A DNA stretch of 64,000 bases from Acidimicrobiia bacterium (GTDB taxonomy: Bacteria; Actinomycetota; Acidimicrobiia; Spongiisociales; UBA11373). Position numbers and translations under genes: made by a program. The notes beneath the pieces are model-generated. The model did not search any database and was not told the origin of the DNA. It saw nothing but the letters and a program-made list of their open reading frames with translations. Shown piece after piece: positions 1 to 64,000 of this stretch. How positions within the stretch are numbered: position 1 is the first letter of the stretch; the number at the start of each line of letters is the position of its first letter. Where the stretch lies: NCBI GenBank assembly GCA_041551965.1, contig JBFELU010000002.1:5829-69828 (forward strand), read 5' to 3'.

Positions 1-1601
1 ACGGCCCAGGCGCCGGCATCCTCGGGGGGCACGGCCGCCCGGTAGCGCCCGGCCGCGACGAGGATGCCGAGCACGGCCGCGCCGATCGAGATGAAGGCCA
101 GGATCCACGGGGTGGCGCCGCTCGGGATGTGACTGAGGTGCACGCCTTCGAAGGCCGGCTCCAGGAAGTGTTCCAGGCCGAGACGCCATGGGGTGTTGAC
201 CAGTCCGGCCACCACCGAGCCGACAGCAAGGACGGCGAGCGGGCCCACCATGACCGGGGGAGACTCGTGGGGCTCGACCCCATCCGCCCAACGCTTCGAC
301 CCGCCGAACGTCAGGAACATGAGCCGCGTCATGTAGAAGGCCGTCAGCAGCGCCGTGAGGAGCCCCACCGCCCAGAGGACGATCCAGAGTCCTCCCCGCT
401 CGAACACCGTCGCCAGGATCTCGTCCTTCGACCAGAACCCGGCGAAAGGCGGTATCCCCGAGATGGCGAGCCAGGCGATCGCCATCGTGGCGAAGGTCCA
501 CGGCATGATCCGCGCCAGGCCGCCCATGCGCCGCATGTCCTGTTCGTCGGCCATGGCATGGATCACCGAGCCGGCTCCCAGGAAGAGCAGCGCCTTGAAG
601 AAGGCATGAGTCATGAGGTGGAAGATCCCCGCCACGTGAGCGGCGGCCCCCACCGCCATGAACATGTAGCCCAGCTGGCTGATCGTGGAGTAGGCGAGCA
701 CCCGCTTGATATCGAACTGGGCCATGGCGATGGTGGCGGCGTAGAGGGCGGTCACCGCGCCGACCGTCGCCACGACGCCCGCCGAGACCGGAGCGAGCTC
801 GAACAGAGCGGCCGTCCTGGCCACCATGTAGACGCCGGCGGTCACCATCGTGGCGGCGTGGATGAGGGCCGACACGGGCGTGGGGCCCTCCATGGCGTCG
901 GGCAACCATACGTAGAGGGGCAGCTGCGCCGACTTCCCGGCGGCGCCGAGGAACAGCAGCAGGGTGATGGCCGTCGCCAGTCCGGTGCCGAGCTCGGCCG
1001 GCGCCTCGGTGAAGACCGCCTCGAACCCCAGGGTTCCGAAGGTGTTGAAGATGAGCATGAGCGCAACGAGGAAGCCCACGTCGCCGACCCGGTTGACCAC
1101 GAAAGCCTTCTTGCCGGCCGCGGCCGCCGTCGGCCGCTCGAACCAGAACGAGATGAGCAGGTACGACGACACCCCCACCAACTCCCAGCCCACGAACAGC
1201 ACGGCGAAGTTGTCTCCGAGCACCAGGATGAGCATCGAGGTGATGAAGAGGTTGAGATAGGCGAAGAAGCGGCCGTAGCGCTCGTCCCCGTGCATGTAGC
1301 CGATCGAGTAGACGTGGATGAGTGCCCCGACACCCGTCACGACGAGCGTCATCACCGCCGACAGCGGGTCCCACAGGAAGGCGGCATCGACCCCGAGGGC
1401 CGGGAGCCACTCGAACCAGGTGATCACCTCCGCGTGACCCTGCCCGGAGAAGAAATCGAACGCGGCCGGCAGCGCCAGGAAGAATCCGGCCACGACGGTC
1501 GCCGAGCCGAGGTAGCCGGCCCACGGCTCCCCGATCCGCTTCCCAAAGGCGAGCAGCACCACCGTCCCGGCCAGCGGGAGGAGCAGGGCGAGGGAAACCA
1601 T
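1..1601 (-). CDS. nuoL: NADH-quinone oxidoreductase subunit L (partial; C-terminus lies beyond the window start)
   Basis: Hand translation of the minus strand from the ATG at 1601-1599 gives MVSLALLLPLAGTVVLLAFGKRIGEPW...GWELVGVSSYLLISFWFERPTAAAAGKKAF...LPLYVWLPDAMEGPTPVSALIHAATMV. This is a typical antiporter-like NuoL (about 533 aa visible, no stop before position 1). It is not in the ORF track because it runs off the window edge. Confidence 0.9.
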   Translation of the reverse strand, partial: MVSLALLLPLAGTVVLLAFGKRIGEPWAGYLGSATVVAGFFLALPAAFDFFSGQGHAEVITWFEWLPALGVDAAFLWDPLSAVMTLVVTGVGALIHVYSIGYMHGDERYGRFFAYLNLFITSMLILVLGDNFAVLFVGWELVGVSSYLLISFWFERPTAAAAGKKAFVVNRVGDVGFLVALMLIFNTFGTLGFEAVFTEAPAELGTGLATAITLLLFLGAAGKSAQLPLYVWLPDAMEGPTPVSALIHAATMVTAGVYMVARTAALFELAPVSAGVVATVGAVTALYAATIAMAQFDIKRVLAYSTISQLGYMFMAVGAAAHVAGIFHLMTHAFFKALLFLGAGSVIHAMADEQDMRRMGGLARIMPWTFATMAIAWLAISGIPPFAGFWSKDEILATVFERGGLWIVLWAVGLLTALLTAFYMTRLMFLTFGGSKRWADGVEPHESPPVMVGPLAVLAVGSVVAGLVNTPWRLGLEHFLEPAFEGVHLSHIPSGATPWILAFISIGAAVLGILVAAGRYRAAVPPEDAGAWA

Positions 1602-1612
1602 GGCCTCCACGG

Positions 1613-1918
1613 TTACCCCTTCAGCTCCGACAGCTCATCGACGGACGCGGTGGCCCGGCGCCGGAAGATCGTCACGATGATCGCCAGGCCCACCACCACC
1701 TCGGCGGCCGCCACCACCATGACGAAGAACACCGATATCTGGCCGTCGAGCGTGTTCAGCTCCCTCCCGGCGGCAACGAACGAGAGGTTGACCGCGTTCA
1801 GCATGAGCTCCACGGACATGAACATCACGAGGGCGTTGCGGCGCACCAGGATCCCCGAGGCGCCGATGACGAACAACACCGCCGCCAGCGCCATGTACCA
1901 GCCCGGGGTGACCGTCAC
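1613..1918 (-). CDS. nuoK: NADH-quinone oxidoreductase subunit K
   Basis: C-terminal 101 aa of track ORF 1613..2359. The GTG start at 1918-1916 overlaps the nuoJ stop (GTGA) and follows a GGGAGGA motif. Sequence [47 protein letters not shown] is typical NuoK with 3 TM helices. Confidence 0.85.
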
Positions 1919-2424
1919 CGGTCCTCCCTTCGGTAGAAGGCGAGGGCGATCGTCCCCGCCGCGGCGATGATCAGCAACAGTGCCGTCACCTCGAACGGCA
2001 GGAGCCACTCGTCGAAGAGCCGCTCCCCGATCGCCTCGGCGGTGCCGTTCACCGGATCGCCGACCCTCACCCTCCCAGTACTCCACGCCTCCCGCCCGGC
2101 AACCAGCACGCCGGCGGCCAGCAGGCCCAGGAGGCCCATGGCCAGGGGCCGCTGCAGCGGGAGTGTCTCGCGACGGTCCTCGACCTTGTCGACGCCGATG
2201 AACATGATCACGAACAGGAACAGGGTCATCACCGCACCGGCGTAGACGATCACCTGGACCGCGGCCACGAAGTGGCCGGCGCTGGAGACGTAGAACACCG
2301 CGATCGAGAACATCGTCAACATGAGCCCGAGCGCGGAGTAGACCGGGTTGCGGGCCCACACCGTCGTCACCGCCCCGGCGACGGACGCCGCCCCGAAGAT
2401 GATGAAGAGGACGAGCTCGACCAT
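1915..2424 (-). CDS. nuoJ: NADH-quinone oxidoreductase subunit J
   Basis: 169 aa hydrophobic protein [45 protein letters not shown], in operon position between nuoI and nuoK. Confidence 0.9.
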
Positions 2425-3050
2425 CAGTCCTCGCGCTCCTCCTCGTCGGCGCCGCTCTGGCCGACCTCAGGGGGCCGGTGGCCGACCCCGGCCGTCGGCG
2501 TCCAGCCGGCGACGCCCTCGTAGGCGGCCCGGCCGGCGGGAGCGGTGGCCCGCATCCACCCGTCGGCGATCTTCAGTTCGTCGACATCGATGAGGGGATT
2601 GGGGGCCTGGGGGTGGGGCACCATGCCGTCGGGTTCCATCAGCAGCTCCGAGCGGGTGTAGATCGCGTCGTCGCGGCTGTCGACCGACATCTCGAAGAGA
2701 TGGGTCATCGTGATCGCCTCGGTCGGGCACGCCTCGACGCACAAGCCGCAGAAGATGCAGCGCAGCATGTTGATCTCGTAGATGAACCCGTACCGCTCCC
2801 CTGGGCTCACCGGGGCGTCCGGCGGGTTGTCCTTGCCCCGCACGTAGATGCAGCGGGCCGGGCACACCCCGGCGCACAGCTCGCACCCGATGCACTTCTC
2901 CATGCCGTCGGGATAACGGTTGAGCACGTGGCGGCCGTGGAAGCGCTGCGGCTTGGTGCGCTTCTCCTTCGGGTAGCTGGTGGTGACCCGGCGCCGGAAC
3001 ATCTGGCGGAAGGTCACGGCGAATCCGGCCAGCGGCGTCAGCAGGCCCAC
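2424..3050 (-). CDS. nuoI: NADH-quinone oxidoreductase subunit I (2x[4Fe-4S] ferredoxin-type)
   Basis: Two CxxCxxCxxxCP motifs ([13 protein letters not shown] and [13 protein letters not shown]). N-terminus [33 protein letters not shown] is typical NuoI. Confidence 0.93.
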
Positions 3051-3066
3051 GGCGTCACCTCCCCCG

Positions 3067-4179
3067 TCATGACCACGGCGCTCCGAAGGTCCGCCAGGCC
3101 GTCACCACCGTGAACAGCACCAGCCACGCCAGGCTCGCGGGAATGAGCCGCTTCCAGCCGAGCGTCATCAGTTGGTCGTAGCGCAACCTGGGGAGCGTGG
3201 CCCGCACCCACATGAAGATGAACAGGAGGACGTAGGTCTTCAGGAAGAACCAGAAGATCGGCATCAATCCCGAGAGGAAGCCGGGCAGCACCCCGTCGAA
3301 GGTCGGGCCGAGCCAGCCGCCGAGAAAGAAGGTGGTGGCCAGAGCCGACAGGTTGAACATGTTGATGTACTCGGCCAGGAAGAACAGCGCAAAGCGGATG
3401 CCCGAGTACTCGGTGTGGAAGCCCCCCACAATCTCGGTCTCGGCTTCGACGAGATCGAAGGGAGCCCGGTTTGCCTCGGCGATCGCCGAGATGAAGAAGA
3501 TCACGAAGGAGGGCAACAACCAGAAGATGAACCAGGCCGGGATGGGGCCCCGGAACGAGCCCTGTTGCAACTCGACGATCTGCGACATCGACATCGTCCC
3601 CAGAGCGAACGGCCCGGTGCCCATCTGGCTCGAGGCGAACAGGATCACCGGGATCAGCGACAGGCCCATCGCCGCCTCGTAGGAGATCATCTGGGCGGTG
3701 GCCCGAACCCCGCCGAGGAGCGGGTACTTGGAACCCGAGGACCACCCGGCGAACACGATGGCATACACCGCCAGCGACGACATGGCGAGGACGAACAGCA
3801 CCGCCACGTTGAGATCGGTGCCCTGGAGGGTCACCCGCGTCTGGCCGATCGTGAACGGCTCCCCGATGGGGATCACCAGGAAGATGAGGAAGGCCGGGAT
3901 CATCGCCATCACCGGTGCCGCCAGGTACATCCCGAGCTCGACCTTCCGGGGGGTGATGAGCTCCTTGAAGAAGAGCTTGGCGCCGTCGGCGACGGTCTGC
4001 AGCACCCCGAAAGGCCCGGCCCGCATCGGCCCGACGCGGTTCTGCATGTCGGCCACGATCTTGCGCTCCATCCACACCAGAAGCAGGACGTTGACGACCA
4101 GCAGCGCAAATGCGGCGACGACCTTGATGATGGCCGACCACCACACGTTGGCGAAGAGGTCTTCGAGGAAGCCCGTCAC
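3067..4179 (-). CDS. nuoH: NADH-quinone oxidoreductase subunit H
   Basis: 370 aa polytopic protein with NuoH/ND1 signature regions (VADGAKLFFKE, EAETEIVGGFHTEYSG, LPRLRYDQLM). The start overlaps the nuoG stop (ATGA). Confidence 0.93.
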   Translation of the reverse strand: MTGFLEDLFANVWWSAIIKVVAAFALLVVNVLLLVWMERKIVADMQNRVGPMRAGPFGVLQTVADGAKLFFKELITPRKVELGMYLAAPVMAMIPAFLIFLVIPIGEPFTIGQTRVTLQGTDLNVAVLFVLAMSSLAVYAIVFAGWSSGSKYPLLGGVRATAQMISYEAAMGLSLIPVILFASSQMGTGPFALGTMSMSQIVELQQGSFRGPIPAWFIFWLLPSFVIFFISAIAEANRAPFDLVEAETEIVGGFHTEYSGIRFALFFLAEYINMFNLSALATTFFLGGWLGPTFDGVLPGFLSGLMPIFWFFLKTYVLLFIFMWVRATLPRLRYDQLMTLGWKRLIPASLAWLVLFTVVTAWRTFGAPWS

Positions 4180-6585
4180 GACACCGCCTCCACCGTCACC
4201 GCGGCTCCCGTGCCCACCGACACCCCCAGGTTGAACGGCAGGTAGACCGCACCGGGCACCAGGGAGTCGTCGAAGGCGGCGGTGAGCGTCGCCTCACCCT
4301 TCGAGCCGGTGAGATGCACCTGCGACCCCTCGGCGATCTCGAGCCGTCCCGCATCGTCGGGATGCAGGTAGATCGCAGGATCTGGTGCCAGCCGGGCGAG
4401 CGATGGCCCGGCCTGCACCAGGGTGCCGCCGTCGTAGAGCACCCGGGCCAGGTGCAGGGTCCATTCCGCGGTCTCCGGCGCCGGCGCCTCTTCGGACGGC
4501 CGGTACTCGGGCCCCGATGTCCCCTCCGGACCGGGCGCCACGAGACCCTCCCGGCCGGCACCCCAGACCAGGGAGTCCCAGGTGATTCCCCGATAGGCGG
4601 GAGCCACTGCGGCGATCTCCTTGCCGAGCGCCGCCGCCGAAGTGGCCCCCAGCGACCGGTGCATGCGGCCGGCGAGATCCTCCAGCGCCTCCCACGACGG
4701 GCGTGCCAGCCCCGGGCCCGACAGCAGGGCATTCACCTTCTGCACCCGACCTTCGAGGTTGGTGACCGTGCCCTCGACCTCGCCGAAGCCGAGCACCGGG
4801 AAGACCACGTCGGCTCGTTCGACCGAGACGGTGCGGAACATGTCGAGCGCCACCACGAACTCGGCAGCCTCCAGCGCCGCCGAGCCCTCGGGGTGGTCGG
4901 CGGCCGGGTCGGCGCCGAGGAGCACCAGGCCCTTGACCTCACCCGCGATGAGCCCCGAGAGCACTCGCCCGGCGTCACGACCGGCAGCGTCGGGCAGCGG
5001 ACCCCATACCTCCTCGAGGGAGGCCCGGGCACCGGCGTCGTCCACCGGGACCCTGCCGGGCAACAGGCCGGGGGCGAGCCCCATGTCGATGGCACCGTAG
5101 ACGTTGGGGCGCCGAACCACCGGCATGATCGACACGTCGTGGAGCCCGGCGGCGAAACCGGCCACCGCCTCGGCGAGACGGGGATCCTCGGCAAGGCCGG
5201 TGCGGCCGACGATCGCCACCACCGGGCCCTCGGTGAGAGCGTGACGGGCCTCGGCGTAGTCACCCTCGCCGGCCGCCAGGCTGCGCAACACGTCGGCGCC
5301 GGCACCGGGGCGGTAGCGGAACGAGAACTCCGCCACGTCGTCCAACCCGTTGCGCCGGGGATGGACCACGATCAACCGGGCCCCGAGTTCGGCGGCGGCC
5401 CGCCGCACGCGCAGGTAGAGGACCGGCAGCTCCTCCTTGAGGTCGGGAGCCCACAGCAGGATCGCCCCGGCCTTCTCCAGATCGGGGATCGATCCCCGCG
5501 ACACCACCCCGGTGAGCAGGCGGGGATCGAGGCCGTCGCCCAACTGGGCGTCGACGCTGTTGGTCCCCAGTCCGGATCGCAGGAACTTGCCGAAGGCGTA
5601 GGCCTCTTCGTTGGTTCCCCGGGCCCCGCCGAGTCCGGCTACGGAGTCGGCGCCGGACGAGGTGATCACCGAATCCAGCCCCTCGGCGGCCCGCTCCAGC
5701 GCCTCGGCCCAGGTGGTCTCCCTGAGCGCGCCGTCTTCACGCACGAGCGGCGCGGTGAGCCGGTCCGGTGAGTGGATGAACTCGAAACCGAACCGTCCCT
5801 TGTCACAGAGCCACCCCTGGTTGGTGGCGTCGTTGTCGACACCCTGGAAGCGCAGGACCCGCCCCTGCGAGGCCTGCACCGAGATGCGGCACCCCACCGA
5901 GCAATGGGGGCAAGTGCTCTCGACTGCCTCGAGATCCCAGGGCCGGGCCCGGAACCGGTATGGAGTGGCGGTGAGGGCACCGACCGGGCAGATCTGCACG
6001 GTGTTGCCGCTGAAGTAGGAGGCAAACGGTTCGTCGGGGAAGGTGTTGACCTGGGTGGTGTTGCCCCGGTCGCGGAACTCGATCAGCGGATCCCCCGAGA
6101 TCTCGTCGCTGAACCGGGTGCACCGGGCACAGAGGATGCACCGCTCCCGATCCAGGAGCACGAGCTCCGAGATCGGTATCGGTTTGGGGTAGTGGCGCTT
6201 CTCTTCCACGAAGCGGCTCTCGCCCGGCCCGTGTGACACCGTCTGATCCTGAAGGGGACATTCCCCGCCCTTGTCGCACACCGGGCAGTCGAGGGGATGA
6301 TTGATGAGCAGAAGCTCCAGGATCCCCTCCTGGGCCTTCTCGACCGTCGGTGAGTTGGTATGGACCACCATTCCGTCCGCCACCGGCATCGTGCACGACG
6401 TCCCGAGGGCCGTCCCCCGGGGCCCTTCGACTTCGACCAGGCACATCCGGCACATCCCGACCGGCTTCATGCGCGGGTGCCAGCAGAAGTGAGGGATGTA
6501 GACGCCGACCTCCTGGAGCGCCTCGATCAACAGGGAGCCGGCCGGGACCTGCCGTTCGGCGCCGTCCACCGTGATGGTCACTTTC

Positions 6586-6593
<8 letters not shown>
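4176..6593 (-). CDS. nuoG: NADH-quinone oxidoreductase subunit G (75 kDa, molybdopterin-like)
   Basis: N-terminal 2Fe-2S and 4Fe-4S Cys motifs (HFCWHPRMKPVGMCRMCLVEV, CILCARCTRF). Track ORF extends to 6632. A TTG at 6593 with a GGGGGG Shine-Dalgarno 7 nt upstream, 2 nt after the nuoF stop, gives MSEKVTITVDGAE and is the more likely start. Confidence 0.88.
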
Positions 6594-7868
<1,275 letters not shown>

Positions 7869-7872
<4 letters not shown>

Positions 7873-8477
7873 TCGCCACCCCCCACGCTGCCGAGCGGAC
7901 CGAAGGCCGGAACGGGCGCCACCGCGCCCTCGGCCTCGGCGGGGCCCCACTCGAATGAGCGCCGGCCGCCGAAGCGTTCCTGCATCTCGTCGCCGCGAAC
8001 CACCTCGGGCAGCTCCTCGCGCAGCCAGCGGCACAGGGCCCGGCCCTGCTCCGGGGTCACCCCCTCCACCAACTCGTAGTTGACCTGGACCGCGGGGGCC
8101 CCGCCGCAGGCACCGATGCACTCCACGTGCTCGACCCCGAACAGGTCGTCGGCGTCGCCGTCGGCCACACCGGTCTCGTCGGCGACGGCGTCCAGCACGT
8201 CGTCGGCTCCCAGCAGCATGCACGAGATGGAGGTGCACACCGAGACCAGGTAGCGGCCCGGGGGGCGACGCTTGTACATCGTGTAGAAGGAGGCCACCGC
8301 CTGGACCTGGGCGGGACTGAGCCCGGTCAGGTCCGCCACCCGGCGTTGCCCGGCGTCGGTGAGGTGCCCGTCGTGGAACATCACCAGATAGAGGAGCGGC
8401 ATCACCGCCGACCGTTTGTCGGGGTAGCGGGCGATGATCTCCCGGGCCCGTTCCTCGAGATCCGGTGACCAGGTCAT
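7869..8477 (-). CDS. nuoE: NADH-quinone oxidoreductase subunit E (24 kDa, 2Fe-2S)
   Basis: Thioredoxin-like 2Fe-2S subunit with CTSISCMLLG...VECIGACGGAPA. The start MTWSPDLEERAREIIARYPDKRSAVMPLLYL at 8477 overlaps the nuoD stop (ATGA). The track ORF's upstream extension was rejected. Confidence 0.88.
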
Positions 8478-9904
8478 CGATCTACGTCTCCCAGCACCGG
8501 GTCGACCGAGGCGAGGGTGGCGACCGTGTCGGCGATCAGCGAGTCGGTGAGCATCACCGGAAGGGCCTGCACGTTGGCGAACGACGGGGCCCGAACGTGG
8601 AGGCGCCACGGCTTGGAACCACCGTCCGACACGACGAACATCCCCAGCTCACCGCGAGGCGACTCGATGGCCTGGTAGATCTCACCCTCGGGCACCTTGA
8701 AGCCCTCGGTGAAGATCTTGAAGTGGTGGATCAGCGCCTCCATCGACTGGTTGATGCGCATGCGGGGCGGCGGCGTGATCTTGCGGTCGTCGGAGCGGTA
8801 GTCGCCCCGGGGCATGCGCTCGACGGCCTGGCGCACGAGAGACAGCGACTGCCGCATCTCCTCCATCCGCACCAGATAGCGGTCGAAGGTGTCGCCGTGC
8901 TTCCCGATGGGGACCTCGAAGTCGTATTCCTCGATCCCGGAGTAGGGAAACGCCTTGCGAAGGTCCCAGTCGATCCCGGAGGCCCGCATGATCGGTCCGG
9001 TCACCCCGTAGGCGAGACATTCCTCCGGGGTGATGACCCCGACCCCCTGGGTCCGCTCGATGAAGATCGGGTTCCCTGTGAGCAGATCCTCGTAGTCGGC
9101 GATGCCCCTCGGGATGAGCTCCAGGAGCCGCTCGACGTCGTCCTCCCACCCGTCGGGGAGATCGGCGGCGACGCCGCCGGTGCGGATGTAGTTGTGGTTC
9201 ATCCGCAGCCCGGTGACCTTCTCGAAGAAGTTGAGGATCTCCTCCCGCTCCCGAAAGCCGTAGAGCATCATCGACAGGGCCCCGACGTCCATGCCCTGGG
9301 TGGCCACCCACACCAGGTGGGACGAGAGCCGATTGAGTTCCGTCATCAGGATGCGGATCACCCGGGCCCGGGGCGGGACCTCGATGCCGAGCAGGGCCTC
9401 CGTCGCCAGCGAGAAACAGAGTTCATTGTGGAAGGGCGACAGGTAGTCCATGCGGGTGACGTTGGTGGGGCCCTGGAGGAACGAGAGCGTCTCAGCGGTC
9501 TTCTCCATCCCGGTGTGGAGATAGCCGATGATCGGCTTGGCACGCCGGATCGTCTCCCCGTCGAGTTCGAGTTGGAGGCGGAGCACCCCGTGGGTGGCGG
9601 GGTGCTGGGGTCCCATGTTGACGATCTGGACTTCATCCCCGACGGCTTCGGGTTCCTCCAGGTAGTCGTCGGCGACCAGCCGTCCCTCCTGGTCGGCGAG
9701 CACCGCACCCTCCTCGGCCCCCAGCATCTCCTGGGCGCCCTCGTCGGTGAACCGCCCCAGGTCTGCCGGGGTCTCGGTGCCGGTGAGCCACATCTCGTGG
9801 ACACGGCGCCGATCGACCGCCGGATCGGCCGTCTCGGTGGTGGCGGGGCGCTCGACCGAGGGAGTCTCGAGGTCGCCGGTGCTGAGATCGGGAGGATTGC
9901 TCAT
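8474..9904 (-). CDS. nuoD: NADH-quinone oxidoreductase subunit D (49 kDa)
   Basis: Contains NMGPQHPATHGVLRL, ELDGE and the C-terminal RVRAPSFANVQALP motifs. The 476-aa form has an ~60 aa acidic N-terminal extension. An internal Met would give ~439 aa, but the ATGA overlap with the nuoC stop at 9904 supports the long form. Confidence 0.88.
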   Translation of the reverse strand: MSNPPDLSTGDLETPSVERPATTETADPAVDRRRVHEMWLTGTETPADLGRFTDEGAQEMLGAEEGAVLADQEGRLVADDYLEEPEAVGDEVQIVNMGPQHPATHGVLRLQLELDGETIRRAKPIIGYLHTGMEKTAETLSFLQGPTNVTRMDYLSPFHNELCFSLATEALLGIEVPPRARVIRILMTELNRLSSHLVWVATQGMDVGALSMMLYGFREREEILNFFEKVTGLRMNHNYIRTGGVAADLPDGWEDDVERLLELIPRGIADYEDLLTGNPIFIERTQGVGVITPEECLAYGVTGPIMRASGIDWDLRKAFPYSGIEEYDFEVPIGKHGDTFDRYLVRMEEMRQSLSLVRQAVERMPRGDYRSDDRKITPPPRMRINQSMEALIHHFKIFTEGFKVPEGEIYQAIESPRGELGMFVVSDGGSKPWRLHVRAPSFANVQALPVMLTDSLIADTVATLASVDPVLGDVDR

Positions 9905-10347
9905 GTCGCCTTGTCGGCCCCCTTGAACTGAATCGGCACCGAGCCGACCGGTTCGTCCTTGCGGAGCGGATGCCCGTACCAGTCGTCCGGGAGCAGGATC
10001 CGGGTCAGCGAGGGGTGCCCGGGGAAGCGGATCCCGAAGAGGTCGTAGGCCTCACGCTCGTAGAAGTTGGCCCCGGGGAACACCCCGGTGATCGAGGGAA
10101 CCTCAGGCGGGTCGCCGGCCGCCGCCACCGAGATATGCAGGCGTGCCTTCTCGGCGATGTTGAGGAGGTTGACCACGACTTCGAACCGATCGGGCCGCCG
10201 GTGGAGGTGATCGACGGCGGCCAGGTCCACGAACAGTTCGTAGCCGGCGTCCCGGGCCGCCTCCACGAAAGAGACCAGGTCCTCAGCACCGACACGGACC
10301 CTCCCCTCCCCTTCGAAGGTGGCATCGGGGAAGGCCTCGGGGTTCAT
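9901..10347 (-). CDS. nuoC: NADH-quinone oxidoreductase subunit C (30 kDa)
   Basis: [19 protein letters not shown]...[23 protein letters not shown] is characteristic NuoC, 148 aa. The start at 10347 overlaps the nuoB stop (ATGA). The rest of track ORF 9901..10899 is an out-of-gene extension. Confidence 0.88.
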
Positions 10348-10820
10348 CGCAGTGCCGCCTTCCCCTCCATCACCATGTCCTGGAGCGTGAGGATTCCGTG
10401 GATCAGCGATTGCGGGCCGGGGGGGCAGCCGGGGACGTAGACGTCGACGGGGACTACCTGATCGACACCCTGAACCAGGGCATTGTTGTTGAACATGCCG
10501 CCGGTCGAAGCGCAGGCCCCCATCGAGATGACCCACTTGGGCTCCGGCATCTGGTCGTAGACCTGGCGAAGCACCGGGGCCATCTTTTGGGAGAGGCGCC
10601 CGGCCACGATCATCAGATCGGCCTGGCGGGGCGAGGCCCGGAACACCTCCATGCCGAAGCGGGCCAGGTCGTGGTGGGCGGCGCCGGTCGACATCATCTC
10701 GATGGCACAGCAGGCGAGCCCGAAGGTGGCCGGCCACATGGAACGGGTGCGGGCCCAGTTGACCGCCTTGTGGAGGGTGGTGGTGAGGATGTTCTCCGAG
10801 GGCCGCTCGGCTCGCGCCAT
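10344..10820 (-). CDS. nuoB: NADH-quinone oxidoreductase subunit B (20 kDa, 4Fe-4S N2)
   Basis: [13 protein letters not shown]...[10 protein letters not shown]...YVPGCPP cluster-N2 Cys motifs, 158 aa. The start [27 protein letters not shown] at 10820 overlaps the nuoA stop. Confidence 0.9.
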
Positions 10821-11236
10821 CAGGCGGCCTCCTCGACGTCGGGGGCCACCACCCGGCGATAGCGCTCCCGGCGGGCGATGTTCCAATCGAGCGCCCCACG
10901 GCGCCACACGTAGACCAGGGTCTCGATCAGCAGGAAGGTGAAGATCCCCACTGCGGCCACGCCCGGCCAACCGAGTGTCTCGAATCGCACCGCCCAGGCG
11001 AAGAGGAACACGATCTCGATGTCGAAGATCACGAACAGCATCGCCACCAGATAGAACTTCACGGGGAACCGCTGGACCGGCTCCTGGAGCGGCACGATGC
11101 CGCACTCGTAGGGCTCAAGCTTCTCCGGCGTGGGGTTGCGGGGAGCGATGAGCCGGCCCAGGAGCATGACGAGGCTCGCAAAACCGAGGGCCAGGAGGAA
11201 CATGATGGCGATCGGCAGGTAGTCGGTCAGCGTCAT
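10820..11236 (-). CDS. nuoA: NADH-quinone oxidoreductase subunit A
   Basis: 138 aa protein with 3 TM helices ([27 protein letters not shown]...PYECGIVP). It is the first gene of the operon, with a GGAG Shine-Dalgarno 8-11 nt upstream of its ATG. Confidence 0.9.
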
Positions 11237-11407
11237 GTGGCTTGCTCCACGAATGTGGAGGCTAGCGGGTCGATGGGGCGGTTCGGCCCGGTCCTCGAAT
11301 CCGTCTAGGCCAACGCGACTTGGTGCTCCGAAAGGAATGTCATCGGGCTGGGTTTGGTCAGTTCACCGCTTCCGGGTGCGACGTGCTCAGCAGGCCGGAA
11401 GGGAGGC

Positions 11408-14400
11408 TCAGCCGCCAACGGTGATCGTGAAGATCTGCACGGCCGAAACGTCGATCCCACCGTCGGCGGTGCCGCCGTCGTCGCGGATCCGGATCTCGAG
11501 GGTGGCCGTGCCGATGCCGACCGCGACGGGAGTGAAGGTGAGGGTCCCATCACCGGCCACTGCGGGCAGCACATCGAAGAGACCCGGGTTGTCGTTGGCA
11601 GTCACTTCGAAGGTGAGCACCTGCCAGGCCTCATCCGGGGGACCGGCGACGATCCCGGTTCCCCAGGCGGCCGAGTAGGCGCCCGAACCTTCGGTCACCG
11701 TCACGTCGGGACCCTTGGTGAACCGGGGAACGTCGTTCACCGGCGTCACCACGATGGTGAGCATCACGGTGGGAGAGGTGTCCTCGCCGCCGTCTGCGGT
11801 CCCGCCGTCGTCGCGGAGCCGGATACCGATGAAGGCGGTGCCGGCGGCGTCGGCGGCGGGGGTGAAGCTCAGCGTGCCGTCGAGGGCGACGGCCGGGGGC
11901 GTGGCGAACAGGTCGGCATTGGAGTTGGCCACGACCTCGAAGGAGAGCGCCTGGCCGGCCTCGTCGGCCGGACCGGCGGTCATGCCGGTGGCCCAGGCCG
12001 CGGCATGGGCGCCCGAGTCCTCGGCGATCACCACGTCGAAGCCCCGATCGAAGGCGGGGGCGTCGTTCAACGCGCCGACCGCCACCGTGACCGTGGCGGT
12101 GGCGTATCCCCCGAGACCGTCGGTGATCGAGTAGGTGAAGGTGTCGGTGCCGGAGAAGTCGGCCGGAGGCTCATAGCGATAGCTGCCGCCGCCCACATCG
12201 GTGACCGTGCCGCCCTGAGCGGTCGCCACATCGAATCCCGACAGCGTCACCGGATCCAGATCGGCATCGGTGTCGTTGGCCAGCCAATCGCCCGCGTCCG
12301 AGAACACGATGGCCCCGTCCTCGAAGACCGGGAAGGGTCCGTCGGAGGTCGCGACCGGCGGGTTGTTCGTGGTGGCGTTGTTGGCGCCGCCCACGCTCGT
12401 CACCCGGGTCCCGAAGGCATCGGTGTCGATCGTGAGGGCCGCAGCGGCACAGGTCGCCGCCCCGGAGGTTGCCGGCTCCCAGCAGAAGCTGTCGTCGGCG
12501 TCCTGACCGTTGGGGGCGAGAGACAGCGATTGGCCGAACGCGACCGGGATCAGCGCCCCCTCGTTGTTGGGCAGCGGATCCCAGACCCCGAGGGCGTCGG
12601 GCGGGTTTCCGTTGCGGTTCGCCGCAGTGTCGGGCCCCCAGGCCACGAAGTCGACCAGTTCGTATCCCTCGTCGTACAGCCACAGCTCGTCGCCGGCGGA
12701 ATCGAGGAGCGTGGAGCCGCCGGCCCACAGCTCGAGATCGGTCCCGCCCACCACGTTGGTGAAGCCCGGGTTCGTCGTGGTCTGGTCGACCCCCAACCAC
12801 AGCACCGCATAGCCGCCCGCCGGGATCACGCTCCCGCCGGGGAAGGCATAGGTGAACGAGGCGGGAGCGTCGAAGGACCCGGTGATGTGGTCCGAATCGG
12901 ACAGCATCCACCCCGACACGTCGAGCGGGTGCCCGGAGGCGTTGTAGAGCTCGACGAACTCGTCGTTCTCGATGATGCCTTCCAGTCCCGTGCTCTGCTC
13001 GAAGAGAACCTCATTGATCACGGCCCGGCCCGCTTCCGGCGACAGGACGTAGTCGGTCACCGTCACGGTGACGGTCGCCGTGTCGGTCAGCGCACCGTCG
13101 GTGACGTCGTACGTGAAGGTGTCGACCCCGATGAAGGTGCCGTTGGGGGTGTAGGTACACCCGTTGGCGTCACATGTCACGCTGCCCTGAGCGGTGGCCG
13201 TCGGTCCGGACGGCACGATGCTGAGAGCGTCGCCGTCGGCGTCGGTGTCGTTGTCGACCAGTTCGGCGGCCGGGATCACCAGCGTGGCGACGAGGGCCAC
13301 CTCGAAGTCGGCCGCCGTGTCGCCGCCGTCGGGATCATCACCGGCCAGCGGGGCGTCGGCGACCGGGGTCACCGCGATCAGCACGGCGCCGGTGGCCGGA
13401 TCGGTGCCGTCGGTGACCGAGTAGGTGAACGTGTCGGCCCCGGCGAAGTCGGCGGGCGGGTCATAGCGGTACGACCCGGCGCCGAGATCGGTGACCGTGC
13501 CCCCGGCGGCGGTGATCGCATCGAACCCGGTGAGGGTGATGGCGCCGCCCTCGATGTCGGTGTCGTTCCCCAGCCAGTCGGTGGCCGCGGTGAAGGTGAG
13601 CGGGGTGTCCTCGGCGGTGGTGTACCAATCGCCGGCGGCGTTGGGGGCGTCGTTGACGGCCGACACCGTGACGGTGACCGTCGCGGTATCGCTGTCGGTG
13701 CCGTCGCTCACGGTGTAGGTGAAGGTGTCGGTCCCGCCGAAGTGGGCCGGCGGGGTGTAGGTGTAGGTGCCGTTGCCGTGGTCGACGACGGACCCGCCCG
13801 CGCTGGAGATCCCGTCGAAAGCGCTCACCGTGAGCGGATCGGCGTCGGGATCGGTGTCGTTCCCCAGCCAGTCGGTGGCGGCATGGAACAGCTTGGGAGT
13901 GTCCTCGTCGGTGGCCGCCGAGTCGTCGGTCGCTTCTGGTGGGTCGTTGACCGCACCGACGCTCACCGTCACGGTGGCGGTGTCGGTGCCGCCTGCTCCG
14001 TCGGACACCGTGTAGGTGAAGGTGTCGCTGCCGTTGAACCCTGCCGCCGGGGTGTAGGTATAGGTGCCGTCGAGGTTGTCGACGATGGTGCCGCCCGCGG
14101 TCGACGCGGCATCGAACGCCGTGATGGTGAGCGGGTCGTTCTCGGGGTCGGTGTCGTTCCCCAGCCAATCGGTCGAGGCGGTGAAGACCTTGGGGGTGTC
14201 CTCGTCGGTCGAGGCGGTGTCGTCGACGGCATCGGGCGGATCATCGACGGCGGTGACGGTCACCGTGACGGTGGCGGTGCCGGTGTTCCCGGCGGCGTCG
14301 GTGGCGGTGTAGGTGAAGGTGTCTTCGCCGGAGAACTCGGCGGCCGGGGTGTAGGTGTAGGAGCCGTCCAGGTTGTCGACGATGGTGCCGCCTTCCTTCG

Positions 14401-17398
14401 AGGCGGTGTCGAACTCCTTGATCGTCAGCGTCTCTCCATCGTCGTGGGTGTCGTTCCCCAGCCAGCTCGTCGAAGCGACGAAGGTGAACGCAGTGTCCTC
14501 GGTCGTCGTGGCGGTGTCGTCGACGGCCTTCACCGGATTGACAAACGGGTCGACCGTGACCGTCACCGTTGCCGAGGCACACTTGCCACCGGTGTCGCAG
14601 ATCTTGTAGACGAAGGTGTCGGTGCCCTCGAAGCCGTCGTCGGAGGTGTAGGTGACCTTCCCGTCTGAGGGGACGGCGGTCCCGTCTCCGGGCTGCCCCT
14701 TGATGCTCAAGGTGGCCGCATCGAGCTCACCGTCGATGTCGCTGTCGTTGGCGAGCACATCGACGGTCACCGGCTCTCCCGATTCGGTGGTGGCCGTGTC
14801 GGCCACGGCCGTCGGTTTGTCGTTCACTTCGGTGATGGTGATCGTGACGGTTGCCGAGGCGGTGCCGCCGCGCCCGTCCGAGATCGTGTAGCCGAACGTC
14901 TGAGTGCCGAAGTCCTCCGCGTCCGGGGTGTAGGTGAAGGTGGTCCCCGTCCTGGTGAGCGTCCCCTTCTCCGGATCGGTGCTCGAGGTGATGGTGAGCA
15001 AGTCGCCGTCGGGATCGGAGTCGTTGGACAGCGGAGTGATGACGACCGGTCCTCCGTCCTCGGCGACCGTGGCCGCGTCGTCGGCCGCCGACGGTGGGTT
15101 GTTGGGGTCCTCCTCGACCGTGACCTCGATGGTCACCACGGCCGAGGCCGTCCCGCCGTTGCCGTCGTCGATCACGTAGCCGAACGTGTCGAGAATGAGC
15201 CCGCTCTGGGTGGGCCCGAAGACGGGGGGCGTGTACAGGCAGGCGCCGGCCTCACACGACACGGTGCCGCCGAGCGCCGAGAACGAGTCCGGCGTGGGAG
15301 TGAGCGTATCCCCCTCCGGGTCGCCGTCGTTGGTGAGGATGTCGATTGTGACGGCGACACCTTCGATGGTTGCGCCACCGTCGGGCTCGGCAAAGGGAGG
15401 ATCGTTGACGGGTGCGACCGTCACGGTCACGATGCCTTCGGCGCACGCTCCACGCAGGTCGCAGACGCCGTAGAAGAAGGTCTCGACGCCGGACACCTCC
15501 GGGTCGGGCACGTAGCGGAGCGCACCGTCGAGGGGCATCGCCGTGCCCAGCGTCGGGGGGACCGCCACGAACAGGGTCCCCGGATCGAGTTCGTCCTCGG
15601 GGTCCTCGTCGTTCGACAGAGCCGGGATGACGACCGGCACGTCTTCGTCGGTCTCGGCCGAGTCGTCACCGACCATCGGAGGGTCGTTCACCGGGAGGAC
15701 CTCGATCATCACGGTCGCCACGCCGCCCAACCCGGCGACGTTCTCCACGCGGTAGCGGATCTCCGCCATGCCGAACCAGTTCGGCTCCGGCGTGAAGAGG
15801 ATGCCCTCGGGCAGCACCTCCGTCGTGCCGTGCTCGGGGCCCACGATGACGACCAGGGTCGCCGGATCGAGGCCCAGATCATCGAGATCGTTGGCGAGCA
15901 CGTCGACGAGCACCGGCACGTCCTCGTCGATCACGGCCTCGTCGTCCACCAGGCCGGGTGGTGCATTCGGCGACGAAGACGAGAGCAAGAGCTCGATGAG
16001 AGCCACCGGTTCGCCCTCCGGTCCCATGATGAGGACCGCCAGCCGGTCCTCACCGTCGAAGCCGGGGCCGGGCGTGTACGAGAGGATGCCACCTCGGATC
16101 GTCGCGGTCCCCCATGTCGGAGCATCCCAGATCTCTGCCGCCAGCCCCGCCGCGAGTTCCGACGGATCGAGGACTTCGATGTCGGTCGTCTCCTCGAACA
16201 GCACCCCGATCTCCACCTCCGCCCGTCGGGCATCCCCGAGCTGGATCAGCGGAACGGTCGTAGTGCTGGCGATCGTGACTTCTTCAGCTGGCAGCGGCGG
16301 GAGAGAGATCTCCGGTTCCACATCGGGGGGAGCGATCACCCCGGCACCGGCCAGAGCCAGTGCCGCCGAGGCCGCCACCGACGCCATGCCCACTCCGGCG
16401 CCTGCGCTCCGGAGGAACGGGAGCTGACCGAGCAACGAAGCGGGCCCGGCAACCCAGCGCAGCCGGCTCGGGGCGATGCGCAGGAAAGCCCGGACCACAT
16501 CGGCGTCGAATTGCCCGCCGGCGTTGCGGGCCAGTTCCTCGCGAGCCGCCGCCGCCGACAGGGGCTTCTTGTGGGATCGGCCCGAGGTCATCACGTCGAA
16601 GGCATCGGCAACCGCACAGATGCGGCCTGCCAGCGAGATCTCCTCGCCGGTCTTGCCGTCGGGGTACCCGGTTCCGTCGAAGCGTTCGTGGTGCTCGCCG
16701 ATCGCCCCGGCCCAGTCGCCGAGCCACTCCCGGAGCGGGCCGCACAACTCGAGGCCGTGCTGCGGATGCTGCTCGATCTTCGCCCACTCGGCATCGGTCA
16801 AGCTTCCGGCCTTGCCCAGGATTCCTTCGCTGATTCGAAGCTTCCCGATGTCGTGGAGGGTGGCCGCCCACCCCAGCTTCCCAAGTGATGCTTCATCGAG
16901 GCCGAGCTCTCGGCCCATCAACTCTGCATACGCCGCCACCCGGCCCCGGTCGCCGAACCGGCCGTGCTGACGTACCGCACTCGTGAGCAACTCCCCCAGC
17001 GCACCGTCGAGATCTCCGGGATCCAGGTTGCCGAGTCCGGCCAGATGATCCTCGACGGATCTTCGCGACCGCCGTGCGACCTGCAGACGTGACGGGGCTT
17101 CGCCGGGGAACTCGAGAGTCATCCCCAGCAGCGACGCCAGCGGTCCCAGGGGCCGAAGCAACGTTCGGATCGCAAACAGGCCGGCACCCGATGCCGCGAC
17201 CACGGCGCCCCACCACCCAGCCTGCTGGAGCAGACCGTCGGGGGCCGGCGCGAACCGAGCGGCGGCGACTGCAGCACCGGCGGCGCCTGCCACCGGCAAG
17301 AGCGCCGTCAGCGCCCGCACGCCGCGTGCCGGCCACGGACGCTTCTGCCACCGTTTGGCCGCGCCCCCGGATTCCTGAGGGACTTGATCCGTCATCAC
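11408..17398 (-). CDS. Giant multidomain membrane protein: N-terminal 2 TM helices, cytoplasmic HD-GYP phosphodiesterase domain, third TM helix, then ~1600-aa array of cadherin-like/VCBS-type tandem repeats with an inserted lamin-tail domain (LTD)
   Basis: Single uninterrupted 1996-aa ORF. Hydrophobic helices at about aa 27-48 and 60-80. HD-GYP signatures: LHDIGK (aa ~181), HPQHG, and EHHERFDGTGYPDG (aa ~236), spanning roughly nt 16483..17056. A third hydrophobic segment follows (GVGMASVAASAALALAGAGVIA, aa ~334-356). About 12 repeats of ~95 aa are delimited by VNDPP, VNDAP, VNDKP and VDDPP motifs, with ...TDWLGNDTD...DGTYTYTP..F.G.DTFTYTV.DG....TATVTVTV..VND.P in each. An LTD (VINEVLFEQSTGLEGIIENDEFVELYNASGHPLDVSGWMLSD) lies at about nt 12636..13019. 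GC content and codon usage match neighbouring genes. Confidence 0.8.
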   Translation of the reverse strand: MMTDQVPQESGGAAKRWQKRPWPARGVRALTALLPVAGAAGAAVAAARFAPAPDGLLQQAGWWGAVVAASGAGLFAIRTLLRPLGPLASLLGMTLEFPGEAPSRLQVARRSRRSVEDHLAGLGNLDPGDLDGALGELLTSAVRQHGRFGDRGRVAAYAELMGRELGLDEASLGKLGWAATLHDIGKLRISEGILGKAGSLTDAEWAKIEQHPQHGLELCGPLREWLGDWAGAIGEHHERFDGTGYPDGKTGEEISLAGRICAVADAFDVMTSGRSHKKPLSAAAAREELARNAGGQFDADVVRAFLRIAPSRLRWVAGPASLLGQLPFLRSAGAGVGMASVAASAALALAGAGVIAPPDVEPEISLPPLPAEEVTIASTTTVPLIQLGDARRAEVEIGVLFEETTDIEVLDPSELAAGLAAEIWDAPTWGTATIRGGILSYTPGPGFDGEDRLAVLIMGPEGEPVALIELLLSSSSPNAPPGLVDDEAVIDEDVPVLVDVLANDLDDLGLDPATLVVIVGPEHGTTEVLPEGILFTPEPNWFGMAEIRYRVENVAGLGGVATVMIEVLPVNDPPMVGDDSAETDEDVPVVIPALSNDEDPEDELDPGTLFVAVPPTLGTAMPLDGALRYVPDPEVSGVETFFYGVCDLRGACAEGIVTVTVAPVNDPPFAEPDGGATIEGVAVTIDILTNDGDPEGDTLTPTPDSFSALGGTVSCEAGACLYTPPVFGPTQSGLILDTFGYVIDDGNGGTASAVVTIEVTVEEDPNNPPSAADDAATVAEDGGPVVITPLSNDSDPDGDLLTITSSTDPEKGTLTRTGTTFTYTPDAEDFGTQTFGYTISDGRGGTASATVTITITEVNDKPTAVADTATTESGEPVTVDVLANDSDIDGELDAATLSIKGQPGDGTAVPSDGKVTYTSDDGFEGTDTFVYKICDTGGKCASATVTVTVDPFVNPVKAVDDTATTTEDTAFTFVASTSWLGNDTHDDGETLTIKEFDTASKEGGTIVDNLDGSYTYTPAAEFSGEDTFTYTATDAAGNTGTATVTVTVTAVDDPPDAVDDTASTDEDTPKVFTASTDWLGNDTDPENDPLTITAFDAASTAGGTIVDNLDGTYTYTPAAGFNGSDTFTYTVSDGAGGTDTATVTVSVGAVNDPPEATDDSAATDEDTPKLFHAATDWLGNDTDPDADPLTVSAFDGISSAGGSVVDHGNGTYTYTPPAHFGGTDTFTYTVSDGTDSDTATVTVTVSAVNDAPNAAGDWYTTAEDTPLTFTAATDWLGNDTDIEGGAITLTGFDAITAAGGTVTDLGAGSYRYDPPADFAGADTFTYSVTDGTDPATGAVLIAVTPVADAPLAGDDPDGGDTAADFEVALVATLVIPAAELVDNDTDADGDALSIVPSGPTATAQGSVTCDANGCTYTPNGTFIGVDTFTYDVTDGALTDTATVTVTVTDYVLSPEAGRAVINEVLFEQSTGLEGIIENDEFVELYNASGHPLDVSGWMLSDSDHITGSFDAPASFTYAFPGGSVIPAGGYAVLWLGVDQTTTNPGFTNVVGGTDLELWAGGSTLLDSAGDELWLYDEGYELVDFVAWGPDTAANRNGNPPDALGVWDPLPNNEGALIPVAFGQSLSLAPNGQDADDSFCWEPATSGAATCAAAALTIDTDAFGTRVTSVGGANNATTNNPPVATSDGPFPVFEDGAIVFSDAGDWLANDTDADLDPVTLSGFDVATAQGGTVTDVGGGSYRYEPPADFSGTDTFTYSITDGLGGYATATVTVAVGALNDAPAFDRGFDVVIAEDSGAHAAAWATGMTAGPADEAGQALSFEVVANSNADLFATPPAVALDGTLSFTPAADAAGTAFIGIRLRDDGGTADGGEDTSPTVMLTIVVTPVNDVPRFTKGPDVTVTEGSGAYSAAWGTGIVAGPPDEAWQVLTFEVTANDNPGLFDVLPAVAGDGTLTFTPVAVGIGTATLEIRIRDDGGTADGGIDVSAVQIFTITVGG

Positions 17399-17470
17399 CC
17401 GTAGGCATCGGAGCGCAAAGGGGACGACTTGAGGAGACCGTTGCGGGATCGGGCCCCGGATTGGGTGTGT

Positions 17471-18709
17471 CTAGGGCTCGGGGCCGACTTGGACGATCCG
17501 CTCGACGACCCGGTAGGCCTCTTCCGCCATGTGGTGCTCCCCGGGTCGCAGCAGGTTGGCCATCACCCGCAGGACCCACTCCATCAGCGGGCGGGACCGC
17601 AGCCCGATGCGGGTGAGGGCCTTCATCACACCCGGCCGGCCGATCGCTCTCACGAAGGCTCGAGACGTTCGGTAGTAGAGGCCGTAGGTGTCATCGAGCT
17701 CGTAGCGATAGCCGTGGAGCAGCGACGCGTCTCCGGCGGCGAGGGCGGCATGCACGTGCCGGGCGGCGATCCGGCCGGTCTCGTAGGCGTAGGCGATGCC
17801 CTCCCCGTTGAAGGGATTGACGGCGCCGGCGGCGTCACCCACCAAGACCCAGTTGGGACCGACCTTGGGACCCACCGAGAACGCCATCGGGAGCTTCCCG
17901 CCGCGTGGCTCGCTCACCTTCGAGTGAGGGCCGAGATCCCAGTACTCGGGTGCCGTCACCTCGAGCGCCGTCATCAGCACCGAGGTGTTGACATCCTTCC
18001 AGCGGTGGAAGGTCGACAACACACCGACCCCGACGTTGACGGTGCCGTCGCCCAGCGGGAAGACCCATCCGTAGCCCGGCACGGTGGCTCCCTCGGCATC
18101 TCGGAGATCGAGGTGACTCTCGATGTATCGGTCGTCGGAGCGAGGGCTGGCGTAGTAGCCGCGTGCGGCGAGCCCGAACGGCAGGTGCCGGTCCCTCTCG
18201 GCCGACAGTGACCGGCCGAACCGGCTCAGCGAGCCGTCGGCGACGACGACGATCCGGGGAGAGACGACCTCGCGATCCTCCCCCGCCACCAGCTCCACCG
18301 CAGTGAGGCGACCTTCGTCGAGTACCGGCTTGGCCTCCGTGCCGGCCCGCAGCACGGCACCCTGCTTCTCGGCCAGGCGAGCGACCTCCCAGTCGAGATC
18401 GGCCCGGCGAAGCACGCCACCCCAGTTGGGGTAGACCGGGTGGTCGGGCCATTCCAGCTCGAGCATGAGGTCGCCCGAGTAGGCGCGCAGACCACCGACC
18501 CGGTGGAACTCCGGCAGAGAGAAATCGAAGCCCATGTCCTCGAGTTGGCGGATGGAACGGGGGGTGAGGCCATCGCCACACGGCTTGGGACGGGGGTACT
18601 CCTTCTTCTCGGCCACGAGGACGGAGTGGCCCTCCCGGGCCAGCCAGTGAGCCGCGGCGGCGCCTCCCGGTCCACCGCCGACGACCAGCACGTCGAGTCG
18701 ATCGGCCAT
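17471..18709 (-). CDS. Geranylgeranyl reductase family FAD-dependent oxidoreductase (MenJ-like)
   Basis: MADRLDVLVVGGGPGGAAAAHWLAREGHSVLVAEKKEYPRPKPCGDGLTP is an FAD Rossmann plus GGR-family signature, 412 aa. The 66-aa Ser/Pro-rich N-terminal extension in the track ORF is not homologous. Confidence 0.85.
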   Translation of the reverse strand: MADRLDVLVVGGGPGGAAAAHWLAREGHSVLVAEKKEYPRPKPCGDGLTPRSIRQLEDMGFDFSLPEFHRVGGLRAYSGDLMLELEWPDHPVYPNWGGVLRRADLDWEVARLAEKQGAVLRAGTEAKPVLDEGRLTAVELVAGEDREVVSPRIVVVADGSLSRFGRSLSAERDRHLPFGLAARGYYASPRSDDRYIESHLDLRDAEGATVPGYGWVFPLGDGTVNVGVGVLSTFHRWKDVNTSVLMTALEVTAPEYWDLGPHSKVSEPRGGKLPMAFSVGPKVGPNWVLVGDAAGAVNPFNGEGIAYAYETGRIAARHVHAALAAGDASLLHGYRYELDDTYGLYYRTSRAFVRAIGRPGVMKALTRIGLRSRPLMEWVLRVMANLLRPGEHHMAEEAYRVVERIVQVGPEP

Positions 18710-18752
18710 GGCAGCGAGATTACCGGGGGGTGGATCGGTAGCCGAAGGCGGG

Positions 18753-19619
18753 CTACTCGCCGGCGGCGCCCTCGTCGATCTCGGCGAGACCGCAGTCGAC
18801 GAGAGCCTCGTCGAGTGACTGGCCGCCGAACTGGACCCGTTCGTAGAGGACCACGGCCCGGATCTCCTCTTCGGAAAGGGCGCCCTGGAAGCCGGGCATC
18901 TGGGCACCGCTGCCGCCGACCGGCTTTTCGGTGGCCCCGTAGGTCGACTCGGGCCAGTCGGCCGTGCCGAGGGTCACCCAGTCGACCTGAGCCTGGCACT
19001 GGCCCGGAGGGAAGGTCTGCAACAGGGCCCCACCGGTGAATCCGGGGAAGTTGCCTGCACCGCCCCCGCCCTCACCGTGGCACGCGGCACAGGTGGCGTA
19101 TTCGAGGCTCCCGATCGAGAAGAAGTCGGTCAACGAGAGCCCGTACGGGCTGCCGTCGCAACCCACGGCGACGCCCGAAACCGGATCGACCGCCAGCCGC
19201 CCGGCATCGCCGCAGTTGGGGCCGTTGGGGAAGAAGAGGGCATAGCCGATGGCAAAGGCCGGCACGATCATGAACAAAACCACCAGCCAGCGAGGAATGG
19301 CACCGGCAGCCACCGCGTCCTCCTCGCTCTCGTAGCGGGGTTCCTCCTCGGAGATCACTTCGGGGGCCGGAGGAGCCTCCACTCCGATCACCTCGACCTC
19401 GGGTCCCTCGGCCGGGGCCGGGGCGGCCGGAGCCTCGCCGGTCGGCTCGGCGGCAGGTGCGGTGGATTCGGCGGGAGCAACCGCCTCGCCGCCCCCCCAA
19501 GCCGCCAGCACCGATTCCATGGAAACGCCCTGGGCCTTGGCCCGCGCCTCGGCGGAACGTAGCACCAGCACCTCGGGAGTACCGAGTGCGGCGGCTGCGG
19601 CGGCGAGAAGTTCTTCCAT
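18753..19619 (-). CDS. Membrane-anchored monoheme c-type cytochrome (CcoP-like)
   Basis: Single CAACHGE heme-binding motif and one TM helix (IPRWLVVLFMIVPAFAIGYALFF). The start MEELLAAAAAALGTPEV at 19619 lies 4 nt after the upstream stop. The N-terminal segment EVLVLRSAEARAKAQGVSMESVLAAW resembles the repeat motif of the subunit IV-like protein at 23541. Confidence 0.8.
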   Translation of the reverse strand: MEELLAAAAAALGTPEVLVLRSAEARAKAQGVSMESVLAAWGGGEAVAPAESTAPAAEPTGEAPAAPAPAEGPEVEVIGVEAPPAPEVISEEEPRYESEEDAVAAGAIPRWLVVLFMIVPAFAIGYALFFPNGPNCGDAGRLAVDPVSGVAVGCDGSPYGLSLTDFFSIGSLEYATCAACHGEGGGGAGNFPGFTGGALLQTFPPGQCQAQVDWVTLGTADWPESTYGATEKPVGGSGAQMPGFQGALSEEEIRAVVLYERVQFGGQSLDEALVDCGLAEIDEGAAGE

Positions 19620-19623
19620 CGAG

Positions 19624-21531
19624 CTACTCCAGTCCCGCCACGTAGACGGCGAGAGCCGCCCGTTCATCGGCGGACAGGTGATCGAATGCCGGCATCGTCG
19701 ACCAGGGGCGGACCGCCCGCGGATCGGCCAGGTAGTCCGTCAGGGCGGCGGCATCGCCGGCGAACTGCCTGCTTCCGGCATGAGCGAGGTCGGGACCGAT
19801 CCGCATGAGACCCAGCAGATCGACGTCGTCGTTGGCATAGTCGCCGACCACCGAGACCGGACCCAGGCCCACGTCGGTCACGATCCCCCGCACCTGCTGT
19901 GTGTGGCAATACCAGCAACCTTCCCGGACGTAGAGGTCACGCCCGAGGGAACCGACGGGTTCCTCTTCGTGGGGACGGGTCGCCTCGGCGAGAAGCGAGG
20001 GAGGATCCCCGGTATCGGCCGCCGGGAGCACCACCACCGACACCGCCACGACGACGAACACCACTGCAATGCCGCGGAGGATGGTGCGGAGCGGAGCACG
20101 GGGGCCGTCGACCCCGACGTCCTCATCGAGACCGGCTCCGCCCAGCGTGACCAGGAAGCCGAGCAACAAGAAGAGGGCGGCGATGACCACCAGGCCGAGC
20201 CCGACCACCTGGGTCACCTGCAACCCCTCCAGTGGCACCACGGAGCTGCGAAAGGCTTCGCCGACATTGGCCGCCGAGTCCGGGCTCACCGACCCGACCC
20301 AGGTGTAGCCCTGCTGGAGACCGCCGATCCAACGAGAGGCGAGGACCGTGCCCAGCCCCGCCGCCAACGCCCCGATCTGCACGGCGCCGAGAGCACGGGG
20401 CCACGAACGATTCGAAGCCGCATGAACGGCGGCAAAGGCAAACGCCGTGGCGGCGCCGAAGAGCGCCAGGACCTCGACGGATCCCTCCCACAGTGTGAAG
20501 TGGAGGACCGAACTCGCACCGCGAAGCGACCCGATGAAGAGATGGATCGCCGTGATCACCACCAAGCCGACACCGATGACCGACAACTGGACCGATCGCG
20601 ACTCTGAGACCACCGCCCACCGCCCCCGCAGCGCGTGCGCGAAGTCGGCGGCGATGGTGAACGCCGCCACGATGAGACCGGCGCCGAAAAGCACCGGCAC
20701 CGTCTCGAGCCAGTCCGGCGTCGGTCCGTATTGGAGCTCCCGAGGAGCCATCCACAGCCAGGAGAAGAGCAGCGACCAGAAGCCGATCGCACCGAGCCGA
20801 GGATGAAAGGACCAACCGGTCGACCGGCCGACCAGGTAGTAGGCGATACCGATGCCGAGCATCGCCGGGCCGAGGCCGCCGATCACCGTGGCGGCGAACC
20901 GCCCCTGCAGTGCCGCAGGAACACCGTCGAGCCCGGGGATCGCTCCGGTCACGAAGCCCGCCCATTGCAGCCAAAGTCCGGCCACGACATACCAGGCCGC
21001 CGTGGGCAGCCCCTCGGTCGACCCCCGCACGGCTCGCGTGACGGCCGCGGCCATTGCCAACAAGCCGACTGCGACCGCGGCGTCGGACCACCAGGGGAGC
21101 TCGAGCAACCGGCCGCCGGCGCTCTCACCGAGGAGGATGCCCGCCGTTCCCGCGCCGAGACCACCCGCGACCGCCAGCAGGCCACCCACGGTCAATGCAG
21201 GGGCCGGCCGTTGCCCGCCGAGCCGGGGAATCACCCAGATCGCACCACCGGCCAGGCCGAGAGTGAGCCAACCCACCACCACGGCATTCAACGACGCGGG
21301 CAGGAGCCGCCCGTACGCGAGGTACTCCTCTCCGGCCAGGAAGTCGGGCCAAACGAGCTTGGCCGCAGCGGCGGCATACGCGGCCGAGCCGATCAACAGC
21401 AGCACGACGGCCACCGCCAGGTAGAGGCGGGCGATCCCGGACGGAGCCATACCGGTGGCGGCGTTCGGGGATTCGATGGTGTCGGTGGCGGGCACTCCCC
21501 CGTCCCTCCGTCGTGTGTCGGCCGAGAACAT
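19624..21531 (-). CDS. Fused CcoN-like 12-TM domain plus CcoO/FixO-like monoheme cytochrome c (cbb3-type oxidase-like; catalytic His ligands apparently absent)
   Basis: 636 aa from the ATG at 21531 (MFSADTRRRDGG); the upstream part of the 1027-aa track ORF is an artifact overlapping plus-strand genes. A ~450 aa polytopic domain with a WW motif is followed by a TM anchor, then RDLYVREGCWYCHTQQVRG...IGPDLAHAG...RPWSTMPAF. This matches the CcoO signature (IYIREGCYxCHSQ...GPDL...MPsY). The membrane domain has only 5 His in total, no HH pair, and the WW motif is followed by SD rather than GHNA. Confidence 0.72.
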   Translation of the reverse strand: MFSADTRRRDGGVPATDTIESPNAATGMAPSGIARLYLAVAVVLLLIGSAAYAAAAAKLVWPDFLAGEEYLAYGRLLPASLNAVVVGWLTLGLAGGAIWVIPRLGGQRPAPALTVGGLLAVAGGLGAGTAGILLGESAGGRLLELPWWSDAAVAVGLLAMAAAVTRAVRGSTEGLPTAAWYVVAGLWLQWAGFVTGAIPGLDGVPAALQGRFAATVIGGLGPAMLGIGIAYYLVGRSTGWSFHPRLGAIGFWSLLFSWLWMAPRELQYGPTPDWLETVPVLFGAGLIVAAFTIAADFAHALRGRWAVVSESRSVQLSVIGVGLVVITAIHLFIGSLRGASSVLHFTLWEGSVEVLALFGAATAFAFAAVHAASNRSWPRALGAVQIGALAAGLGTVLASRWIGGLQQGYTWVGSVSPDSAANVGEAFRSSVVPLEGLQVTQVVGLGLVVIAALFLLLGFLVTLGGAGLDEDVGVDGPRAPLRTILRGIAVVFVVVAVSVVVLPAADTGDPPSLLAEATRPHEEEPVGSLGRDLYVREGCWYCHTQQVRGIVTDVGLGPVSVVGDYANDDVDLLGLMRIGPDLAHAGSRQFAGDAAALTDYLADPRAVRPWSTMPAFDHLSADERAALAVYVAGLE

Positions 21532-21639
21532 TAGCCCCACCGTCCGAGGTCCACGCGGGGCGGGACGATTGTCTCGAACAGACCGGGCGGCGTCAAAGCA
21601 CGTCGGCCCGGTTCTCCCCCGGGCGGCGGGGCGCGTACA

Positions 21640-22290
21640 ATGTCGCCGCTTTCGGAGGAGGAGCCCGGCCGCGTGACCGAGCAGCAACGCGTCAGGATCG
21701 GCATCGCCGGAATCGGCGCAGGCTCGGTGCTGCTCGTGGTCGGGGTGCTGATCGCTCACTTCACGGGGCTGGCTGAAACCGACGGAGTGGGCCGGGAGAT
21801 CTACCCCCACATCCCCCGATGTCTGCCGTGGGAAGACGATCCCGCCAAGTGCTGGATGCTGCCGACGGGAGGGCAGATCATCGCGTTCGTCGGCAGCCAG
21901 CTGCTCCTGGCCGGAATCGTGCTCGGCTGGATCCTGGGGCGGCCCCTCACCTGGGCCCGGGCCTCCGCGGCCGCCATGCTTTTCACGGTCGAGGCGATCC
22001 TCCTCTTCGGCGTGGTCCCCAATCAGTGGCTCACGCTGGCGCAGGGGACCTTCGAGTGGACCGAGCAGAAGATCGCCTTCACGTTGCCGCGATGGCTCGT
22101 GCTCAACAACGAGGTCGGAATCTCCTACGGGGCGATCAAGGATCTCGTCTCCGGCGGCTACTCGGCGGTGATGCTCGGCGTGATCGCCGTCACCGCGTAT
22201 CAGTTGCAGGAGCGGGCCAAGCGCAAGGATGAGCCGCCGCCCCCGCGGATCTCGGCCTACGGTCGACCGATGGTGAAGGGAGAGCGCTAG
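21640..22290 (+). CDS. Integral membrane protein (4-5 TM), first gene of the bc-type complex operon
   Basis: Hydrophobic 216 aa protein with high GC3. An alternative GTG start at 21673 follows a GGAGGAGG Shine-Dalgarno; a TACAAT -10-like hexamer lies at 21635-21640. Confidence 0.6.
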
Positions 22291-22740
22291 ATGGCGAAGA
22301 CGGACGTTTGGTTCGAGACGCCCCCTTTCCGCGACGACTACCAACTCGCCGTCGTCGACGAGCAGTACCTTCTCGACGCCGTCAAGCCGAAGCAGTTCCT
22401 CCACATCGACCAAAGCGAGTGCATCCTCTGCGAAGGATGCGTCGACATCTGCCCGTGGAAGTGCATCCACTACCTCTCGATCGACGCCATCGCCGAATCG
22501 TCCAACGTCGACGACCCTCGCGCCGACGAGGGCAATCGGGGCTTCTTCGTGGTCGACGAGGACGAGTGCACCCGTTGTGCGCTGTGTGTGGACCGCTGCC
22601 CCACCGGCGTGATCAGCCTCGGCAAGTTCGCCGGGTCGCTGGCGGACCAGGCCGACCGGCGGGGTGTGGAGGCACCGTGGGAGGTCGACAGCGGGCAGCG
22701 CGACCACAAGAACGGCTACGCATACGGAATGCGGTTCTAG
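22291..22740 (+). CDS. 2x[4Fe-4S] ferredoxin-domain protein
   Basis: Two cluster motifs, [12 protein letters not shown] and [16 protein letters not shown] overlap with the upstream gene. Confidence 0.8.
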
Positions 22741-22748
22741 GAGGAGAG

Positions 22749-23528
22749 GTGGCAGACAACGGCAACGGCAGGGTGCGGCTGGGCGAACGGATCGCCCACG
22801 TGACCGATCGGGTCCGCGACAGCGAGGTGTGGACCAGCATCTTCCGGCCCGGATCCCCGTTCCGCAAGGGCTACGCCGACAGCCCCCGGAATCGGTCCTA
22901 CGTGATCATGAACAACGTGCTGTATCACCTCCACCCGGTGAAGGTGAAGCGGCACGCGGTGCGCCTCTCCTACACCCTCTGTCTCGGCGGGTTGAGCTTC
23001 TTCCTCTTCATCCTGCTCACGATCACCGGCATCTTCCTGATGTTCTATTACACCCCCACCTCCCCCGACGCCTACACCGACATCGCCGAGTTGTCGACCG
23101 GAGTGGCGTTCGGGCAGTTGGTTCACAACATCCACCGATGGGGCGCCCACCTGATGGTCATCACCGTGTTCCTGCACATGACACGTGTCTTCTATCACGG
23201 TGCCTACAAGCCGCCGCGGGAGTTCAACTGGGTGGTCGGCGTCGTCTTGCTCTTCCTCACCCTGCTCCTCTCGTTCACCGGCTATCTGCTCCCCTGGGAC
23301 CAATTGGCACTTTGGGCAGTCACGGTGGGCTCGAACATGGCCGGCTACACCCCGGTGTTCGGAAACCAGGTCAGCTTCGTCCTCCTCGGTGGCATCGAGG
23401 TCGGAGCCCCCACGCTTCTGCGTTTCTACGTGCTCCATGTGCTGGCTCTTCCGTTCCTGATCGTGATCTTCATGGCCGTCCACTTCTGGCGAGTGCGCAA
23501 GGACGGCGGCATCTCGGGACCCCTCTAG
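22749..23528 (+). CDS. qcrB: Cytochrome b6-type subunit of menaquinol:cytochrome c reductase (b6c/bc complex)
   Basis: GTG start at 22749 after a GGAGGAG Shine-Dalgarno. Strong similarity to PetB: FYCLGG..., [44 protein letters not shown]...[23 protein letters not shown], ending ...[10 protein letters not shown]. Confidence 0.9.
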
Positions 23529-23540
23529 AAAGGAGCGCAG

Positions 23541-24632
23541 TTGTCAGACATCCCCGAGTCGCTGCTTCGTCGCTCCGCCGAGGCCAAGGCCAAGGCCACC
23601 GGACGCCCCGTCGAGGAGATCCTCGCCGAGATGAAAGGCGAGGCCCCACCGGAGCCCGCCGAAGCGGCCCCGACCCCGACCGATGAGCCGGCCGCCGCTC
23701 CCGAGAGCGTCGCCGAAAAGGCGGCTGCGGCGACCGCGCAATTGCCGGATCACCTGTTGCGCCGCTCCGCCGAGGCCAAGGCCAAGGCCCAGGGACGACC
23801 GGTGGAGGAGGTCCTCGCCGAGTTGAAGGCGTCGGGCGCCGCCACCCCGCCCCCGCTACCCGAGAAACCCGCCCCCGAAGAGGCGGTTCCCGCGGCCGCC
23901 CCGGCGGCGCAGGCCGACCCCGAGCAAGCCGCCGCCGCCGCCAAAATGCCTGAGAAACTATTGCGCCGCTCCGCCGAGGCCAAGGCCAAGGCCACCGGAC
24001 GCCCCGTCGAGGAGATCCTCGCCGAACTCAAGGGCGAGGCCGCCCCCGCCGCACCGGCTCCCGCGGCCGCCCCGGCGGCGCAGGCCCCGGCAGCGGCCCC
24101 CGCGCCCCAGCCGAGCCTCCCCCCGGTGCCGGAGGGGGTCCGCACCCAGCGCCTCCTCACCGTCGTCAAGGCCAAGGCGATCCAGCAGGTCAAGGCCGAG
24201 CCCACCGACAAGGTGAACGTGTGGCCTCACCTGCTGGCCATCGAGTTCGTGGCCCTCTTGGCGGTGACCGCGCTCCTGGTGATCTTCTCGGTGTTCCAGG
24301 ATGCGCCGCTCCTCGAGCTGGCCAACCCGAACGACCAGCCCAATCCCTCGAAGGCTCCCTGGTACTTCCTCGGGCTGCAGGAACTGCTGTCCTACTTCGA
24401 CCCGCAGGTCGCCGGAGTGCTGATCCCCGGCCTGGGACTCGCCGGCCTGGCGATCATCCCCTACATCGACCGGAACCCCTCGACGCGGCCGGCCGACCGC
24501 AAGTTCGCCATCATGCTGTTCACGTTCTTCGTGGTGGCCTCGGCGATCCTCACGATCATCGGCTCCTTCTACCGGGGGAAGGGGTTCAACTTCACGTTCC
24601 CCTGGAGAGACGGGATCTTCTTCGACCTATGA
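23541..24632 (+). CDS. Subunit IV (PetD-like) of the b6c-type complex, with a ~210-aa N-terminal extension carrying three tandem ~65-aa repeats
   Basis: The C-terminal ~150 aa (KAPWYFLGLQELLSYF...PGLGLAGLAIIPYIDRNP) matches PetD/subunit IV. The N-terminal part carries three copies of LLRRSAEAKAKA[TQ]GRPVEE[IV]LAE[ML]K[GA]... Confidence 0.85.
   Translation: MSDIPESLLRRSAEAKAKATGRPVEEILAEMKGEAPPEPAEAAPTPTDEPAAAPESVAEKAAAATAQLPDHLLRRSAEAKAKAQGRPVEEVLAELKASGAATPPPLPEKPAPEEAVPAAAPAAQADPEQAAAAAKMPEKLLRRSAEAKAKATGRPVEEILAELKGEAAPAAPAPAAAPAAQAPAAAPAPQPSLPPVPEGVRTQRLLTVVKAKAIQQVKAEPTDKVNVWPHLLAIEFVALLAVTALLVIFSVFQDAPLLELANPNDQPNPSKAPWYFLGLQELLSYFDPQVAGVLIPGLGLAGLAIIPYIDRNPSTRPADRKFAIMLFTFFVVASAILTIIGSFYRGKGFNFTFPWRDGIFFDL
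23553..24041 (+). repeat. Three in-frame tandem coding repeats (~190-210 nt each) within the subunit IV gene
   Basis: Copies 1 and 3 share a run of roughly 50-60 identical nucleotides. The exact span was not determined, and the repeat boundaries differ (ctgcttcgtcgctcc versus ctattgcgccgctcc) (cgctccgccgaggccaaggccaaggccaccggacgccccgtcgaggagatcctcgccga), while copy 2 has diverged. All three encode LLRRSAEAKAKAxGRPVEE. Confidence 0.75.
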
Positions 24633-25405
24633 CCGTGCTCGTCATCGCCTTCGTCGCCATCGCCGTCGTCCTGGCGGCGGCCCTGTTCACCGTGGCGTGG
24701 CGCCGCGAGGACGCGGTGTCCGCTCCGGTCGAACGACCGAGGAGGGTGCGCCGCACCCGGGAGCCGGAACCGGCACCCGAGCCCGAGGCCGAGGAGGAGG
24801 TCCCGCTCGACCCGCTGGAAACACGGCCCGAGATCGACGCCGCCGGCTACGACGTCACGAGGAGACAGTTCTTCAACCGCGGCGTGCTCGGGGTCTTCGG
24901 AATCTTCCTGGCCCAATTCGGGATCGCCGCGCTCGCCTTCATGTGGCCCAAGCTCCGCTCCGGCGGGTTCGGCAGCAAGGTCAATGCCGGCAAGCTGGAG
25001 GACATCGAGAAGGAGGTGTTCCTGCCCGATGGCCGGATCGCTCCGCTCTTCGTCTCCGCCGCCCAGGCCTACGTCCTCCCGTTCCAGGGTGAGGTGGCCG
25101 GATCGTCATTCGAAGGCCTCCCCGTGGTGGCCGGCGGCTTGATCGCCTTGTGGCAGCGGTGTGTGCACCTCGGATGCCGGGTCCCGGAGTGCACCTCCTC
25201 CCAGGGCTTCGAGTGCCCCTGTCACGGATCGAAGTACAACTACCACGGCGAATACGAGGACGGGCCGGCACCCCGCAACCTCGATCGGTTCGTGGTCACT
25301 CTCAACGAGAACAACGAATTGATCATCGACACCGGCCAGGTGATCCAGACCGCCCGATCAACCACCAAGACGGCTGAGTACCCGCAGGGGCCGTCGTGCA
25401 TCTGA
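24629..25405 (+). CDS. qcrA: Rieske [2Fe-2S] iron-sulfur subunit
   Basis: CVHLGCRVPEC and CPCHGSKY Rieske boxes. N-terminal TM helix MTVLVIAFVAIAVVLAAALF. ATGA overlap with the upstream stop. Confidence 0.9.
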   Translation: MTVLVIAFVAIAVVLAAALFTVAWRREDAVSAPVERPRRVRRTREPEPAPEPEAEEEVPLDPLETRPEIDAAGYDVTRRQFFNRGVLGVFGIFLAQFGIAALAFMWPKLRSGGFGSKVNAGKLEDIEKEVFLPDGRIAPLFVSAAQAYVLPFQGEVAGSSFEGLPVVAGGLIALWQRCVHLGCRVPECTSSQGFECPCHGSKYNYHGEYEDGPAPRNLDRFVVTLNENNELIIDTGQVIQTARSTTKTAEYPQGPSCI

Positions 25406-25415
25406 GGAGCCGCTG

Positions 25416-26903
25416 ATGGGAATCGGTGCCTTCGTCCTGGCGCTGGCGGTGCTCGGCACGTTGGCGTGGCTGTGGTTCCTGGTGGGGTCGAGCCGGGTCC
25501 GCCGCCGCCGGGAAGCGCCGCCGGCCAATCAATCCCCTTTCATGACCGACGACGAGTTGGAGTCGCGACGGCTCAATTCCACTCTCGTCGGTGCCCTGGT
25601 CGCCAGCGCGGTGCTGGCGATCATCCTGCCCGTCTACTTCCTCGCCGAGACCGACCGCCAGGTGGCTTCGGTCGAGCACTTCGACGAGGTGGCGATCGAA
25701 CGAGGAGAGCACTGGTACGAGGAGTTCCAGTGCGGCGACTGCCACGGTCCGACCGGTGGAGGAGGAGGTGCCGACTACTTGGAGAGGCGCAGCGGCCTCA
25801 CCACATCGTGGGCGGCTCCGTCGATCAACGACGTCCTCTACCGCTATGACGCCGACGAGGTTCGCTACTGGCTGGTCTTCGGCAGGGCCGGCAGTCCCAT
25901 GCCCGCCTGGGGAACCGAGGGAGGCGGACCGCTCAACAGCCAGCAGATCGACGAACTGATCGCCTACCTCGACGCCTTCAGGATTCCCCAGGTGGAGGCG
26001 GTCTCCGAGGTCGAGGGTTCGGTGGCGAGAGAGCTCGCCCGGCTCGCCAACGCCGATGCCACCATCGCCGATGCGATCGATCGGCAGCGGGAGGAAATCC
26101 GGGCCATCGAGGAGGCACCGGCCGTCTATGCGGTGCTCTCCGACGTCGAGGAACGGCTGGCCGGGATCCTGGCCGAGACGTGCAGCGACGAATCAGCGGC
26201 CATCGTGGACAGGACCTGCGAGGAGGAGACGCCGGATCGAGACCGCGACGGTTTGCCGGACGAGGCCGAACGGCAGCTGGCGGAGCTCATCTCCTTCGTC
26301 GTGGCCGAGGCACCGCCCAGCGACGCCGCCGCCGCCCTGGAACGGGCGACGTTCGATCCGGATGCTGCGTTCTCGACGTCGGAGGGCACGACTCCGGTGG
26401 CCGACCTCGCGCTCGCCGAGGCCGTCGCCGGGGAGATCGCGACGATCGTTCGCGACCTCCGCTTGACGGTGGACTCTCAGGAACGCTTGCTGGAGACGGC
26501 AGCCGCCGGGCTCGAGTTCCTGGAGGAGGCTGCCGAGGAACGGCGCTTCGCCATCGATTTCGACGCCCTCGCCGTTGCCTTCGACGGCAACGTCTCCGAC
26601 GCCCGGCGCGGAGCCGCCCTCTACAACGCCTACTGCGCCCGGTGCCACACAGCCGGCTACTCGGCCGGGGTGGCATTCACGCAAGAGGCCGGCTCGGGTG
26701 GTTTCGGGCCGTCGCTGACCGGAGGCCGCTCGGTGGTTCAGTTCCCCGACCCGGCCGACCATCTCGGATTCATCGTCAACGGCTCCGAGAACGGGAAGGC
26801 CTACGGCGTCAACGGCGTGGGCCGGGGCTGGATGCCGGGATTCGGAGTGGTCCTCAGCGAGGAGGACCTGATGTTGATCGTCACGTTCGAGAGGACCCTG
26901 TGA
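25416..26903 (+). CDS. qcrC: Membrane-anchored diheme c-type cytochrome of the bc complex
   Basis: Two heme motifs, CGDCHG (aa ~106) and CARCHT (aa ~407), plus an N-terminal TM helix. An acidic Ala/Glu-rich segment of ~250 aa separates the heme sites. Confidence 0.85.
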   Translation: MGIGAFVLALAVLGTLAWLWFLVGSSRVRRRREAPPANQSPFMTDDELESRRLNSTLVGALVASAVLAIILPVYFLAETDRQVASVEHFDEVAIERGEHWYEEFQCGDCHGPTGGGGGADYLERRSGLTTSWAAPSINDVLYRYDADEVRYWLVFGRAGSPMPAWGTEGGGPLNSQQIDELIAYLDAFRIPQVEAVSEVEGSVARELARLANADATIADAIDRQREEIRAIEEAPAVYAVLSDVEERLAGILAETCSDESAAIVDRTCEEETPDRDRDGLPDEAERQLAELISFVVAEAPPSDAAAALERATFDPDAAFSTSEGTTPVADLALAEAVAGEIATIVRDLRLTVDSQERLLETAAAGLEFLEEAAEERRFAIDFDALAVAFDGNVSDARRGAALYNAYCARCHTAGYSAGVAFTQEAGSGGFGPSLTGGRSVVQFPDPADHLGFIVNGSENGKAYGVNGVGRGWMPGFGVVLSEEDLMLIVTFERTL

Positions 26904-27403
26904 TGCCGACCGGCCTGCGCCGCGATGAACGAGGGCTGAGCAGCCTCGAGTGGCTCGGCATCGTGTTGGCGGTGCTCATCCTGCTGTCGCTGATACCCCA
27001 GTTCCGGGCGGCACTGGACGTCTTCTACGAGAACCTGGTCGGCAAGAACAACGTGAGCCCCGACGGCGAACCGGCGCCCGGCGTCCTGGTCCGCGGTCTG
27101 ATCGTCGCCGTCGCCTCGCTGGCCGTGTTCGCCGGATCGGTCTACCTCATCAACTACACGAACCTGGGCCGGAGGCTCGCCTTCCTCGTGACCGGCACCG
27201 CCTTCTTCGGATTCCTGGCGGTCGTCGGCCTGCTCTACTCCCTCTACGCGCCGCGCGGGCTGCGGCCCACCTCGCTCGAGGGTCTCAACGCCTTTGAGCT
27301 CCGCATCCTCCCCGGGGCGTTGATGGTCGGATCGCTCATCCTGTTCGCCATGTTCCTCACCGCCCTCAACCGGTTCGAATCGGAGAGCGGGGACGACGAG
27401 TAA
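26903..27403 (+). CDS. Small polytopic membrane protein, last gene of the bc-complex operon
   Basis: 166 aa with 4 hydrophobic segments. The ATG overlaps the qcrC TGA (TGATG). High GC3. Confidence 0.6.
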   Translation: MPTGLRRDERGLSSLEWLGIVLAVLILLSLIPQFRAALDVFYENLVGKNNVSPDGEPAPGVLVRGLIVAVASLAVFAGSVYLINYTNLGRRLAFLVTGTAFFGFLAVVGLLYSLYAPRGLRPTSLEGLNAFELRILPGALMVGSLILFAMFLTALNRFESESGDDE

Positions 27404-27411
27404 CCGGGGCC

Positions 27412-28038
27412 CTAGGCGTCGGCTCCGGCCCGATGCAGGTAGTACGACAGCACCTTGAGCTCCGTCGACAGGTCGACTCGCCGCACATCCACGTCGTCGG
27501 GGACCTGGACGTGGGCGGGTGCGAAGTTGAGAATCGACTTGACACCGGAATCGGCGAGGAGGTCGGCCACCTCCTGGGCCGAGTCGGCCGGCGTGGTGAT
27601 CATCCCGATCGAGACCCGCCGTTTCTTCACCGCCTCCGCAAGCCTCTCGACCGGCTCGATCTCGAGTGAGTGGATGTGGGCCCCGACCTTGCCCGGGTCG
27701 CTGTCGAAGAGACCGACGACGACGAAGCCCTCCTCGGCGAATCCCCGGTAATTGGCGAGGGCGAGACCGAGGTTCCCCACCCCGACGATGGCCACCCGCC
27801 AATCCTGAGTGAGCCCGAGGGCCCGCCGGATCTCATAGCGGAGGTGCTCCACCTCGTAGCCGACGCCGCGTACCCCGTATGAACCGAGATAGGAGAGGTC
27901 CTTGCGGACCTTGGCGGAGTTCACCCCGGCACCGGCGGCGAGCTCCTCGCTCGAAATCCCCTCTTCGGAGACCCGATCGAGGACCTTCAGATACAGCGGC
28001 AGGCGCTGCACGGTGGCGCGGGGAACGGTCGGTTTCAC
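27412..28038 (-). CDS. rex: Redox-sensing transcriptional repressor Rex
   Basis: QRLPLYLKVL winged-helix N-terminus and AIVGVGNLGLALANY Rossmann NADH motif. GTG start. Confidence 0.85.
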   Translation of the reverse strand: MKPTVPRATVQRLPLYLKVLDRVSEEGISSEELAAGAGVNSAKVRKDLSYLGSYGVRGVGYEVEHLRYEIRRALGLTQDWRVAIVGVGNLGLALANYRGFAEEGFVVVGLFDSDPGKVGAHIHSLEIEPVERLAEAVKKRRVSIGMITTPADSAQEVADLLADSGVKSILNFAPAHVQVPDDVDVRRVDLSTELKVLSYYLHRAGADA

Positions 28039-28070
28039 GAGCGCACAATATAGTCCGGGCCGCGGGCCTC

Positions 28071-28325
28071 TCAGCCGTAGCGGGCCCGCAGCATGGCCCG
28101 CAGCACCCGCAGCCTCCCGAACCGCCCCGCCAGCAACTCATCTCCCTCCGGTCCCAACACCACCGGGACCCGATCCCCGTAGCGGTCGGCGAGACCCTGG
28201 GCGTCGACGTCGATCACGTCGACCGAGACCTGGAGGCGATCCGCCCACTCGGCCACGTGAGGCCATGCCTCGTCGCACAGGGTGCAGCCCCGGCGGGTCA
28301 CGAAGGTGATCTTCCTCATCGGCAC
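28071..28325 (-). CDS. Glutaredoxin-like / thioredoxin-fold small protein
   Basis: 84 aa with a CTLCDEA (CxxC) motif near the N-terminus. Lies 32 nt upstream of rex and is probably co-transcribed with it. Confidence 0.7.
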   Translation of the reverse strand: MPMRKITFVTRRGCTLCDEAWPHVAEWADRLQVSVDVIDVDAQGLADRYGDRVPVVLGPEGDELLAGRFGRLRVLRAMLRARYG

Positions 28326-28422
28326 TCGCCATCCCCGGCTATGGTCGGCCTCCGGATGCGCCCGGGCACCGTCTTCGCACTGCTGGCATTGCTGGTGATC
28401 CTCATCGCCGCAGGGGTGGTAT

Positions 28423-29244
28423 TCATCGTGCAGCTCCTGTCGGTCCAGCCCTGAAGCCGACCGAGACCCGCTCGGCCAAAGCGAACACCTCGTCGGCCCT
28501 CCCTCCTCGGACCGCGATGGCCATCAGACCGTACGAATCGGTGTGCACCAGGCCGACGCCCTCCCCGACATCGGCGTATGCCATCACCCAGGGCAGATCG
28601 TGGCTCGTCGAACCGACCCGGACCTTCACGACGTCGCCCGGGACGAGACCCGCGGCCTCCAGGTCGGCGGGCCCGATGTTGGTCTGGGCGTTGCCGAATG
28701 AATCGATCCACCACACTTCTCCCTGGACGAAACCGTCGCCTTGCTCGGGCAGCGGCAGGAGCAGCGGCATCAGCGTCCCGGTATCGACGGGAGCCCCGAG
28801 GTCTCCGAGCTCTGCCTCTCCCGAGGCGAGCACGGCGGCCGCCGGCGCAAAGACGTCGCGGCCCTCGAAGGTGGCTCCCTGTGACGGGAGCCGATAGGCG
28901 GGCGCATCGAGAACCACCGCCCGGCCCACCCCTCCGACCACCGCCACGGCCGGAGCCAACAGGCCGTTGTCGGGCCCCACGAAGTGACCCCACTCGGTCT
29001 CGAGTGCCACCGGGCGCCTTCCCCCACCCACTCCGGGATCGACGACCCCCAACACCACGCCCTCGGGCAGGTACTGCACCGCCCGGAGCAGCGCCAGGGC
29101 CCCGGCCCGCACGTTGCCACGCGGAACCCCGTGGGTCACATCGATCACCCGAATCTCCGGGGCGATGCGGGCGATCACACCGTGGACGACGCCGACGAAC
29201 TCGTCGGCGTGGCCGAAGTCGGAGAGGAACGAGATCGAGGCCAT
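28423..29244 (-). CDS. S-adenosyl-L-methionine hydroxide adenosyltransferase family protein (DUF62)
   Basis: MASISFLSDFGHADEFVGVVHGVIARIAP...DVTHGVP...GVVDPGVGG...VGPDNGLL is the SAM hydrolase/fluorinase-family fold, 273 aa. Confidence 0.75.
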   Translation of the reverse strand: MASISFLSDFGHADEFVGVVHGVIARIAPEIRVIDVTHGVPRGNVRAGALALLRAVQYLPEGVVLGVVDPGVGGGRRPVALETEWGHFVGPDNGLLAPAVAVVGGVGRAVVLDAPAYRLPSQGATFEGRDVFAPAAAVLASGEAELGDLGAPVDTGTLMPLLLPLPEQGDGFVQGEVWWIDSFGNAQTNIGPADLEAAGLVPGDVVKVRVGSTSHDLPWVMAYADVGEGVGLVHTDSYGLMAIAVRGGRADEVFALAERVSVGFRAGPTGAAR

Positions 29245-29337
29245 CGCCGGCGGAGGATACCCGGCCCGCCGAAGACATCACCCCGATACAATCCGCGACC
29301 CGACGAGGAGGCGGCGATCAACGACATCCACGCCGGT

Positions 29338-30201
29338 TTGCTGGATGACCTCACCCGCCGCCGCGGCGTGGTCATGCTGATCGGGGCGCGCGACACAGGC
29401 AAGACCTCGTTCGGTCTGCGCCTGCTCGAGGCGGCGGTGCACGCCGGGAAGACCGCCGCCTACGTCGACGCCGACGTCGACCAGACCACCACCGGACCAC
29501 CGGGATGCGCCGGTCTCCACTTCGTTCGGGACCGTCGCGACCTCGAGGATCTCGAGCGGGCCGATGCGCTCCAGTTCGTGGGCTCGATCACACCCGAGGG
29601 CCTCGTGCTCCAGCAGGTGGTGGCGACTGCAGCGCTGGTGGATCGAGCCCGCGATGAGGCCGACATCGTGGTCGTGGACACCACCGGCGTCGTCTCCGGG
29701 GTCACCGGCCAGACCCTCAAGTACCACAAGATGGAGCTGTGCCGACCCGACATGGTGGTGGGTCTGCAGCGGGGTGCCGAGTTGGAACCGCTCATCGGCA
29801 TGCTGCGGAGGTTCTTCTCCGCCGACGTCGAGATCGCCCCGGTGGACCCCGAGATCCGGACGCCGTCACCCGATGAACGGGAGGCGGCTCGCACCAAGGG
29901 ATTCACGGCCGCCTTTGCCGAGCCGCAACAGCGATGGCGGGTACGCCCGACCGTATTCGCCCCGACCCTCCCCGCCGGTCTGGATCTCGCCCGCCTCGAT
30001 CGAGTGCTGGTCGGCGCCCTCGACGGCACCGGATGGTGCCTCGGTCTCGGCGTGCTCGAGTTCGCCGACGACGTGCTGCGCGTCAGCACCAACGCCGGCG
30101 ACGGGATGCGGGGCTTGCGGCTGGGCTCGATGACGGTCGATACCACGACCTACGAGGTGCAGCGCATAAAGCTGCGCGACCTCATGTTCGGGATCGACTG
30201 A
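29338..30201 (+). CDS. P-loop NTPase of the Clp1/Grc3 polynucleotide 5'-kinase-like family
   Basis: Walker A GARDTGKTSFG, then VDADVDQT, then IVVVDTTGVVSG, which matches the Clp1_P arrangement. The start is uncertain: TTG 29338, GTG 29371 or ATG 29377; the track's ATG 28984 extension overlaps the divergent gene. Confidence 0.55.
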   Translation: MLDDLTRRRGVVMLIGARDTGKTSFGLRLLEAAVHAGKTAAYVDADVDQTTTGPPGCAGLHFVRDRRDLEDLERADALQFVGSITPEGLVLQQVVATAALVDRARDEADIVVVDTTGVVSGVTGQTLKYHKMELCRPDMVVGLQRGAELEPLIGMLRRFFSADVEIAPVDPEIRTPSPDEREAARTKGFTAAFAEPQQRWRVRPTVFAPTLPAGLDLARLDRVLVGALDGTGWCLGLGVLEFADDVLRVSTNAGDGMRGLRLGSMTVDTTTYEVQRIKLRDLMFGID

Positions 30202-30498
30202 GGAGCGCGAAAGAATCCGCCCCAGAAACTTGTCGACACCGCTTGTGCACAACCCCCTGTGGATGAGTGTGGATATGTGGAAAAGTCCCCCGAAGGCGCT
30301 CCACCAAGGGCAAGGTATGGTGAGATGGGTTCGATTCAATGCGCGACATCGCGAAATCGACGTTCCGGGAGCCCCGTTGACGACACCCTCGTCCCCCAAT
30401 AGGGTCGGCCGCGCAAGGCCCGAGGTGCCGATGCGAGACGGCGCTCCGTTTGGGGAAGTGCGGGGCGGCGGCCGTGGAGGTTCGTCGGGCCTTCGCCC

Positions 30499-31020
30499 AT
30501 GATCAGCGGGATTCGGCTCCCGGTGCGATGGTCGACCATCGGTTTCCCGGCCGCCTTCCGTGCCGAGGTCATCACGATCACCGACGGCTCACCCGCATGG
30601 AGTTGGGAAGGGACCATCCCCGAACTCGGGATCCCCACCTTCCGCCCCCCGACGGCCGACGTCGTCCCCGGGTGGGGCGTGGACCATCTCGTCCTGCTCG
30701 TGCCCACCATCGAGATCTCGGTGCTCGACATCGAGCGGGCCGGCTACCGGGTCCGGCGGCGGGCGGAAGTCCGCGGCAGCCCGGTCGCCTTCTTCCGCGT
30801 GGGCCCAGTGCTCGAGGTCATCGAGGCCGCGGTGCCCGAGCCGACCTTGTACGGGATTGCGCTCTGGACCCGGGAGGATCTGAGTGAGGTCGCCCGACGC
30901 CTGCGCTCGACGGGCACCGACCTGGGGGGCCCGAGGCGGGCGATTCAGCCGGGCCGGGAGATCCTGACGGTGCGCGGCCTCGGAGCCGGTCTCGCCGTCA
31001 TGACGCCGCCGACGGCATGA
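30499..31020 (+). CDS. VOC/glyoxalase-like domain protein (tentative)
   Basis: 173 aa with high GC3; the GVDHLVLLVPTIEISVLDIERAGYRV segment resembles a VOC fold. It follows a 300-bp lower-GC non-coding region. Confidence 0.5.
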   Translation: MISGIRLPVRWSTIGFPAAFRAEVITITDGSPAWSWEGTIPELGIPTFRPPTADVVPGWGVDHLVLLVPTIEISVLDIERAGYRVRRRAEVRGSPVAFFRVGPVLEVIEAAVPEPTLYGIALWTREDLSEVARRLRSTGTDLGGPRRAIQPGREILTVRGLGAGLAVMTPPTA

Positions 31021-32197
31021 TTCCGGCGTAGAGCTCGAGGAGACGATCGACCGTCGCCACCCAGGAGAACTGCTCGGCGTGTGCCACCGCGCCGGCCGAC
31101 AGTCTCGCTGCGGTGGCCGGATCACCGAGCACCCGCACCAGGGCTTCTCCGAAGTGGGCCGGATCCCAACCGTCGACGAGAAACCCGGAGGTGCCGTCGG
31201 ACACCGCATGGGCCAGTCCGCCGACGCGGGAAGCGATCACAGGGAGCCCGCACGCCTGGGCCTCGGCGGCAACCAGCCCGAACGACTCGCTCCGGGACGG
31301 GACGAGGAGCACGTCGGCGGCCCGGAAGGCGTCGGCCATGGCCGCGTGCGGCATCGGCGGCCGGAATTCGATCCGATGGCCGGCGGCCAGGTCGCGCAGC
31401 TTCTCGATCTCCCGTTCTCCTCTGGGCCCACTGGGGCCGCCGATCACCAACATCTGGAGATCGGGGACCCGGTCGGCGGCGGTGACGAAGGCGCGAACGG
31501 CCACGTCGGCCGCCTTGAGCGGCTGGATCCTCCCGGCGAACAGCACCATCGGCCCCTCCGAAAGGCCGAGGGCCGCCCGGGAGCGGGCCCGATCGCCGGG
31601 ATGGAACACGTCGTGATCGACGCCGGGCGGAGAGACGCAGAGACGCTCGGGGTCCGCCCCGTAGTGCTCGAGGAGTTGGCCGGCTTCGACCGGGGTCGAT
31701 GCGACCACACACCCGGCCCGGCTGATCACCTCCGTCTCGGCGGCGATGCGGAGCAGGCTCGTCGGGGGGTCGTCGGCCCGGCGGTTGGCGTCCTTGACGC
31801 GTCCCAGTGTGTGAAACGAGATGGCAAAGGGAACATCGAGGACATCCTGGAGAAGCACTCCCGCCCAGCCGGACAGCCAGTAATGGGAGTGGACGACATC
31901 GTGACGCACTTCGCGGGCGGCGGCCCACTTGATGACTCCCTCGGCGAACTCCCCGACGGCTCCGGCCGGGTCGTCCGAAGCGACGTCGACATGGACCACC
32001 CGGTACCCGCCGGATGACTCCACCTCGTCGGGCACGTTGGCGTCGCGACGGGCGGTGAACACATCGACCGCCACTCCCCGGGCGGCGAGCGCGCCGGCGA
32101 GCTCGTCGATGTAGACATTCATGCCGCCGGCGTTCCCCGATCCGGGAACCGTCAGCGGGCAGGTGTGGATGCTCAGGAACGCAACCCGCTCGATCAT
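30998..32197 (-). CDS. GT4 glycosyltransferase, MshA-like (D-inositol-3-phosphate glycosyltransferase family)
   Basis: N-terminus RVAFLSIHTCPLTVPGSGNAGGMNVYIDELAGALAARGVAVDVFT matches the MshA signature ([26 protein letters not shown]). C-terminal GT4 EX7E region. Confidence 0.7.
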   Translation of the reverse strand: MIERVAFLSIHTCPLTVPGSGNAGGMNVYIDELAGALAARGVAVDVFTARRDANVPDEVESSGGYRVVHVDVASDDPAGAVGEFAEGVIKWAAAREVRHDVVHSHYWLSGWAGVLLQDVLDVPFAISFHTLGRVKDANRRADDPPTSLLRIAAETEVISRAGCVVASTPVEAGQLLEHYGADPERLCVSPPGVDHDVFHPGDRARSRAALGLSEGPMVLFAGRIQPLKAADVAVRAFVTAADRVPDLQMLVIGGPSGPRGEREIEKLRDLAAGHRIEFRPPMPHAAMADAFRAADVLLVPSRSESFGLVAAEAQACGLPVIASRVGGLAHAVSDGTSGFLVDGWDPAHFGEALVRVLGDPATAARLSAGAVAHAEQFSWVATVDRLLELYAGIMPSAAS

Positions 32198-33102
32198 GTC
32201 GTACCCTCCAGGAGGTACAACTCCCGCGGCTCTGCTCCCATTCTGAACTTGTAGGTCTCGTCACCCTTGAGGAAGTCGAAGACCGACCGCCCCGCCGCCA
32301 CCGAATCCGACAACAGGAGCTCGAGCAGCACCATGCCCGGCGAAGTCGCCGCGGCCGACGGGTCGAAGGCCGAGTTGTAGAGGTAGTAGGCATCGGGGGT
32401 CTCGAACCCGAACGACGCCGCCAGTGCGATGCCCTCCTCGCCGGTGAGGAGATGGATGCCGGCCCCGGACACTTCGAGCAGCGAGCCGAAGAAGGACTCC
32501 AAGGCCGGGGTCATGAACAACCCCTTCGGTCCGGGGGCACTCCGATGCATCTCCGCAAACCGGGCGAGGGCGGTGCGGTCGGTTGCCCTGGTGATTCGGG
32601 CCGGACCGTGGGTCTCGGTGAAGCGGCGCATCTTGCGTCGCGTCTCATGGCGCTGCTTCGACCCCAGAGCGGCCAGGCGATCCTCATCGGTCGCGGGAAG
32701 GTTCAGCACGGCGCTCACCTCGTCCGGCCGAGCCACCACGGCGAAGCCGGCGGCCTCGAGACCGTCCTTCAACTGCGCGGCGGCTTCCCCCGGGAGCGAG
32801 TCGAACAGGAACCGGGTCCCCGGTTGGAGCGTTCCCAGGAACTCAGCCGCCGCGGCGCCTCCCCCCGATCCCAGCGGGCTGTGGTAGTCGGTGAGGTCTG
32901 CCTCGCCCAGGAACTCCACGGTTCCCGTCACCTCCCGCAAGGGCAGGAGCGCCGTCTCGGATTCCACCAACCGCAACTCGCCGCCGCCACGGTGACGCCA
33001 CCAGGCCTCGAGGAACCCGCGATGAGGGAAGGGCCCCACCGCCGCAGCGGCCGGCGGACGGGTCCAATCGACCGCGGACCAGTCGTCGGTGACCTCGATC
33101 AC
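32194..33102 (-). CDS. GNAT-fold acyltransferase, FemAB/CelD (BioF2-like) family
   Basis: 302 aa with a C-terminal VFDFLKGDETYKFRMGAEPRELY motif typical of the CelD/BioF2-like acetyltransferase domain. The start overlaps the GT4 stop. Confidence 0.6.
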   Translation of the reverse strand: MIEVTDDWSAVDWTRPPAAAAVGPFPHRGFLEAWWRHRGGGELRLVESETALLPLREVTGTVEFLGEADLTDYHSPLGSGGGAAAAEFLGTLQPGTRFLFDSLPGEAAAQLKDGLEAAGFAVVARPDEVSAVLNLPATDEDRLAALGSKQRHETRRKMRRFTETHGPARITRATDRTALARFAEMHRSAPGPKGLFMTPALESFFGSLLEVSGAGIHLLTGEEGIALAASFGFETPDAYYLYNSAFDPSAAATSPGMVLLELLLSDSVAAGRSVFDFLKGDETYKFRMGAEPRELYLLEGTT

Positions 33103-34040
33103 TCGGCGTCCTCCAGGGGCCGGGTCGTGCCGACGCGACGGGCTCCGCCGAGTACGGGGGGTCGCGCCACCTCAGCCAGGGCCTGCTCCGGATGAGCGGG
33201 GAGCAGGCCGAGACGACGCAGCATCTCGATCACGGCGATCACGGCCGCCGGCAGCGCCCCGGTCCACGCCTTGGCGGCGATCCCCACTCCGGAGAAGTGG
33301 GCCAGGCCGAGGCACCCCATTGCCCCCCCTTTGACGGCCGCCGGGATCCAACGCGCCAACTGCGTCTCCTCTCGATCCCCGTCCGCGGTGAGCGCGGAGA
33401 AGCGGGACACAGCCCGCGCCACCTCCGAGAGCCGCGGATCCGAAGCCAGCGCCGCGTAGGCGGTGGCCAATCCGATCACGGTGCCGCCGAAGGTCGGCAC
33501 CCCACACCCATCGACCCCGACGGGACCGACGTCCTCCCGGGTCGTCTCGGCCAGGCACGAGGCGATCTCCTTCTGGAGGGGATGGGCAGAATCGGTGTAG
33601 TGGAAAGACCATTCGAGCGCGGCACAGGCCCGCAACATCGCGGCGTGCTTTCCGGAGCAGTTGTGGGCCAACCGCCTCGGGGATGCCCAACCGGCGGCTC
33701 CGGCACGGCGCATCGCCGAAGGGCTCATCGGCCAGGAAGGAGGGCAGGCGAGGTTCTCCTCCCCCAAGCCGACCTCCCGCAGCATCTCGGTGACGTGGGC
33801 GAGGTGCACCGGTTGACCGCCGTGACTCGCCGACGCGATCGCCAGCCGCTCCGGCGCCAAGTCGGCGCCGAGCCGTTGGGAAACCGAGGCCTGAAAGGGC
33901 TTGATCGCCGAGCGGAAGAAGAACCTTCGATCGAGATCGGTGCCAAAGGTCTCCAGGACCTTGCCGGACGAATCCACTGCAGCGACCGTCACCGAGTGCC
34001 GGGCCTCCACCAGCCCGGATCGCTCCACGCCGATCTGCAC
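33099..34040 (-). CDS. Asparaginase II family protein (PF06089-type)
   Basis: RSAIKPFQA...CSGKHAAMLRAC...GVDGCGVP are asparaginase-II family signatures, 313 aa. Confidence 0.75.
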   Translation of the reverse strand: MQIGVERSGLVEARHSVTVAAVDSSGKVLETFGTDLDRRFFFRSAIKPFQASVSQRLGADLAPERLAIASASHGGQPVHLAHVTEMLREVGLGEENLACPPSWPMSPSAMRRAGAAGWASPRRLAHNCSGKHAAMLRACAALEWSFHYTDSAHPLQKEIASCLAETTREDVGPVGVDGCGVPTFGGTVIGLATAYAALASDPRLSEVARAVSRFSALTADGDREETQLARWIPAAVKGGAMGCLGLAHFSGVGIAAKAWTGALPAAVIAVIEMLRRLGLLPAHPEQALAEVARPPVLGGARRVGTTRPLEDAE

Positions 34041-34041
34041 G

Positions 34042-34581
34042 TCAGTCCTGCTGCAGCAACTCGTGGGGATCGGCCAGACCTTCGCGATAGCGGCGGGTCA
34101 ATTCGTGCTGCACCGCATCATGGGCTTCGAACACCGCTCGTCGCTGCCGCGATATCTCGCCCTCGGCCTCGGTGAGCGTTGCCTGGATCTGCTCCAACTC
34201 CTCGTCGTCGATCTCGTGGAGATGCACGAGGAAGTCGTCGCCGAGCACGCGGTCGATGGCCCGGCGACCCCGCCCCGAGAACTCCGGGGCATCGATCTCG
34301 AGCCGGCGCGAGGCAACCGGTGCGGTCGACGGCGTGGCTCCGGCCAGGATGTCGGGGAGCGCCTCGATCAGGCTCCGCTCTTCCTCACCGCTCCGGCGTC
34401 GCATCTCGAAGGACAGCAGATCCATGCGTCCGTGCAGCAGGCGGCGGTAGTAGGACAGCTCGGTGTCCAACTCATCGCAGATACGGCGACGACGGCGGAG
34501 CTCGTCGATGCCGATCTCGGTGAGCTCGGCCACGAACTCGGGGGATTCGACCAGGTCGATACGGCGGCGGTTCTTTGTCAC
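34042..34581 (-). CDS. Coiled-coil protein with two RsiG-like c-di-GMP-binding helix motifs (putative anti-sigma factor RsiG homologue)
   Basis: 179 aa, charged and helical. Motif 1: D39-x3-S43-x2-R46-x3-H50-x3-D54 (DTELSYYRRLLHGRMD). Motif 2, exactly 100 aa later: E139-x3-S143-x2-R146-x3-F150-x3-D154 (EGEISRQRRAVFEAHD). Both have the spacing of the RsiG E-x3-S-x2-R-x3-Q-x3-D motif. Confidence 0.5.
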   Translation of the reverse strand: MTKNRRRIDLVESPEFVAELTEIGIDELRRRRRICDELDTELSYYRRLLHGRMDLLSFEMRRRSGEEERSLIEALPDILAGATPSTAPVASRRLEIDAPEFSGRGRRAIDRVLGDDFLVHLHEIDDEELEQIQATLTEAEGEISRQRRAVFEAHDAVQHELTRRYREGLADPHELLQQD

Positions 34582-34613
34582 GACATCACCCTCAGGACCG
34601 AGAGCCTAGGGGG

Positions 34614-35759
34614 TCAGCATACGGCCCGGACCGAAGGATACGGGTTCACGGCAATGGTGCCACCCGGAAAGATCCCGAAGTGGAGGTGATAGGCCCCCGG
34701 TGCCGGATTCCCCGTGTCTCCCACCGTCCCGATCACGGTTCCGATGGTGATGGTGTCGCCGCTCCCGAGATCGGCGGCGAACGCGTCGAGGTGGGCGTAG
34801 AAGTAAGACACGCCGTAGTCGGAGTGCAGCCAGGCAGTGTTGCCGCCGAGCACACTCGATCCGTATCGAATGACGCCGTTGGCCACCGCCACCAGCGGCG
34901 TGCCCCTCGGCGCCATCATGTCCGTCCCCCGGTGGGTGCGGCCCCCGGAACGAGGAGCACCCCACGTGTCGATGAAGGACGAGGGCCCGGCCACCGGACA
35001 GATGAACCCCGGGGTGAGATCGAACCCGATCCCGGCCGCCGGTCCCGCCGTCGCCTCCAGGAGAGCCCGGCGAATCCGCTCCTCCTCCTCGCGTCGGCGG
35101 CGCTCTTCTTCCTCGCGTCTCCGCTGCTCGGCCAGTTCGCCTTCGACCTGGGCCAGATCCTGATCTGCCTCGGCGAGACCTTGCTCCGCTTCGGCGAAAA
35201 GCTCGTTCATGCGGGCCGCCACCGCCTCCGCTTCGAGCCGCAATTCGGTTACCCGATCCGAGTCGGCCGCGACCTGCTCTTCGAGCCGCTCCATCTCGTC
35301 GGTGATCGCCAGCAGCGACGTCAACGCTGCGGCATCGGCCTCGATGGCACCGGCGAGGATCTCCCGGGCGATGACCGCCTGCTGCACCCGATCGGAGGCA
35401 AACACGAGCGATACCTCGTCGGCCCGTTCTCCCCGCATGTAGGCGTCGACCGCTCGCAGCCGAACGGTCTCCCTGAGATTCCCGACCTCGTTCTCGTAGG
35501 TATCGATGCGGCTCCGCAGCTGACCCATCCGGAAGGTGAGCTCTTGGAACTCCGCGTTGATCTCCTCGTAGCGAGTCACGGCCGCCTCGAGGTCCTGGAG
35601 GGCAGCGGCCCGCTCGGTCGCCGCCGCCTCTCGATCGCGTCGGGCCTCCTCAACCTCTTCTTCCGTCACCGAACGCGCCGGGACCGCCGTCGCCATCAGC
35701 CACAACAGCATCAGGCCGACGGCGGTCAGCAGCCGACGGTTGGCGAAGCGCATCTTCAT
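34614..35759 (-). CDS. M23 family metallopeptidase with N-terminal signal/TM and long coiled-coil (EnvC/RipA-like architecture)
   Basis: Start MKMRFANRRLLTAVGLMLLWLMATAVPA at 35759. About 200 aa of coiled coil (EQRRREEEERRRREEEER), then the LytM domain HRGTDMMAPRGTPLVAVANGV...AWLHSDYGVSYFYAHL...GDTGN...HLHFG. Confidence 0.8.
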   Translation of the reverse strand: MKMRFANRRLLTAVGLMLLWLMATAVPARSVTEEEVEEARRDREAAATERAAALQDLEAAVTRYEEINAEFQELTFRMGQLRSRIDTYENEVGNLRETVRLRAVDAYMRGERADEVSLVFASDRVQQAVIAREILAGAIEADAAALTSLLAITDEMERLEEQVAADSDRVTELRLEAEAVAARMNELFAEAEQGLAEADQDLAQVEGELAEQRRREEEERRRREEEERIRRALLEATAGPAAGIGFDLTPGFICPVAGPSSFIDTWGAPRSGGRTHRGTDMMAPRGTPLVAVANGVIRYGSSVLGGNTAWLHSDYGVSYFYAHLDAFAADLGSGDTITIGTVIGTVGDTGNPAPGAYHLHFGIFPGGTIAVNPYPSVRAVC

Positions 35760-35839
35760 CGAGTGCCCGTCATCGTATGAGTGAATCGGGGTTATCCCCA
35801 GCCTTTCATCGGCAGCCCCGCCGTGGTGGTGAATCGGAT

Positions 35840-36820
35840 TCAGGCGAGCAGCCGCAGCACGAGCCAGAACGGGCCCGAGGCCATCAGCAGCCCGTCGACG
35901 GCGTGGAAGCTCCCCGGCATGGCCCCCGACGAGTAGAAGCCCCCGGTGCGAAGCAGCGAACCGATCGTCCTCCCGGCGACCAGAGCCACCGCCGCTGCCG
36001 CCGCCGCCACCAGGCCCAGCACGAGGTCGTCCATGAGGGTCGCGCCCCCGATCCCACCCGCCGCCAAGGCGGCGAGCGAGGCGACGACCATCGAGTCGAG
36101 GCCGGGGACGTTCGCTTGGGCGGCAAACCACCCGAGTACCGCCGCAGCCACGGCCACGACCAGGAAGGCGAGAGCATCGTCCTCCGACCTCAGCCGGAGC
36201 AGCACGAGGGCCGAGGAGCCGAACCCGGCGATCAAGGCCAGCATCGCGCTGCCCGCCACCGATTCGATCGGACGGAGGTGTGGTCTCACGACCGCCCACA
36301 CCAGGGCGACGAGTCCGGCCCCGATCGTGGCCCCGGCCATCCCGGCACCGCCCCACCGGTAGGTGGCGAGCGCTCCGCCCACCACGCCGACCAGGAGGGG
36401 ACCGAAGCCGAGATGGACGTCGCGGCTGCGGGCCGACTCGGTGATGTCGTAGGCCCACAGCAGACCGGTGAGCACGACGGCGACGGTGAACCACTGCAAC
36501 GAAACGGCGTTGGTGACGAAGAGGGCGAGCGCGATCGCGAGGACGAGGCCGATCTCCATGCCGATGGGAGAACGAATCGTGGTTGCGCCCCCCGAAACCG
36601 GGGGAATGAGGGCAACCTCGTCGTCATCACCGACGGGGGTTTCCCCATCGGCCTGCTCCCCGTTCACCCACACCTGGGCGGCCGGAAGGCCCCGCTCGAA
36701 GGCAGGCCCGAATCGATCGGCCGCCCGGCCGAGCACCTCGGCGACCGACGATCCCTCGATCTCCGCCGACGCCGAGCCGGCCGCCTCGCGGAGATTCGCA
36801 AAGAGACGCAGGCGGGCCAT
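35840..36820 (-). CDS. MoaD/ThiS-like beta-grasp domain (ending PPVSGG) fused in frame to a ~245-aa polytopic membrane domain
   Basis: N-terminal 78 aa MARLRLFANLREAAG...VWVNGEQADGETPVGDDDEVALIPPVSGG is a sulfur-carrier fold with a diglycine end. No stop follows; the ORF continues as ATTIRSPIGMEIGLVLAIALALF... with 7-8 hydrophobic helices. The junction sits in a run of 6 G (6 C on the plus strand, ~36590). Confidence 0.55.
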   Translation of the reverse strand: MARLRLFANLREAAGSASAEIEGSSVAEVLGRAADRFGPAFERGLPAAQVWVNGEQADGETPVGDDDEVALIPPVSGGATTIRSPIGMEIGLVLAIALALFVTNAVSLQWFTVAVVLTGLLWAYDITESARSRDVHLGFGPLLVGVVGGALATYRWGGAGMAGATIGAGLVALVWAVVRPHLRPIESVAGSAMLALIAGFGSSALVLLRLRSEDDALAFLVVAVAAAVLGWFAAQANVPGLDSMVVASLAALAAGGIGGATLMDDLVLGLVAAAAAAVALVAGRTIGSLLRTGGFYSSGAMPGSFHAVDGLLMASGPFWLVLRLLA

Positions 36821-36918
36821 CAGGCGGCCACCATTCGATCACGTGGGGCGAGGTGCATGTCTCTCCGGTCGGTCAGGCGCCAGCGTACCGGGAGAGGGAA
36901 GGGTGACCACCGATTAGC

Positions 36919-37821
36919 TTGCGTCGGGTGGAACGGATCGGCATCGTCGAAGTGGGGCCGCGCGACGGTCTTCAGGCCGAAGATGCGGTACTGACGGTCG
37001 AAGATCGCCTTGCCCTGATCGAGTTCTTGGCCGGCGCCGGCGCCTCACGCATCGAGGTCGCCTCGTTCGTCCGGCCGGATCGAGTTCCGCAGATGGCCGG
37101 AGCGGAGGAGATCTGTGCCGGGCTCGACCCCGGTCGAGCGTGGTCGGCGATCGGCCTGGTGCTCAACCGCAGGGGGATGGAGCGGGCCCTGGCCACCTCG
37201 CTCGACGAGGTCAATCTCGTCGCCTACGCTTCCGACGGCTACAGCCTCCGCAACACCGGCAGACCGGCCGCCGACCGGAATGGAGAGGTCCTGGAGTCGA
37301 CCGCCGCAGCCGTTGCCGCGGGGCGCCGGACGGGCGTGACGGTCGCGGTGGCCTTCGGCGACCCCGTCGACGGCGAGGTCCCGGCCTCGAGGCTCGCCAC
37401 ATTGGCGGCCGATCTGCAGGACGCAGGTGCTTCCGAGGTCAATCTGGGCGACACCATCGGCGTGGCCGTTCCCTCGATGGTTTCCGATCGGGTTGCCGCC
37501 GTGCGTAACGCGGCACCGGGCCTGTCCCTTCGATGCCACTTCCACAACACCCGCAACAACGGCTACGCCAATGTGCTGGCGGCGCTCACCGCAGGCGTCG
37601 ACGCCGTCGACTCGTCCATCGGCGGGTACGGCGGTAGTCCGTTCTCCCCGGGAGCCGGCGGCAACGTGGCCACCGAGGACCTCGTGTGGATGCTGGAGCG
37701 CATGGGCAGCACCACGGGCATGGACCTCGAGAGGCTGATGGCCACTTCGGTCTGGCTGGCGGAACGTCTCGGCGACCGCCGGCCCCCCTCCCTACTTCCT
37801 CGCGCTGGACCGTTCCCCTAA
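36919..37821 (+). CDS. HMG-CoA lyase-like (pyruvate carboxyltransferase/DRE-TIM) family protein
   Basis: VERIGIVEVGPRDGLQAE...RIEVASFV...HFHNTRNNGYANVLAALTAGVDAVDSSIGGYGGSPFSPGAGGNVATEDLV are HMGL-family signatures. Confidence 0.8.
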   Translation: MRRVERIGIVEVGPRDGLQAEDAVLTVEDRLALIEFLAGAGASRIEVASFVRPDRVPQMAGAEEICAGLDPGRAWSAIGLVLNRRGMERALATSLDEVNLVAYASDGYSLRNTGRPAADRNGEVLESTAAAVAAGRRTGVTVAVAFGDPVDGEVPASRLATLAADLQDAGASEVNLGDTIGVAVPSMVSDRVAAVRNAAPGLSLRCHFHNTRNNGYANVLAALTAGVDAVDSSIGGYGGSPFSPGAGGNVATEDLVWMLERMGSTTGMDLERLMATSVWLAERLGDRRPPSLLPRAGPFP

Positions 37822-39014
37822 GAATCGTCTTCGTCGGTCGGTTCGACGAGTGAGACCGGCTCCCGGGCCGGGTCCCCACCCTCGAACCTGGCGATCACGT
37901 CGCCCTCTCCGAACGAGCCGTCGCCGCTGAAATCGATGTGGATCTCGATCCACACCGCGGCCGGAATCTCGACCGGCGGTTCGAGGGGCAACACCACATC
38001 GCGGTAGGTGCCTCGCTCGAGGAACTCGCCCACCACCAGCGTGTCGCCCGGGGAGCCGTCGACGTCGGCCCGTACGACCAAGAAGCCGCCGCTGGGAAGC
38101 GTGACCGAGTCGATGGTCACTTCGACGCCCTCCGACTCCTGCTCGGAGACGAGGATGACCGCGGGAGCTCGGGGGACAGCGGTGATCGGCGCCGAGTCGG
38201 CGGCCTCGAACCCATCGATCCGGAGGGCCACCACGTCCTCGACGTCGGAGCCTTCGATGTCGGCGCCCTCGATGTCCAGGGCGCCGTTGCGGTTGCGATC
38301 GACGATCAACTGGGCCCACAACGTTGCCGAGATCTCGAGGCGCTCTGCGAGCTCGACCACGACATCGGTGTGCGACCCCTCCGACAGGAGCTCACCGACA
38401 CCCACGATCTCACCGGGGGCGCCTGCCTGATCTGCTCGCACGACGACGAAGCCGGCGGCGGGAAGCAGCACGTCGGCCACGACGACTTCCACGCCCAGTG
38501 ATCGCTGCGCCTCGAAGACCACGTCGGCCGGGGTCAGAGCGGGCAGCAATCCCACCGTCGCCGATGTGGACGCAGTCTCGCCGTTGGCTCGCGTCGCAGG
38601 GACGTCGACGAAACCGTCCGGCGGCTCGAACGTGAAGACGCCGTCTCGATCCATGTCGATGTGGACCATGGCGTGCACAACGTCCTCCCCCTCGATCGGC
38701 ACGAAGAGAGGAACCGAGACGTTGCCGATGACTCCCGCCGAGAGCCTCTCCCCGACACCGATGACCTCCCCCGGAGCCCCGGCTTCGTCGCTGTGGAGCG
38801 CGACGAACCCGTCGGACGGCAGCGACACGGACCTGACGATCACCGTGGAACCCTCGGACAACTGGTCCTCGAAGACGAGGTCTGCCGGGCCGGTGGCGGG
38901 AGGGAGGGCATTCGGGTCACCGACCGTCGTCGTGGTGACACCGGAGGACTCGTAGGCGCAGGCCCCGACCATCAGGGCGAGTGCCATCACCAGGATTCGA
39001 CGGGGAGCGATCAC
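37818..39014 (-). CDS. Lipoprotein with three ~115-aa tandem beta-rich repeats; third gene of the znuA-znuB operon
   Basis: Signal peptide plus lipobox (LMVGAC). Three repeats follow the pattern S[VL]xLPxxGF[VL]VxxADxAGAPGExxGVGExLSxG...VxLxxxxExxAxxWxxxxxDxxRDGxxxFE. The stop lies 7 nt from the znuB start on the same strand. Confidence 0.7.
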   Translation of the reverse strand: MIAPRRILVMALALMVGACAYESSGVTTTTVGDPNALPPATGPADLVFEDQLSEGSTVIVRSVSLPSDGFVALHSDEAGAPGEVIGVGERLSAGVIGNVSVPLFVPIEGEDVVHAMVHIDMDRDGVFTFEPPDGFVDVPATRANGETASTSATVGLLPALTPADVVFEAQRSLGVEVVVADVLLPAAGFVVVRADQAGAPGEIVGVGELLSEGSHTDVVVELAERLEISATLWAQLIVDRNRNGALDIEGADIEGSDVEDVVALRIDGFEAADSAPITAVPRAPAVILVSEQESEGVEVTIDSVTLPSGGFLVVRADVDGSPGDTLVVGEFLERGTYRDVVLPLEPPVEIPAAVWIEIHIDFSGDGSFGEGDVIARFEGGDPAREPVSLVEPTDEDDS

Positions 39015-39020
39015 GGCGGC

Positions 39021-39878
39021 TCAGGGTACTCCATGGACCGAGTCCCGGACCTCGGTGCGCCGGAAGCGTCGCACCATCCGATCGACGATCAGCACGGCGA
39101 AGAACACCGCCACCGCCAGACCGGACATCGTCGCCCCGGCCGCCGTATCCAGGTGGAACGAGATGAGGAGCCCGGCCACGACCTCGGCCGCGCCGATGAC
39201 GGCGGCCGCCGCCATCACCGCGGGAACACGGTGCACCACCAGCACGGCGGTGGCCGGAGGGGCGATGAGCAGCCCGAACACCAACAGGGCCCCCACCGCT
39301 TGAAACGAGGCAACGACCGCCACGGTGATCAGGCCCATCATGACGAGGTGGGCGACCCGGGGCCGCAGCCCGAGCGCCTCCGCCTTCTCTTCGTTGAACG
39401 ACAGCGCCAGCAGCGGCCGGTAGAACCACGCCACGCCGATGATGACGGTCCCGGCCGCAAGCGACTGCAGCACGAGGTCTCCGGTCGTCGTGCCGAGAAC
39501 GTCGCCGAAGAGGATGGCGACGAGGTCGACGGCGAACGATCCGCTGCGGGAGATGAGGATCACGCCGAGAGCGAGCATGCCCACGAACAGCAGCCCGATG
39601 GCGGTGTCCTCGGTCAACCTGGTCGTCCGGTGCACCAGGGCGATGGCTCCGATCATCACGACGGCAGCGACGGCCGCCCCCACGGCGAGATTCACATCGA
39701 GGAGGAAAGCGACGGCGACCCCGGGGAGGATGCCGTGGGCCAGCGCATCACCCATGAACGCCAGGCCGCGGATGATGACCCAGGTGCCCACCACCGAGGT
39801 CGTGGCCACGGCGAGGATTCCCGACAGCAGCGCTCGCTGCATGAAGTCGTAGGAGAACGGTTCGGTCAGCCAGTCCAT
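39021..39878 (-). CDS. znuB: Metal (Zn/Mn) ABC transporter permease, ABC-3 family
   Basis: 285 aa, 8-9 TM, ZnuB/MntB-like (LLSGILAVATTSVVGTWVIIRGLAFMGDALAHGILPGVA). Confidence 0.85.
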   Translation of the reverse strand: MDWLTEPFSYDFMQRALLSGILAVATTSVVGTWVIIRGLAFMGDALAHGILPGVAVAFLLDVNLAVGAAVAAVVMIGAIALVHRTTRLTEDTAIGLLFVGMLALGVILISRSGSFAVDLVAILFGDVLGTTTGDLVLQSLAAGTVIIGVAWFYRPLLALSFNEEKAEALGLRPRVAHLVMMGLITVAVVASFQAVGALLVFGLLIAPPATAVLVVHRVPAVMAAAAVIGAAEVVAGLLISFHLDTAAGATMSGLAVAVFFAVLIVDRMVRRFRRTEVRDSVHGVP

Positions 39879-39885
39879 GATCGCC

Positions 39886-40785
39886 TCATCGGGTCAGAGC
39901 CTCGGTGATCCGCTCGGCATCGGTGCGCAACAAGGAGAGGTACGTCTCGGCCCCCGACCCGGGCGGCCCCAGGGAACCGGTATACAGGGGCACGACCGCC
40001 ACGTCGAGTCCGGTTTCGGCGGCGACCGTATCGGCGAGATCGGTGGGCCGGGTGGAATCGACGAAGACGGCCGACACGCCGGTGGCAACGATCGTGCGTA
40101 CGAGGTCGGCGAGATCGCCGGCACTGGGTTCGGCCAGTGTGGAACCGCCAGGGACGATCACCCCGACGACGTCGAAGCCGTAGCGGTCGGCGAAGTAGCC
40201 GAGGGAGTCGTGATCCGTCACCAGGAGCCGTTGCGCCGGCGGAATCGCGGCCACCATGACGGCCACCTCTTCGTGGACCGCCAGGATCTCCGCTCGATAG
40301 GCCGCCGCCGCGTCTCGCCACTCGGCCGCAACATCCTCATCGAGGTCGGCGAGGGCCTCCCCGATCAGTGTGACCGCCGTCGCCATCCGCACGGGATCGA
40401 GCCACACGTGGGGATCGAACGAGCCCGATCCGAGGACCAGGGGATCGACCGCCGGACCGACTTCGAGCACCGCCACTCCGTCTCCCCGAGCCCCCTCCAC
40501 TACGTCTTCCAGCCCCTCCTCGAGACCGAGGCCGTTGATCACCACCAGTTCCGCATTCCGGAGGAGCGCCGCCTGGGCCGCCGAGGCCTGGTAGGCGTGG
40601 GGATCGACCCCTGCGGGAATGAGCACCTCGACCTTCGCCCGCCCCCCGACGATCCTGTCGGCGATGTCACCGAGGATCGACGTGGAGGCAACGACACGGG
40701 TGCCGTCGTCATCGGCGGCACCGCCCTCGCAGGCCGCCGGAAGCACCAGGAGGGGCACCATCAGCAGCGGAAGCATGCGACGCAA
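39886..40785 (-). CDS. znuA: Metal ABC transporter substrate-binding lipoprotein (ZnuA/TroA family)
   Basis: Signal peptide MRRMLPLLMVPLLVLPAAC, then TroA-fold motifs (VVASTSILGDIA...DPHVWLDP...DSLGYFADRYG). The TTG start at 40785 preserves the RR n-region; the ATG at 40776 is an alternative. Confidence 0.85.
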   Translation of the reverse strand: MRRMLPLLMVPLLVLPAACEGGAADDDGTRVVASTSILGDIADRIVGGRAKVEVLIPAGVDPHAYQASAAQAALLRNAELVVINGLGLEEGLEDVVEGARGDGVAVLEVGPAVDPLVLGSGSFDPHVWLDPVRMATAVTLIGEALADLDEDVAAEWRDAAAAYRAEILAVHEEVAVMVAAIPPAQRLLVTDHDSLGYFADRYGFDVVGVIVPGGSTLAEPSAGDLADLVRTIVATGVSAVFVDSTRPTDLADTVAAETGLDVAVVPLYTGSLGPPGSGAETYLSLLRTDAERITEALTR

Positions 40786-40798
40786 CGAGGTCCCTTTC

Positions 40799-40811
40799 GA
40801 GAACGGTTCTC
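40799..40811. promoter_or_regulatory. Candidate Zur operator: 13-bp palindrome GAGAAC-G-GTTCTC in the 45-bp znuA/zur divergent intergenic region
   Basis: Perfect 6-bp inverted arms with a 1-nt spacer, centred between the divergent znuA and zur starts. Fur-family boxes are palindromic, but this does not match the usual actinobacterial Zur consensus (TGAAAATGATTTTCA-like). Confidence 0.35.
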
Positions 40812-40830
40812 ATTCTAGTAGAGTTGGCGC

Positions 40831-41292
40831 ATGCCCTCCACCGCCACCCTCCCCACCGACATCGAGCGGGCCGTGCGAACCCGCCTCGGTGACCGGGCGG
40901 CCCGTTTCACCCCAACCCGGCGAGCGGTGGTGGCTGAACTCGCCGCCGCAGAAGGCCCCCTGACCCCGGCCGACCTGCTCCGGCGGCTCGGAGCCCGGGT
41001 GCCGGTGTCGTCGCTGTACCGGACGCTCGCCACCCTCGACGAGGGTGGCATCGTGCACCGCACCCACGACGCCGAGGGCATCACCCGCTTCGAGTTGGCA
41101 GAGTGGCTCAACGGCCACCATCACCACCTCGTCTGCGTCGGCTGCGGCGAGGTGCGCGACATCGAGATCAACGGCGATTGGGAAAGCACCATCGCCGCCC
41201 TGGTGGGGCGGGTGGCGGCCGCCAGCGGCTATGCCGTCTCCGGCCACCGCATCGATATCGAAGGGACCTGCACCCGGTGCGCGGAGAACTAG
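40831..41292 (+). CDS. zur: Fur-family zinc uptake regulator
   Basis: 153 aa with a winged-helix N-terminus, a His-rich HHHH metal site, CVGCGEV and CTRCAE structural zinc motifs; positioned divergently from znuA. Confidence 0.8.
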   Translation: MPSTATLPTDIERAVRTRLGDRAARFTPTRRAVVAELAAAEGPLTPADLLRRLGARVPVSSLYRTLATLDEGGIVHRTHDAEGITRFELAEWLNGHHHHLVCVGCGEVRDIEINGDWESTIAALVGRVAAASGYAVSGHRIDIEGTCTRCAEN

Positions 41293-42083
41293 CGGCCGCG
41301 GGCTCCGGCGTGATCCTCGCCTACGACGGTGAAGTCGGCCTCCACGAGTCCGACTTCGCCGTCCCTTCGGGTCGGGTGACTGCGGTGATCGGCCCCAACG
41401 GATCGGGCAAGTCGACGTTGTTGCACGGTCTCGCCGGTCTGCTCGAGCCTCGGAAGGGAACCCTCCGGGTCCTGGGCGGACCGCCGGCGAGAGCCCGGCG
41501 CAGGATCGCCTACGTCTTGCAGACCATCAAGGTCAACGAGGTGATCCCGATCACCGTTCGAGAGGCCGTCGCCATGGGCCGCTACGCCCTGCTCGGTCCC
41601 TTCCGGCCGATGAGCCGCACCGATCGGATTGCGGTCGATCGAGCCCTCGATCGGCTCGAAATCGGTGAGATCGCCCACGCCCACCTCACCGATCTGTCGG
41701 GAGGGCAGCGGCAGCGGGTCTTCGTGGCGCAGGGACTGGCGCAAGAAGCGGACCTGTTGCTGCTCGATGAGCCGCTCACGGGGCTCGATCTCGTCTCGCG
41801 CGACCGGATCGCCCGAGCGATCCACACCGAGACGGAGCGGGGTGCCACGGTCGTGGTGACCACGCACGATGTCGCCGAGGCCAACTCGGCCGACCACGTG
41901 TTGCTGATGTCGGGCCGGGTCCACACCGAGGGACCTCCTGCGGAGGCGCTGTCACCCGATCGGCTGTCCGATGCCTACGGGATCGGCATCATGCACCTCG
42001 AGGATGGTTCGATCGTCCTCGATGACGATGCCCACCGGCCCGAGGGCGAACGCCACGTCCACTTCGAGCGGGGCCGGGCCTAA
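41277..42083 (+). CDS. znuC: Metal ABC transporter ATP-binding protein
   Basis: Walker A GPNGSGKST, signature LSGGQRQR, Walker B LLLLDEP and an H-loop. The start is GTG 41277 or GTG 41310; the track ORF start at 41103 overlaps zur in another frame. Confidence 0.8.
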   Translation: MRGELAAAGSGVILAYDGEVGLHESDFAVPSGRVTAVIGPNGSGKSTLLHGLAGLLEPRKGTLRVLGGPPARARRRIAYVLQTIKVNEVIPITVREAVAMGRYALLGPFRPMSRTDRIAVDRALDRLEIGEIAHAHLTDLSGGQRQRVFVAQGLAQEADLLLLDEPLTGLDLVSRDRIARAIHTETERGATVVVTTHDVAEANSADHVLLMSGRVHTEGPPAEALSPDRLSDAYGIGIMHLEDGSIVLDDDAHRPEGERHVHFERGRA

Positions 42084-42775
42084 CGAATCGTTGCGGCCCA
42101 CGCCCCGAAGAAACGGTCGGCCGTCTCCCGTTGCGCCGCGGCCGCAGCGGTGATCTCGGCGATGAACTCCCCACGGTCCACCCCATGGATCTCGAGATCG
42201 CGTTTCGCCTCCTCGATCTCCATCCATGCACCGAGGATCTCCGGTGACGCTTCCGGGTGGGGCTGGATGCCGAGCGCCGACCCGAGCCGGAAGGCCTGGG
42301 GGTGCCGCTCGGTGTGGGCCAGCAATGTCGCTCCGGGAGGCAGGTCCCAGGTGTCACCGTGCCACACCGGCACCGGACCGGTGAGGTGGCTCGCCACGGG
42401 ATCCGCGCGCCCGGCGCTCGTGAGCGACACCGGCCTGATCGCGATCTCGGAGCCTCCCTCGGCCTTGTAGGCCCGGCCGCCCAAGACGTCGGCCAGCAGT
42501 TGACACCCCAGACAGATGCCGAGCACCGGGATCCCCGCCGTTGCCGAGCCGGCCAGAAAGCGCTTCTCGTCGGTGAGAAAGGGATGGGCTTCCTCCTCGT
42601 GAGCGCCCATCACCCCGCCCAGGGACACCACCGCGCCCCAACCCTCGATCCCGGGGACCGCGTCACCCCGGTGGAGCAACCGCGTTTCGACCGCATGGCC
42701 GGCCGCCTCGAGCGCATCGCCCAGATAGCCGGTGGTGATCTTGTCGCCGTGCTGGAACACCAGGACCGTCGACAT
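42080..42775 (-). CDS. Class I glutamine amidotransferase-like protein
   Basis: MSTVLVFQHGD...GICLGCQLLA catalytic Cys and the HPE triad region, 231 aa. Convergent with znuC, with a 4-nt overlap. Confidence 0.7.
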   Translation of the reverse strand: MSTVLVFQHGDKITTGYLGDALEAAGHAVETRLLHRGDAVPGIEGWGAVVSLGGVMGAHEEEAHPFLTDEKRFLAGSATAGIPVLGICLGCQLLADVLGGRAYKAEGGSEIAIRPVSLTSAGRADPVASHLTGPVPVWHGDTWDLPPGATLLAHTERHPQAFRLGSALGIQPHPEASPEILGAWMEIEEAKRDLEIHGVDRGEFIAEITAAAAAQRETADRFFGAWAATIR

Positions 42776-42813
42776 GGCGGGGAGTGTACGGCGAGGGCCC
42801 GCGCTCCCACCTC

Positions 42814-43923
42814 CTATGACCCGTCTTCCGAGATCCTCCGGCGAAGGCCCCACCGCCGCACCCGGGGCGGGCGCCGGTCCATGGTGCTCCGATCAGAGGT
42901 CCACGGGGCGTAGGGCGCCATCGTCGCCTCGGCAAGCGCCAACAGCACGGTGTCGTAGTTGACCCGCCAGCCGGCAAAGTCGCGCCACGCCTGATCTCGA
43001 TCCGGCTTGAGCGGCAGTCCCGATGCCGCCAACCGCTCACACGCCTCATCGAACTCGCGGCGATGCAGGCTGATCGGATCGTCGGGAGCCGGATCGGGAT
43101 CGAACTCGATCCCGAAGAACTCGGCAATGCGACGCAATGCCAGGTATCCGGAACGGATCGCCAGGGCCGCATGGGGTTGCGGCGCGACCTCCAGCGTCGA
43201 CAGAGTGAGGGAAGCGGCATCGAGCACGGTTCCGGCCGCCGTCACCCAGTGCCGATCGGGCTGCGGCGAGCGGAAGAAGGTGAGGGCGGGATAGGAGGTA
43301 TGGCTCTCCTCGATCTGGGCAAACCAGACTTCCCAATCGCTCCATGTGTCGCCGAGCCGATCGGTCCATCCGATGCGCTGATACCGAAGGAGCATCTCGA
43401 CCGCGGAAGGAGGGGTCCCGGCTCTGGTTTCGAGGAGGGCCACCAGCGTCTCTCGCCGAGAGAAGGCCCCGTAAAGGGTCGGCAGATAGGTGATGAGCAA
43501 TGCCAGCAATCCGAGACCGAGCGCCGCCTCCAAAAAGGCGAGGGCCCGCAAGCCGGTACCGTCCACCGGAGCGAACCCCAGGGTCAGCAAGGAAGAGCCG
43601 CTCTCCCAGAAGGCGTCGGCCCAACCCTCCTGCTCGACCGCCCAGAAGACGGTCATGAAGCCGACCGTGACCAGCGCCAGCCAGGCGGCGACCAGGGTGA
43701 GCATCCCGATCGGCGCGAAGTGGGCCATGACCCGGTCGCGCCAGTCGAACGAGGGTCGCAGCGCCGCCAGGCCCCGGAACACCCCGCCCACACCGCGGAA
43801 CACGAGGCGCGACAGCAGACTCTGGGCGCTGCGGGGCAGGATCACCGTCCGAACCGCCGAGAGCACGGTCCACGCGGTGAGGCCCATGCCGCCGAACGCC
43901 ACGGCGATGCGAACGACGATCAC
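42814..43923 (-). CDS. Integral membrane protein, function unknown
   Basis: 369 aa with an N-terminal half of ~6 TM helices and a soluble C-terminal half. High GC3. Overlaps the next gene's start by 40 nt. Confidence 0.55.
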   Translation of the reverse strand: MIVVRIAVAFGGMGLTAWTVLSAVRTVILPRSAQSLLSRLVFRGVGGVFRGLAALRPSFDWRDRVMAHFAPIGMLTLVAAWLALVTVGFMTVFWAVEQEGWADAFWESGSSLLTLGFAPVDGTGLRALAFLEAALGLGLLALLITYLPTLYGAFSRRETLVALLETRAGTPPSAVEMLLRYQRIGWTDRLGDTWSDWEVWFAQIEESHTSYPALTFFRSPQPDRHWVTAAGTVLDAASLTLSTLEVAPQPHAALAIRSGYLALRRIAEFFGIEFDPDPAPDDPISLHRREFDEACERLAASGLPLKPDRDQAWRDFAGWRVNYDTVLLALAEATMAPYAPWTSDRSTMDRRPPRVRRWGLRRRISEDGS

Positions 43924-43969
43924 GCAGCCTCCTTCACCGCGGGAAGGGTAGGGTCCTGCCCCGCGTCAC

Positions 43970-44713
43970 TCACTCCGCCAGCACCATCCGGGCGGCGGCC
44001 CCGAGGGCGGCCACCACCAGGACCCAGCGGATCCAGTTGGCCGCTCCTTCCTTCACCGCCAGATGCGACGCGATGAAGGCACCACCCATGCTTCCCAAGC
44101 CGAGCACCAGGCCGGCCGTCCAGTCGACCTGGGAAGCGCGAGCGAACAGCAGCAGCACCACCGGGGCGTAGCACAGGATGAGGAACACCTTGGCGGCATT
44201 GCCCTTGACGAGACCCAGTCCCATGCCGAGGACCAGGCCGGCGAGGAGCGGGAATCCGACCCCGGCCTGCACGAAGCCCCCGTAGAAGCCGATGGCCGCG
44301 AAGACCACCGACCGCCACGGCTCGCGAAGCCGCGGCTCGGCGGCTGCCACCCACCGCGAGGGCTTGATGAGCACCGACACCGCCACCAGCACCACCGCTA
44401 CGGCGAAGGCCTTGCGCATCACGTCGGCGGAGACCTCGGTGGCCACCCACCCTCCGCCGACGGCTCCAACCGCCACCGGGAGGATCAGGGGAACGGCCGC
44501 CCGCCACGGCATCGCCCCGCCCCTGGCGTAGCCGGTGGCGCCCACGATGTTCTGCATCAGGATGGCGACCCGCAGTGTGCCGTTGGCGACGTTGGGCCCC
44601 ACGATCTCAGTGAGAACGGGGATCGACACCACCGAGCCACCCCCGGCGACCGTGTTGACGAAGCCGGCCAGCAGGCCGGCGGCGAAGACGGCGACGATCT
44701 CGAGGGGAGACAC
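43970..44713 (-). CDS. Sulfite exporter TauE/SafE family membrane protein
   Basis: GTG start at 44713 (VSPLEIVAVFAAGLLAGFVNTVAGGGS), a typical TauE N-terminus with the GGG motif; 247 aa, 7-8 TM. The 5' part of the track ORF is an artifact. Confidence 0.8.
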   Translation of the reverse strand: MSPLEIVAVFAAGLLAGFVNTVAGGGSVVSIPVLTEIVGPNVANGTLRVAILMQNIVGATGYARGGAMPWRAAVPLILPVAVGAVGGGWVATEVSADVMRKAFAVAVVLVAVSVLIKPSRWVAAAEPRLREPWRSVVFAAIGFYGGFVQAGVGFPLLAGLVLGMGLGLVKGNAAKVFLILCYAPVVLLLFARASQVDWTAGLVLGLGSMGGAFIASHLAVKEGAANWIRWVLVVAALGAAARMVLAE

Positions 44714-44743
44714 TGCCGATGGTACCGGCCGTACGATGCAGCC

Positions 44744-44929
44744 ATGAGCGACATCCCGACCGAGATCACCTGCGTCGAATGCGGAGGCACCGCCCACTGC
44801 ATGTCCTACGCCCCCGCCGAGGGGTTCGCCCCCGGCGACGTCGTCGCATTCGTGTGCGAGGAGTGCGGGCAGCGTCACGACGTGGAGATCGAACCCGAGG
44901 ACTCCGGCGATCGGTGGCCGACGGAGTAG
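44744..44929 (+). CDS. Small zinc-ribbon protein (CxxC...CxxC)
   Basis: 61 aa, MSDIPTEITCVECGGTAHCMSYAPAEGFAPGDVVAFVCEECGQRHDV. Two CxxC pairs and high GC3. Divergent from the TauE gene. Confidence 0.45.
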   Translation: MSDIPTEITCVECGGTAHCMSYAPAEGFAPGDVVAFVCEECGQRHDVEIEPEDSGDRWPTE

Positions 44930-44959
44930 CCTGCACTCAGGCGATCCGGAGAGCAATCC

Positions 44960-45922
44960 ATGGGGCGAAGCGTGCGAACCCTCCTGGCGCTCGGGGTGAT
45001 CGTGGTGATGACCGCAGGACCGGCAGCGGCCCAGGAAACCGAGCCGGTCATCGATCTGAGCGAGTTCATCGCCACGTACATCGGACCCGGGCCGGGAGGT
45101 GAGGACCTCACCGAGGACCGGAACGGGGACGGCATTCCCGACATCCCGATCGGGATCCCCGGCATCTGGGACGAGCAGGAAGGAGCGGCGACTCCGGCCG
45201 AGTTCGCCGACCGGGTGTCGACCGGAGCGGGCTTCGACCTCTCCGAGGCCGGCAGCACGCTGGTCGGGCCCTGCGGCGGGGTGGTGATCTCCTACGACAA
45301 TGAGGGGAACTCGATCGATGCCGCCGTCGACTTTGCCGACGCCGGTCCCCCCGTCGACATCTACGGCGAGCCGACCTTCCAGGCCGGACGACCGTTCAAG
45401 GTGAGGACCGACGGAGTCGTTGCCTTCTACGGCTTCACGCTCGATACCGCGCCGTTCTCGACCGCCGGCGTCCAGGCGGGTGTGAACTACGGCGACCCTG
45501 CTCCGGCGTTCCACGATCACCAGTGGCAGCTCGATGTGATGGAGATCGCCGCCGACTTCGGAGGCGACCCCAACCAGCGGGACAAGAATCGCAACGCCGG
45601 GTTGCTCGATCTGGGTGGCGTGCTGGGTGAGGAGAGCGGTGCCACGAGCATCGATCTCCCCTTCGACTTCCGGGCCAAGGTCAAGGCCCGGGGGGCGATC
45701 ATCGATCTGTGGGGCCCGGAACGGCTCCCCGACTTCGACGGAGACACGATTGCCGGCCTCGCCGGAGGCAACGTCTACTGCTACGGCGAAGGTTGGGTGG
45801 AATTCGTCGGTGACGGGTTCCCACTCTTCACCGCTCCGGGTGCTCTGGCGACAGCATTGGCCGCCGCCGGCTTCGCAGGGCTGTTGTTCAACGCCAGACC
45901 GGCACTGTCGTGGAGGGCATGA
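44960..45922 (+). CDS. Secreted/cell-surface protein of unknown function
   Basis: Signal peptide MGRSVRTLLALGVIVVMTAGPAAAQ, acidic mature domain, C-terminal hydrophobic tail (GALATALAAAGFAGLLF). Confidence 0.6.
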   Translation: MGRSVRTLLALGVIVVMTAGPAAAQETEPVIDLSEFIATYIGPGPGGEDLTEDRNGDGIPDIPIGIPGIWDEQEGAATPAEFADRVSTGAGFDLSEAGSTLVGPCGGVVISYDNEGNSIDAAVDFADAGPPVDIYGEPTFQAGRPFKVRTDGVVAFYGFTLDTAPFSTAGVQAGVNYGDPAPAFHDHQWQLDVMEIAADFGGDPNQRDKNRNAGLLDLGGVLGEESGATSIDLPFDFRAKVKARGAIIDLWGPERLPDFDGDTIAGLAGGNVYCYGEGWVEFVGDGFPLFTAPGALATALAAAGFAGLLFNARPALSWRA

Positions 45923-46251
45923 TGGCTGAGACGATTCTGAAGCGTCATCCGTTTCGTGCCGCAGCCTGGGGGTTCCTCCTCGGGTTGGCGGTGGTCCTCT
46001 ACCTGACCGTGGTATGGCCGGTCATCGCCTTCGACAACTGGACGACCGTGGCGGTGAAGGCCGTCATCGTGATCCTGGCCGCAATGGCACTGAGCGTCCT
46101 GTGGGGTTTGTTCGGGCCGGCCAAGAAGCTGCGCGGGGCATCGGCCCCCCCGCCGGTCGACGACGGTCCACCACCCCCACCGGTCGACGACGGTCCACCA
46201 CCCCCACCGGTCGACGACGAACCGCTACCACCACCGAACGAGAGCGAATAG
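45919..46251 (+). CDS. Membrane protein with C-terminal proline-rich PPPPVDDG x3 repeats
   Basis: Two TM helices, then the tail ASAPPPVDDGPPPPPVDDGPPPPPVDDEPLPPPNESE. The start is one of the clustered ATGs at 45910, 45919 or 45922. Confidence 0.55.
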   Translation: MMAETILKRHPFRAAAWGFLLGLAVVLYLTVVWPVIAFDNWTTVAVKAVIVILAAMALSVLWGLFGPAKKLRGASAPPPVDDGPPPPPVDDGPPPPPVDDEPLPPPNESE

Positions 46252-46284
46252 TCTCCCGCCGGTGATGAGACCGGCGAGGTCTGC

Positions 46285-47808
46285 ATGAGGGCGCTCGTCG
46301 GCTTCCTCGGGCTCCTCGCCGGGCTCGTGGTCGCCGCAGTGCTGTTGTTCACGCGCGGCGAGATCCTCGCCCTCGTGGGGCTTGTGCTGATCATCGTTGC
46401 AGCCCTCGCTCTCGCCGCCGTGCTACCCCCGGGGGCGGCACTGGCTCTGGCGGCGGTGGAACTCACCGTCATCGTTCTCGGAGGGGCGTGGATCGCCCGC
46501 CAGGCGGTTTCGATCGTCGATGCCCTCACCACGACCGAGGGACCCGCCGACCCCGCCGACCCGCTGCTCTTCGAGATCGCCTCCCAGAAGTTTGACGACA
46601 TCGAGGGCTCGGGCGGCTTCCGACTCGAACTCATGGAGGACGAACTCGAAGCATTCGTCCAGGACGGCCTGAGCGGTGAGGACGTGCCCCTCAGCAGGGT
46701 CACGATCGACGTCGTCGACGGAGAGGAGGGCGAACAGGGGCGCCTCGAGTTCGTCGGGGCCTTCAAGAGCGGCGACCTCGAAGTGGAGGGGAGCCTCACT
46801 GCGCGTCTCGAGATGGGAGCCGTGCTGATCGAACTCCTCGACATCGACCTGGGTTCGCTGCGCCTCCCCGGTCTGGCCGAGGGTGCCGTCGAGGACCTGA
46901 TCGAGTCGATCACCGACCTCAACGAGACGCTGGCCGCCCAACAGGCCGACGTCCAGTCGATCGAGATCGGCAACGACCGGATCGTCATCACCGGCACCCA
47001 GGGAAGGGGCGAGCTGCTCACCTCGGCGGCGCTCCTGGAGGGACTGAGAGATCAGGCTGCGACGGTGAGCACCACCGTCCAGCCTCCTCCAGAGCGGATC
47101 GGTCCGGGCACCGTCGACGGCCTCCGGGCCGACGGCCCCACCTACTACGTCGCTCTGGGGGACTCCCTGGCCGCCAACGTCGGGGTCGATGCGGCGCGCG
47201 ACGGCTACGTCTCCCGTTTCCACAAGGCGATCGAGGAACGGGACGACGCGTCGTACGGCCTGCGCAACTTCGGGATCTCCGGAGAGACCAGCGGGACCTT
47301 GATCCGGGGCGGGCAACTCGACGACGCGGTGGCCTTCATGGAGGGACACGAGGTCGCCTACGTGACGATCGACATAGGGGCCAACGACCTCCTGGGTCAC
47401 CTGGGGTCGGCCGAGTGCTCCGCCGATCTCGACGACCCGGGGTGCCGCAGCCGCATCGACACCACATTCATCGTCTACGAGGAGAACCTGGAGCGCATCT
47501 TCGACGAGCTCCGCGATGCCGCTCCCGACGCGACGATCGTGTTCATGCGGGCCTACAACCCCTTCAGCCTCGGCTTCGGCGCCTCGATCGGCCTCGAGGA
47601 GGCGAGCAACGAGATCCTCGATTCCTTCAACGACGTGGCCGCCCAAATCGGCAGCGAGCAGGGGGTGCTCGTCGCCGACGCCTTCACACCGATGCAGGAC
47701 ACTGCCGCGGCGACCACCCACATGCTCGACGATCCGCCGGACATCCACCCCGTTGCGATCGGATTCGACGTCCTGGCGGCGGCGCTGCTCGACGCTCTGG
47801 AAGGCTGA
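46285..47808 (+). CDS. SGNH/GDSL hydrolase-family protein with N-terminal TM helices
   Basis: YYVALGDSLAANVG (GDSL block I), GANDLL, and the C-terminal DxxH region (DDPPDIHPVAIGFD). N-terminal membrane anchor plus a ~250-aa domain. Confidence 0.75.
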   Translation: MRALVGFLGLLAGLVVAAVLLFTRGEILALVGLVLIIVAALALAAVLPPGAALALAAVELTVIVLGGAWIARQAVSIVDALTTTEGPADPADPLLFEIASQKFDDIEGSGGFRLELMEDELEAFVQDGLSGEDVPLSRVTIDVVDGEEGEQGRLEFVGAFKSGDLEVEGSLTARLEMGAVLIELLDIDLGSLRLPGLAEGAVEDLIESITDLNETLAAQQADVQSIEIGNDRIVITGTQGRGELLTSAALLEGLRDQAATVSTTVQPPPERIGPGTVDGLRADGPTYYVALGDSLAANVGVDAARDGYVSRFHKAIEERDDASYGLRNFGISGETSGTLIRGGQLDDAVAFMEGHEVAYVTIDIGANDLLGHLGSAECSADLDDPGCRSRIDTTFIVYEENLERIFDELRDAAPDATIVFMRAYNPFSLGFGASIGLEEASNEILDSFNDVAAQIGSEQGVLVADAFTPMQDTAAATTHMLDDPPDIHPVAIGFDVLAAALLDALEG

Positions 47809-47865
47809 GCGCGCAAACTTTCCCCGGCTCGCGAAAACCTTCCCGGGCCCCTGCTTGACCAAACC

Positions 47866-47936
47866 ACACCGGTGGGATTAATACTCGGGGGACGGCCGAC
47901 CCTTGACTGGATGACACCGGTGTAATTACACTGGTG
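47866..47936 (+). promoter_or_regulatory. nrdJ promoter region with two related palindromic boxes (NrdR-box-like)
   Basis: Box A is ACACCGGTGGGATTAATACT (47866-47885). Box B is ACACCGGTGTAATTACACTGGTG (47914-47936), a 22-bp near-perfect palindrome containing the perfect palindromes ACACCGGTGT and GTGTAATTACAC. Box B overlaps a -10-like TACACT (47927-47932), 18 nt after a -35-like TTGACT (47903-47908). Lies ~110 nt upstream of the nrdJ ATG. Confidence 0.4.
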
Positions 47937-48042
47937 AGTCCCAAGATTTTGTGGCACTTCCTTCGCCGGACCACAACATCTTGTGGGTGTGGACAACTTG
48001 GGAAGAGCGGGTTCGGCCCGCAGGGAGACGGGAGGAGCGCAC

Positions 48043-51000
48043 ATGGGTTCGGCGAGCGGACTTCGCATCGGCCGGTTGTTCACCAAGGCAGACGAGGACC
48101 CCCTCGACAGCGTCTCGTGGAGCCGGCGCGACTCCAAGATCACCAACCCCGACGGATCGGTGGTCTTCGAGATGAACGATGCCGAGATCCCGACCGCCTG
48201 GTCCCAGGTGGCCGCCGACATCATGGTCTCCAAGTATTTCCGGAAGGCCGGTGTCCCCCAGTTCGATCGCGACGGCGCCCCGATCCTCGCCGACGACGGC
48301 TCGCCCATCCTCGGGCCGGAACGATCCGCCCGGCAAGTCATCACGCGGCTGGCTTCGACGTGGCGGTGGTGGGGTGAGCGTTACGGCTACTTCGCCTCGG
48401 AGGCCGACGCGGCCGCCTTCGAAGACGAGCTCTGCCACATGCTCGTCCACCAGATGGCGGCACCCAACAGCCCGCAGTGGTTCAACACCGGGCTCCATCA
48501 CGCCTACGGTCTGACCGGGCCGCCGCAGGGTTTCTGGTATGTCGATCCCAACACCGGCGAGCTGTGTGAGTCCCCCGACTCGTACAGCCGCCCCGCCCCC
48601 CACGCCTGCTTCATCCAGTCGATCAACGACGACCTCGTCAACGAGGGCGGGATCATGGACCTTTGGGTCCGTGAGGCTCGCCTCTTCAAGTTCGGGAGCG
48701 GCACCGGGACCAACTTCTCCACGCTGCGCGCCGAGAACGAGCGCCTCTCCGGCGGCGGCCGTTCCTCGGGCGTGATGTCGTTCCTCAAGATCGGCGACCG
48801 GGCCGCCGGCGCCATCAAGTCGGGAGGCACCACGCGCCGGGCCGCCAAGATGGTGATCCTCGACCTCGACCACCCCGACATCGAGGAGTTCATCGACTGG
48901 AAGAAGGAAGAGGAGCGCAAGGTCAGGGCCCTCATCGCGGCCGGCTATCCGGCCGATTTCAACGGAGAGGCCTACCAGACGATCTCCGGCCAGAACTCCA
49001 ACAACTCGGTCCGGGTCGCCAACGATTTCCTCGACGCCGTCATCGGCGACGAGGACTGGGAACTGCGCGCGAGGACCACCGGCGGGGTGATGAAGACGGT
49101 GCGGGCCCGGGACCTTTGGCGCCGGATCGCCGAAGCCGCCTGGGAGTGTGCCGATCCCGGGGTGCAGTTCGACACCACCATCAACGAGTGGCACACCGCT
49201 CCGGCCGGGGGCCGGATCAGGGCCTCCAACCCGTGCTCCGAGTACATGTTCTTGGACGACACGGCCTGCAACCTCGCCAGCCTCAATCTCGTGTCGTTCT
49301 ACGAGGACGACACCGGCAACTTCGACATCGAGGCGTACAAGCACGCCATCCGGCTGTGGACCGTCGTCCTCGAGATCTCGGTGACCATGGCCCACTTCCC
49401 GTCCCAGGAGATCGCCCAGGGTTCGTACGACTACCGCACCCTGGGTCTCGGCTACGCCAACCTCGGATCGCTCCTCATGCGAAGCGGCATCCCCTACGAC
49501 TCAGACGAAGGGCGCGCCATCACCGGGGCCCTCACCGCCATTCTCACCGGGGATGCCTACGCCACTTCGGCCGAGATGGCGGCGGTGCTGGGACCTTTCC
49601 CCCGATTCTCGGAGAACCGGGACTCCATGTTGCAGGTGATGCGGAACCACCGGCGGGCGGCCTACGACGCCGACGCCTCGGCGTACGAGGGAATCAGCTC
49701 GAAGATCGTGGGCATAGACCCCGATCACTGTCCGGCCCCGCTCATCGAGGCGGCCCGGACGTCTTGGGATGCCGCCGTGGAGCTGGGAGAGCAGTACGGC
49801 TACCGCAACGCCCAGGCCACGGTGCTCGCTCCGACGGGGACCATCGGCCTCTTGATGGATTGCGACACGACCGGCGTCGAGTCGGACTACGCCCTGGTGA
49901 AGTTCAAGAAGCTGGCCGGCGGCGGGTACTTCAAGATCGCCAACCAGTCGATCGAACCGGCCCTCCGAGCGCTCGGGTACACCGAGCCGCAGCGGCGCGA
50001 CCTCGTCGAGTACGTCATCGGGACGATGCGGATCGACGGTGTGCCACACATCAACCGCATCTCGCTGATCGAAGCCGGGCTGACCGAAGCCGAGGTCGAT
50101 GCCATCGAGACCACCCTGCCCGGCGTCTTCGATCTGCGGCATGCGTTCAACTTCAATGTGCTCGGGGCCGAAGCCATGAACCGTCTCGGCATCGACGCCG
50201 ACGAAGTGGCCGCTCCCGGATTCGACCTGCTGGAGCGGCTCGGTTTCACCCAACGCCAGATCGACGAGGCCAACGCCGTCATCTGCGGCCACCAGACCGT
50301 CGAGGGAGCCCCCCATCTCTTCGACGAGCACCTGGCGGTCTTCGATTGCGCCAACCGCAACGGGAAGTTCGGCACCCGCTACATCGACCCAACCGGCCAC
50401 ATCCGGGCAATGGCGGCGGCACAGCCGTTCATCTCAGGGGCCATCTCGAAGACCATCAACATGCCCCATGAGGTCACCATCGGTGAGATCGAGGACGCCT
50501 ACCGGCTGTCGTGGGAGCTGGGCCTGAAGGCCATCGCCCTCTATCGAGACGGGTCCAAGGCCAGCCAGCCGCTGTCGTCGGCCACCTCCGGCGAAGGGGA
50601 CCACACCGAGGACGAAGACGAGGCCCTCAACGAGGCGATCGACGCCGAGGCCCGGGTCGTCACCGGCGTCTTCGCCCCCGGGGTCAGCCCCACTGCGGCA
50701 TATCAGGGAGTGACCCGACCCCGGTTCCTGCTGCCGGCTCGCCGCCGCGGGTTCACCCAGGAAGCTCGGGTCGGCGGCCACAAAGTCTTCCTCCGCACCG
50801 GCGAGTACGACGACGGGACGCTGGGAGAGCTGTTCATCGACCTGGCCAAGGAGGGCGCCACCCTCCGCGGGATCCTTTCGTGCTTTGCCATCGCCGTCTC
50901 CAAGGGCCTCCAATACGGCGTGCCGCTGGAGGAGTTCGTCGACACGTTCACGTTCCACACGTTCGAGCCTCGCGGGCTGGTGGAGGGCCACCCCAACATC

Positions 51001-51477
51001 AAGATGGCCAACTCAATCGTCGACTACGTGTTCCGATCCCTCGGGCTCGAGTATCTGGGCCGCACCGATCTGGTGCAGGTCCCACCCGAGGTTGAGCTGC
51101 CCGAGCCGCCGAGCGGGCTGGCGGTGGATGCCGGTCTCCAGCTGGAGCTGACCGACTCACCCCCGATGCCCACCGAACCGGCTCCCATGCCGCCCACCGC
51201 CCCGATCTCCCATCCGGCGGTGACGGGCGATGAGGACATCAATGCCAACGGCACCAACGGGCACCACACACCGATCGTCGAGCAGCCATCCATTGCGGTG
51301 CGCTCCTCGAGTGATGCCACCGTCGCTGATGCCACCGGCCAGACCGCATCCGTCCAATCGGCTCTAGGGTCGATGATGGGCGATGCCCCGTTGTGCGATA
51401 CCTGCGGACACATCACGGTCCGCAACGGCTCGTGCTATCGGTGCCTCAACTGCGGCAACTCGATGGGCTGCAGCTGA
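48043..51477 (+). CDS. nrdJ: Class II (adenosylcobalamin-dependent) ribonucleoside-diphosphate reductase
   Basis: 1144 aa with NrdJ family blocks (RVANDFLDAVIGDEDWEL, NPCSEYMFLDDTACNLASLNL, TMRIDGVPHINR) and the C-terminal Cys cluster CDTCGHITVRNGSCYRCLNCGNSMGC. The start MGSASGLRIG at 48043 follows GGGAGGAG. Confidence 0.9.
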   Translation: MGSASGLRIGRLFTKADEDPLDSVSWSRRDSKITNPDGSVVFEMNDAEIPTAWSQVAADIMVSKYFRKAGVPQFDRDGAPILADDGSPILGPERSARQVITRLASTWRWWGERYGYFASEADAAAFEDELCHMLVHQMAAPNSPQWFNTGLHHAYGLTGPPQGFWYVDPNTGELCESPDSYSRPAPHACFIQSINDDLVNEGGIMDLWVREARLFKFGSGTGTNFSTLRAENERLSGGGRSSGVMSFLKIGDRAAGAIKSGGTTRRAAKMVILDLDHPDIEEFIDWKKEEERKVRALIAAGYPADFNGEAYQTISGQNSNNSVRVANDFLDAVIGDEDWELRARTTGGVMKTVRARDLWRRIAEAAWECADPGVQFDTTINEWHTAPAGGRIRASNPCSEYMFLDDTACNLASLNLVSFYEDDTGNFDIEAYKHAIRLWTVVLEISVTMAHFPSQEIAQGSYDYRTLGLGYANLGSLLMRSGIPYDSDEGRAITGALTAILTGDAYATSAEMAAVLGPFPRFSENRDSMLQVMRNHRRAAYDADASAYEGISSKIVGIDPDHCPAPLIEAARTSWDAAVELGEQYGYRNAQATVLAPTGTIGLLMDCDTTGVESDYALVKFKKLAGGGYFKIANQSIEPALRALGYTEPQRRDLVEYVIGTMRIDGVPHINRISLIEAGLTEAEVDAIETTLPGVFDLRHAFNFNVLGAEAMNRLGIDADEVAAPGFDLLERLGFTQRQIDEANAVICGHQTVEGAPHLFDEHLAVFDCANRNGKFGTRYIDPTGHIRAMAAAQPFISGAISKTINMPHEVTIGEIEDAYRLSWELGLKAIALYRDGSKASQPLSSATSGEGDHTEDEDEALNEAIDAEARVVTGVFAPGVSPTAAYQGVTRPRFLLPARRRGFTQEARVGGHKVFLRTGEYDDGTLGELFIDLAKEGATLRGILSCFAIAVSKGLQYGVPLEEFVDTFTFHTFEPRGLVEGHPNIKMANSIVDYVFRSLGLEYLGRTDLVQVPPEVELPEPPSGLAVDAGLQLELTDSPPMPTEPAPMPPTAPISHPAVTGDEDINANGTNGHHTPIVEQPSIAVRSSSDATVADATGQTASVQSALGSMMGDAPLCDTCGHITVRNGSCYRCLNCGNSMGCS

Positions 51478-51504
51478 CGCACCGCCTCCTCGGTGATGCT
51501 GGAT

Positions 51505-51530
51505 GTGGAGGGCCCTGCGTGGCCCTCCAC
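51505..51530. terminator. Bidirectional intrinsic-terminator-like hairpin between convergent nrdJ and dipeptidase genes
   Basis: GTGGAGGGCC-ctgcgt-GGCCCTCCAC: a perfect 10-bp GC-rich stem with a 6-nt loop in the 57-bp convergent intergenic gap. No U-tract (usual for high-GC actinobacteria). Confidence 0.55.
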
Positions 51531-51534
51531 CGCA

Positions 51535-52653
51535 TCAGCGTTCATCGGCGGCGGCCAGGACCCTCAGAGCGTTGCCCCCCAGCACCTTGCGGACGTCGAC
51601 TTCCGGCCACCCCCGGGCCAACAGCAGCTCGGTGATCGCCGGATAGCGGGACACGTCCTCGAGGCCGTCGGGAAGCTCGTCGACGCCGTCGAAGTCGGAG
51701 CCGATGCCGACGTGATCGACCCCGGCCACGGCGGCGATGTGTTCGATGTGATCGACGACGTCGTCGACGCCTCCCCGATCCAGGTCGGGACGCTCCCTGG
51801 CCTGCCGAGCCGCCCGATAGCCCGCCTCGTCCTCGGGAGCGAAGGCGGCCCGGGCGCGTCGCTCTTCCTCGAACATGTCGAGCGCCCGGCGGGCGGTCTC
51901 GGCCACGAGGAAGGCCGGGCAGAAGTTCACCATCACCACACCCCCGTTCTCGGCGACCCCCTCGAGTACGTCGTCGGGGACGTTGCGGGGATGGGGAGCG
52001 AGCGCGTACGCCGAGGAGTGAGAGGCGATCACCGGGGCCCGGCTCACCTCCAGGGCATGCCGCATGGTGTCCGCCGACACGTGGGAGATGTCGACCAGCA
52101 TGCCCAGACGGTTCATCGCTTCGACGACCTCGACCCCGAAGGGGCTGAGGCCGCCGTGACGCGGTTCGTCGGTCGCCGAATCCGCCCACTCCGTCGTGTC
52201 GGCGTGGGTGAGGGTCAGATAGCGGACGCCGCGCTCGGCCAGGCCTTCGAGCGCCTCCAAGGAGCTCTCGATGCAATGGCCGCCTTCGGCGCCGAGCAGG
52301 CCGGCGACCCGGCCCCCGTCCCTGATCCGGATCGCCTCGGCCGCGTCGGCCGCCTGGGCCGACCATTCCGACGCCCGGTCCGTCATGCGTCCCACCAGAT
52401 CGATCTGAGCGTGGGTGTCGGCGAGGGGGCTCCTGCTCCAAGCCGGCACGAACACCGACCAGAACTGGACTCCGACGCCCCCCTCGAGGAGACGGGGGAA
52501 GTCGGTGTGGTATCCGGGAAGAGGGCGAGCGGGGTCGGCCTCGTCGACCGAGCCACCGGCCCGGGTACGGATCTCCCAGGGAAGGTCGTTGTGACCATCG
52601 ACGACGGGTAGATCCCGATGAATGCGGTGCGCCGCGGCGCGAAGGTCGGTCAC
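51535..52653 (-). CDS. Membrane dipeptidase, peptidase family M19 (renal dipeptidase-like)
   Basis: VVDGHNDLPW, HxD zinc ligands, SHSSAYAL and GIGSDFDG motifs, 372 aa. Confidence 0.85.
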   Translation of the reverse strand: MTDLRAAAHRIHRDLPVVDGHNDLPWEIRTRAGGSVDEADPARPLPGYHTDFPRLLEGGVGVQFWSVFVPAWSRSPLADTHAQIDLVGRMTDRASEWSAQAADAAEAIRIRDGGRVAGLLGAEGGHCIESSLEALEGLAERGVRYLTLTHADTTEWADSATDEPRHGGLSPFGVEVVEAMNRLGMLVDISHVSADTMRHALEVSRAPVIASHSSAYALAPHPRNVPDDVLEGVAENGGVVMVNFCPAFLVAETARRALDMFEEERRARAAFAPEDEAGYRAARQARERPDLDRGGVDDVVDHIEHIAAVAGVDHVGIGSDFDGVDELPDGLEDVSRYPAITELLLARGWPEVDVRKVLGGNALRVLAAADER

Positions 52654-52661
52654 CGGGCCGG

Positions 52662-53909
52662 ATGGTAGGCCGGCGTACCATCGACGCCATGCGCCGAACC
52701 GAGGAACGGCCCACCTTCGTCACCCATCTCGAGTGCAGCGGCACTGGGGAGCGACACCCGGCCGGGATGCTGCACGGGTTGTCGCGGGCCGGCAGCCCCC
52801 TCCTGGTCCGCTACGACCTTGCCGCCCTGGCCGCGACGCTCGATCGGGACGCCGTCGATGCCCGCCCCGCCGACCTGTGGCGGTTTCGGGAGTTCCTCCC
52901 GACCGGAGGCGACGTCGTCTCGTTGGGTGAGCCGGCGACGCCACTCATCAAGCTCACCCGGACGGGCGCCGAACTGGGCGCCGACCGCCTATTGGTCAAG
53001 GATGAAGGACGGCTCCCCACCGGATCCTTCAAGGCCCGGGGTATGGCCGTGGCGGTGAGCATGGCCCGGACGTTCGGCGTGTCGAGGATGGCGCTCCCCA
53101 CCAACGGCAATGCCGGGGCGGCTCTCGCCGCCTACGGAACCCGGGCCGGCATCGAGACCTACGTCTTCTGCCCCAGCGACACCCCCGAGGTCAATGTGCG
53201 GGAGACCGCCCTCCACGGTGGCCGTGTCCGGATGGTCGACGGTCTCATCGACGACTGCGGACGGTTGGTCGCCGAGGGCGTCGAGGAGATGGCATGGTTC
53301 GATGCCTCCACGCTCAAGGAGCCGTATCGAATCGAGGGGAAGAAGACGATGGGGCTCGAGTTGGCCCTGCAGCTCGGGTGGGAGCTCCCCGACGTGATTC
53401 TCTACCCGACCGGCGGCGGCACCGGTCTGATCGGGATGTGGAAGGCGTTCCGGGAGCTGGAAGCCGTCGGTTGGATCGACGGGGGCATGCCGAGGATGGT
53501 GGCCGTCCAGGCCGACGGGTGCGCACCGATCGTCCGGGCCTTCGAGGAGGGTGCCGACCGCGCCCGCCGCTGGGAGGGCGCTCACACGGTGGCCAGCGGC
53601 ATCCGCGTCCCGGCGGCCATCGGCGATTCGCTCATCTTGCGTGCGATCCGGGAGAGCGGAGGTTTTGCGATTGCGGTTTCCGACGATGAGATCCTGCGTG
53701 CCCGGAGCGATGCCGCCGGACTCGACGGCCTGCTGCTGTGCCCGGAAGGGGCGGCGACGCTGGCCGCCTACCGATCGGCGGTGGCCGGGGGCCTGATCTC
53801 GGCCGAGGAGAGAGCGGTGCTGTTCAACTGCGCCACCGGCCTCAAGTACCCGATGCCGGCGGTCGAGGGCCGCCCGGGCACACCCGCCGACTCCTCCGGC
53901 CTACGCTGA
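52662..53909 (+). CDS. thrC: Threonine synthase (PLP-dependent)
   Basis: N-terminal zinc-ribbon-like THLECSGTGERH...PLLVRYDL, PLP lysine motif GSFKARGMAV, and GGGTGLIGMWKAF. An alternative start lies 9 codons in. Confidence 0.85.
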   Translation: MVGRRTIDAMRRTEERPTFVTHLECSGTGERHPAGMLHGLSRAGSPLLVRYDLAALAATLDRDAVDARPADLWRFREFLPTGGDVVSLGEPATPLIKLTRTGAELGADRLLVKDEGRLPTGSFKARGMAVAVSMARTFGVSRMALPTNGNAGAALAAYGTRAGIETYVFCPSDTPEVNVRETALHGGRVRMVDGLIDDCGRLVAEGVEEMAWFDASTLKEPYRIEGKKTMGLELALQLGWELPDVILYPTGGGTGLIGMWKAFRELEAVGWIDGGMPRMVAVQADGCAPIVRAFEEGADRARRWEGAHTVASGIRVPAAIGDSLILRAIRESGGFAIAVSDDEILRARSDAAGLDGLLLCPEGAATLAAYRSAVAGGLISAEERAVLFNCATGLKYPMPAVEGRPGTPADSSGLR

Positions 53910-53914
53910 CCGCC

Positions 53915-54838
53915 ATGCGCGGAGCGGCAATGCGAACGGCGACCGCGGCGCTCATCGCTGCGAGCCTCATCGCGGCCGCATGTTCCGGTGACGGGGAACC
54001 CACCGGGTTCGAGGGAGAGGATCCCTACCTGTCCCTCCTGCGGGGAGTGGCCCGTGAGGTCAACCTCGCCATCGATGCCGTCGACACTGCCGTCGACGCC
54101 CCCGCCGACTCGCCCGAGATGCTCTTTCTCGCCTTGGCCGACACCCGGGCCGCCCGCGACGTGGCGATCGCCCGGGACAAGGCTCTCCGGCTCGAGCCGG
54201 GACCCGACCAGGAGTCCGACCACGAGCGCTACCTCACCTTCCTCGACTTTGCGCTCGCCCGGTCCCGGGATCTCGACGAGGCGGTCGCCTCCCAGGACGC
54301 CGTCGAGGCCGCGACGATCGCGTTCGACCTGGAAGCAGCGGCGGGACTGCTGTTCATCGGCCTCTCCCCCGAGGCCTGCGCCGCCACCACCTTCAATGAG
54401 CGCCTCTGCCGCCCGCCGGTGTCGGAGGAGGGGTTCGCCACCGCGATCCACCCCCACGTGCTCCGTCTCACCGCCGCCTACTTGCCCGGGATCGACGAGC
54501 TCCCCCTCGGCCTCTCATCGATCGGCTACAACGGCTACATCGCCGCCATCGGGCCGACGCTGATCGAGGTGCTCGAGTCGGCTCTCGAGGGGGTCCGCGA
54601 TCTCACCCCACCCTCCGAGGTCGCCGCCGACCACGAGATCCTCGTGGCCTACCTCACCGAGACGGCGGCGGCCCACGAGCGCTCGCTCGACGCAGCCGAA
54701 TCCGGCGACGCGGCGACCGCGACCGTCGCTCACTTGGCAGCGCAGCGGGAGTTCTGCACGAGCGGTCCGGCGCTTTCACAGGAGGGGCGCCGGTACCTGG
54801 CGGTCTTCTTCCTCGACGAGTTCGGGATCTGCAACTAG
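53915..54838 (+). CDS. Lipoprotein of unknown function
   Basis: Start MRGAAMRTATAALIAASLIAAAC (lipobox) at 53915; the track ORF's upstream part overlaps thrC in another frame. Ala/Glu/Asp-rich helical protein with two conserved Cys. Confidence 0.6.
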   Translation: MRGAAMRTATAALIAASLIAAACSGDGEPTGFEGEDPYLSLLRGVAREVNLAIDAVDTAVDAPADSPEMLFLALADTRAARDVAIARDKALRLEPGPDQESDHERYLTFLDFALARSRDLDEAVASQDAVEAATIAFDLEAAAGLLFIGLSPEACAATTFNERLCRPPVSEEGFATAIHPHVLRLTAAYLPGIDELPLGLSSIGYNGYIAAIGPTLIEVLESALEGVRDLTPPSEVAADHEILVAYLTETAAAHERSLDAAESGDAATATVAHLAAQREFCTSGPALSQEGRRYLAVFFLDEFGICN

Positions 54839-55803
54839 CGGGAGAGCCCTTCGCCGAGCATCCGCCGGGTCACCAGATCATTGATCGTCCCTGCGCCCCG
54901 ATCGTGATCGTCGATCGTCACGACGAAATGGCGGCCCCGGTCGCGCACGATCCTGATGCCGGGCCCCCGCCGCACCACCACCGCCGTGGCCTCTCCGGTC
55001 ATCCGGTAGCCCCAGCCGCCGTAGGCGAGAGGCCGCACGTCGTCCAGTGCCTCGGCATGGTCGATGTCGTCGAGCTTGATGCGGCGCCTCGGCCAACCCC
55101 ACCAGCCGAAACCAACGACGAATCCTTCCGCCGACGCGCTGGCCCTCACCGAGGAGAGCAATGCGATCGGGATCGCCACCACCACCGGGATCCATCGCCA
55201 TGCGCCGGGCATGAACGGGATCGCCCCGAGAGGGAGCAGTGCGGCGACCGACGGCCATCGGGCCGAGGCGACGCCGTTCCACCGTCCCTCATCGCCGGGC
55301 TCGAGACCGGCCGAGGGTATCCGACCTGGGCGGCGGCGATCCTCACCGAGCCGGCCGCCATCCTCGCCGAGGGCCCAACCCACGACACCGCCCACCACCG
55401 CCAGCCCGAGGGCCACCACGACCGCCCACCAGGCGAGACGCCCGGCCGCCGGCCATGTGGATGCATCGAGGTTCCGTTCGACGATGGAGACCTGGACGGC
55501 GGCGAGCAACGTGCCCAGGAAGTAGGTGAAGCCGACGACCGGAGCAGGTGGGAGCACACCCCCGCGTCCCGCGAGGACGAGCCCGAGCCACGCCACCGCC
55601 CACATCCCGGCGATGAGGCCCAGCGACCACCACGCCCCCATCGACCCGTTGGGCTCGCCACCGGCGGCCCAGTGAACGGCGAGTGGGTCGGGGAGGCGGT
55701 GGGCGAGGGCCGACTGGAGTGCGACGATGATCGCCATCAGAAGCCCGGGAACGATCCATACGGCTACGATCCGGCGGGCAGTGAGCCCTTCCACCCCGAC
55801 CAC
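54835..55803 (-). CDS. Integral membrane protein with C-terminal soluble (PH-like?) domain
   Basis: 322 aa with 6-8 Trp-rich TM helices and a C-terminal ~80 aa segment (FVVGFGWWGWPRRRIKLDDIDHAE...HFVVTIDDHDRGAGTINDLVTRR). Confidence 0.55.
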   Translation of the reverse strand: MVGVEGLTARRIVAVWIVPGLLMAIIVALQSALAHRLPDPLAVHWAAGGEPNGSMGAWWSLGLIAGMWAVAWLGLVLAGRGGVLPPAPVVGFTYFLGTLLAAVQVSIVERNLDASTWPAAGRLAWWAVVVALGLAVVGGVVGWALGEDGGRLGEDRRRPGRIPSAGLEPGDEGRWNGVASARWPSVAALLPLGAIPFMPGAWRWIPVVVAIPIALLSSVRASASAEGFVVGFGWWGWPRRRIKLDDIDHAEALDDVRPLAYGGWGYRMTGEATAVVVRRGPGIRIVRDRGRHFVVTIDDHDRGAGTINDLVTRRMLGEGLSR

Positions 55804-55824
55804 CTCCGGCCCGCTGTGCCCTCG

Positions 55825-56451
55825 ATGATCGACCCTCGAGTGGCCGAGATCAAGCAGGATGCGGCCCGTCTGGCCGGCTCCGACCCTCGTCTCGCCCGCG
55901 CCGCCGTCCTGGCCGGCGACTTCCCCCTGGAGCTGCGTCGCCCAGGCTTCGCCACCCTGCTCTGGGTGATCCTGGGACAGCAGGTCTCAATTGCCGCGGC
56001 GGCCGCCATGGAGGCGCGGCTCACCGACACGCTGGGCACGGTGACCCCTGAGGGAGTGCTGGGGCTCGATCGCACCACGATGCGCCGCTGCGGATTCAGC
56101 CGCCAGAAGGAGGGCTACGCCCGCGATCTGGCGGCCGCGTTGATCGAGGGTTCATTCGATCTCGCTGCGGTGGCAGCCATGACCGACGATGAGGCGATCG
56201 CGCACCTCACGACCCGCCGCGGCATCGGGCTCTGGACGGCCGAGAACTACCTGTTGTGGGGCCTGGGGAGGCGGGACATCTTCCCGGCGGGAGACTTGGC
56301 GCTCCAGATCGGGTGGCAGCGCCTCACCGGCGAGTCGAGCCGGCCCGGTCCCGAGACCCTCCGCTCGGCCGCCGAGTCGTGGCGCCCGCGCCGCACGGCT
56401 GCGGCGCTGCTCGTCTGGCACAGCTACCTCGCCACCAATCCGACGGACTAG
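55825..56451 (+). CDS. alkA: HhH-GPD superfamily DNA glycosylase (3-methyladenine DNA glycosylase II/AlkA-like)
   Basis: ATLLWVILGQQVSIAAAAAMEARL...GIGLWTAENYLLWGLGRRDIFPAGDLAL is a helix-hairpin-helix/Gly-Pro-rich-Asp catalytic module, 208 aa from the ATG at 55825. Confidence 0.75.
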   Translation: MIDPRVAEIKQDAARLAGSDPRLARAAVLAGDFPLELRRPGFATLLWVILGQQVSIAAAAAMEARLTDTLGTVTPEGVLGLDRTTMRRCGFSRQKEGYARDLAAALIEGSFDLAAVAAMTDDEAIAHLTTRRGIGLWTAENYLLWGLGRRDIFPAGDLALQIGWQRLTGESSRPGPETLRSAAESWRPRRTAAALLVWHSYLATNPTD

Positions 56452-57104
56452 GCCGACGAGGCTGCCGATCGCTTCCAGATCGCCCAGTGCCACATCGGCG
56501 TGGTGGCGGCGGCAACCCGCTCGAAGCCGGCCCGTCGGATCCTTTCGTCGATCGCCTCCGGATCATGCACGAACACCCGGAAATCGATTCGCCGGAGCCG
56601 AAGCAGGAGGTTGAGGAACCCAAACTGGAGCTCGACCCACCATCGCTTGCGGGGGTAGCTGAAGGCCGCCACCGAGGTGGCATGGCCCAGGGCAGTGTCG
56701 ACCAGGGCCGGCATGTCGGGATAACAGCAGACGACCCGGTTCAGAAACACCACGTCGGCAGGGGCGACGTCGGGGGCCAAGTGCACGAAGTCGCCGCTCA
56801 GTCGAGTGAAGCGCCCCCCGAACCCGGATCCGGTCAGCAAGCCTTCGGCTTCCGCGATGGTCTCGGTGGACAGATCCACACAGACCGTGGAAGCGGCGCC
56901 GCGGCGCAGCATCTCCAACTGGGCCACCCCACTCCCTCCGCCGACTTCGAGCACCGTCGATCCCTCCAGGAGTCCCCCCAAACCATCGACCATCGGCTTC
57001 GCCGTCGAGTCCAGGCCGCGGCGGCCGAAGTCGTCGATCTGGCGCCGGGCCCAACGCCGGGTGAAGACCCGGTCGTAGGGGCCGGGGTCACAGCAGCTGC
57101 TCAT
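56448..57104 (-). CDS. Class I SAM-dependent methyltransferase
   Basis: VLEVGGGSGVAQLEMLRRGAASTVCVDLS is methyltransferase motif I, followed by the post-I acidic residue and motif II (VVFLNRVV). Confidence 0.75.
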   Translation of the reverse strand: MSSCCDPGPYDRVFTRRWARRQIDDFGRRGLDSTAKPMVDGLGGLLEGSTVLEVGGGSGVAQLEMLRRGAASTVCVDLSTETIAEAEGLLTGSGFGGRFTRLSGDFVHLAPDVAPADVVFLNRVVCCYPDMPALVDTALGHATSVAAFSYPRKRWWVELQFGFLNLLLRLRRIDFRVFVHDPEAIDERIRRAGFERVAAATTPMWHWAIWKRSAASSA

Positions 57105-57196
57105 GCTGGCGGACCATAACGCCCTGTGGAATGCGTTGCTCCCTCCCCGGGTTAATCTCGATGAGCAATATTTAGCGCTAAGGAAGAGAGAGACCG

Positions 57197-57412
57197 ATGA
57201 CCTCCGTTCGTGAAGCCCTCTCGGGCCTCAAATTGCGCCGCCCCGATCCGATCGAGAAGATCAAGCTCGCTTTCCTGGCGGCCGGGTTCGTCTCATTCGT
57301 GTTGTCCGTGTCCCTGTGGTTCTTCGTCGACAAGAGCCAAGGGCTCTTCGTCGGCCTCTGGGTACCGGCCATCCACTCCCTGGGCACCCTCGTGCTGGCG
57401 GGCCGCTCATGA
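57197..57412 (+). CDS. Small two-TM membrane protein
   Basis: 71 aa. Good Shine-Dalgarno (AAGGAAGAGAGAG) 6 nt upstream, in a lower-GC leader. High GC3. Confidence 0.5.
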   Translation: MTSVREALSGLKLRRPDPIEKIKLAFLAAGFVSFVLSVSLWFFVDKSQGLFVGLWVPAIHSLGTLVLAGRS

Positions 57413-57549
57413 GCGACCTCGTCATCTTCATCGCCGGATCGGCCGTGTTCTCGATCACTACCGGCGCCACACTGCTCTACGGCTATCTGACCTTCGCTCG
57501 CAAGGCCGACGACGAGGCGCCGGCCTACCCGGCCGACGCGACCCTCTGA
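57409..57549 (+). CDS. Small single-TM membrane peptide
   Basis: 46 aa, MSDLVIFIAGSAVFSITTGATLLYGYLTFARKADDEAPAYPADATL. ATGA overlap on both sides, so it is translationally coupled between the 71-aa protein and the SDR. Confidence 0.4.
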   Translation: MSDLVIFIAGSAVFSITTGATLLYGYLTFARKADDEAPAYPADATL

Positions 57550-58244
57550 TGGCGGCCCGCAACCTCACCGGCGCCCGGGTCGTCGTGCTCGGCGGCTCCG
57601 GGGAATTGGGGTACCGCATCGCCGGCGCCCTGGCCGCCAAGGGAGCCAGAGTCCTCCTGGCCGGCCGCGACGCCGACCGGCTGCGAGCCCGGGCGGCCGT
57701 CGTGGGGCCCGATACCCCATCGGCCGTATTCGACCTTCGGCGACCCGATCACATCCCCGCCCTCTTCGACACCGCCACCGCACTCCTGGGCGGGATCGAC
57801 GGGATCGTGAACGCCGCCGGCGTCGTCGCCTTCGGTGTGCTCGCAGACGTCGACGACACCACCATGGAGGAACTTGTCGAGGTCGACTTCACGGGTCCGC
57901 TCCGGATCATGCGGGAAGCAGCGTCGCGCCTCGATGGCGGGTTCATCGTGAACCTGACCGGCGTCGTCGCCGAGCAACCCGTCGCCGGAATGGCCCTGTA
58001 CTCCGCGGTCAAGGCCGGCCTCAGCGCGGCAACCCGGGCGGTGGCACGGGAACTCCGAAGAAGCGGCATCGACGCCATCGACATCCGGCCCCCACACACC
58101 GAGACCGGGCTCGCAGAGCGCGCCGTCGCCGGATCGGCACCCCCGATGAAGCCCGGCCTCGACCCGGACCACGTGGCCGATCGGGTGGTGTCCGCCATCG
58201 AGTCGGGGGCTCGGGAGCTCGGCGCCGCCGACTTCGGCGCCTGA
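57549..58244 (+). CDS. Short-chain dehydrogenase/reductase (SDR) family oxidoreductase
   Basis: VVVLGGSGELGYRIAGALAAKGARV (TGxxxGxG-type NAD(P) motif), NAAG, and the YxxxK-like catalytic region (YSAVKAG). Confidence 0.8.
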   Translation: MAARNLTGARVVVLGGSGELGYRIAGALAAKGARVLLAGRDADRLRARAAVVGPDTPSAVFDLRRPDHIPALFDTATALLGGIDGIVNAAGVVAFGVLADVDDTTMEELVEVDFTGPLRIMREAASRLDGGFIVNLTGVVAEQPVAGMALYSAVKAGLSAATRAVARELRRSGIDAIDIRPPHTETGLAERAVAGSAPPMKPGLDPDHVADRVVSAIESGARELGAADFGA

Positions 58245-58247
58245 GCT

Positions 58248-59732
58248 TCAGAGCTCGCCGGACCCGAGGGCTTTCTTCATCTCGGCCGCCCGCTCCCGAA
58301 CGGCATCGAGGTCTTGCAGGCGGCCGAGGCTTCCCAACACCAGCGCCATGCGGTGATTGCGTTCGAGAACCGGGCGGTGGCGGGCCAAGAAATCCCAGTA
58401 GAGCGTCGTAAAGGGGCAGGCCCGATCTCCGGTTCGGCGGGTTGGATCGAAAGGGCACCCGCCGCAGTAGTCGCTCATGCGCGAGATGTAGGCGCCGCCC
58501 GACACATACGGCTTGGAGCTCATCCCGCCGCCGTCGGCCCACATCCCCATGCCGATGACGTTCGGCACCATGACCCATTCGGCGCCGTCGACGAAGCTCG
58601 CCCACATCCACTCCAACACGGCCTGCGGCCGGACCCCGGCCAACGTCGCCAGATTGGTCAGCACCATGAGACGCTGGATGTGGTGTGCCCACCCCCGCCG
58701 GCGGACTCCGTCGAGGACATCCGCGACACATCGCATCGCAGTCTCGGCCCGGCCCTCGAAGACCGGCGGCAGCGGCCCTGTCTCCCCCAACACGTTGGAA
58801 TCGGCCATATCGGGCCGCAGCCAGTAGACACCCCACACGAACTCCCGCCATCCGATCACCTGCCGGACGAAACCCTCCGCCGACTCGATCGGCACCGCCC
58901 CGGCGCGGTAGGCGGCCTCGACGGCGTCACAGACCTCACCGGGGAGCAACAACCCGAGATTGAGATACGGACTGAGGAGGGAGTGAGCGACGTGCCAGCT
59001 GCCGGTGGTCATGGCGTCCTCGTGCGGCCCGAAGCCGGGAAGGACCTCGTCGACGAAGTGCTGGAGGCGCCGCAGGGCCCCGGCTCTCGTCGTCGCCCAG
59101 AGACCCGTCGTCGGGTCGCCCCAGGCGGTTGGGGGCAGCGAAGCCGAGACCTCCGCGTCGAGAGCGTCGAGCTCGTCGACCGGGGGTGGCGGCCACGGTG
59201 GCGGACCCTTCGGAGGCGGCTCCCGGTTCGCCCGATCGAAGTTCCACCGTCCCCCGGCCGGTTCGTCGCCATCCATCAGGTAGCCGAGCCGGCGGCGTTG
59301 TCGTCGGTAGAAGTCCTCCAATCGCAGCGTCCGCCTGCCTCTCGCCCACTCGGCGAAGTCCCGGTGATGGCACAGGAACTGATTGCTCCGGTGGAGCTCG
59401 ACCCCGAGCCCATCCAGAAGTACCCATGAAGACCGGGAGAGCGGCTCGGTCGCCACCACCCGAGAGGGTCCGAATTCCCGGAGATGGGCCTCGAGACCGG
59501 CCGCCAAGTGAGGAGCGAGCCGATAGTCGACCTCGAATCCCTCCGCCCTCCGCTCCTCGGCGAACCGACGCATCGCGGTCAGCACCAGGTGGAGCCTCTG
59601 CCGGTGGAATGGCTTCGAGTGGATCTTGGCGGCGCTCTCGACGAACAGCAGCCGCGCCCTCTCCGGCGAGGCGGCCCCGAGGGCGCCGAGCCATCGATTG
59701 AGCTGGTCGCCCAGTACCCAGACGGTCTCCAT
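58248..59732 (-). CDS. Cryptochrome/photolyase-family protein of the Fe-S cluster-containing bacterial (6-4) photolyase group (FeS-BCP/CryPro)
   Basis: 494 aa. The C-terminal four-Cys cluster YCGGCPFDP...RACPF is typical of the FeS-BCP clade, along with the FAD-binding region WREF...HHIQRLMV. Confidence 0.8.
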   Translation of the reverse strand: METVWVLGDQLNRWLGALGAASPERARLLFVESAAKIHSKPFHRQRLHLVLTAMRRFAEERRAEGFEVDYRLAPHLAAGLEAHLREFGPSRVVATEPLSRSSWVLLDGLGVELHRSNQFLCHHRDFAEWARGRRTLRLEDFYRRQRRRLGYLMDGDEPAGGRWNFDRANREPPPKGPPPWPPPPVDELDALDAEVSASLPPTAWGDPTTGLWATTRAGALRRLQHFVDEVLPGFGPHEDAMTTGSWHVAHSLLSPYLNLGLLLPGEVCDAVEAAYRAGAVPIESAEGFVRQVIGWREFVWGVYWLRPDMADSNVLGETGPLPPVFEGRAETAMRCVADVLDGVRRRGWAHHIQRLMVLTNLATLAGVRPQAVLEWMWASFVDGAEWVMVPNVIGMGMWADGGGMSSKPYVSGGAYISRMSDYCGGCPFDPTRRTGDRACPFTTLYWDFLARHRPVLERNHRMALVLGSLGRLQDLDAVRERAAEMKKALGSGEL

Positions 59733-59791
59733 GGGCTACCGAGGCTGGCACATCGGGCGCCACCGTGCCCGCCGCCGGCAGACGGCCCGAG

Positions 59792-61936
59792 CTACGGAGA
59801 ACTGCCGATCCGATGTGCGCAGTAGGCGGCCATGAGCCGCAGGGCCCGGTCGGCGCGGCGGAACACCGGGATCCCCTCTTCCAACAGTCGGCCGGCCATC
59901 GGATCGTAGAGCCGCCCGCCGTCGACCACGATCACCCAAGCGAGATCGGTCTCCCGCCACAACCCGATCATCCGCGCAACGAATGAACCCGGCTCGTCGA
60001 TCTCCAACGTGGCGAGCGCAGGGGTCATCGGCACGCAGCCCACAACCCCGACATCCACCCCCGGATCGCCGAGAACCATCCGCACTGCGCTCTCGAATCG
60101 GGCATCCCCCATCATCGGGGTCAAGTCCAGGGGGTTGCGGACTCCGACGATGCCGTCGACGCCGGCTGCCGCCAGGGTCTCGGTCAGTGCCGCCGTCGTG
60201 GCCGCGCCGAACCGAGCCAACCGGAACCCGGACGCCCGATCGGCGATGGCGACGCACTCGAACCCGGCGTTGGACACCGCACCCAGCCCATTGCCGTCGA
60301 CCCGCCGGTCCCGGAGAAGAGCCGTCAGCATCACCAGGTCCTCGAAATCGCTCAGCGAATCGGCGATGAGGACGCCGGCCCGAGCGGCCAGGGCCTCGGT
60401 GATGGCGTGATCACCGGCGACGGCCGCCGTGTGGAAGGCAGCCGATCGGGCGCCGTCGGCGCTGCGACCGCCTTGATACAGGATCACCGAACCGCCCCGA
60501 GCCCTGACGGCCGCCGCACCTTCCAGGAAGCGGCGACCGTCACCCGGACGGAATCCTTCCAGGTAGCAGGCGACCACGTCGACCTCGCGATCGCCGGCGA
60601 AGTGAACGGCGAAGTCGCCGACCGTGAGATCGATCTGGTTCCCGAGGGTCACGACGAAACGGGGCCGCAGCCAAGGCAGCCCAGCCAATCGGGCGATGGC
60701 GAACGCACCGCTCTGAGAGACCACCGCCACCGGATGCACGGATCGCCCCTCGAACCCGAGCCGCTCCGGAGGGATGAACAGCGTGTCGTAGGAACCGGGG
60801 ACCGAGATGATCCCCATGCTGTTGCTGCCGATGACGAGCGGACCTCCCCACTCGGTGCGCCGCGAGGCGCCGATCGTGTCTGTGATCGACTCCGCCAGGT
60901 CCTCGCTTCCCTCGCGCTCGCCGACGCCGCCCGGAACGAGGATCACCGACTCGGCCACCCGATCTGCAACAACCTGCTCCAGGAGCGAAGGCGCCTGCCC
61001 CGCCGCCACGCTCAGCACCAGCAAATCCACGCGATCGAGGGCGGTGAGATCTGGGACACAGCGGCATCCGTCGATCTCATCCGACCCCGGCTTCACAACG
61101 GTCACCCGATCCGGGGGATAGCCGGCGCGCAGGAGGTTGCCGAGAATGATGCGGCCCGGATTGACCGTCTTGCTGACCCCGACCACGCCGATCGACGACG
61201 GGGTCAACAGATGGCCCATCCCTTCCAGCGGGCGGGACGGAGCCACCGTCGGAGGGGTGCCGAGCCTCGCCGCCGCATCGAGGGCGATTGCGGTGCCTTC
61301 CACGAAGACGACCGGGTTGCACTCCAGTTCGAGGACGTCCTCGGGAAGATCGGCGACTCCGGAGCGGAAGCGGTCGAGGAACGGCACCAGGGCGTCGACC
61401 GGTGCCGGAGTATTGCGGAATCGGCTCGTGAGCAGACGGCCCAGGGCAGAGTCCGCCACGATGGCGGCCGGATCATCGGTCTCCAGCAGCACGATCGGGG
61501 GGGTCCCGATCAGCAGCTCGGCAAAAACCCCCCCGGGAGCCAGGGTCACCACCGGCCCGAAATCGTGAGTGCGTCTCATCCCGATGAGCAGTTCCGCCGG
61601 CGGACCGACGGCGTGGGGCACGAACTCCGCGATCAGGAAACCCCGCAAACCTCCGGCCCCATCGCCCATGGCGGCGGCGGTGGCGGCGGCGTGCTCCCTC
61701 TTCGTCACCCGCACGAGCCCCGCTTCGGTCTTGTGGATCAGTCCCGGGGCCAGTGCCTTCACCACGACCCGATCTCCCGAGAGCTCGGCGATCATCTGAG
61801 CCACTTCGTCGGGCCCCGACGCCACCACGTGACCGGGAAAGGCGACACCGAGCGTCCGTGCCAGGCCCATGGCTTCCGTCTCGATGAGCTCGGTCCTGCC
61901 CTCGGCTCGGGCCGCCGAGAGCAAGTCTCCCGTCAT
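59792..61936 (-). CDS. ADP-forming acyl-CoA synthetase (acetate--CoA ligase, NDP-forming; fused alpha/beta domains)
   Basis: 714 aa. N-terminal ATP-grasp (beta-like) domain and C-terminal CoA-binding/succinyl-CoA-synthetase-like domains (GVVGVSKTVNPGRIILGNL, GSNSMGIIS, catalytic His region). Start overlaps the iorB stop. Confidence 0.78.
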   Translation of the reverse strand: MTGDLLSAARAEGRTELIETEAMGLARTLGVAFPGHVVASGPDEVAQMIAELSGDRVVVKALAPGLIHKTEAGLVRVTKREHAAATAAAMGDGAGGLRGFLIAEFVPHAVGPPAELLIGMRRTHDFGPVVTLAPGGVFAELLIGTPPIVLLETDDPAAIVADSALGRLLTSRFRNTPAPVDALVPFLDRFRSGVADLPEDVLELECNPVVFVEGTAIALDAAARLGTPPTVAPSRPLEGMGHLLTPSSIGVVGVSKTVNPGRIILGNLLRAGYPPDRVTVVKPGSDEIDGCRCVPDLTALDRVDLLVLSVAAGQAPSLLEQVVADRVAESVILVPGGVGEREGSEDLAESITDTIGASRRTEWGGPLVIGSNSMGIISVPGSYDTLFIPPERLGFEGRSVHPVAVVSQSGAFAIARLAGLPWLRPRFVVTLGNQIDLTVGDFAVHFAGDREVDVVACYLEGFRPGDGRRFLEGAAAVRARGGSVILYQGGRSADGARSAAFHTAAVAGDHAITEALAARAGVLIADSLSDFEDLVMLTALLRDRRVDGNGLGAVSNAGFECVAIADRASGFRLARFGAATTAALTETLAAAGVDGIVGVRNPLDLTPMMGDARFESAVRMVLGDPGVDVGVVGCVPMTPALATLEIDEPGSFVARMIGLWRETDLAWVIVVDGGRLYDPMAGRLLEEGIPVFRRADRALRLMAAYCAHRIGSSP

Positions 61937-62511
61937 CGGCCGGCCGCAGCGGACCGACCCGATCGAAGAGCCCGGACGTTGGACTCCACGATCCCGGCCC
62001 CCTTCGATGCCAGGCCCTCACGAACGCACTCCTCGAGCGTCCCGAAGTCGATGGGGAGCACGACGCTGGCGGCACCGGCCATGACGACGTTGGCCGCCTT
62101 CACGGTGCCGGATTCCCTCGCCACCGCATCGGCATCGATCACCACCGAGCCGGGCACCTCATGGATTGCGTCCAGGACACGGCCGATCGACGGGTAGTCG
62201 GGGATGTTGCGAAGAGGGGAGCTCGACGTGACCACCGTGCCGCCCGGAGCGAGGTAGGCGAGGTACCTGAGCGCTTCGACGGGTTCGAGGCCGAGGATCA
62301 GTTCGGCGGTGCCGCGAGGGATCAGACCGCTCTCTATCGGCTCGGTGGCCATCCGCAGATCGGCCTGGACCGCGCCCCCCCGCTGCGCCATGCCGTGAAC
62401 CTCTCCTTGCTTGACCACCATCCCGTCGCGGCGGGCGGCCTCGGCGAGGATTGCCGCCAGGAAGAGGACGCCCTGGCCCCCGACCCCGGCGAGCACCACA
62501 TCCGTCTTCAC
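61933..62511 (-). CDS. iorB: Indolepyruvate:ferredoxin oxidoreductase subunit beta (2-oxoacid:ferredoxin oxidoreductase gamma-type)
   Basis: GTG start at 62511 overlapping the iorA TGA (GTGA). Sequence VKTDVVLAGVGGQGVLFLAAILAEAA...VHGMAQRGG is the IorB signature. Confidence 0.8.
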   Translation of the reverse strand: MKTDVVLAGVGGQGVLFLAAILAEAARRDGMVVKQGEVHGMAQRGGAVQADLRMATEPIESGLIPRGTAELILGLEPVEALRYLAYLAPGGTVVTSSSPLRNIPDYPSIGRVLDAIHEVPGSVVIDADAVARESGTVKAANVVMAGAASVVLPIDFGTLEECVREGLASKGAGIVESNVRALRSGRSAAAGR

Positions 62512-64000
62512 CGGCCGGCCCCACCGGTGGCGCGACGCCGCTTCTTGACCGCCTCGATGCACTCCCTCACCACGATGATCACCGACAGCCCACGATGCTC
62601 GATCTCCTTACGCACCAGCGCTGCCAACTCCTCGACGCGAGAGGGTTTCATCTCCATGGTGTGAACGTGGGCCGGGTCGGCTCCCACGCCGCGAACCATC
62701 GAGTCGAGCTGCGATCCCGGCAGGACGGTCGGCTGGAGCCCGGTCATGGCAATCGTGCCGTTGTCGAGGATCACGAGGGTCATGTCGGTGTCGGCGGCAA
62801 CCGCGTCCATGAGGGGGGTGACCCCGGAGTGCAGGAACGTGCTGTCGCCGATCACCGCCAAGGCGGGACGAAGCCCGGCATCCGAGGCTCCCTTGGCCAT
62901 GCCGACCGAGGCACCCATGCAGACACACGATTCGATGGCCTCGTACGGCGGGAGCGCGCCGAGCGTGTAACAGCCGATGTCGGCGGTGACCACCGGCTCG
63001 TCGACGGTGGCGAGGGCCGCGGCGATGGCGTCGTACGCATCGGCGTGCGGGCATCCCCGGCAGAGCTGCGGCGGACGGGCCGGCAGTTCGAGGCCGCCGA
63101 ACGAGATCTCTTCGCGAGGGGGAAGCCCCAGAGCCGCCCGCACCGTGTCGGGTGTCAGCTCGCCGTCGAGGGGCAACGCTCCATCTTCCTTGCCCCGGAT
63201 CTCCCAGCGGTGCGGAAGCACGCCGCGCAGAGCCCTCTCCACGAAGGGGTATCCCTCCTCGACCACCAGGATTCGGTCGACCCGCTCCGCCAATAGCACC
63301 AATGCATCGGATGGAATCGGGTAGGCCCCGATGTGGAGGTGCTCGGGCGTTTCCGCCAGATCGGAGAGGTTCTCCTGGTAGTAGTTGCGGGCGATGCCCG
63401 TCGTGACGACGCCGAGGCGCCCCCCATCCCCCGGCCGGAACACGTTGTGGGGGGTGGCTTCAGTGAAAGCACGCAGCTCGTCCTGGAGATCGAGTAGCCC
63501 TCGCCACAAGCGACGAGAGGCCGATGGAAGAAGGGTCCAATCGGCGGCACGGCTGGTGCGGCCGAGCGGGTTCTGGGACCGGGGCTCGGTGGGATGGACG
63601 AGTGCCCGGCCGTGGCACAGGCGAGTGACGAGCCGCACCACGACGGGGATATGGAAGCGCTCCGAAAGGTCGAAGGCCTCCCGCGTCATGGCGTAGGCCT
63701 CGTCCTGCGTCGCCGGCTCGAGACACAGGATGCGGGCGAAATCGGCCAGCCAGCGACTGTCCTGCTCGTTCTGGGAGGAGTGCATTCCCGGATCGTCGGC
63801 CACGGCCACGACGAGTCCCCCGGTGATGTCCACGAGCGCCGAGTTCACGAAGGGGTCGGCGGCGACGTTGAGCCCGACATGCTTCATCGAGACCAGGGCC
63901 CGGCGCCCCGCCATCGACACCCCCAGCGCCTGCTCGTAGGCGGTCTTCTCGTTGACGCACCAATGGGCCACTACTCCCCGATCGGTGGCGTGGGCCTCCA
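62508..64000 (-). CDS. iorA: Indolepyruvate:ferredoxin oxidoreductase subunit alpha (partial; N-terminus beyond the window end)
   Basis: TPP-binding region ADIGCYTLGALPPY...GDSTFLHSG and the CRGCPH ferredoxin-like Cys motif. The frame stays open to position 64000. The Met at 63971 is internal, since the N-terminal TPP/ferredoxin domain of IorA is missing. Confidence 0.85.
   Translation of the reverse strand, partial: EAHATDRGVVAHWCVNEKTAYEQALGVSMAGRRALVSMKHVGLNVAADPFVNSALVDITGGLVVAVADDPGMHSSQNEQDSRWLADFARILCLEPATQDEAYAMTREAFDLSERFHIPVVVRLVTRLCHGRALVHPTEPRSQNPLGRTSRAADWTLLPSASRRLWRGLLDLQDELRAFTEATPHNVFRPGDGGRLGVVTTGIARNYYQENLSDLAETPEHLHIGAYPIPSDALVLLAERVDRILVVEEGYPFVERALRGVLPHRWEIRGKEDGALPLDGELTPDTVRAALGLPPREEISFGGLELPARPPQLCRGCPHADAYDAIAAALATVDEPVVTADIGCYTLGALPPYEAIESCVCMGASVGMAKGASDAGLRPALAVIGDSTFLHSGVTPLMDAVAADTDMTLVILDNGTIAMTGLQPTVLPGSQLDSMVRGVGADPAHVHTMEMKPSRVEELAALVRKEIEHRGLSVIIVVRECIEAVKKRRRATGGAGR

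Follow-up and report, generated by a model that had tools for sequence, protein, structure and literature searches.

The question raised by this locus is whether a single polypeptide can carry a cytoplasmic HD-GYP domain, of the type that hydrolyses c-di-GMP, together with a giant adhesin-like array on the cell surface, and what the one might do for the other. The window analysed (64,000 nucleotides of an Acidimicrobiia contig) contains an open reading frame (ORF) at positions 11408–17398 on the minus strand, the strand of every feature located below. The first-pass annotation had described it as one unbroken ORF, and this was borne out: 1,996 codons run from a GTG at 17398, with the stop codon at 11408–11410. 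Codon 2 is an ATG (17395), where database gene calls start, giving a 1,995-aa product to which the database protein P0121 is identical; residues are numbered here from this ATG. The GC3 of the ORF (0.87) matches that of the neighbouring genes.

Short-read contigs that end within the gene (L083–L085) would suit an artefact, such as an assembly chimera, a collapse or expansion of repeats, or a hidden frameshift fusing two genes. Against this, L082, an independent assembly from JGI, matches at 99.91% identity across 16.9 kb and contains the gene at the same length with 6 SNPs and 0 indels; an ortholog at 84% identity aligns colinearly over 1,909 codons, of which 4 positions are gaps; the repeats are only ~76% identical to one another at the DNA level; and >25 other clusters have the same fusion. 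The artefact reading is effectively refuted, and we give it almost no weight. Comparison with the 84% ortholog (dS 0.45–0.74) yielded a dN/dS of 0.16 overall, 0.116 over the HD-GYP domain and 0.14–0.23 for the other segments, including 0.156 for the lamin-tail domain and 0.225 for residues 358–479, the least constrained segment. Purifying selection acts on the whole ORF, both halves included.

Two N-terminal transmembrane (TM) helices and a third after the HD-GYP domain had been predicted at first pass, and hydrophobic helices were recovered at ~residues 25–47, 59–81 and 332–357. The N-terminus is basic (KRWQKRPWPAR; 5 K/R among residues 1–25) and leads into TM1 (17255–17323; hydropathy peak 1.83; AF2 helix 20–48, pLDDT 83–93). 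A loop of 12 residues with zero K/R, predicted to lie outside, connects it to TM2 (17153–17221; hydropathy 1.47, and 1.5–2.6 in relatives; AF2 helix 55–89, pLDDT 86–94), and the hairpin as a whole was modelled with pLDDT 83–94. TM2 is followed by a conserved juxtamembrane segment (family consensus in the alignment, RRLLPLAAL..LSLVFPD.APSRF). TM3 (16325–16402) has a hydropathy peak of 1.91 and an AF2 helix at residues 335–352, the placement of which is of low confidence; it is preceded by 4 K/R and no acidic residues and followed by the acidic PPDVEPEISLPPLPAEE. In the family alignment, conservation is high just before TM3 (GRLRxVxGPLSWLAQLP) and poor in TM3 itself and the stretch behind it, which are of low complexity; a TM3-like hydropathy peak is found in 89 of 106 family members. 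TM3 is predicted to be a signal-anchor whose N-terminal end faces inwards and whose C-terminal end faces outwards.

Beyond TM3, the ectodomain (~1,640 residues) has 14 Ig-like/cadherin-like domains, of which 11 are tandem-95 (Big_9/Cadherin_5) repeats and three are divergent Ig-like domains, together with a single lamin-tail domain. The adhesin-type array noted at first pass is real, and the ~12 tandem repeats counted then resolve into 11 canonical repeats and the three divergent domains. Nearest the membrane are a short P/E/T-rich linker and a divergent Ig-like domain (residues 358–479; 15959–16324), for which the Big_9 match (E 0.005) was below the cut-off. Ten repeats follow (~residues 480–1446; 13058–15958), matched as Big_9/Cadherin_5/Cadherin_4 by Pfam and as tandem-95 repeats by NCBIfam; each has 92–102 residues and an acidic [LV]xNDxDx[DE] motif, and four contain a close Cys pair. 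The lamin-tail domain, also claimed earlier, matched PF00932 with 59.8 bits, the cut-off being 34.3 (residues 1454–1587; 12635–13036), and with its linker it extends to ~residue 1675, including a Cys1638–Cys1649 pair. The eleventh repeat (residues 1676–1775; 12071–12370) was recognised by Pfam and by segmentation, and the protein ends in two divergent Cadherin_5/Big_9-like domains of 110 residues each (residues 1776–1995; 11411–12070; Cadherin_5 E 1.7e-7, 2 stretches). Overall, Pfam matched 11 stretches of Big_9/Cadherin_5/Cadherin_4 in the query (Big_9 665 bits), and the NCBIfam tandem-95 model (NF012211) scored 638.5 bits over 11 stretches against a cut-off of 90. The ectodomain is strongly acidic (D+E 16.8%, K+R 2.0%) and contains five close cysteine pairs.

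Because of the charge distribution around the helices, the paired cysteines and composition of the ectodomain, the AF2 hairpin and helices, and the TM3-like peak in most relatives, we infer that the HD-GYP domain lies in the cytoplasm, with a membrane tether at either end, and that the repeat and lamin-tail region is extracellular, in agreement with the topology proposed at first pass. The query shares eleven canonical repeats, acidic NDxDxD motifs and a rod-like array with giant tandem-95/Big_9 surface proteins (NF012211; BapA/LapF-type), although its score against the BapA/Bap/LapF model (NF045619) was 102.3 bits, under the cut-off of 180. Unlike those adhesins, it has no N-terminal signal peptide, LPXTG, RTX or T1SS signal, and its anchor is an internal TM helix behind a signalling enzyme. 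The C-terminus reads ...IFTITVGG; an LPXTG motif was looked for in the sequence and is absent, and with a basic segment and a TM hairpin in place of a signal peptide the protein is not an LPXTG sortase-anchored adhesin. The same features bear on a post-translational split, in which TM3 would serve as a cleavable signal peptide inside the chain and the array would be set free, or fixed to the wall, separately from the HD-GYP domain. TM3 is rich in Ala, Gly and Ser and has small residues at candidate −3/−1 positions (AALALAGAG), and the sequence has neither a second export signal nor an anchor at the C-terminus. However, a cleaved array would be left without a retention signal, and internal signal-anchors are not normally cleaved when a cytoplasmic domain of 330 residues precedes them; such a split is, in our view, quite improbable.

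The HD-GYP domain (~residues 146–320; 16436–16960) was matched by Pfam HD_5 (111 bits against a cut-off of 27.2; E 1e-32) and HD (53.6 bits against 22). Its sequence matches in the PDB were 5z7c, 4mcw, 4r8z and 9rbz, and the best Foldseek matches were DvhD, which ranked first, PmGH and PA4781 (probability 1.00 to 9rbz, 4mcw and 4r8z). With the catalytic proteins PmGH (4MCW), PA4781 (4R8Z) and V-cGAP3 (5Z7C) it shares the fold and ~30–45% local identity, as well as the HD dyad (H181-D182 in LHDIGK), the HHExxDGxGYP motif (HHERFDGTGYP; H235-H236-E237-R-F-D-G-T-G243-Y244-P245) and RxxK. The ligands H210, H235, H236 and D264 are kept (PmGH H250, H276, H277 and D305), as are K185 (K225) and D267 (D308), and so are the residues matching PmGH nucleotide contacts in an alignment read against PMC4159591 (K185, Y244, R273, K276 and I253).

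The earlier claim that all HD-GYP catalytic signatures are present was nevertheless wrong, and substitutions of catalytic residues were found at the equivalents of PmGH H189 and D183. In the alignments, the metal-site loop at residues 144–152 (HGRFGDRGR; 16940–16966) is remodelled: the family-invariant HDRxTRGHxERV reads HGRF--GDRGRV, with two residues deleted, in the query lineage only. Asp149 stands at the first metal-ligand His (PmGH H189), a position occupied by His in 277 of the 280 relatives parsed by regex; the remaining three, all with Asp, belong to the query lineage. Gly145, beside the deletion, stands at PmGH D183, where 274 of 280 family sequences have Asp. The RxYK motif, of which RxY[K/R] is the c-di-GMP specificity motif according to Galperin and Chou (10.1101/2021.11.05.467447), reads R273-S-H275-K276, with Arg and Lys kept and Tyr replaced by His, again in the query lineage only. 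The query departs from near-invariant columns 10 times (0–6 in 19 relatives), with five of these departures at residues 141–149, and AF2 pLDDT is 55 at residues 141–150 compared with ~90 around them. Its HD-GYP module is 53% identical to those of orthologs, which are 62% identical among themselves at equal NuoD distance, suggesting that the module evolved faster on the query branch and is now strongly constrained (dN/dS 0.116). Because the PmGH alanine mutants H189A and D183A lost activity (PMC4159591), the predicted domain, altered at both of these essential positions, may not hydrolyse c-di-GMP at all in the query lineage; it probably still binds nucleotide, with turnover slowed or altered.

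These departures suggest an inside-out receptor fused to an adhesin, in which the remodelled HD-GYP domain would bind c-di-GMP without hydrolysing it; binding would rearrange the HD-GYP dimer and TM3 and so change how the surface rod oligomerises, is exposed or is retained. On this reading the logic of LapD/LapG/LapA and DvhD/DvhG would be condensed into a single polypeptide. The confinement of the H189 and D183 losses to the query lineage, the clustering of departures at the active site, the faster evolution followed by constraint, and the retained nucleotide contacts all point this way, as does the top structural match, since DvhD's HD-GYP domain is a c-di-GMP switch that moves juxtamembrane helices. 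On the other hand, the query keeps six of the seven family-conserved metal ligands, whereas DvhD has lost both HD (now SQ) and HH (now MN) (PMC13090378), and Asp is itself able to ligate metals. RpfG, with Phe at the H189 position, was first demonstrated to be an active phosphodiesterase (PMC4159591), although Galperin and Chou doubt that its activity is significant (10.1101/2021.11.05.467447). Moreover, the site is complete elsewhere in the family, positional orthologs included, so this reading would cover one lineage only, and no LapG/DvhG-like protease gene was found nearby. As an account of the protein we consider it possible but doubtful; within the query lineage, however, a c-di-GMP-binding role appears about as plausible as outside-in sensing because the metal site is remodelled.

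The first-pass annotation knew of no described family with this combination, and a search for the architecture showed that the query has many relatives. Its N-terminal 480 aa gave 1,349 matches (E down to 3e-92), and an HD-GYP-free profile of the N-terminal membrane module gave 1,772 clusters at 50% identity, from which we estimate a family of about 1,500–1,800 clusters at that identity, mainly in Acidimicrobiia and other Actinomycetota. Among the 111 members with 420 aa or more, 106 have both HD-GYP motifs, and the N-terminal module appears to occur essentially only with HD-GYP. Products of at least 1,000 aa account for 26 of the best 150 profile matches (~1/6 of the best); in the long members scanned (the query and 26 relatives), HD_5 was detected in 27 of 27 and Big_9 arrays in 25 of 27. 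Their database names are generic (‘tandem-95 repeat protein’ and ‘HD-GYP domain-containing protein’), and our literature search found no paper describing the architecture of HD-GYP with a giant repeat ectodomain or its family. What is new, judging from these searches, would be a large family combining HD-GYP with an adhesin-type ectodomain, within which the query is not unique. Streptomyces HD-GYP proteins (HdgA, with a MASE9 domain) were considered and set aside as having a different architecture.

The query has the family module (RW..RP, TM1, a short loop, a WW-containing TM2 and LPLAAL..LSLVFPD.APSRF), deviating at FPD (FPG), and likewise has TM3 after the conserved GPxSxLxxxP segment and a predicted non-cytoplasmic C-terminal region. 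Ectodomains in the family include Big_9, He_PIG, fn3, FG-GAP, PKD, NHL and pentapeptide repeats, and lamin-tail domains recur membrane-distally in relatives (P0126, P0130 and P0205). Modules that are 93–100% identical carry products of 421–3,583 aa, some of the short ones possibly truncated by contig ends. The query is best seen, on these comparisons, as an extreme-size member of a family with a constant N-terminal/HD-GYP/TM3 module and a highly variable C-terminal ectodomain. In a motif scan of contigs, the full module was found only in L002–L006 among the matches listed, and generic HD-GYP motifs predominated; in L002, L003, L004 and L005, a long Pro/Thr-rich linker, probably disordered, lies between TM3 and the folded ectodomain.

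Upstream of the ORF is a FAD-dependent geranylgeranyl-reductase-like (GGR-like) gene (17471–18907) and downstream is nuoA, the first gene of the NADH dehydrogenase operon (10820–11236); both were identified with Pfam and are conserved synteny partners. The order with the GGR-like gene is conserved in L082, L086, L087 and L089. The site between the GGR-like gene and nuoA is shared by the giant orthologs P0123, P0125 and P0133 and not by P0131 and P0136, and nuo synteny is absent in L002–L006. Positional orthologs reach 3,583 aa, often with membrane-distal lamin-tail domains, and occur in lineages with ~70% identical NuoD, which suggests that the gene has long resided there. A heliorhodopsin neighbour of P0131 proved irrelevant when checked against a paper. 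The neighbours in the window also include cbb3 oxidase and cytochrome c genes; a functional link of the giant protein to respiration is not supported, and no c-di-GMP genes were found adjacent to the ORF within the window. Neither promoters nor terminators turned up in scans of the two flanks, a result that is uninformative at 68% GC.

The variability of the ectodomains raises the alternative that there is no coupling at all, and that the protein is a wall-spanning surface protein or adhesin whose anchor happens to be a constitutive or vestigial HD-GYP domain, acting if anything as a housekeeping or local phosphodiesterase. Ectodomains are freely swapped and resized on nearly identical modules, relatives have long disordered PT-rich tethers, conservation is poor in TM3 and just beyond it, and in one ortholog an IS element that splits the ectodomain is tolerated. 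However, the fusion has been retained throughout the family with a module that is essentially confined to HD-GYP, the segment just before TM3 is highly conserved, purifying selection acts on both halves, and a 330-residue enzyme tethered at both ends is unneeded for a plain anchor. We regard an uncoupled anchor as unlikely.

Among known systems, HD-GYP domains are typically C-terminal (Galperin and Chou, 10.1101/2021.11.05.467447), and the catalytic ones are found at the C-terminus of soluble or N-terminal-sensor proteins, whereas that of the query lies between TM helices and is followed by the 1,640-residue ectodomain. One-component proteins of the dCache/CHASE2/PBPb-HD-GYP type resemble the query in being membrane-bound and in having a domain outside and an HD-GYP in the cytoplasm, so that outside signals could directly control c-di-GMP hydrolysis. 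Their outside domain is a small ligand-binding sensor, N-terminal and between two TM helices, whereas that of the query is C-terminal, lies beyond a third TM helix and is built from adhesin-type Ig-like repeats with a lamin-tail domain. According to Galperin and Chou, none of the HD-GYP proteins with extracytoplasmic domains had been experimentally characterised, and the words ‘Ig-like’ and ‘adhesin’ are absent from the main text of their preprint (10.1101/2021.11.05.467447). The inner-membrane proteins DvhD (HD-GYP) and LapD (EAL) link c-di-GMP to the display of giant repeat adhesins through three proteins, namely the receptor, a periplasmic protease and a separate adhesin (PMC13090378). DvhD also has a periplasmic dCache domain and a PAS domain and has lost its HD and HH ligands, both of which the query keeps (PMC13090378). 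In the query, the receptor and the adhesin-like array form one polypeptide, most ligands are kept and no protease gene is adjacent; neither a LapG/DvhG partner protease nor a separate adhesin gene was found near the ORF, where the neighbours are respiratory and GGR-like genes.

The logic of the query may resemble that of better-known receptors. In actinobacterial PknB-type PASTA kinases and eukaryotic receptor protein-tyrosine phosphatases, a cytoplasmic catalytic domain is connected by one TM helix to extracellular repeats, and ectodomain-driven localisation or oligomerisation controls the enzyme. The query differs from both in its unrelated domains and its additional N-terminal TM hairpin, and its ectodomain is larger than that of PknB by a factor of the order of ten.

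The explanation that we find best as a whole, and hold tentatively, is a cytoplasmic HD-GYP domain joined to an extracellular rod, with attachment-dependent c-di-GMP hydrolysis and, in the query lineage, a remodelled site that probably binds nucleotide. Stiffened by Ca2+, the ectodomain would make a rod of ~60 nm spanning a monoderm cell wall. Where the rod or its lamin-tail domain meets a surface, a matrix polymer or a neighbouring cell, the molecules would be clustered or pulled, TM3 would be shifted relative to the TM1–TM2 hairpin, the HD-GYP dimer would be altered, and local c-di-GMP hydrolysis would thereby depend on attachment. HD-GYP domains work as dimers, and their stalk helices respond to c-di-GMP, for example in DvhD (PMC13090378); a surface rod could plausibly be coupled to c-di-GMP. 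In relatives with Pro/Thr-rich, probably disordered linkers, a classical allosteric signal could not pass, and only tension or clustering could. A bolder version, which seems to us rather unlikely as it stands, is that the family consists of single-polypeptide adhesion or mechano-receptors that turn engagement of, or tension on, a wall-spanning rod of ~60 nm, with lamin-tail domains at its tip and up to 3,583 aa in orthologs, directly into c-di-GMP turnover through an HD-GYP domain gripped between TM helices, with the site of the query lineage serving as a nucleotide-binding switch or having a new cyclic-dinucleotide specificity. If true, it would give bacteria their own equivalent of receptor-type phosphatases and, in one protein, an alternative to the Lap system.

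Control of attachment by c-di-GMP is understood mainly from multi-protein relays in Gram-negative models (LapD/LapG/LapA and DvhD/DvhG). In this family, the second-messenger domain and the surface structure are joined in one polypeptide, so that a direct test of the link between attachment and c-di-GMP could be made. In one lineage, a metal ligand that is otherwise invariant has been remodelled, and strong purifying selection acts there; this amounts to a natural experiment, which bears on how HD-GYP enzymes turn into receptors or change their chemistry. Members with short ectodomains are present in the cultured genera Actinotalea and Kineococcus, where they are amenable to genetics.

The giant ORF (11408..17398, minus strand) was uninterrupted, as the first-pass annotation had stated, and comprised 1,996 codons from a GTG start. 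Its second codon is the ATG (17395) that serves as the start in database gene calls, giving 1,995 aa, and residues are numbered from this ATG. The GC3 (0.87) resembled that of the neighbouring genes. The tandem repeats of the gene shared merely ~76% DNA identity with one another. An independent JGI assembly of the same gene (L082) was 99.91% identical to the window over 16.9 kb, its copy being equally long and differing by 6 SNPs without any indel, while the product at locus L001 (P0122, 84% identical) aligned colinearly with 4 gap positions per 1,909 aligned codons. On these three grounds the ORF is a genuine gene, and the chance that the fusion is an artefact is negligible. L001 and L082 both derive from JGI sample 3300041074, in which two related populations thus co-occur: one is 99.9% identical to the window, and the other shares 93% identity with it in NuoD and 84% in the giant protein. 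Three more assemblies of the window strain (L083, L084, and L085) stopped within the giant gene, in its 3' portion. Evidently this gene is prone to breaks in short-read assembly, and database family members that look 'short' may accordingly be truncated.

The protein began with a basic N-terminus (residues 1–24), TM1 (~25–47), a short outside loop (48–58), TM2 (~59–81), and a conserved juxtamembrane segment (~82–145), followed by the HD-GYP domain (~146–320; HD_5 at 111 bits in Pfam, with HD also matched) and TM3 (~332–357). Directly after TM3 came a P/E/T-rich linker of ~35 residues, a weakly Big_9-like domain up to residue 479, and ten tandem-95 repeats (480–1446). A lamin-tail domain (LTD; 1454–1587 in Pfam) with a linker to ~1675 preceded an eleventh tandem-95 repeat (1676–1775) and two divergent 110-residue Cadherin_5-like domains (1776–1995), the C-terminus reading ...FTITVGG. 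Eleven stretches matched Big_9, Cadherin_5, or Cadherin_4 in Pfam, and the repeats were recognized by NCBIfam as tandem-95 (638 bits; cut-off, 90). The LTD reported earlier was upheld by Pfam (59.8 bits; cut-off, 34.3), but the count of about 12 tandem repeats gave way to eleven tandem-95 stretches plus divergent domains. The LPXTG motif was absent from the protein sequence.

Several observations point to a cytoplasmic HD-GYP domain and an external repeat array, in agreement with the topology first proposed, which nevertheless remains a prediction. Five K/R residues occurred within residues 1–25 and none in the TM1–TM2 loop. TM3 was immediately preceded by four K/R without any acidic residue and immediately followed by eight D/E. 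Over the C-terminal 1,640 residues, D+E made up 16.8%, K+R 2.0%, and Thr 13.7%, and all ten ectodomain cysteines were paired at a spacing of 4–10 residues. An AF2 model, built from a 20-sequence alignment (mean pLDDT 75), rendered TM1–TM2 as a helical hairpin (pLDDT 83–94) and the HD-GYP core at pLDDT ~90; a helix at 335–352 in the TM3 region was also predicted, its placement having low confidence. In the PDB, Foldseek ranked the HD-GYP domains from DvhD, PmGH, and PA4781 highest. Cleavage at TM3, as another account of this architecture, appears quite improbable.

The HD-GYP domain retained the signature residues H181-D182, K185, H210, H235-H236-E237, G243-Y244-P245, D264, D267, and R273/K276. 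However, the segment HD[RP]xTRGH[SAGT][ED]RV of its relatives reads HGRF--GDRGRV here and HGRL--GDQGRV in P0122. The His of GHSERV in the known structure 5Z7C was aligned by HMMER with the Asp of the giant protein, and by offset from an alignment to PmGH (4MCW), the replaced His corresponds to H189 and the lost Asp to D183. The metal ligand H189 of PmGH sits where helix alpha-6 begins, and activity is lost in both the H189A and D183A mutants (PMC4159591). A His occupied the H189-equivalent position in 277 of the 280 regex-parsed HD-GYPs collected here, and the three exceptions all belonged to the window lineage (P0121, the identical database protein; P0202; and P0122). The query departed from near-invariant family columns at 10 positions, compared with 0–6 in 19 aligned relatives; five of its ten departures fell at residues 141–149, and AF2 confidence dropped to 55 precisely at residues 141–150. 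Another departure was the Tyr of RxYK, which Galperin and Chou tied to c-di-GMP specificity (10.1101/2021.11.05.467447). Contrary to the initial view that every catalytic signature was present, the catalytic site is, judged by its sequence, not intact.

Constraint was nevertheless seen on every part of the protein, and the HD-GYP domain had the lowest dN/dS of all segments against P0122 (0.116 at dS 0.74), by which measure it is not decaying. At equal NuoD distance (about 70% among all three lineages), the module of the window lineage was 53% identical to those of the positional orthologs, whereas the latter were 62% identical to each other. Together with the low dN/dS, this indicates a modest acceleration in the past and constraint afterwards. 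The remodelled site, along with the precedent of DvhD (PMC13090378), would suit an inside-out receptor fused to its own adhesin; as six of the seven family-conserved ligands are still present and the rest of the family is canonical, we consider this possible but doubtful. Signalling could run in either direction.

The positional orthologs shared the gene order ccoNO, cytochrome c, FAD geranylgeranyl reductase (GGR)-like reductase, giant HD-GYP, and nuoA...N, which was found in the window, L082, L086, L087, and L089; the L001 contig ends just inside the giant gene, so that the giant–nuoA part alone is visible there. Their giants were P0123 (L086; 2,052 aa), P0125 (L087; 2,092 aa), and P0133/P0205 (L089), with a canonical His at the H189-equivalent position. 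Identity to the window fell from NuoD (68–71%) through the GGR-like reductase (56–63%) and the HD-GYP module (47–50%) to the ectodomain (33–35%). The giant gene has thus long occupied this site and evolves fast, its outside part fastest. In L089, a DDE_3 transposase of an IS element (9695–10798; ENA ERZ28763718 ctg105813) splits the ortholog into ORFs of 1,221, 1,398, and at least 1,083 aa, and the intact allele P0205, on another contig, encodes 3,583 aa with 5 Big_9, 14 He_PIG, and 4 LTD stretches. Two membrane-distal LTDs were present in each of P0126 and P0130, and a separate 111-aa LTD ORF (L086, 12204–12539) between P0123 and nuoA may be a split-off C-terminal LTD or reflect a frameshift; as a distal module, the LTD thus recurs. 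What LTDs do in bacteria has yet to be settled in the literature (PMC6085458).

The first-pass annotation had known of no described family with this combination of HD-GYP and repeats, but relatives proved abundant. With the N-terminal 480 residues as the query, more than 1,349 proteins matched (~45% identical, mostly 450–830 aa), a lower bound since scoring covered the 8,000 candidates that had the largest number of words in common with the query. Named sources were Acidimicrobiia, Actinomycetota, Ilumatobacteraceae, Actinotalea, and Kineococcus. Among the 120 best matches, roughly one in four carried Big_9, and others pentapeptide repeats, fn3, or Big_3_5. A profile of the N-terminal module (the first 143 columns alone, leaving out the HD-GYP domain) matched 1,772 clusters at 50% identity, 1,530 of them at E <= 1e-10, and 26 of the best 150 were at least 1,000 aa long. 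Its top match, P0209 (757 aa), had two matched stretches, the best at residues 167–300, and may contain a duplicated or N-terminally extended module. Of the 111 members that reached 420 aa, 106 contained both HD-GYP motifs, and 89 of these 106 had a TM3-like peak. Among the long members scanned (the giant protein and 26 relatives), HD_5 was found in 27/27 and Big_9/Cadherin_5 in 25/27. The full-length search returned ~20 proteins of 1,175–2,151 aa joining HD_5 to Big_9-type arrays, other matches combining HD_5 with FG-GAP, PA14, NHL, or fn3. Near-identical modules were joined to products differing widely in length, some short ones perhaps truncated at contig ends, and genome-derived members had long Pro/Thr-rich linkers after TM3 and then at least one Ig-like domain. 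With an ectodomain of ~1,640 aa, the giant protein lies in the extreme tail of the family distribution (median ~330 aa, 95th percentile ~1,180 aa) and is best placed among the membrane-bound HD-GYP signalling proteins, at the largest-ectodomain end of a big family.

In the survey of Galperin and Chou, the typical HD-GYP domain lies on the C-terminal side of a sensor domain, and no HD-GYP protein joined to an extracytoplasmic sensor had been characterised; here, in contrast, the domain precedes TM3 and the ectodomain. The main text of that survey lacks 'Ig-like', 'adhesin', and 'Actinobacter' (10.1101/2021.11.05.467447). In the full text of open-access papers and bioRxiv preprints, nothing relevant paired HD-GYP with cadherin-like or Ig-like domains, tandem-95, the lamin tail, or Acidimicrobiia, an absence that is no proof, and the family thus appears undescribed in that literature.

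As to mechanism, our tentative preference, at somewhat less than even confidence, is for a logic like that of PknB-type kinases and receptor phosphatases. Once the rod and LTD engage a surface, the matrix, or an adjacent cell, the resulting clustering or tension would shift TM3 relative to the TM1–TM2 hairpin, and this shift would alter the HD-GYP dimer. Such a reading fits the predicted clamping of the HD-GYP domain to the membrane at both ends and the packing in PmGH of C-terminal helices on those bearing H189 and D305 (PMC4159591). Many relatives have long, probably disordered tethers, which speaks for tension or clustering rather than for allostery of the classical kind. That the HD-GYP domain and ectodomain are not coupled at all seems unlikely. 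The giant protein is a good hypothesis generator, and cultured relatives exist; homologs P0015 (Actinotalea solisilvae) and P0061 (Kineococcus rhizosphaerae) are examples of canonical relatives.

The giants P0131 and P0136 are located at other sites, away from the gene order that ends in nuoA...N. We saw no basis for a functional link of the giant gene to respiration. Two genes downstream of P0136 lies a GGDEF-EAL protein gene (L090, 10724–13021, minus strand), the only c-di-GMP gene seen close to any member examined. In the window, a single ORF (19624–22707, minus strand) with COX1 (CcoN-like, residues 425–804) and FixO (CcoO, residues 883–1015) looks like a fused cbb3-type oxidase CcoNO; its first ~400 codons are probably non-coding because a Fer4 gene occupies the plus strand at 22291–22740, and the COX1+FixO fusion recurred at 615–652 aa in L086, L087, and L089. 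The nuoD gene (8474–9904, minus strand) encoded 476 aa in the window, L082, and L083 and was called as 448 aa in L001 (7206–8611); the final 23 residues are matched there in a different reading frame, which makes a frameshift or sequencing error in L001 probable. A 405-aa protein (28984–30201, plus strand) contained a CLP1_P P-loop domain (Clp1/Grc3-type polynucleotide kinase family; E 1e-25), which is unusual in bacteria. Three DUF7282 repeats (E 7e-60) occurred in one protein near a ZnuA-type metal-binding lipoprotein gene (37818–39014 and 39886–40785, both minus strand). A Rex-type redox-sensing repressor (27412–28038, minus strand; Put_DNA-bind_N and CoA_binding) sat among respiratory genes (nuo, cbb3 oxidase, and cytochrome b/c).

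What the first reader, a model, noticed from the sequence alone, without database searches (positions are those of the whole stretch)
18753..24632. Shared ~25-aa N-terminal motif LLRRSAEAKAKAxGrPVEEiLAElKGEA: once in the CcoP-like cytochrome c and three times in tandem in the b6c subunit IV-like protein
Subunit IV (23541..24632) begins with three tandem ~65-aa repeats, each containing ESLLRRSAEAKAKATGRPVEEILAEMKGEA. Repeats 1 and 3 are nearly identical at the DNA level (~60 identical nt), which suggests recent duplication or gene conversion. The monoheme cytochrome c encoded divergently (18753..19619) starts with the related EVLVLRSAEARAKAQGVSMESVLAAWGGGEA, before its TM helix. Both segments are predicted to be cytoplasmic, N-terminal to the first TM helix. 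A shared short amphipathic module on subunits of two different respiratory complexes suggests a docking motif. It could bind a common partner (assembly factor, tether, supercomplex contact) or mediate bc-oxidase association.
Basis: seen in the sequence. Interest (0 to 1): 0.75.

Follow-up and report, generated by a model that had tools for sequence, protein, structure and literature searches.

The report
Shared cytoplasmic mini-domain on respiratory subunits
A previously undescribed 40-45-residue three-helix domain, strung on flexible Pro/Ala linkers, sits on the cytoplasmic tails of subunit IV of a b6c-type complex III and of the c-type cytochromes of a neighbouring haem-less "pseudo-cbb3" module in all Acidimicrobiia relatives examined, which suggests a common docking handle whose partner is unknown.

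Summary
Subunit IV (23541-24632, +) starts with three copies of the motif, and the monohaem cytochrome c (18753-19619, -) has one diverged copy. No other copy exists in the 64-kb window.

It is a folded domain, not a low-complexity helix. AlphaFold gives three helices at pLDDT 90. Copies are separated by disordered Ala/Pro/Glu linkers, like beads on a string.

It is conserved in every intact orthologue in about 50 Acidimicrobiia species: 1-5 copies in subunit IV and 1-4 in the cytochrome c. In one clade it also heads a separate CcoO-like cytochrome. A profile search of 1.84 billion proteins gave only 376 hits, and all classifiable ones among the 150 listed are products of this gene cluster. 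Pfam, NCBIfam and PDB have no match.

Function is inferred: most likely a multivalent cytoplasmic docking module shared by one assembly. Copy numbers on the two hosts correlate negatively.

The "oxidase" premise is wrong. The CcoN-like protein lacks all six metal-ligand histidines in 60 orthologues, so "bc-oxidase association" needs rewording. No partner is identified.

The parts
19488..19619 (-). Single complete copy (W-type, three helices) of the domain at the extreme N-terminus of the monohaem cytochrome c: MEELLAAAAAALGTPEVLVLRSAEARAKAQGVSMESVLAAWGGG
   Evidence: AF2 gives pLDDT 89.9 with helices at 2-12, 16-30 and 34-41.
19299..19487 (-). Acidic Ala/Pro/Glu-rich linker between the domain and the TM helix of the cytochrome c
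   Evidence: Sequence. Linker composition across orthologues.
18753..19298 (-). TM anchor (aa 108-130, 19230-19298) and periplasmic monohaem cytochrome c domain (CAACH at 19077-19091). CcoP-like only in a loose sense.
   Evidence: Pfam PF00034 at 28 bits, FixP_N below its cut-off. TIGR00782 at 26.6 bits against a 180-bit cut-off. Coordinates.
19624..21540 (-). Fusion of a CcoN-like 12-TM protein, which lacks all six canonical His ligands, with a CcoO-like monohaem cytochrome c (CWYCH retained). This is the partner of the cytochrome c above.
   Evidence: alignment to 3mk7_A. One search covers 60 orthologues.
23544..23642 (+). Repeat 1 of subunit IV: N-terminal copy lacking helix 0 (two-helix hairpin), M-type
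   Evidence: AF2 helices at 6-20 and 24-31, pLDDT above 90.
23706..23837 (+). Repeat 2 of subunit IV: complete three-helix copy
   Evidence: AF2 helices at 55-66, 70-84 and 88-99.
23916..24038 (+). Repeat 3 of subunit IV: complete three-helix copy. It shares a 59-nt identical run with repeat 1.
   Evidence: AF2 helices at 128-135, 138-152 and 156-163.
24150..24632 (+). Conserved juxtamembrane helix and the PetD-like three-TM core of subunit IV
   Evidence: PF00032 at aa 261-342. The top 80 of 418 relatives in species-representative genomes are 75-98% identical.
21640..23528 (+). Co-conserved upstream genes of the same operon: a 216-aa membrane protein, a 2x[4Fe-4S] ferredoxin (22291-22740), and cytochrome b6 (about 22758-23528) with the CLGG cysteine. 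In b6f/b6c cytochromes this cysteine binds haem ci.

Best explanation
The motif is the core of a small, autonomously folding three-helix domain. Its pattern is H0 'ELLxxAAxAxG', then 'MP', then HA 'ExLVxRSAxARAKAxG', then HB 'xxVExVLAE(W/M)xG'. The domain is displayed in the cytoplasm, in one to five copies, on long disordered Ala/Pro/Glu linkers.

It sits at the N-termini of membrane subunits encoded by one conserved Acidimicrobiia gene cluster:
- subunit IV of a haem-ci-type b6c complex
- the monohaem CcoP-like cytochrome c
- in one clade, the CcoO-like cytochrome of a cofactor-less 'pseudo-cbb3' module

The most likely mechanism is inferred, not shown. The domains would act as multivalent docking handles on flexible 'fishing lines'. 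They would either bind a common cytoplasmic partner or bind each other. Either way they would recruit that partner to, or hold together, a single supramolecular assembly made of the b6c dimer and the pseudo-cbb3 cytochrome c module.

Copies on either host appear to feed one shared pool of valency. Copy number changes quickly by duplication and loss within the repetitive linker DNA.
For: Shown:
1. It is a folded domain. AF2 gives pLDDT 89.9 and pTM 0.69 with three helices.
2. In the whole subunit IV tail, three confident modules are separated by linkers with pLDDT below 50, and pTM is 0.27. This is a beads-on-a-string layout.
3. It is conserved wherever testable. Every intact subunit IV (1-5 copies) and every intact cytochrome c (1-4 copies) among 52 species-level loci has a copy. 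The only two zero counts, L001 subunit IV and L030 cytochrome c, are split ORFs whose N-terminal piece carries the motif. The first copy of subunit IV has a median 76% identity to the window.
4. It is exclusive to this cluster. There are 376 hits in 1.84e9 representative proteins. All classifiable hits among the 150 listed are subunit IV, CcoP-like or CcoO-like proteins. A motif-only scan of metagenomes gave the same three hosts. There are no other copies in the window.
5. All host positions are cytoplasmic and lie upstream of a TM helix.
6. Linkers are 35% Ala, 18% Pro and 10% Glu, with a median of 41 aa. This is the composition of the tethers in 2-oxoacid dehydrogenase E2 (my knowledge).
7. 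The two divergent operons are adjacent in essentially all loci with enough flank.
8. Copy numbers on the two hosts are negatively correlated. Spearman is -0.44 (p = 0.001). With independent contrasts r = -0.39 (p = 0.005). The total is 3-4 in 37 of 52 loci. This fits interchangeable copies in one assembly.

Inferred: that the function is binding, and that the two sets of subunits form one assembly.
Against: - No partner was identified and no interaction was tested.
- AF2 shows no confident packing between the three copies of one tail (pTM 0.27). This gives no support to self-association, though it is weak evidence either way.
- Most conserved positions are small or hydrophobic (Ala, Ser, Gly, Leu). 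Core packing of a tiny bundle could explain them without any binding surface.
- The copy-number correlation is modest. Only 10 of the 15 contrasts in which both hosts change have opposite signs.
- Host-specific subtypes could mean different partners rather than one. The first copy is W-type in 51 of 53 cytochromes c and M/L-type in 54 of 64 subunit IVs.
Confidence: 0.45

Rival explanations
1. A nucleic-acid-binding module derived from a helix-turn-helix or ANTAR-like domain. It would tether the complexes to DNA or RNA, for example to the nucleoid or to their own mRNAs.
For: - Internal repeats of some homologues give weak, summed matches to HTH families on P0019: Xre-like-HTH at E 7e-10, plus HTH_23, Sigma70_r4_2 and HTH_31.
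- Helix HA carries conserved Arg and Lys (RS.A(R/K)AKA).
Against: - No individual stretch passes any Pfam threshold. The window copies give no HTH or ANTAR hit even at E <= 10.
- Foldseek finds no natural match with E below about 7.
- The core is electrically neutral (mean -0.05 and -0.66). The tails are acidic, with a median of -3 for subunit IV and -14 for the cytochrome c, down to -54. This is unlike DNA- or RNA-binding tails.
Confidence: 0.08
2. A biogenesis or quality-control handle. The domain would be recognised by an assembly factor, chaperone, protease adaptor or kinase that acts on all subunits of the cluster. It would matter during insertion, assembly or turnover rather than in the mature complex.
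For: - The domain is always at the extreme N-terminus, so it is the first part to emerge from the ribosome. It lies upstream of the first TM helix in three unrelated hosts.
- One stray homologue (P0152, a multi-TM protein) lies next to a Caa3_CtaG assembly gene.
- The invariant Arg-Ser could be a modification site. The N-terminus of chloroplast subunit IV is a kinase target (my knowledge).
Against: - Variable multi-copy arrays and 40-aa rigid linkers are not needed for a recognition tag.
- No candidate factor is encoded in the conserved cluster.
- The negative copy-number correlation between hosts is not predicted if each subunit needs its own tag.
Confidence: 0.17
3. No specific ligand. The acidic tails with small folded beads would act as entropic spacers or bristles. 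They would keep the cytoplasmic face of the complexes clear, set spacing in the membrane, or tune solubility.
For: - The tails are long (median 125-143 aa, up to 411), acidic and mostly disordered.
- Copy number and linker length are very variable.
- AF2 shows no inter-domain contacts.
Against: - A spacer does not need a domain conserved at about 76% identity across a class. Several positions are at least 90% conserved: P15, R21, S22, A25, A27, L38 (48 copies).
- It also would not need two host-specific subtypes maintained since the clade's origin.
Confidence: 0.12
4. A direct lock-and-key contact. The M-type copies of subunit IV would bind the W-type copies of the cytochromes c and zip the b6c complex to the pseudo-cbb3 module.
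For: - Two subtypes have a strong host preference.
- Both operons are always adjacent.
- Both tails lie on the same side of the membrane.
Against: - Copy numbers are negatively, not positively, correlated.
- M-type copies also occur in the cytochrome c of several lineages.
- No interaction was tested.
- The partner is not an oxidase.
Confidence: 0.18

Closest known systems
Peripheral-subunit-binding domain (PSBD) and lipoyl domains on Ala/Pro-rich linkers in the E2 core of 2-oxoacid dehydrogenase complexes
   Same: A very small helical domain (35-50 aa) flanked by long Ala/Pro(/Glu)-rich flexible linkers. In E2 the lipoyl domains vary in copy number (my knowledge). The PSBD recruits partner enzymes to a large assembly. 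The linker composition here is 35% Ala and 18% Pro.
   Different: There is no sequence or profile similarity: no Pfam E3_binding hit. This domain has three helices and the PSBD has two. The hosts here are membrane respiratory subunits. The partner is unknown.
Helix-turn-helix domains (Xre-like-HTH PF20432, HTH_23, sigma-70 region 4) and ANTAR RNA-binding domains
   Different: No single copy passes any family threshold. The domain is neutral to acidic. It is attached to membrane cytochrome subunits. No nucleic-acid link is known.
N-terminal stromal segment of chloroplast/cyanobacterial cytochrome b6f subunit IV (PetD)
   Same: Same host protein family and the same side of the membrane. In Chlamydomonas this segment is a docking and phosphorylation site for the Stt7 kinase (my knowledge).
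   Different: Canonical PetD N-termini are short and unstructured and carry no such domain. TIGR01156 matches only aa 227-340 here. The tail here is about 195 aa with three folded modules.
bc1-cbb3 respiratory supercomplexes of Rhodobacter capsulatus (PMC7876108) and Pseudomonas aeruginosa (PMC10556555); the actinobacterial bcc-aa3 supercomplex
   Same: A complex III physically and genetically coupled to a CcoN/O/P-type module, with membrane-anchored c-type cytochromes as the electron bridge.
   Different: From my knowledge (these papers were listed but not read here), those assemblies are held together by transmembrane and periplasmic contacts and use a catalytically competent oxidase. Here the CcoN-like subunit has no metal ligands, and the shared element is a cytoplasmic domain not described for those systems.

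Membership tests
Cytochrome b6f/b6c subunit IV (PetD; PF00032) | C-terminal half of cytochrome b (helices E-G) as a separate polypeptide, scoring above the Pfam cut-off and encoded directly after a split cytochrome b6 | tested here: met
   PF00032 scores 40.1 bits against a 20.7 cut-off at aa 261-342. The cytochrome b6 gene (PF00033, 158.6 bits) ends 12 nt upstream. The equivalog TIGR01156 scores only 21.3 bits against 127, so this is a divergent member.
Cytochrome b6f/b6c subunit IV (PetD; PF00032) | Partner cytochrome b6 carries the Cys that binds haem ci (b6-type rather than bc1-type) | tested here: met
   The motif YTLCLGG is present in the b6 ORF. That this Cys binds haem ci comes from knowledge of b6f and Bacillus QcrB, not from a test here.
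CcoP (cbb3 oxidase subunit III; TIGR00782) | Dihaem c-type cytochrome (two CxxCH) with an N-terminal FixP_N anchor, scoring above the equivalog cut-off | tested here: not met
   There is one CxxCH only. TIGR00782 scores 26.6 bits against 179.95. FixP_N scores 19.4 bits against 24.9.
cbb3-type haem-copper oxidase (CcoN) | Six invariant His ligands (haem b, haem b3, CuB) and the cross-linked Tyr | tested here: not met
   Alignment to 3mk7_A gives H60->S, H207->A, H257/H258->R/E, H345->S, H347->E and Y251->W. In 60 orthologues His is absent from five of the six ligand columns and occurs once (1 of 60) in the H257-equivalent column. There is no conserved His in the first 480 aa.
Helix-turn-helix families (PF20432 Xre-like-HTH, PF13384, PF08281, PF13560) | A single domain scoring above the Pfam gathering threshold | tested here: not met
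   The window copies give no HTH hit at E <= 10, apart from FitA-RHH at E 0.13 on a relative. On multi-copy homologues only summed scores appear, with 0 stretches passing individually.
ANTAR RNA-binding domain | Sequence profile match (PF03861) and structural match well above background | tested here: not met
Twin-arginine (Tat) signal peptide | S/T-R-R-x-F-L-K followed by an uncharged hydrophobic h-region and a cleavage site, at the N-terminus of an exported protein | tested here: not met
   The RR is followed by SAEAKAKA, which is charged and helical. The motif recurs internally up to 5 times, and the segment precedes an N-in TM helix.
Any curated domain family (Pfam-A, NCBIfam) or solved structure | A significant profile match of the domain itself | tested here: not met
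   Pfam gives nothing for the domain. NCBIfam gives nothing on the tails. A PDB profile search has a best E of 0.53. Homologues in the public collection carry only PF00032 and are named 'hypothetical' or 'menaquinol-cytochrome c reductase cytochrome b subunit'.

The most novel reading that the evidence does not exclude
The domain would be the cytoplasmic organiser of a previously unrecognised respiratory supercomplex of Acidimicrobiia. In it, a haem-ci b6c dimer with an attached 2x[4Fe-4S] ferredoxin would be joined to a catalytically dead CcoN scaffold carrying two membrane-anchored c-type cytochromes. The multivalent three-helix handles on subunit IV, CcoP-like and CcoO-like tails would hold the assembly or arrays of it together, or would recruit a cytoplasmic redox partner to its n-side.
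Probability: 0.25. Interest if true: 0.8.

Novelty: new variant of a known kind. Interest (0 to 1): 0.62.

Why it matters
Respiratory supercomplexes are normally explained by transmembrane or periplasmic contacts. A clade-wide, cluster-exclusive cytoplasmic domain shared by subunits of a complex III and of a cbb3-derived module would be a different organising principle. It gives a concrete and easily expressed handle (45 aa) for finding what binds to the n-side of these complexes.

The follow-up also shows that genes routinely read as 'cbb3 oxidase' in Acidimicrobiia metagenomes encode a CcoN without any haem or copper ligands. This affects metabolic inferences about micro-aerobic respiration drawn from these abundant marine and sediment bacteria. 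It also raises the question of what a cofactor-less oxidase scaffold does next to a b6c complex.

Tried and rejected
- **Word-indexed protein search with the motif**. It returned only short fragments of up to 91 aa. These were mostly N-terminal pieces of subunit IV from frameshifted assemblies (context check). They were useless for architecture but confirmed the Acidimicrobiia origin.
I rebuilt the alignment from session protein hits (A6).
A3 worked.
- **Foldseek against AFDB** was not available.
- **Literature searches** for Acidimicrobiia b6c or cbb3, subunit IV extensions, and haem-less CcoN found nothing relevant.
- **Low-complexity artefact**: rejected by the window HMM scan and by the 1.84e9-protein search.
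- **Tat signal and coiled coil**: rejected from the sequence and the AF2 model. The helices are at most 15 residues.
- **MIF hits in Pfam**: sub-threshold per copy and biologically meaningless.
- **Stray architectures**: P0155 is the domain plus a truncated SDR and may be a chimera. P0017 and P0018 join the tail and the first TM helix of subunit IV to the small membrane protein encoded after the dihaem cytochrome c, and may be deletions or chimeras.
- **Recent gene conversion between the cytochrome c copy and the subunit IV copies in this genome**: not supported. Protein identity is 46%, and the W and M subtypes are old, host-specific lineages.
- **Multimer prediction**: not possible with the tools.

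Full report
**1. The observation**

The region contains two divergent gene sets.

On the minus strand:
- a MenJ-like geranylgeranyl-reductase-family flavoprotein (17471-18700)
- a monohaem cytochrome c (18753-19619)
- a CcoN-CcoO fusion (19624 to about 21540)

On the plus strand:
- a 216-aa membrane protein (21640-22290)
- a 2x[4Fe-4S] ferredoxin (22291-22740)
- cytochrome b6 (about 22758-23528)
- subunit IV (23541-24632)
- a Rieske protein (24635-25405)
- a dihaem cytochrome c (25416-26903)

Subunit IV starts at a TTG, 7 nt after AAGGAG. It carries three copies of the motif, at aa 2-34, 56-99 and 126-166. The DNA periods are 192 and 204 nt. Copies 1 and 3 share an uninterrupted 59-nt identity and 92 of 120 nt.

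The cytochrome c starts at the ATG at 19619, with MEELLAAAAAALGTPEVLVLRSAEARAKAQGVSMESVLAAWGGG. At the DNA level this copy pairs with subunit IV copies 1 and 2 as an inverted repeat, 78-83% over 41-45 nt.

I built an HMM from the four copies and scanned all six frames of the window. It recovers only those four (E about 1e-20). The next best hit has E = 0.34.

**2. What the unit is**

An Ala-rich helix (H0, 'ELLxxAAxAxG') precedes 'MP-ExLVxRSAxARAKAxG-xxVExVLAE(W/M)xG'.

AlphaFold2 on the cytochrome c copy with 48 aligned copies gives pLDDT 89.9 and pTM 0.69. The helices are at 2-12, 16-30 and 34-41.

The whole subunit IV tail (aa 1-195) is predicted as three confident modules separated by linkers with pLDDT below 50, and overall pTM is 0.27. 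Copy 1 has two helices and copies 2 and 3 have three each. The tail is a beads-on-a-string arrangement with no confident inter-domain packing. In the orthologues inspected, the first copy of subunit IV begins at the initiator Met and lacks H0.

Across orthologues the linkers are 35% Ala, 18% Pro and 10% Glu, with a median length of 41 aa. The domain core is electrically neutral. The tails are acidic, with a median of -3 for subunit IV and -14 for the cytochrome c.

**3. Conservation and distribution**

A search of one genome per GTDB species with only the TM core of subunit IV found 418 relatives. The best 80 loci are nearly all labelled Acidimicrobiia or unclassified Actinomycetota MAGs; three carry other labels.

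In those loci the gene order is conserved: MenJ-like, cytochrome c, CcoNO, then membrane protein, ferredoxin, b6, subunit IV, Rieske, dihaem c.

First-pass HMM counts:

| Host | ORFs with 1 copy | 2 copies | 3 copies | 4 copies | 5 copies |
|---|---|---|---|---|---|
| Subunit IV (71 ORFs) | 47 | 16 | 6 | 1 | 1 |
| Cytochrome c (48 ORFs) | 20 | 19 | 5 | 4 | 0 |

A more sensitive HMM counts at least one copy in every intact subunit IV and every intact cytochrome c except two. Those two (L001 subunit IV, L030 cytochrome c) are split ORFs whose N-terminal piece carries the motif.

The first copy of subunit IV has a median 76% identity to the window. This is similar to the catalytic TM core, which is 75-98% identical.

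A profile search of 1.84 billion cluster representatives gave only 376 hits at E <= 1e-3. Among the best 150, the classifiable ones are subunit IV, CcoP-like cytochromes c, CcoO-like cytochromes, or fragments of these.

A scan of metagenome contigs using only the motif gave 44 loci. The motif-bearing ORFs were:
- subunit IV: 35
- CcoP-like cytochrome c: 18
- CcoO-like cytochrome: 9
- unclassified, mostly truncated or frameshifted pieces of the same genes: 12

In eight of the nine CcoO-like hits the cytochrome is a separate protein with the layout domain, linker, TM helix, CxxCH. The ninth lies in an over-extended ORF.

Neither Pfam nor NCBIfam has a family covering the domain, and PDB has no sequence match. 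Public homologues are annotated only with PF00032.

Two subtypes exist:
- The W-type ends in 'LAEWAG'. It is the first copy in 51 of 53 cytochromes c.
- The M/L-type ends in 'LAEMKGE'. It is the first copy in 54 of 64 subunit IVs.

M-type copies also occur as later copies in the cytochrome c of several lineages.

**4. Dynamics**

The three-copy state of the window is shared with the 98%-identical relative L002. Most of the next relatives, at 87-92% identity in the TM core, have one copy.

Copy numbers on the two hosts are negatively correlated. Spearman is -0.44 (p = 0.001). With phylogenetically independent contrasts on a b6 + subunit IV + CcoNO tree, r = -0.39 (p = 0.005). The total per genome is 3-4 in 37 of 52 loci. 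The effect is modest: only 10 of the 15 informative contrasts have opposite signs.

**5. Topology**

In the cytochrome c and in the CcoO-like proteins, the tail is followed by a single TM helix and then by a CxxCH domain. A c-haem domain must be periplasmic, so the tail is cytoplasmic. Subunit IV N-termini lie on the n-side in all b6f structures (established knowledge).

**6. The 'oxidase' is not an oxidase**

I aligned the CcoN-like part to P. stutzeri CcoN (3mk7_A). All six metal-ligand histidines are replaced, and so is the cross-linked tyrosine: H60->S, H207->A, H257/H258->R/E, H345->S, H347->E, Y251->W.

In 60 orthologues His is absent from five of the six ligand columns and occurs once (1 of 60) in the H257-equivalent column. 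There is no conserved His anywhere in the first 480 residues. The CxxCH of the CcoO part is invariant.

The small cytochrome c also fails the CcoP model. It has one haem site, and TIGR00782 scores 26.6 bits against a 180-bit cut-off.

The second 'complex' is therefore a cofactor-less CcoN scaffold carrying two membrane-anchored c-type cytochromes. It is always encoded back-to-back with the b6c operon. I read the whole cluster as encoding one functional unit. This is an inference from synteny and from the shared domain.

**7. Fold comparison**

On multi-copy homologues Pfam reports summed sub-threshold matches to HTH families, for example Xre-like-HTH at E 7e-10 on P0019, with no single stretch passing. 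The H0-turn-HA stretch ('SLEEAAAxLGMPEKLLRRS') does look like an HTH signature, so descent from an HTH is plausible. Membership is not established. The neutral-to-acidic charge argues against nucleic-acid binding.

**8. Mechanism**

What is shown:
- a folded mini-domain
- multivalent display on flexible acidic Pro/Ala tethers
- cytoplasmic location
- exclusivity to three or more subunits of one conserved cluster
- strong purifying selection on the domain with rapid copy-number turnover
- partial compensation of copy number between hosts

What I infer: the domain is a docking handle that serves one assembly. It either recruits a common cytoplasmic partner or cross-links complexes by self- or cross-association. 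My confidence is 0.45.

The architecture is closest to the PSBD and lipoyl 'swinging arm' arrangement of E2 cores.

Rivals, with my confidence in each:
- a strict M-W lock-and-key contact between the two modules (0.18). The negative copy-number correlation disfavours it.
- a biogenesis, turnover or modification tag (0.17)
- a ligand-free acidic spacer (0.12). The degree of conservation disfavours it.
- nucleic-acid binding (0.08). The charge and the failed family tests disfavour it.

**9. Novelty and verdict**

The domain family is undescribed in Pfam, NCBIfam, PDB and the searched literature. Its kind, a small tethered interaction domain added to respiratory subunits, is known in principle. 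I therefore rate it a new variant of a known kind.

It is of real interest to bioenergetics. It marks a clade-wide, uncharacterised b6c + pseudo-cbb3 unit and offers a simple experimental handle. Function remains unproven, and all sequences come from uncultured organisms.

Noticed in passing
window 20100-21540 (-), CcoN-like part of the ORF 19624-21540: The CcoN-like protein, fused to a CcoO-like cytochrome, has lost all six canonical haem/CuB histidine ligands and the cross-linked Tyr. His is absent from five of the six ligand columns in 60 orthologues and occurs once (1 of 60) in the sixth. The CcoO CxxCH is invariant. This is a cofactor-less 'pseudo-oxidase' that annotation pipelines would call cbb3.
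   Followed up: yes
L064:2332-3279 (-), L071:4967-5764 (-), L091, L093, L099, L102, L105, L113, L115, L124; protein P0154: In another Acidimicrobiia clade the CcoO-like cytochrome is a separate protein whose N-terminus carries the same domain (W-type). This makes a third host. P0145 suggests that the domain can also sit in the cytoplasmic linker between the CcoN and CcoO parts.
   Followed up: partly
window 22291-22740 (+) and 21640-22290 (+); b6 at about 22758-23528: A soluble 2x[4Fe-4S] ferredoxin (NuoI/RnfB-like) and a 216-aa four-TM protein with no family are encoded immediately upstream of cytochrome b6. Both are co-conserved in the cluster. The b6 keeps the CLGG cysteine, which in b6f/b6c cytochromes binds haem ci. 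This suggests an n-side electron input, and these are the obvious candidate partners for the domain.
   Followed up: no
window 25416-26903 (+): The dihaem cytochrome c has an acidic, helix-looking insertion of about 200 aa between its two haem domains (Pfam hits at aa 94-186 and 395-491).
   Followed up: no
window 24150-24194 (+): The conserved juxtamembrane segment RLLTVVKAKAIQQVK, just before TM1 of subunit IV, matches the repeat unit at 77% over 30 nt (D2). In other species the sensitive HMM picks up a degenerate half-copy ('GVPxxLLxRAxxARAKAEGRE') near the TM core. This may be a relic copy or the ancestral seed of the domain.
   Followed up: partly
proteins P0017 (618 aa, 7 copies) and P0018 (413 aa, 3 copies); window 26906-27403 (+): Two metagenomic proteins join a multi-copy tail and the first TM helix of subunit IV to a homologue of the small membrane protein encoded after the dihaem cytochrome c in the window. 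They are either deletion fusions or assembly chimeras.
   Followed up: no
window 11408-17398 (-): A giant ORF of about 2000 aa. Its N-terminal part reads like an HD-GYP domain (HDIGK ... HHERFDGTGYP). It is followed by many Asp-rich cadherin/VCBS-like repeats ('VNDPP', 'DxDGD') and a lamin-tail-like segment. I read this from the translation only and did not scan it.
   Followed up: no
window 4176-10899 (-) and 17471-18700 (-): Complex I genes (NuoG, NuoF, NuoD, NuoC-like) and a MenJ-like menaquinone reductase flank the cluster, so the window is a respiratory gene neighbourhood. The MenJ-like gene is co-conserved with the cluster in most loci.
   Followed up: partly
L082:30-1187 (protein P0152): A 385-aa multi-TM protein of unknown family starts with a W-type copy of the domain and lies next to a Caa3_CtaG assembly-factor gene on a 2.4-kb contig. 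It is the only candidate host outside the cluster, and the context is too short to judge.
   Followed up: partly
window 24635-25405 (+): The Rieske protein appears to have an extra N-terminal TM helix and an acidic cytoplasmic loop before a Tat-like 'TRRQFFNRG' segment. I read this from the translation only.
   Followed up: no

What the first reader, a model, noticed from the sequence alone, without database searches (positions are those of the whole stretch)
19624..21531. Fused CcoN-CcoO-like protein that appears to lack the heme-copper binuclear-centre histidines
The C-terminal 150 aa is a clear CcoO/FixO monoheme cytochrome c: TM anchor, YVREGCWYCHTQ, GPDLAHAG, and Met ligand region STMPAF. 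The preceding ~450-aa 12-TM domain has CcoN-like size and a WW motif. It contains only 5 His in total, no HH pair, and WWSD where CcoN has WWGHNA. The canonical six His ligands for heme b, heme b3 and CuB therefore cannot all be present. This looks like a catalytically degenerate cbb3-type oxidase paralogue that keeps its electron-entry cytochrome. Candidate roles are pseudo-oxidase, sensor, or scaffold for the adjacent CcoP-like cytochrome and the divergently encoded bc complex.
Basis: partly seen in the sequence, partly recalled or inferred. Interest (0 to 1): 0.7.

Follow-up and report, generated by a model that had tools for sequence, protein, structure and literature searches.

The report
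Dead cbb3 oxidase keeping its cytochrome
A gene that databases name a high-affinity (cbb3-type) oxygen reductase has lost every metal-binding residue of its catalytic core, yet it is kept under selection beside a cytochrome bc complex, so it most likely acts as a membrane scaffold and electron relay, not as an oxidase.

Summary
ORF 19624-21531(-) encodes a CcoN-like 12-helix domain fused to a CcoO/FixO monoheme cytochrome c. CcoN homology is firm: Pfam COX1 scores above its cutoff, and an AlphaFold model matches solved CcoN chains at TM 0.85-0.88. All six His ligands (heme b, heme b3, CuB), the cross-link Tyr and the proton-channel residues are replaced. This holds in 39 homologues and in about 33 Acidimicrobiia species genomes, while canonical C-family genes fetched in the same scan keep them all. 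The heme c site (CxxCH, Met) is invariant.

The gene is not decaying: dN/dS is 0.06-0.24. Conservation is highest on the outer (periplasmic-side) face, where cbb3 docks its cytochromes. No new conserved polar or ligand-type residue appears in the membrane core. The gene always lies divergent from a b6-type Rieske/cytochrome b operon and upstream of a monoheme CcoP-like gene.

Best reading: a cofactor-less CcoN scaffold carrying c-type hemes, acting as the electron-exit or adaptor module of a bc supercomplex. Similar degenerate CcoN genes sit beside alternative complex III in Verrucomicrobiota. I found no paper describing this. Whether an intact oxidase exists elsewhere in the genome could not be tested.

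The parts
19624..21531 (-). Fused CcoN-like/CcoO-like ORF (635 aa from ATG 21531; probable true start GTG 21495, 623 aa)
20149..21444 (-). CcoN-like 12-TM domain (residues 30-461) with all six His ligands, the cross-link Tyr and the channel residues replaced
20011..20148 (-). Cytoplasmic linker (residues 462-480) plus the 13th TM helix, which is the CcoO membrane anchor (residues 481-507)
   Evidence: AlphaFold2 secondary structure; Pfam FixO begins at residue 490
19627..20010 (-). CcoO/FixO heme c domain (residues 508-635). CWYCH at 19903-19917; Met613 axial ligand codon at 19693-19695
18753..19619 (-). CcoP-like monoheme cytochrome c (288 aa from M17 of the ORF, 4 nt after the CcoNO stop). 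It has an N-terminal cytoplasmic RSAxARAKAxG motif, a FixP_N-like TM helix and a single CAACH
21640..22290 (+). Conserved 216-aa membrane protein of unknown family, first gene of the divergent operon
22291..22740 (+). 2x[4Fe-4S] ferredoxin-like protein with no signal peptide, start abutting the stop of the previous gene
22749..23528 (+). Cytochrome b6-type (split) cytochrome b. The start is approximate, taken from the 259-aa orthologue
23541..24632 (+). Subunit IV-like C-terminal half of cytochrome b, with three N-terminal LLRRSAEAKAKAxGRPVEE repeats
24629..25405 (+). Rieske [2Fe-2S] subunit (start approximate)
25416..26903 (+). Diheme cytochrome c (CGDCH, CARCH)
26912..27403 (+). Conserved small membrane protein (about 163 aa), last gene of the bc operon (start approximate)
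27412..28038 (-). Rex-type redox-sensing repressor gene (Pfam families precomputed for orthologues). It is present beside the operon in every locus that extends that far
17471..18709 (-). Geranylgeranyl-reductase-family flavoprotein downstream of the CcoP-like gene, usually syntenic

Best explanation
The gene encodes a non-catalytic, cofactor-less derivative of the cbb3 oxidase core.

Shown: the CcoN-like domain keeps the 12-helix heme-copper-oxidase fold and its outer docking surface. It has lost all ligands for heme b, heme b3 and CuB, the redox Tyr and the proton-channel residues. The fused CcoO domain still has everything needed to bind one His/Met-ligated heme c.

Inferred: together with the downstream monoheme CcoP-like protein it forms a membrane-anchored two-heme cytochrome c module. 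The dead CcoN serves as its platform. The module is physically attached to the divergently encoded b6-type Rieske/cytochrome b complex. Electrons leaving the Rieske centre and the diheme cytochrome c would pass through these c hemes to a separate terminal oxidase or reductase encoded elsewhere.

Inferred origin: an ancestral bc-cbb3 supercomplex gene cluster whose oxidase chemistry was lost while its wiring and architecture were kept.
For: 1. Homology and fold are those of CcoN and CcoO.

2. All six ligand columns are non-His in 39/39 homologues, in about 33 Acidimicrobiia loci and in 78 of 124 full-length representative clusters. Some members have only 1-2 His in the whole N-domain. Canonical C-family genes fetched by the same scan keep H, HN, Y, HH and HxH.

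3. In the N-domain the only H, M, C, K or Y columns conserved at 60% or more are Y73, Y181, Y231, H243, Y268 and Y409. By my topology assignment these lie in loops or near helix ends. No Met, Cys or Lys column is conserved.

4. The heme c site (C539, C542, H543, M613, P614) is invariant, and the O-domain is the best conserved part: 33% of its positions are at least 90% conserved.

5. Selection is purifying. Nei-Gojobori dN/dS is 0.06-0.24 for the N-domain and 0.06-0.22 for the O-domain in 11 pairs.

6. Positions at least 90% conserved make up 23% of the outer face, 14% of the core (Gly, Ala, Phe, Trp, Leu, Val and one Ser only) and 10% of the cytoplasmic face. Compared with canonical CcoN, the family shows only losses. 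No new conserved polar site appears.

7. Synteny is strict. The order memb216-Fd-b6-SUIV-Rieske-diheme c-memb163, divergent from CcoN(O)-like and CcoP-like, is seen in every Acidimicrobiia locus with enough flank, down to about 30% CcoN identity.

8. Canonical cbb3 genes in Acidobacteriota, Ignavibacteria/Bacteroidota, Kiritimatiellales and Symbiobacterium also sit beside Rieske/b6/SUIV genes. This points to an ancestral bc-cbb3 unit.

9. A cytoplasmic motif, RSAxARAKAxGxxxExVL, is shared by the N-termini of the CcoP-like protein (all orthologues) and bc subunit IV.

10. An apparently separate parallel exists: degenerate CcoN/FixO/cytochrome c genes follow alternative complex III in Verrucomicrobiota. 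In three loci an intact A-family COX1 comes directly after them.
Against: No biochemical or structural data exist. Physical association with the bc complex is inferred from gene order and a shared motif only.

The electron acceptor downstream of the c hemes is unidentified. No terminal oxidase lies in the 64-kb window or within 10 kb of the gene in the Acidimicrobiia loci that were fetched.

A pure scaffold role does not obviously explain keeping a whole 12-helix domain with dN/dS as low as that of the heme domain.

The bc operon already encodes its own diheme cytochrome c, so extra c hemes are not self-evidently needed.

dS values near 1-2 are close to saturation, so the dN/dS values are rough.
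Confidence: 0.55

Rival explanations
1. It is still a redox enzyme (O2, NO or another substrate) that binds hemes or metal through unconventional, non-His ligands at shifted positions.
For: The fold is intact and under purifying selection. E144, the counterpart of the Ca2+/heme-propionate ligand E122, is kept in 38/39 members. One loop His (H243) is 90% conserved.
Against: No conserved His, Met, Cys or Lys lies in any TM core column. The conserved Tyr are shared with canonical CcoN or lie near helix ends. Some members have 1-2 His in the whole domain. The only Cys in the protein are those of the CxxCH. The cross-link Tyr and the channel residues are gone. No ccoGHIS-type Cu/heme assembly genes are near the gene in any locus inspected.
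Confidence: 0.06
2. The membrane domain has taken on a new function as an ion or proton conduit or a transporter, possibly gated by the redox state of the heme c.
For: The 12-TM domain is retained with dN/dS as low as that of the heme domain. Heme-copper-oxidase scaffolds contain internal channels.
Against: The conserved core positions are Gly, Ala, Phe, Trp, Leu, Val and one Ser. No conserved ionisable residue lies in the membrane core. No family-specific polar positions were gained relative to canonical CcoN. The K-channel-type residues S240, H243, Y251 and E323 (P. stutzeri numbering) are replaced by G, G, W and a hydrophobic residue.
Confidence: 0.1
3. It is an assembly, stabilising or regulatory factor for the bc complex or for a real oxidase encoded elsewhere, and its heme c is not on the main electron path. 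This reading includes a sensor role.
For: It is divergently transcribed from the bc operon with only about 110-145 bp between the two start codons. A Rex gene flanks the operon. The CcoP-like protein and subunit IV share a cytoplasmic motif.
Against: The heme c domain is the most strongly conserved part, including canonical CcoO surface motifs. That is what one expects of a working electron carrier. No sensor or output domain is present. No Rex operator was found.
Confidence: 0.17
4. It is a decaying relic or pseudogene, or an artefact of assembly or alignment.
For: It evolves much faster than its neighbours: 30-80% identity against 82-98% for cytochrome b6 across the same loci.
Against: Intact ORFs occur in dozens of species-level genomes and in many 50%-identity clusters. 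dN/dS is 0.06-0.24. The AlphaFold2 model is confident. phmmer and MAFFT both find no His at any ligand position.
Confidence: 0.02

Closest known systems
cbb3-type (C-family) cytochrome c oxidase CcoNOP, e.g. Pseudomonas stutzeri 3MK7/5DJQ
   Same: It shares the 12-TM CcoN fold (TM 0.87, rmsd about 3 A) and the CcoO monoheme domain with a TM anchor. It also has a third cytochrome c subunit with a FixP_N-like helix, and it conserves the outer loops (GRL.P, E144=E122, GP.P.W, QQG.xW).
   Different: All six His ligands, the His-Tyr cross-link Tyr and the channel residues are replaced. The CcoP-like protein has one heme, not two. Scores are far below the NCBIfam cutoffs (66.6 vs 583 for ccoN; 68 vs 200 for ccoO).
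Naturally fused CcoNO proteins (NCBIfam PRK14485; e.g. P0043, Melioribacter roseus CcoNO, PMC5492636)
   Same: The same N-then-O fusion order, with a cytoplasmic linker and a 13th helix.
   Different: Canonical fusions keep every ligand (P0043). This protein scores 122 bits against a cutoff of 1080. In the crude tree the Acidimicrobiia fused proteins group with unfused His-less proteins, not with canonical fusions.
bc1-cbb3 respiratory supercomplexes (R. capsulatus 6XKW, P. aeruginosa 8SMR, alphaproteobacterial 9G83)
   Same: They are precedents for direct physical and electronic coupling of a Rieske/cytochrome b complex to a cbb3 module through membrane-anchored c hemes (PMC7876108, PMC10556555; hit list).
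   Different: There the cbb3 is the catalytic end point. Here the module has no catalytic centre, the bc partner is a split b6-type complex with a ferredoxin-like subunit, and association is only inferred.
Actinobacterial bcc-aa3 supercomplex (Mycobacterium/Corynebacterium; 7QHM, 9GY6)
   Same: It comes from a monoderm actinobacterial lineage in which membrane-bound c hemes, not a soluble cytochrome c, wire complex III to the oxidase (established knowledge; review PMC8361435).
   Different: It uses different proteins: QcrC diheme c, unsplit QcrB and an A-family oxidase. No dead oxidase subunit is known there.
qNOR, and cytochrome bo3 subunit II
   Same: Both are precedents inside the superfamily for a domain that keeps its fold after losing its cofactor. 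The N-terminal NorC-like domain of qNOR lacks the heme c motif. The cupredoxin subunits of bo3 and gNOR lack CuA (PMC11214002).
   Different: In those cases the accessory domain is dead and the catalytic subunit is alive. Here it is the reverse.
ACIII-linked degenerate CcoN homologues (P0042, P0044, L073, L076, L082, L083)
   Same: They are CcoN-like proteins with most ligands lost, followed by FixO-like and cytochrome c genes, and tied genetically to a quinol:cytochrome c oxidoreductase.
   Different: They are unfused and the loss is partial and variable (0-3 His kept). The partner is alternative complex III, not a Rieske/b complex. They fall in a different part of the crude tree.

Membership tests
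C-family heme-copper oxidase catalytic subunit (CcoN) | 12-TM heme-copper-oxidase subunit I fold and sequence homology | tested here: met
   Pfam COX1 scores 44 bits against a cutoff of 34.8. Foldseek to 3MK7/9G83 CcoN gives TM 0.85-0.88, E 1e-16.
C-family heme-copper oxidase catalytic subunit (CcoN) | Two His ligands of low-spin heme b (H60, H347 in P. stutzeri) | tested here: not met
   S80 and V352/V354 in the query. Ser, Ala or Gly, and hydrophobic or Gln, in 39/39 homologues.
C-family heme-copper oxidase catalytic subunit (CcoN) | His ligand of high-spin heme b3 (H345) | tested here: not met
   G350 or V352, depending on the aligner. No His within the helix X segment.
C-family heme-copper oxidase catalytic subunit (CcoN) | Three His ligands of CuB (H207, H257, H258) | tested here: not met
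   A214/T215, R264 and E265. The family consensus is Thr, Arg and a variable residue.
C-family heme-copper oxidase catalytic subunit (CcoN) | Cross-linked active-site Tyr (Y251) and proton-channel residues | tested here: not met
   Y251 becomes W258 (38/39). S240 and H243 become G. E323 becomes a hydrophobic residue.
C-family heme-copper oxidase catalytic subunit (CcoN) | NCBIfam TIGR00780 equivalog score | tested here: not met
   66.6 bits against a cutoff of 583.
CcoO/FixO monoheme cytochrome c subunit | N-terminal TM anchor, CxxCH and distal Met ligand | tested here: met
   Helix 481-507. C539, C542, H543 and M613 are invariant. Aligned to 3MK7_B and 6XKW_o.
CcoO/FixO monoheme cytochrome c subunit | Profile scores | tested here: inconclusive
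   Pfam FixO at 65.9 bits exceeds its cutoff of 29.6. NCBIfam TIGR00781 at 68 bits is below its equivalog cutoff of 200.
CcoP/FixP diheme subunit (neighbouring gene 18753-19619) | FixP_N membrane helix plus two c-type heme domains | tested here: not met
   FixP_N scores 19.4 bits, below its cutoff of 24.9. There is only one CxxCH in the query and in 24 orthologues.
Nitric oxide reductases (cNOR/qNOR) | Heme b/b3 His ligands plus three His and one Glu for FeB | tested here: not met
   The same ligand columns are empty. NOR chains are weaker structural hits than CcoN chains.
Respiratory supercomplex subunit (bc-associated) | Physical co-assembly with the Rieske/cytochrome b complex | not testable with these tools
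   Only conserved divergent synteny and a shared N-terminal motif speak for it.
Functional c-type cytochrome | Covalent heme attachment and redox activity | not testable with these tools
   The motifs are intact and invariant. Heme content is unmeasured.

The most novel reading that the evidence does not exclude
Cofactor-less heme-copper-oxidase subunit I 'pseudo-oxidases' are a widespread, unrecognised class of respiratory-chain component. The dead CcoN/CcoO/CcoP modules are obligatory structural and electronic adaptors. They bolt a quinol:cytochrome c oxidoreductase (a b6-type Rieske/b complex in Acidimicrobiia, ACIII in Verrucomicrobiota) to a different terminal oxidase. On this reading they arose more than once from ancestral complex III-cbb3 supercomplexes. 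It would follow that many 'cbb3 oxidase' calls in these lineages, and the microaerobic lifestyles inferred from them, are wrong.
Probability: 0.4. Interest if true: 0.8.

Novelty: new variant of a known kind. Interest (0 to 1): 0.7.

Why it matters
1. The six metal-ligand histidines are treated as the invariant signature of the heme-copper oxidoreductase superfamily. A 2024 survey (PMC11214002) calls gNOR the first member to have replaced even one active-site His. A large family that has replaced all six and is still under selection is a natural pseudoenzyme of one of the central enzymes of bioenergetics.

2. Public sources name these proteins 'cbb3-type cytochrome c oxidase subunit I/II', and Pfam COX1 and FixO both score them above their cutoffs. 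Automated metabolic reconstructions will therefore credit these Acidimicrobiia with a high-affinity oxidase they almost certainly lack. The same may apply to the ACIII-adjacent 'cbb3' genes of Verrucomicrobiota.

3. It makes a concrete question testable: how a monoderm lineage without soluble cytochrome c wires an unusual ferredoxin-containing b6-type complex to its terminal acceptor.

4. It gives a snapshot of how respiratory supercomplex architecture can outlive the chemistry of one of its parts.

Tried and rejected
1. Shifted-ligand hypothesis. phmmer and MAFFT disagree by 1-2 residues in helices VI and X, but neither places a His at or next to a ligand column. Rejected.

2. Alternative ligands. 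I scanned for conserved H, M, C, K or Y columns. None lies in the membrane core.

3. Pseudogene. Rejected on dN/dS.

4. Gain-of-function sites. A comparison of 75 His-less with 46 canonical sequences found only losses.

5. Second oxidase in the window. Motif scans for A-family, C-family, CuA and CydA signatures, and tblastn with an A-family COX1 and two canonical CcoN sequences, hit nothing but the locus itself.

6. Rex operator in the window. No match to TTGTGAAN6TTCACAA with up to 3 mismatches.

7. Pfam identity of the shared RSAxARAKA motif. None found; the MIF hit is a repeat artefact.

8. Literature. Eight full-text searches found no description of His-less CcoN. The 'unknown group' of Muntyan et al. 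2015 (PNAS 112:7695), cited in PMC5492636, could not be read, so it remains an unchecked possible precedent.

9. Heme pockets.

10. The neighbour-joining tree is crude and prone to long-branch artefacts. I use it only for grouping.
Full report
**1. What is at the coordinates**

The minus-strand ORF 19624-21531 is real. From the ATG at 21531 it encodes 635 aa. A GTG at 21495 is preceded by GGAGG about 10 nt upstream and gives 623 aa, the length of the 99%-identical database protein P0001, so it is probably the true start. The window is about 68-70% G+C throughout, and every close relative comes from Acidimicrobiia (Actinomycetota) metagenome-assembled genomes.

**2. The two domains**

The C-terminal 150 residues are a CcoO/FixO cytochrome c.
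- Pfam FixO gives E=4.7e-18, above its cutoff.
- The domain aligns with solved CcoO chains across the CxxCH and the Met-ligand motif.
- C539, C542, H543, M613 and P614 are invariant among 39 homologues.

Residues 30-461 are homologous to CcoN.
- Pfam COX1 scores above its cutoff (E=1.8e-11).
- TIGR00780 gives E=2e-18.
- phmmer to 3MK7_A gives E=1e-8.
- An AlphaFold2 model built on the 39-sequence alignment (pLDDT 84.5, pTM 0.89) shows 12 helices, a cytoplasmic linker and a 13th helix.
- The best structural matches to that model are CcoN chains (TM 0.85-0.88, rmsd 2.5-3.3 A, E about 1e-16). NOR, B-family and A-family subunits score lower.

**3. The ligands**

Against P. stutzeri CcoN numbering the substitutions are:

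| P. stutzeri CcoN | Role | Query |
|---|---|---|
| H60 | heme b | S80 |
| H207 | CuB | A214 or T215 |
| Y251 | cross-link Tyr | W258 |
| H257 / H258 | CuB | R264 / E265 |
| H345 / H347 | heme b3 / heme b | G350/V352 or V352/V354, depending on the aligner |

The five His of the domain (243, 299, 330, 344, 370) lie elsewhere, and the only Cys in the protein are the two of the CxxCH.

W147-W148 lie in the loop between helices III and IV, opposite 'ELEWP' of CcoN. The counterpart of WWYGHN is QGRFAATV (209-216).

The channel residues S240, H243 and E323 are also replaced.

**4. It is a family trait**

- None of 39 homologues has His at any of the six columns, and two have only 1-2 His in the entire N-domain.
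- A scan of one genome per GTDB species returned about 33 Acidimicrobiia loci with the same pattern, at 30-80% identity. Every canonical C-family gene fetched by the same scan (Acidobacteriota, Bacteroidota/Ignavibacteria, Symbiobacterium, Kiritimatiellales and others) had H, HN, Y, HH and HxH.
- An exhaustive phmmer search of 1.84 billion cluster representatives gave 39 clusters at E<=1e-30. Among 124 full-length top hits, 78 have no ligand His, 21 have one to three, one each has four and five, and 26 have all six.

**5. Not a pseudogene, but no new chemistry either**

Nei-Gojobori dN/dS in 11 orthologue pairs is 0.06-0.24 for the membrane domain and 0.06-0.22 for the heme domain. dS is near saturation, so these values are rough.

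Positions at least 90% conserved are distributed as follows:

| Region | Share of positions conserved |
|---|---|
| O-domain | 33% |
| Outer face of the N-domain | 23% |
| Membrane core | 14% (Gly, Ala, Phe, Trp, Leu, Val and one Ser only) |
| Cytoplasmic face | 10% |

The conserved outer-face residues are R75, R141, E144, Q209, Q267, E276, T277, R337, S340, T346, Q406 and Q407.

I compared 75 His-less with 46 canonical sequences.
- Residues conserved in both are structural or sit on the docking surface (R75, W88, E144, Y231, F251, W252, P270, W274, R337, T346 and several Gly).
- The canonical-only list holds all the ligands and many polar residues that are not conserved in the His-less set.
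- The list specific to the His-less set contains no charged or ligand-type residue; its only polar entry is S253.

This is a pattern of loss without gain. It argues against hidden ligands and against a new transporter function.

**6. Context**

On the minus strand, the gene is followed after 4 nt by a 288-aa protein. That protein has a cytoplasmic N-terminal motif, a FixP_N-like helix and one CxxCH, so I call it CcoP-like. A geranylgeranyl-reductase-family gene comes next, and in relatives the nuo operon follows.

Divergently, 110-145 bp away, lies a seven-gene operon:
- a 216-aa membrane protein;
- a 2x[4Fe-4S] ferredoxin-like protein;
- split cytochrome b6;
- subunit IV;
- a Rieske protein;
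- a diheme cytochrome c;
- a 163-aa membrane protein.

A Rex gene follows this operon.

The arrangement is present in every Acidimicrobiia locus that has enough flank. That includes lineages in which CcoN-like and CcoO-like are separate genes (L051, L059, L085, P0041, P0084). Across these loci cytochrome b6 stays 82-98% identical, while the CcoN(O)-like protein ranges from 30 to 80%.

Canonical cbb3 genes in several other phyla also sit next to Rieske/b6/SUIV genes. The closest canonical relatives, by CcoN identity (about 29-30%) and cytochrome b6 identity (60-62%), are Symbiobacterium and related Bacillota. The likeliest history is an ancestral bc-cbb3 gene unit whose oxidase lost its redox centres.

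The motif xxV(R/E)RSAxARAKAxGxxxExVL occurs at the N-terminus of every CcoP-like orthologue and in one to three copies at the N-terminus of subunit IV. It is the only direct sequence hint that products of the two operons share a partner or a location. It matches no Pfam family.

**7. Mechanism proposed**

Shown:
- the CcoN fold is retained;
- all canonical cofactor ligands are gone;
- the heme c site is intact;
- selection is purifying;
- the docking face is conserved;
- linkage to the bc operon is invariant.

Inferred: the dead CcoN is the membrane platform for a two-heme (CcoO domain plus CcoP-like) cytochrome c module. That module belongs to, or docks on, the b6-type complex and passes electrons on to a terminal enzyme encoded elsewhere. 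In a monoderm actinobacterium all c-type cytochromes must be membrane-bound, as in the bcc-aa3 supercomplex (PMC8361435). In cbb3 oxidases the c hemes already form the entry wire, and such oxidases are known to form supercomplexes with bc1 (PMC7876108, PMC10556555).

I put this reading at about 0.55. The narrower statement, that this protein is not an O2 or NO reductase of the heme-copper type, I put at 0.9 or higher.

**8. A parallel that supports the adaptor idea**

More distant degenerate CcoN homologues (0-3 of the 6 His kept) are encoded directly after complete alternative complex III operons and are followed by FixO-like and cytochrome c genes (P0042, P0044, L076). In three Verrucomicrobiota loci an A-family COX1 with an intact AHPEVY, WAHHMY and HFH signature comes next, followed in L076 by another membrane-protein gene that was not run against any family library. 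The literature treats ACIII-adjacent C-type genes in Verrucomicrobia as genuine cbb3 oxidases (PMC8498564).

**9. Comparison with the known, and novelty**

It works like the cytochrome c part of a cbb3 oxidase but fails the defining tests for CcoN membership: ligands, Tyr, channel residues and the equivalog score. It passes those for a FixO-type cytochrome.

The closest conceptual precedents are cofactor-less accessory domains in the same superfamily, namely the NorC-like domain of qNOR and the CuA-less subunit II of bo3 and gNOR. Here, in contrast, it is the catalytic subunit that is empty.

Murali et al. 2024 state that the active-site histidines are completely conserved in all families except gNOR, which replaces one (PMC11214002). 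Eight full-text searches found no description of His-less CcoN. One possible precedent, the 'unknown group' of Muntyan et al. 2015, could not be read.

I therefore rate it a new variant of a known kind, with interest 0.7.

**10. Limits**

- There are no biochemical data.
- Association with the bc complex and the identity of the downstream acceptor are inferred.
- No second oxidase lies in the 64-kb window, but the genome as a whole could not be searched.
- The phylogeny is crude.
- The heme pockets in the model could not be inspected.

Noticed in passing
L076:5236-16755; L073; L082; L086 (P0042); L087 (P0044): In Verrucomicrobiota-type contigs, complete alternative complex III operons are followed by a CcoN homologue lacking 3-6 of the six His ligands, a FixO-like gene and cytochrome c genes. 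In L076, L073 and L082 an intact A-family COX1 follows directly. No COX2/CuA subunit was found among the L076 ORFs scanned against Pfam (5236-15834). Published work treats ACIII-adjacent C-type genes in Verrucomicrobia as genuine cbb3 oxidases.
   Followed up: partly
window 23568-24040 (+) and 19480-19619 (-): A cytoplasmic motif, LLRRSAEAKAKAxGRPVEExLAEMKG, occurs three times at the N-terminus of bc subunit IV. A degenerate copy sits at the N-terminus of the CcoP-like protein. It is conserved in orthologues of both and matches no Pfam family.
   Followed up: partly
window 22749-23528 (+) and 23541-24632 (+): The cytochrome b6 scores above the NCBIfam cutoff for 'selenite/tellurite reduction operon b-type cytochrome ExtP' (305 vs 290 bits), so PGAP would probably give it that name. 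It carries a TLCLGG Cys like the heme ci site of b6. Subunit IV has an APWY Qo motif, which Kao & Hunte 2014 report among the split cytochromes b of deep-branching Actinobacteria.
   Followed up: no
window 21640-22740 (+) and 26912-27403 (+): A 216-aa membrane protein, a cytoplasmic 2x[4Fe-4S] ferredoxin-like protein and a 163-aa membrane protein are invariant members of the Rieske/b6 operon in all Acidimicrobiia loci. A similar ferredoxin gene precedes Rieske/b6 in Ignavibacteria/Bacteroidota and Kiritimatiellales loci. Their role in a bc-type complex is unknown.
   Followed up: partly
L031-L079 (e.g. L038:6697-14105, L033:10001-16263): Canonical cbb3 genes with all ligands lie within a few kb of Rieske/cytochrome b6/subunit IV genes in Acidobacteriota, Ignavibacteria/Bacteroidota, Kiritimatiellales, Phycisphaerales and Symbiobacterium. 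This suggests a widespread bc-cbb3 gene unit.
   Followed up: partly
proteins P0179, P0148, P0145, P0100, P0147: Some representative clusters keep partial ligand sets. P0179, for example, reads HHAQYHH: the heme ligands are kept and the CuB His pair is lost. These may be evolutionary intermediates or enzymes with different chemistry.
   Followed up: no
L011, L025, L027, L029: MAGs labelled Kiloniellaceae, Kiloniellales or Gammaproteobacteria carry the complete Acidimicrobiia-type cluster, with cytochrome b6 82-90% identical in the three loci that include it. The bins are probably mislabelled or contaminated.
   Followed up: no
window 11408-17398 (-): A 1996-aa ORF sits between the geranylgeranyl-reductase-like gene and the position of nuoA in relatives. 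Its 1992-aa orthologue in L001 carries HD/HD_5 (HD-GYP-type) domains followed by many Big_9 and cadherin-like repeats. It is absent from that position in several other Acidimicrobiia loci.
   Followed up: no
window 27412-28038 (-) and 21532-21639: A Rex-type repressor gene flanks the bc operon in every locus that extends that far. No Rex operator consensus (up to 3 mismatches) occurs anywhere in the window, including the divergent promoter region.
   Followed up: yes
window ~31835 (-): A further CxxCH (CSLCH) lies in a long open frame (463 codons between stop codons), outside the respiratory cluster. It was not examined.
   Followed up: no
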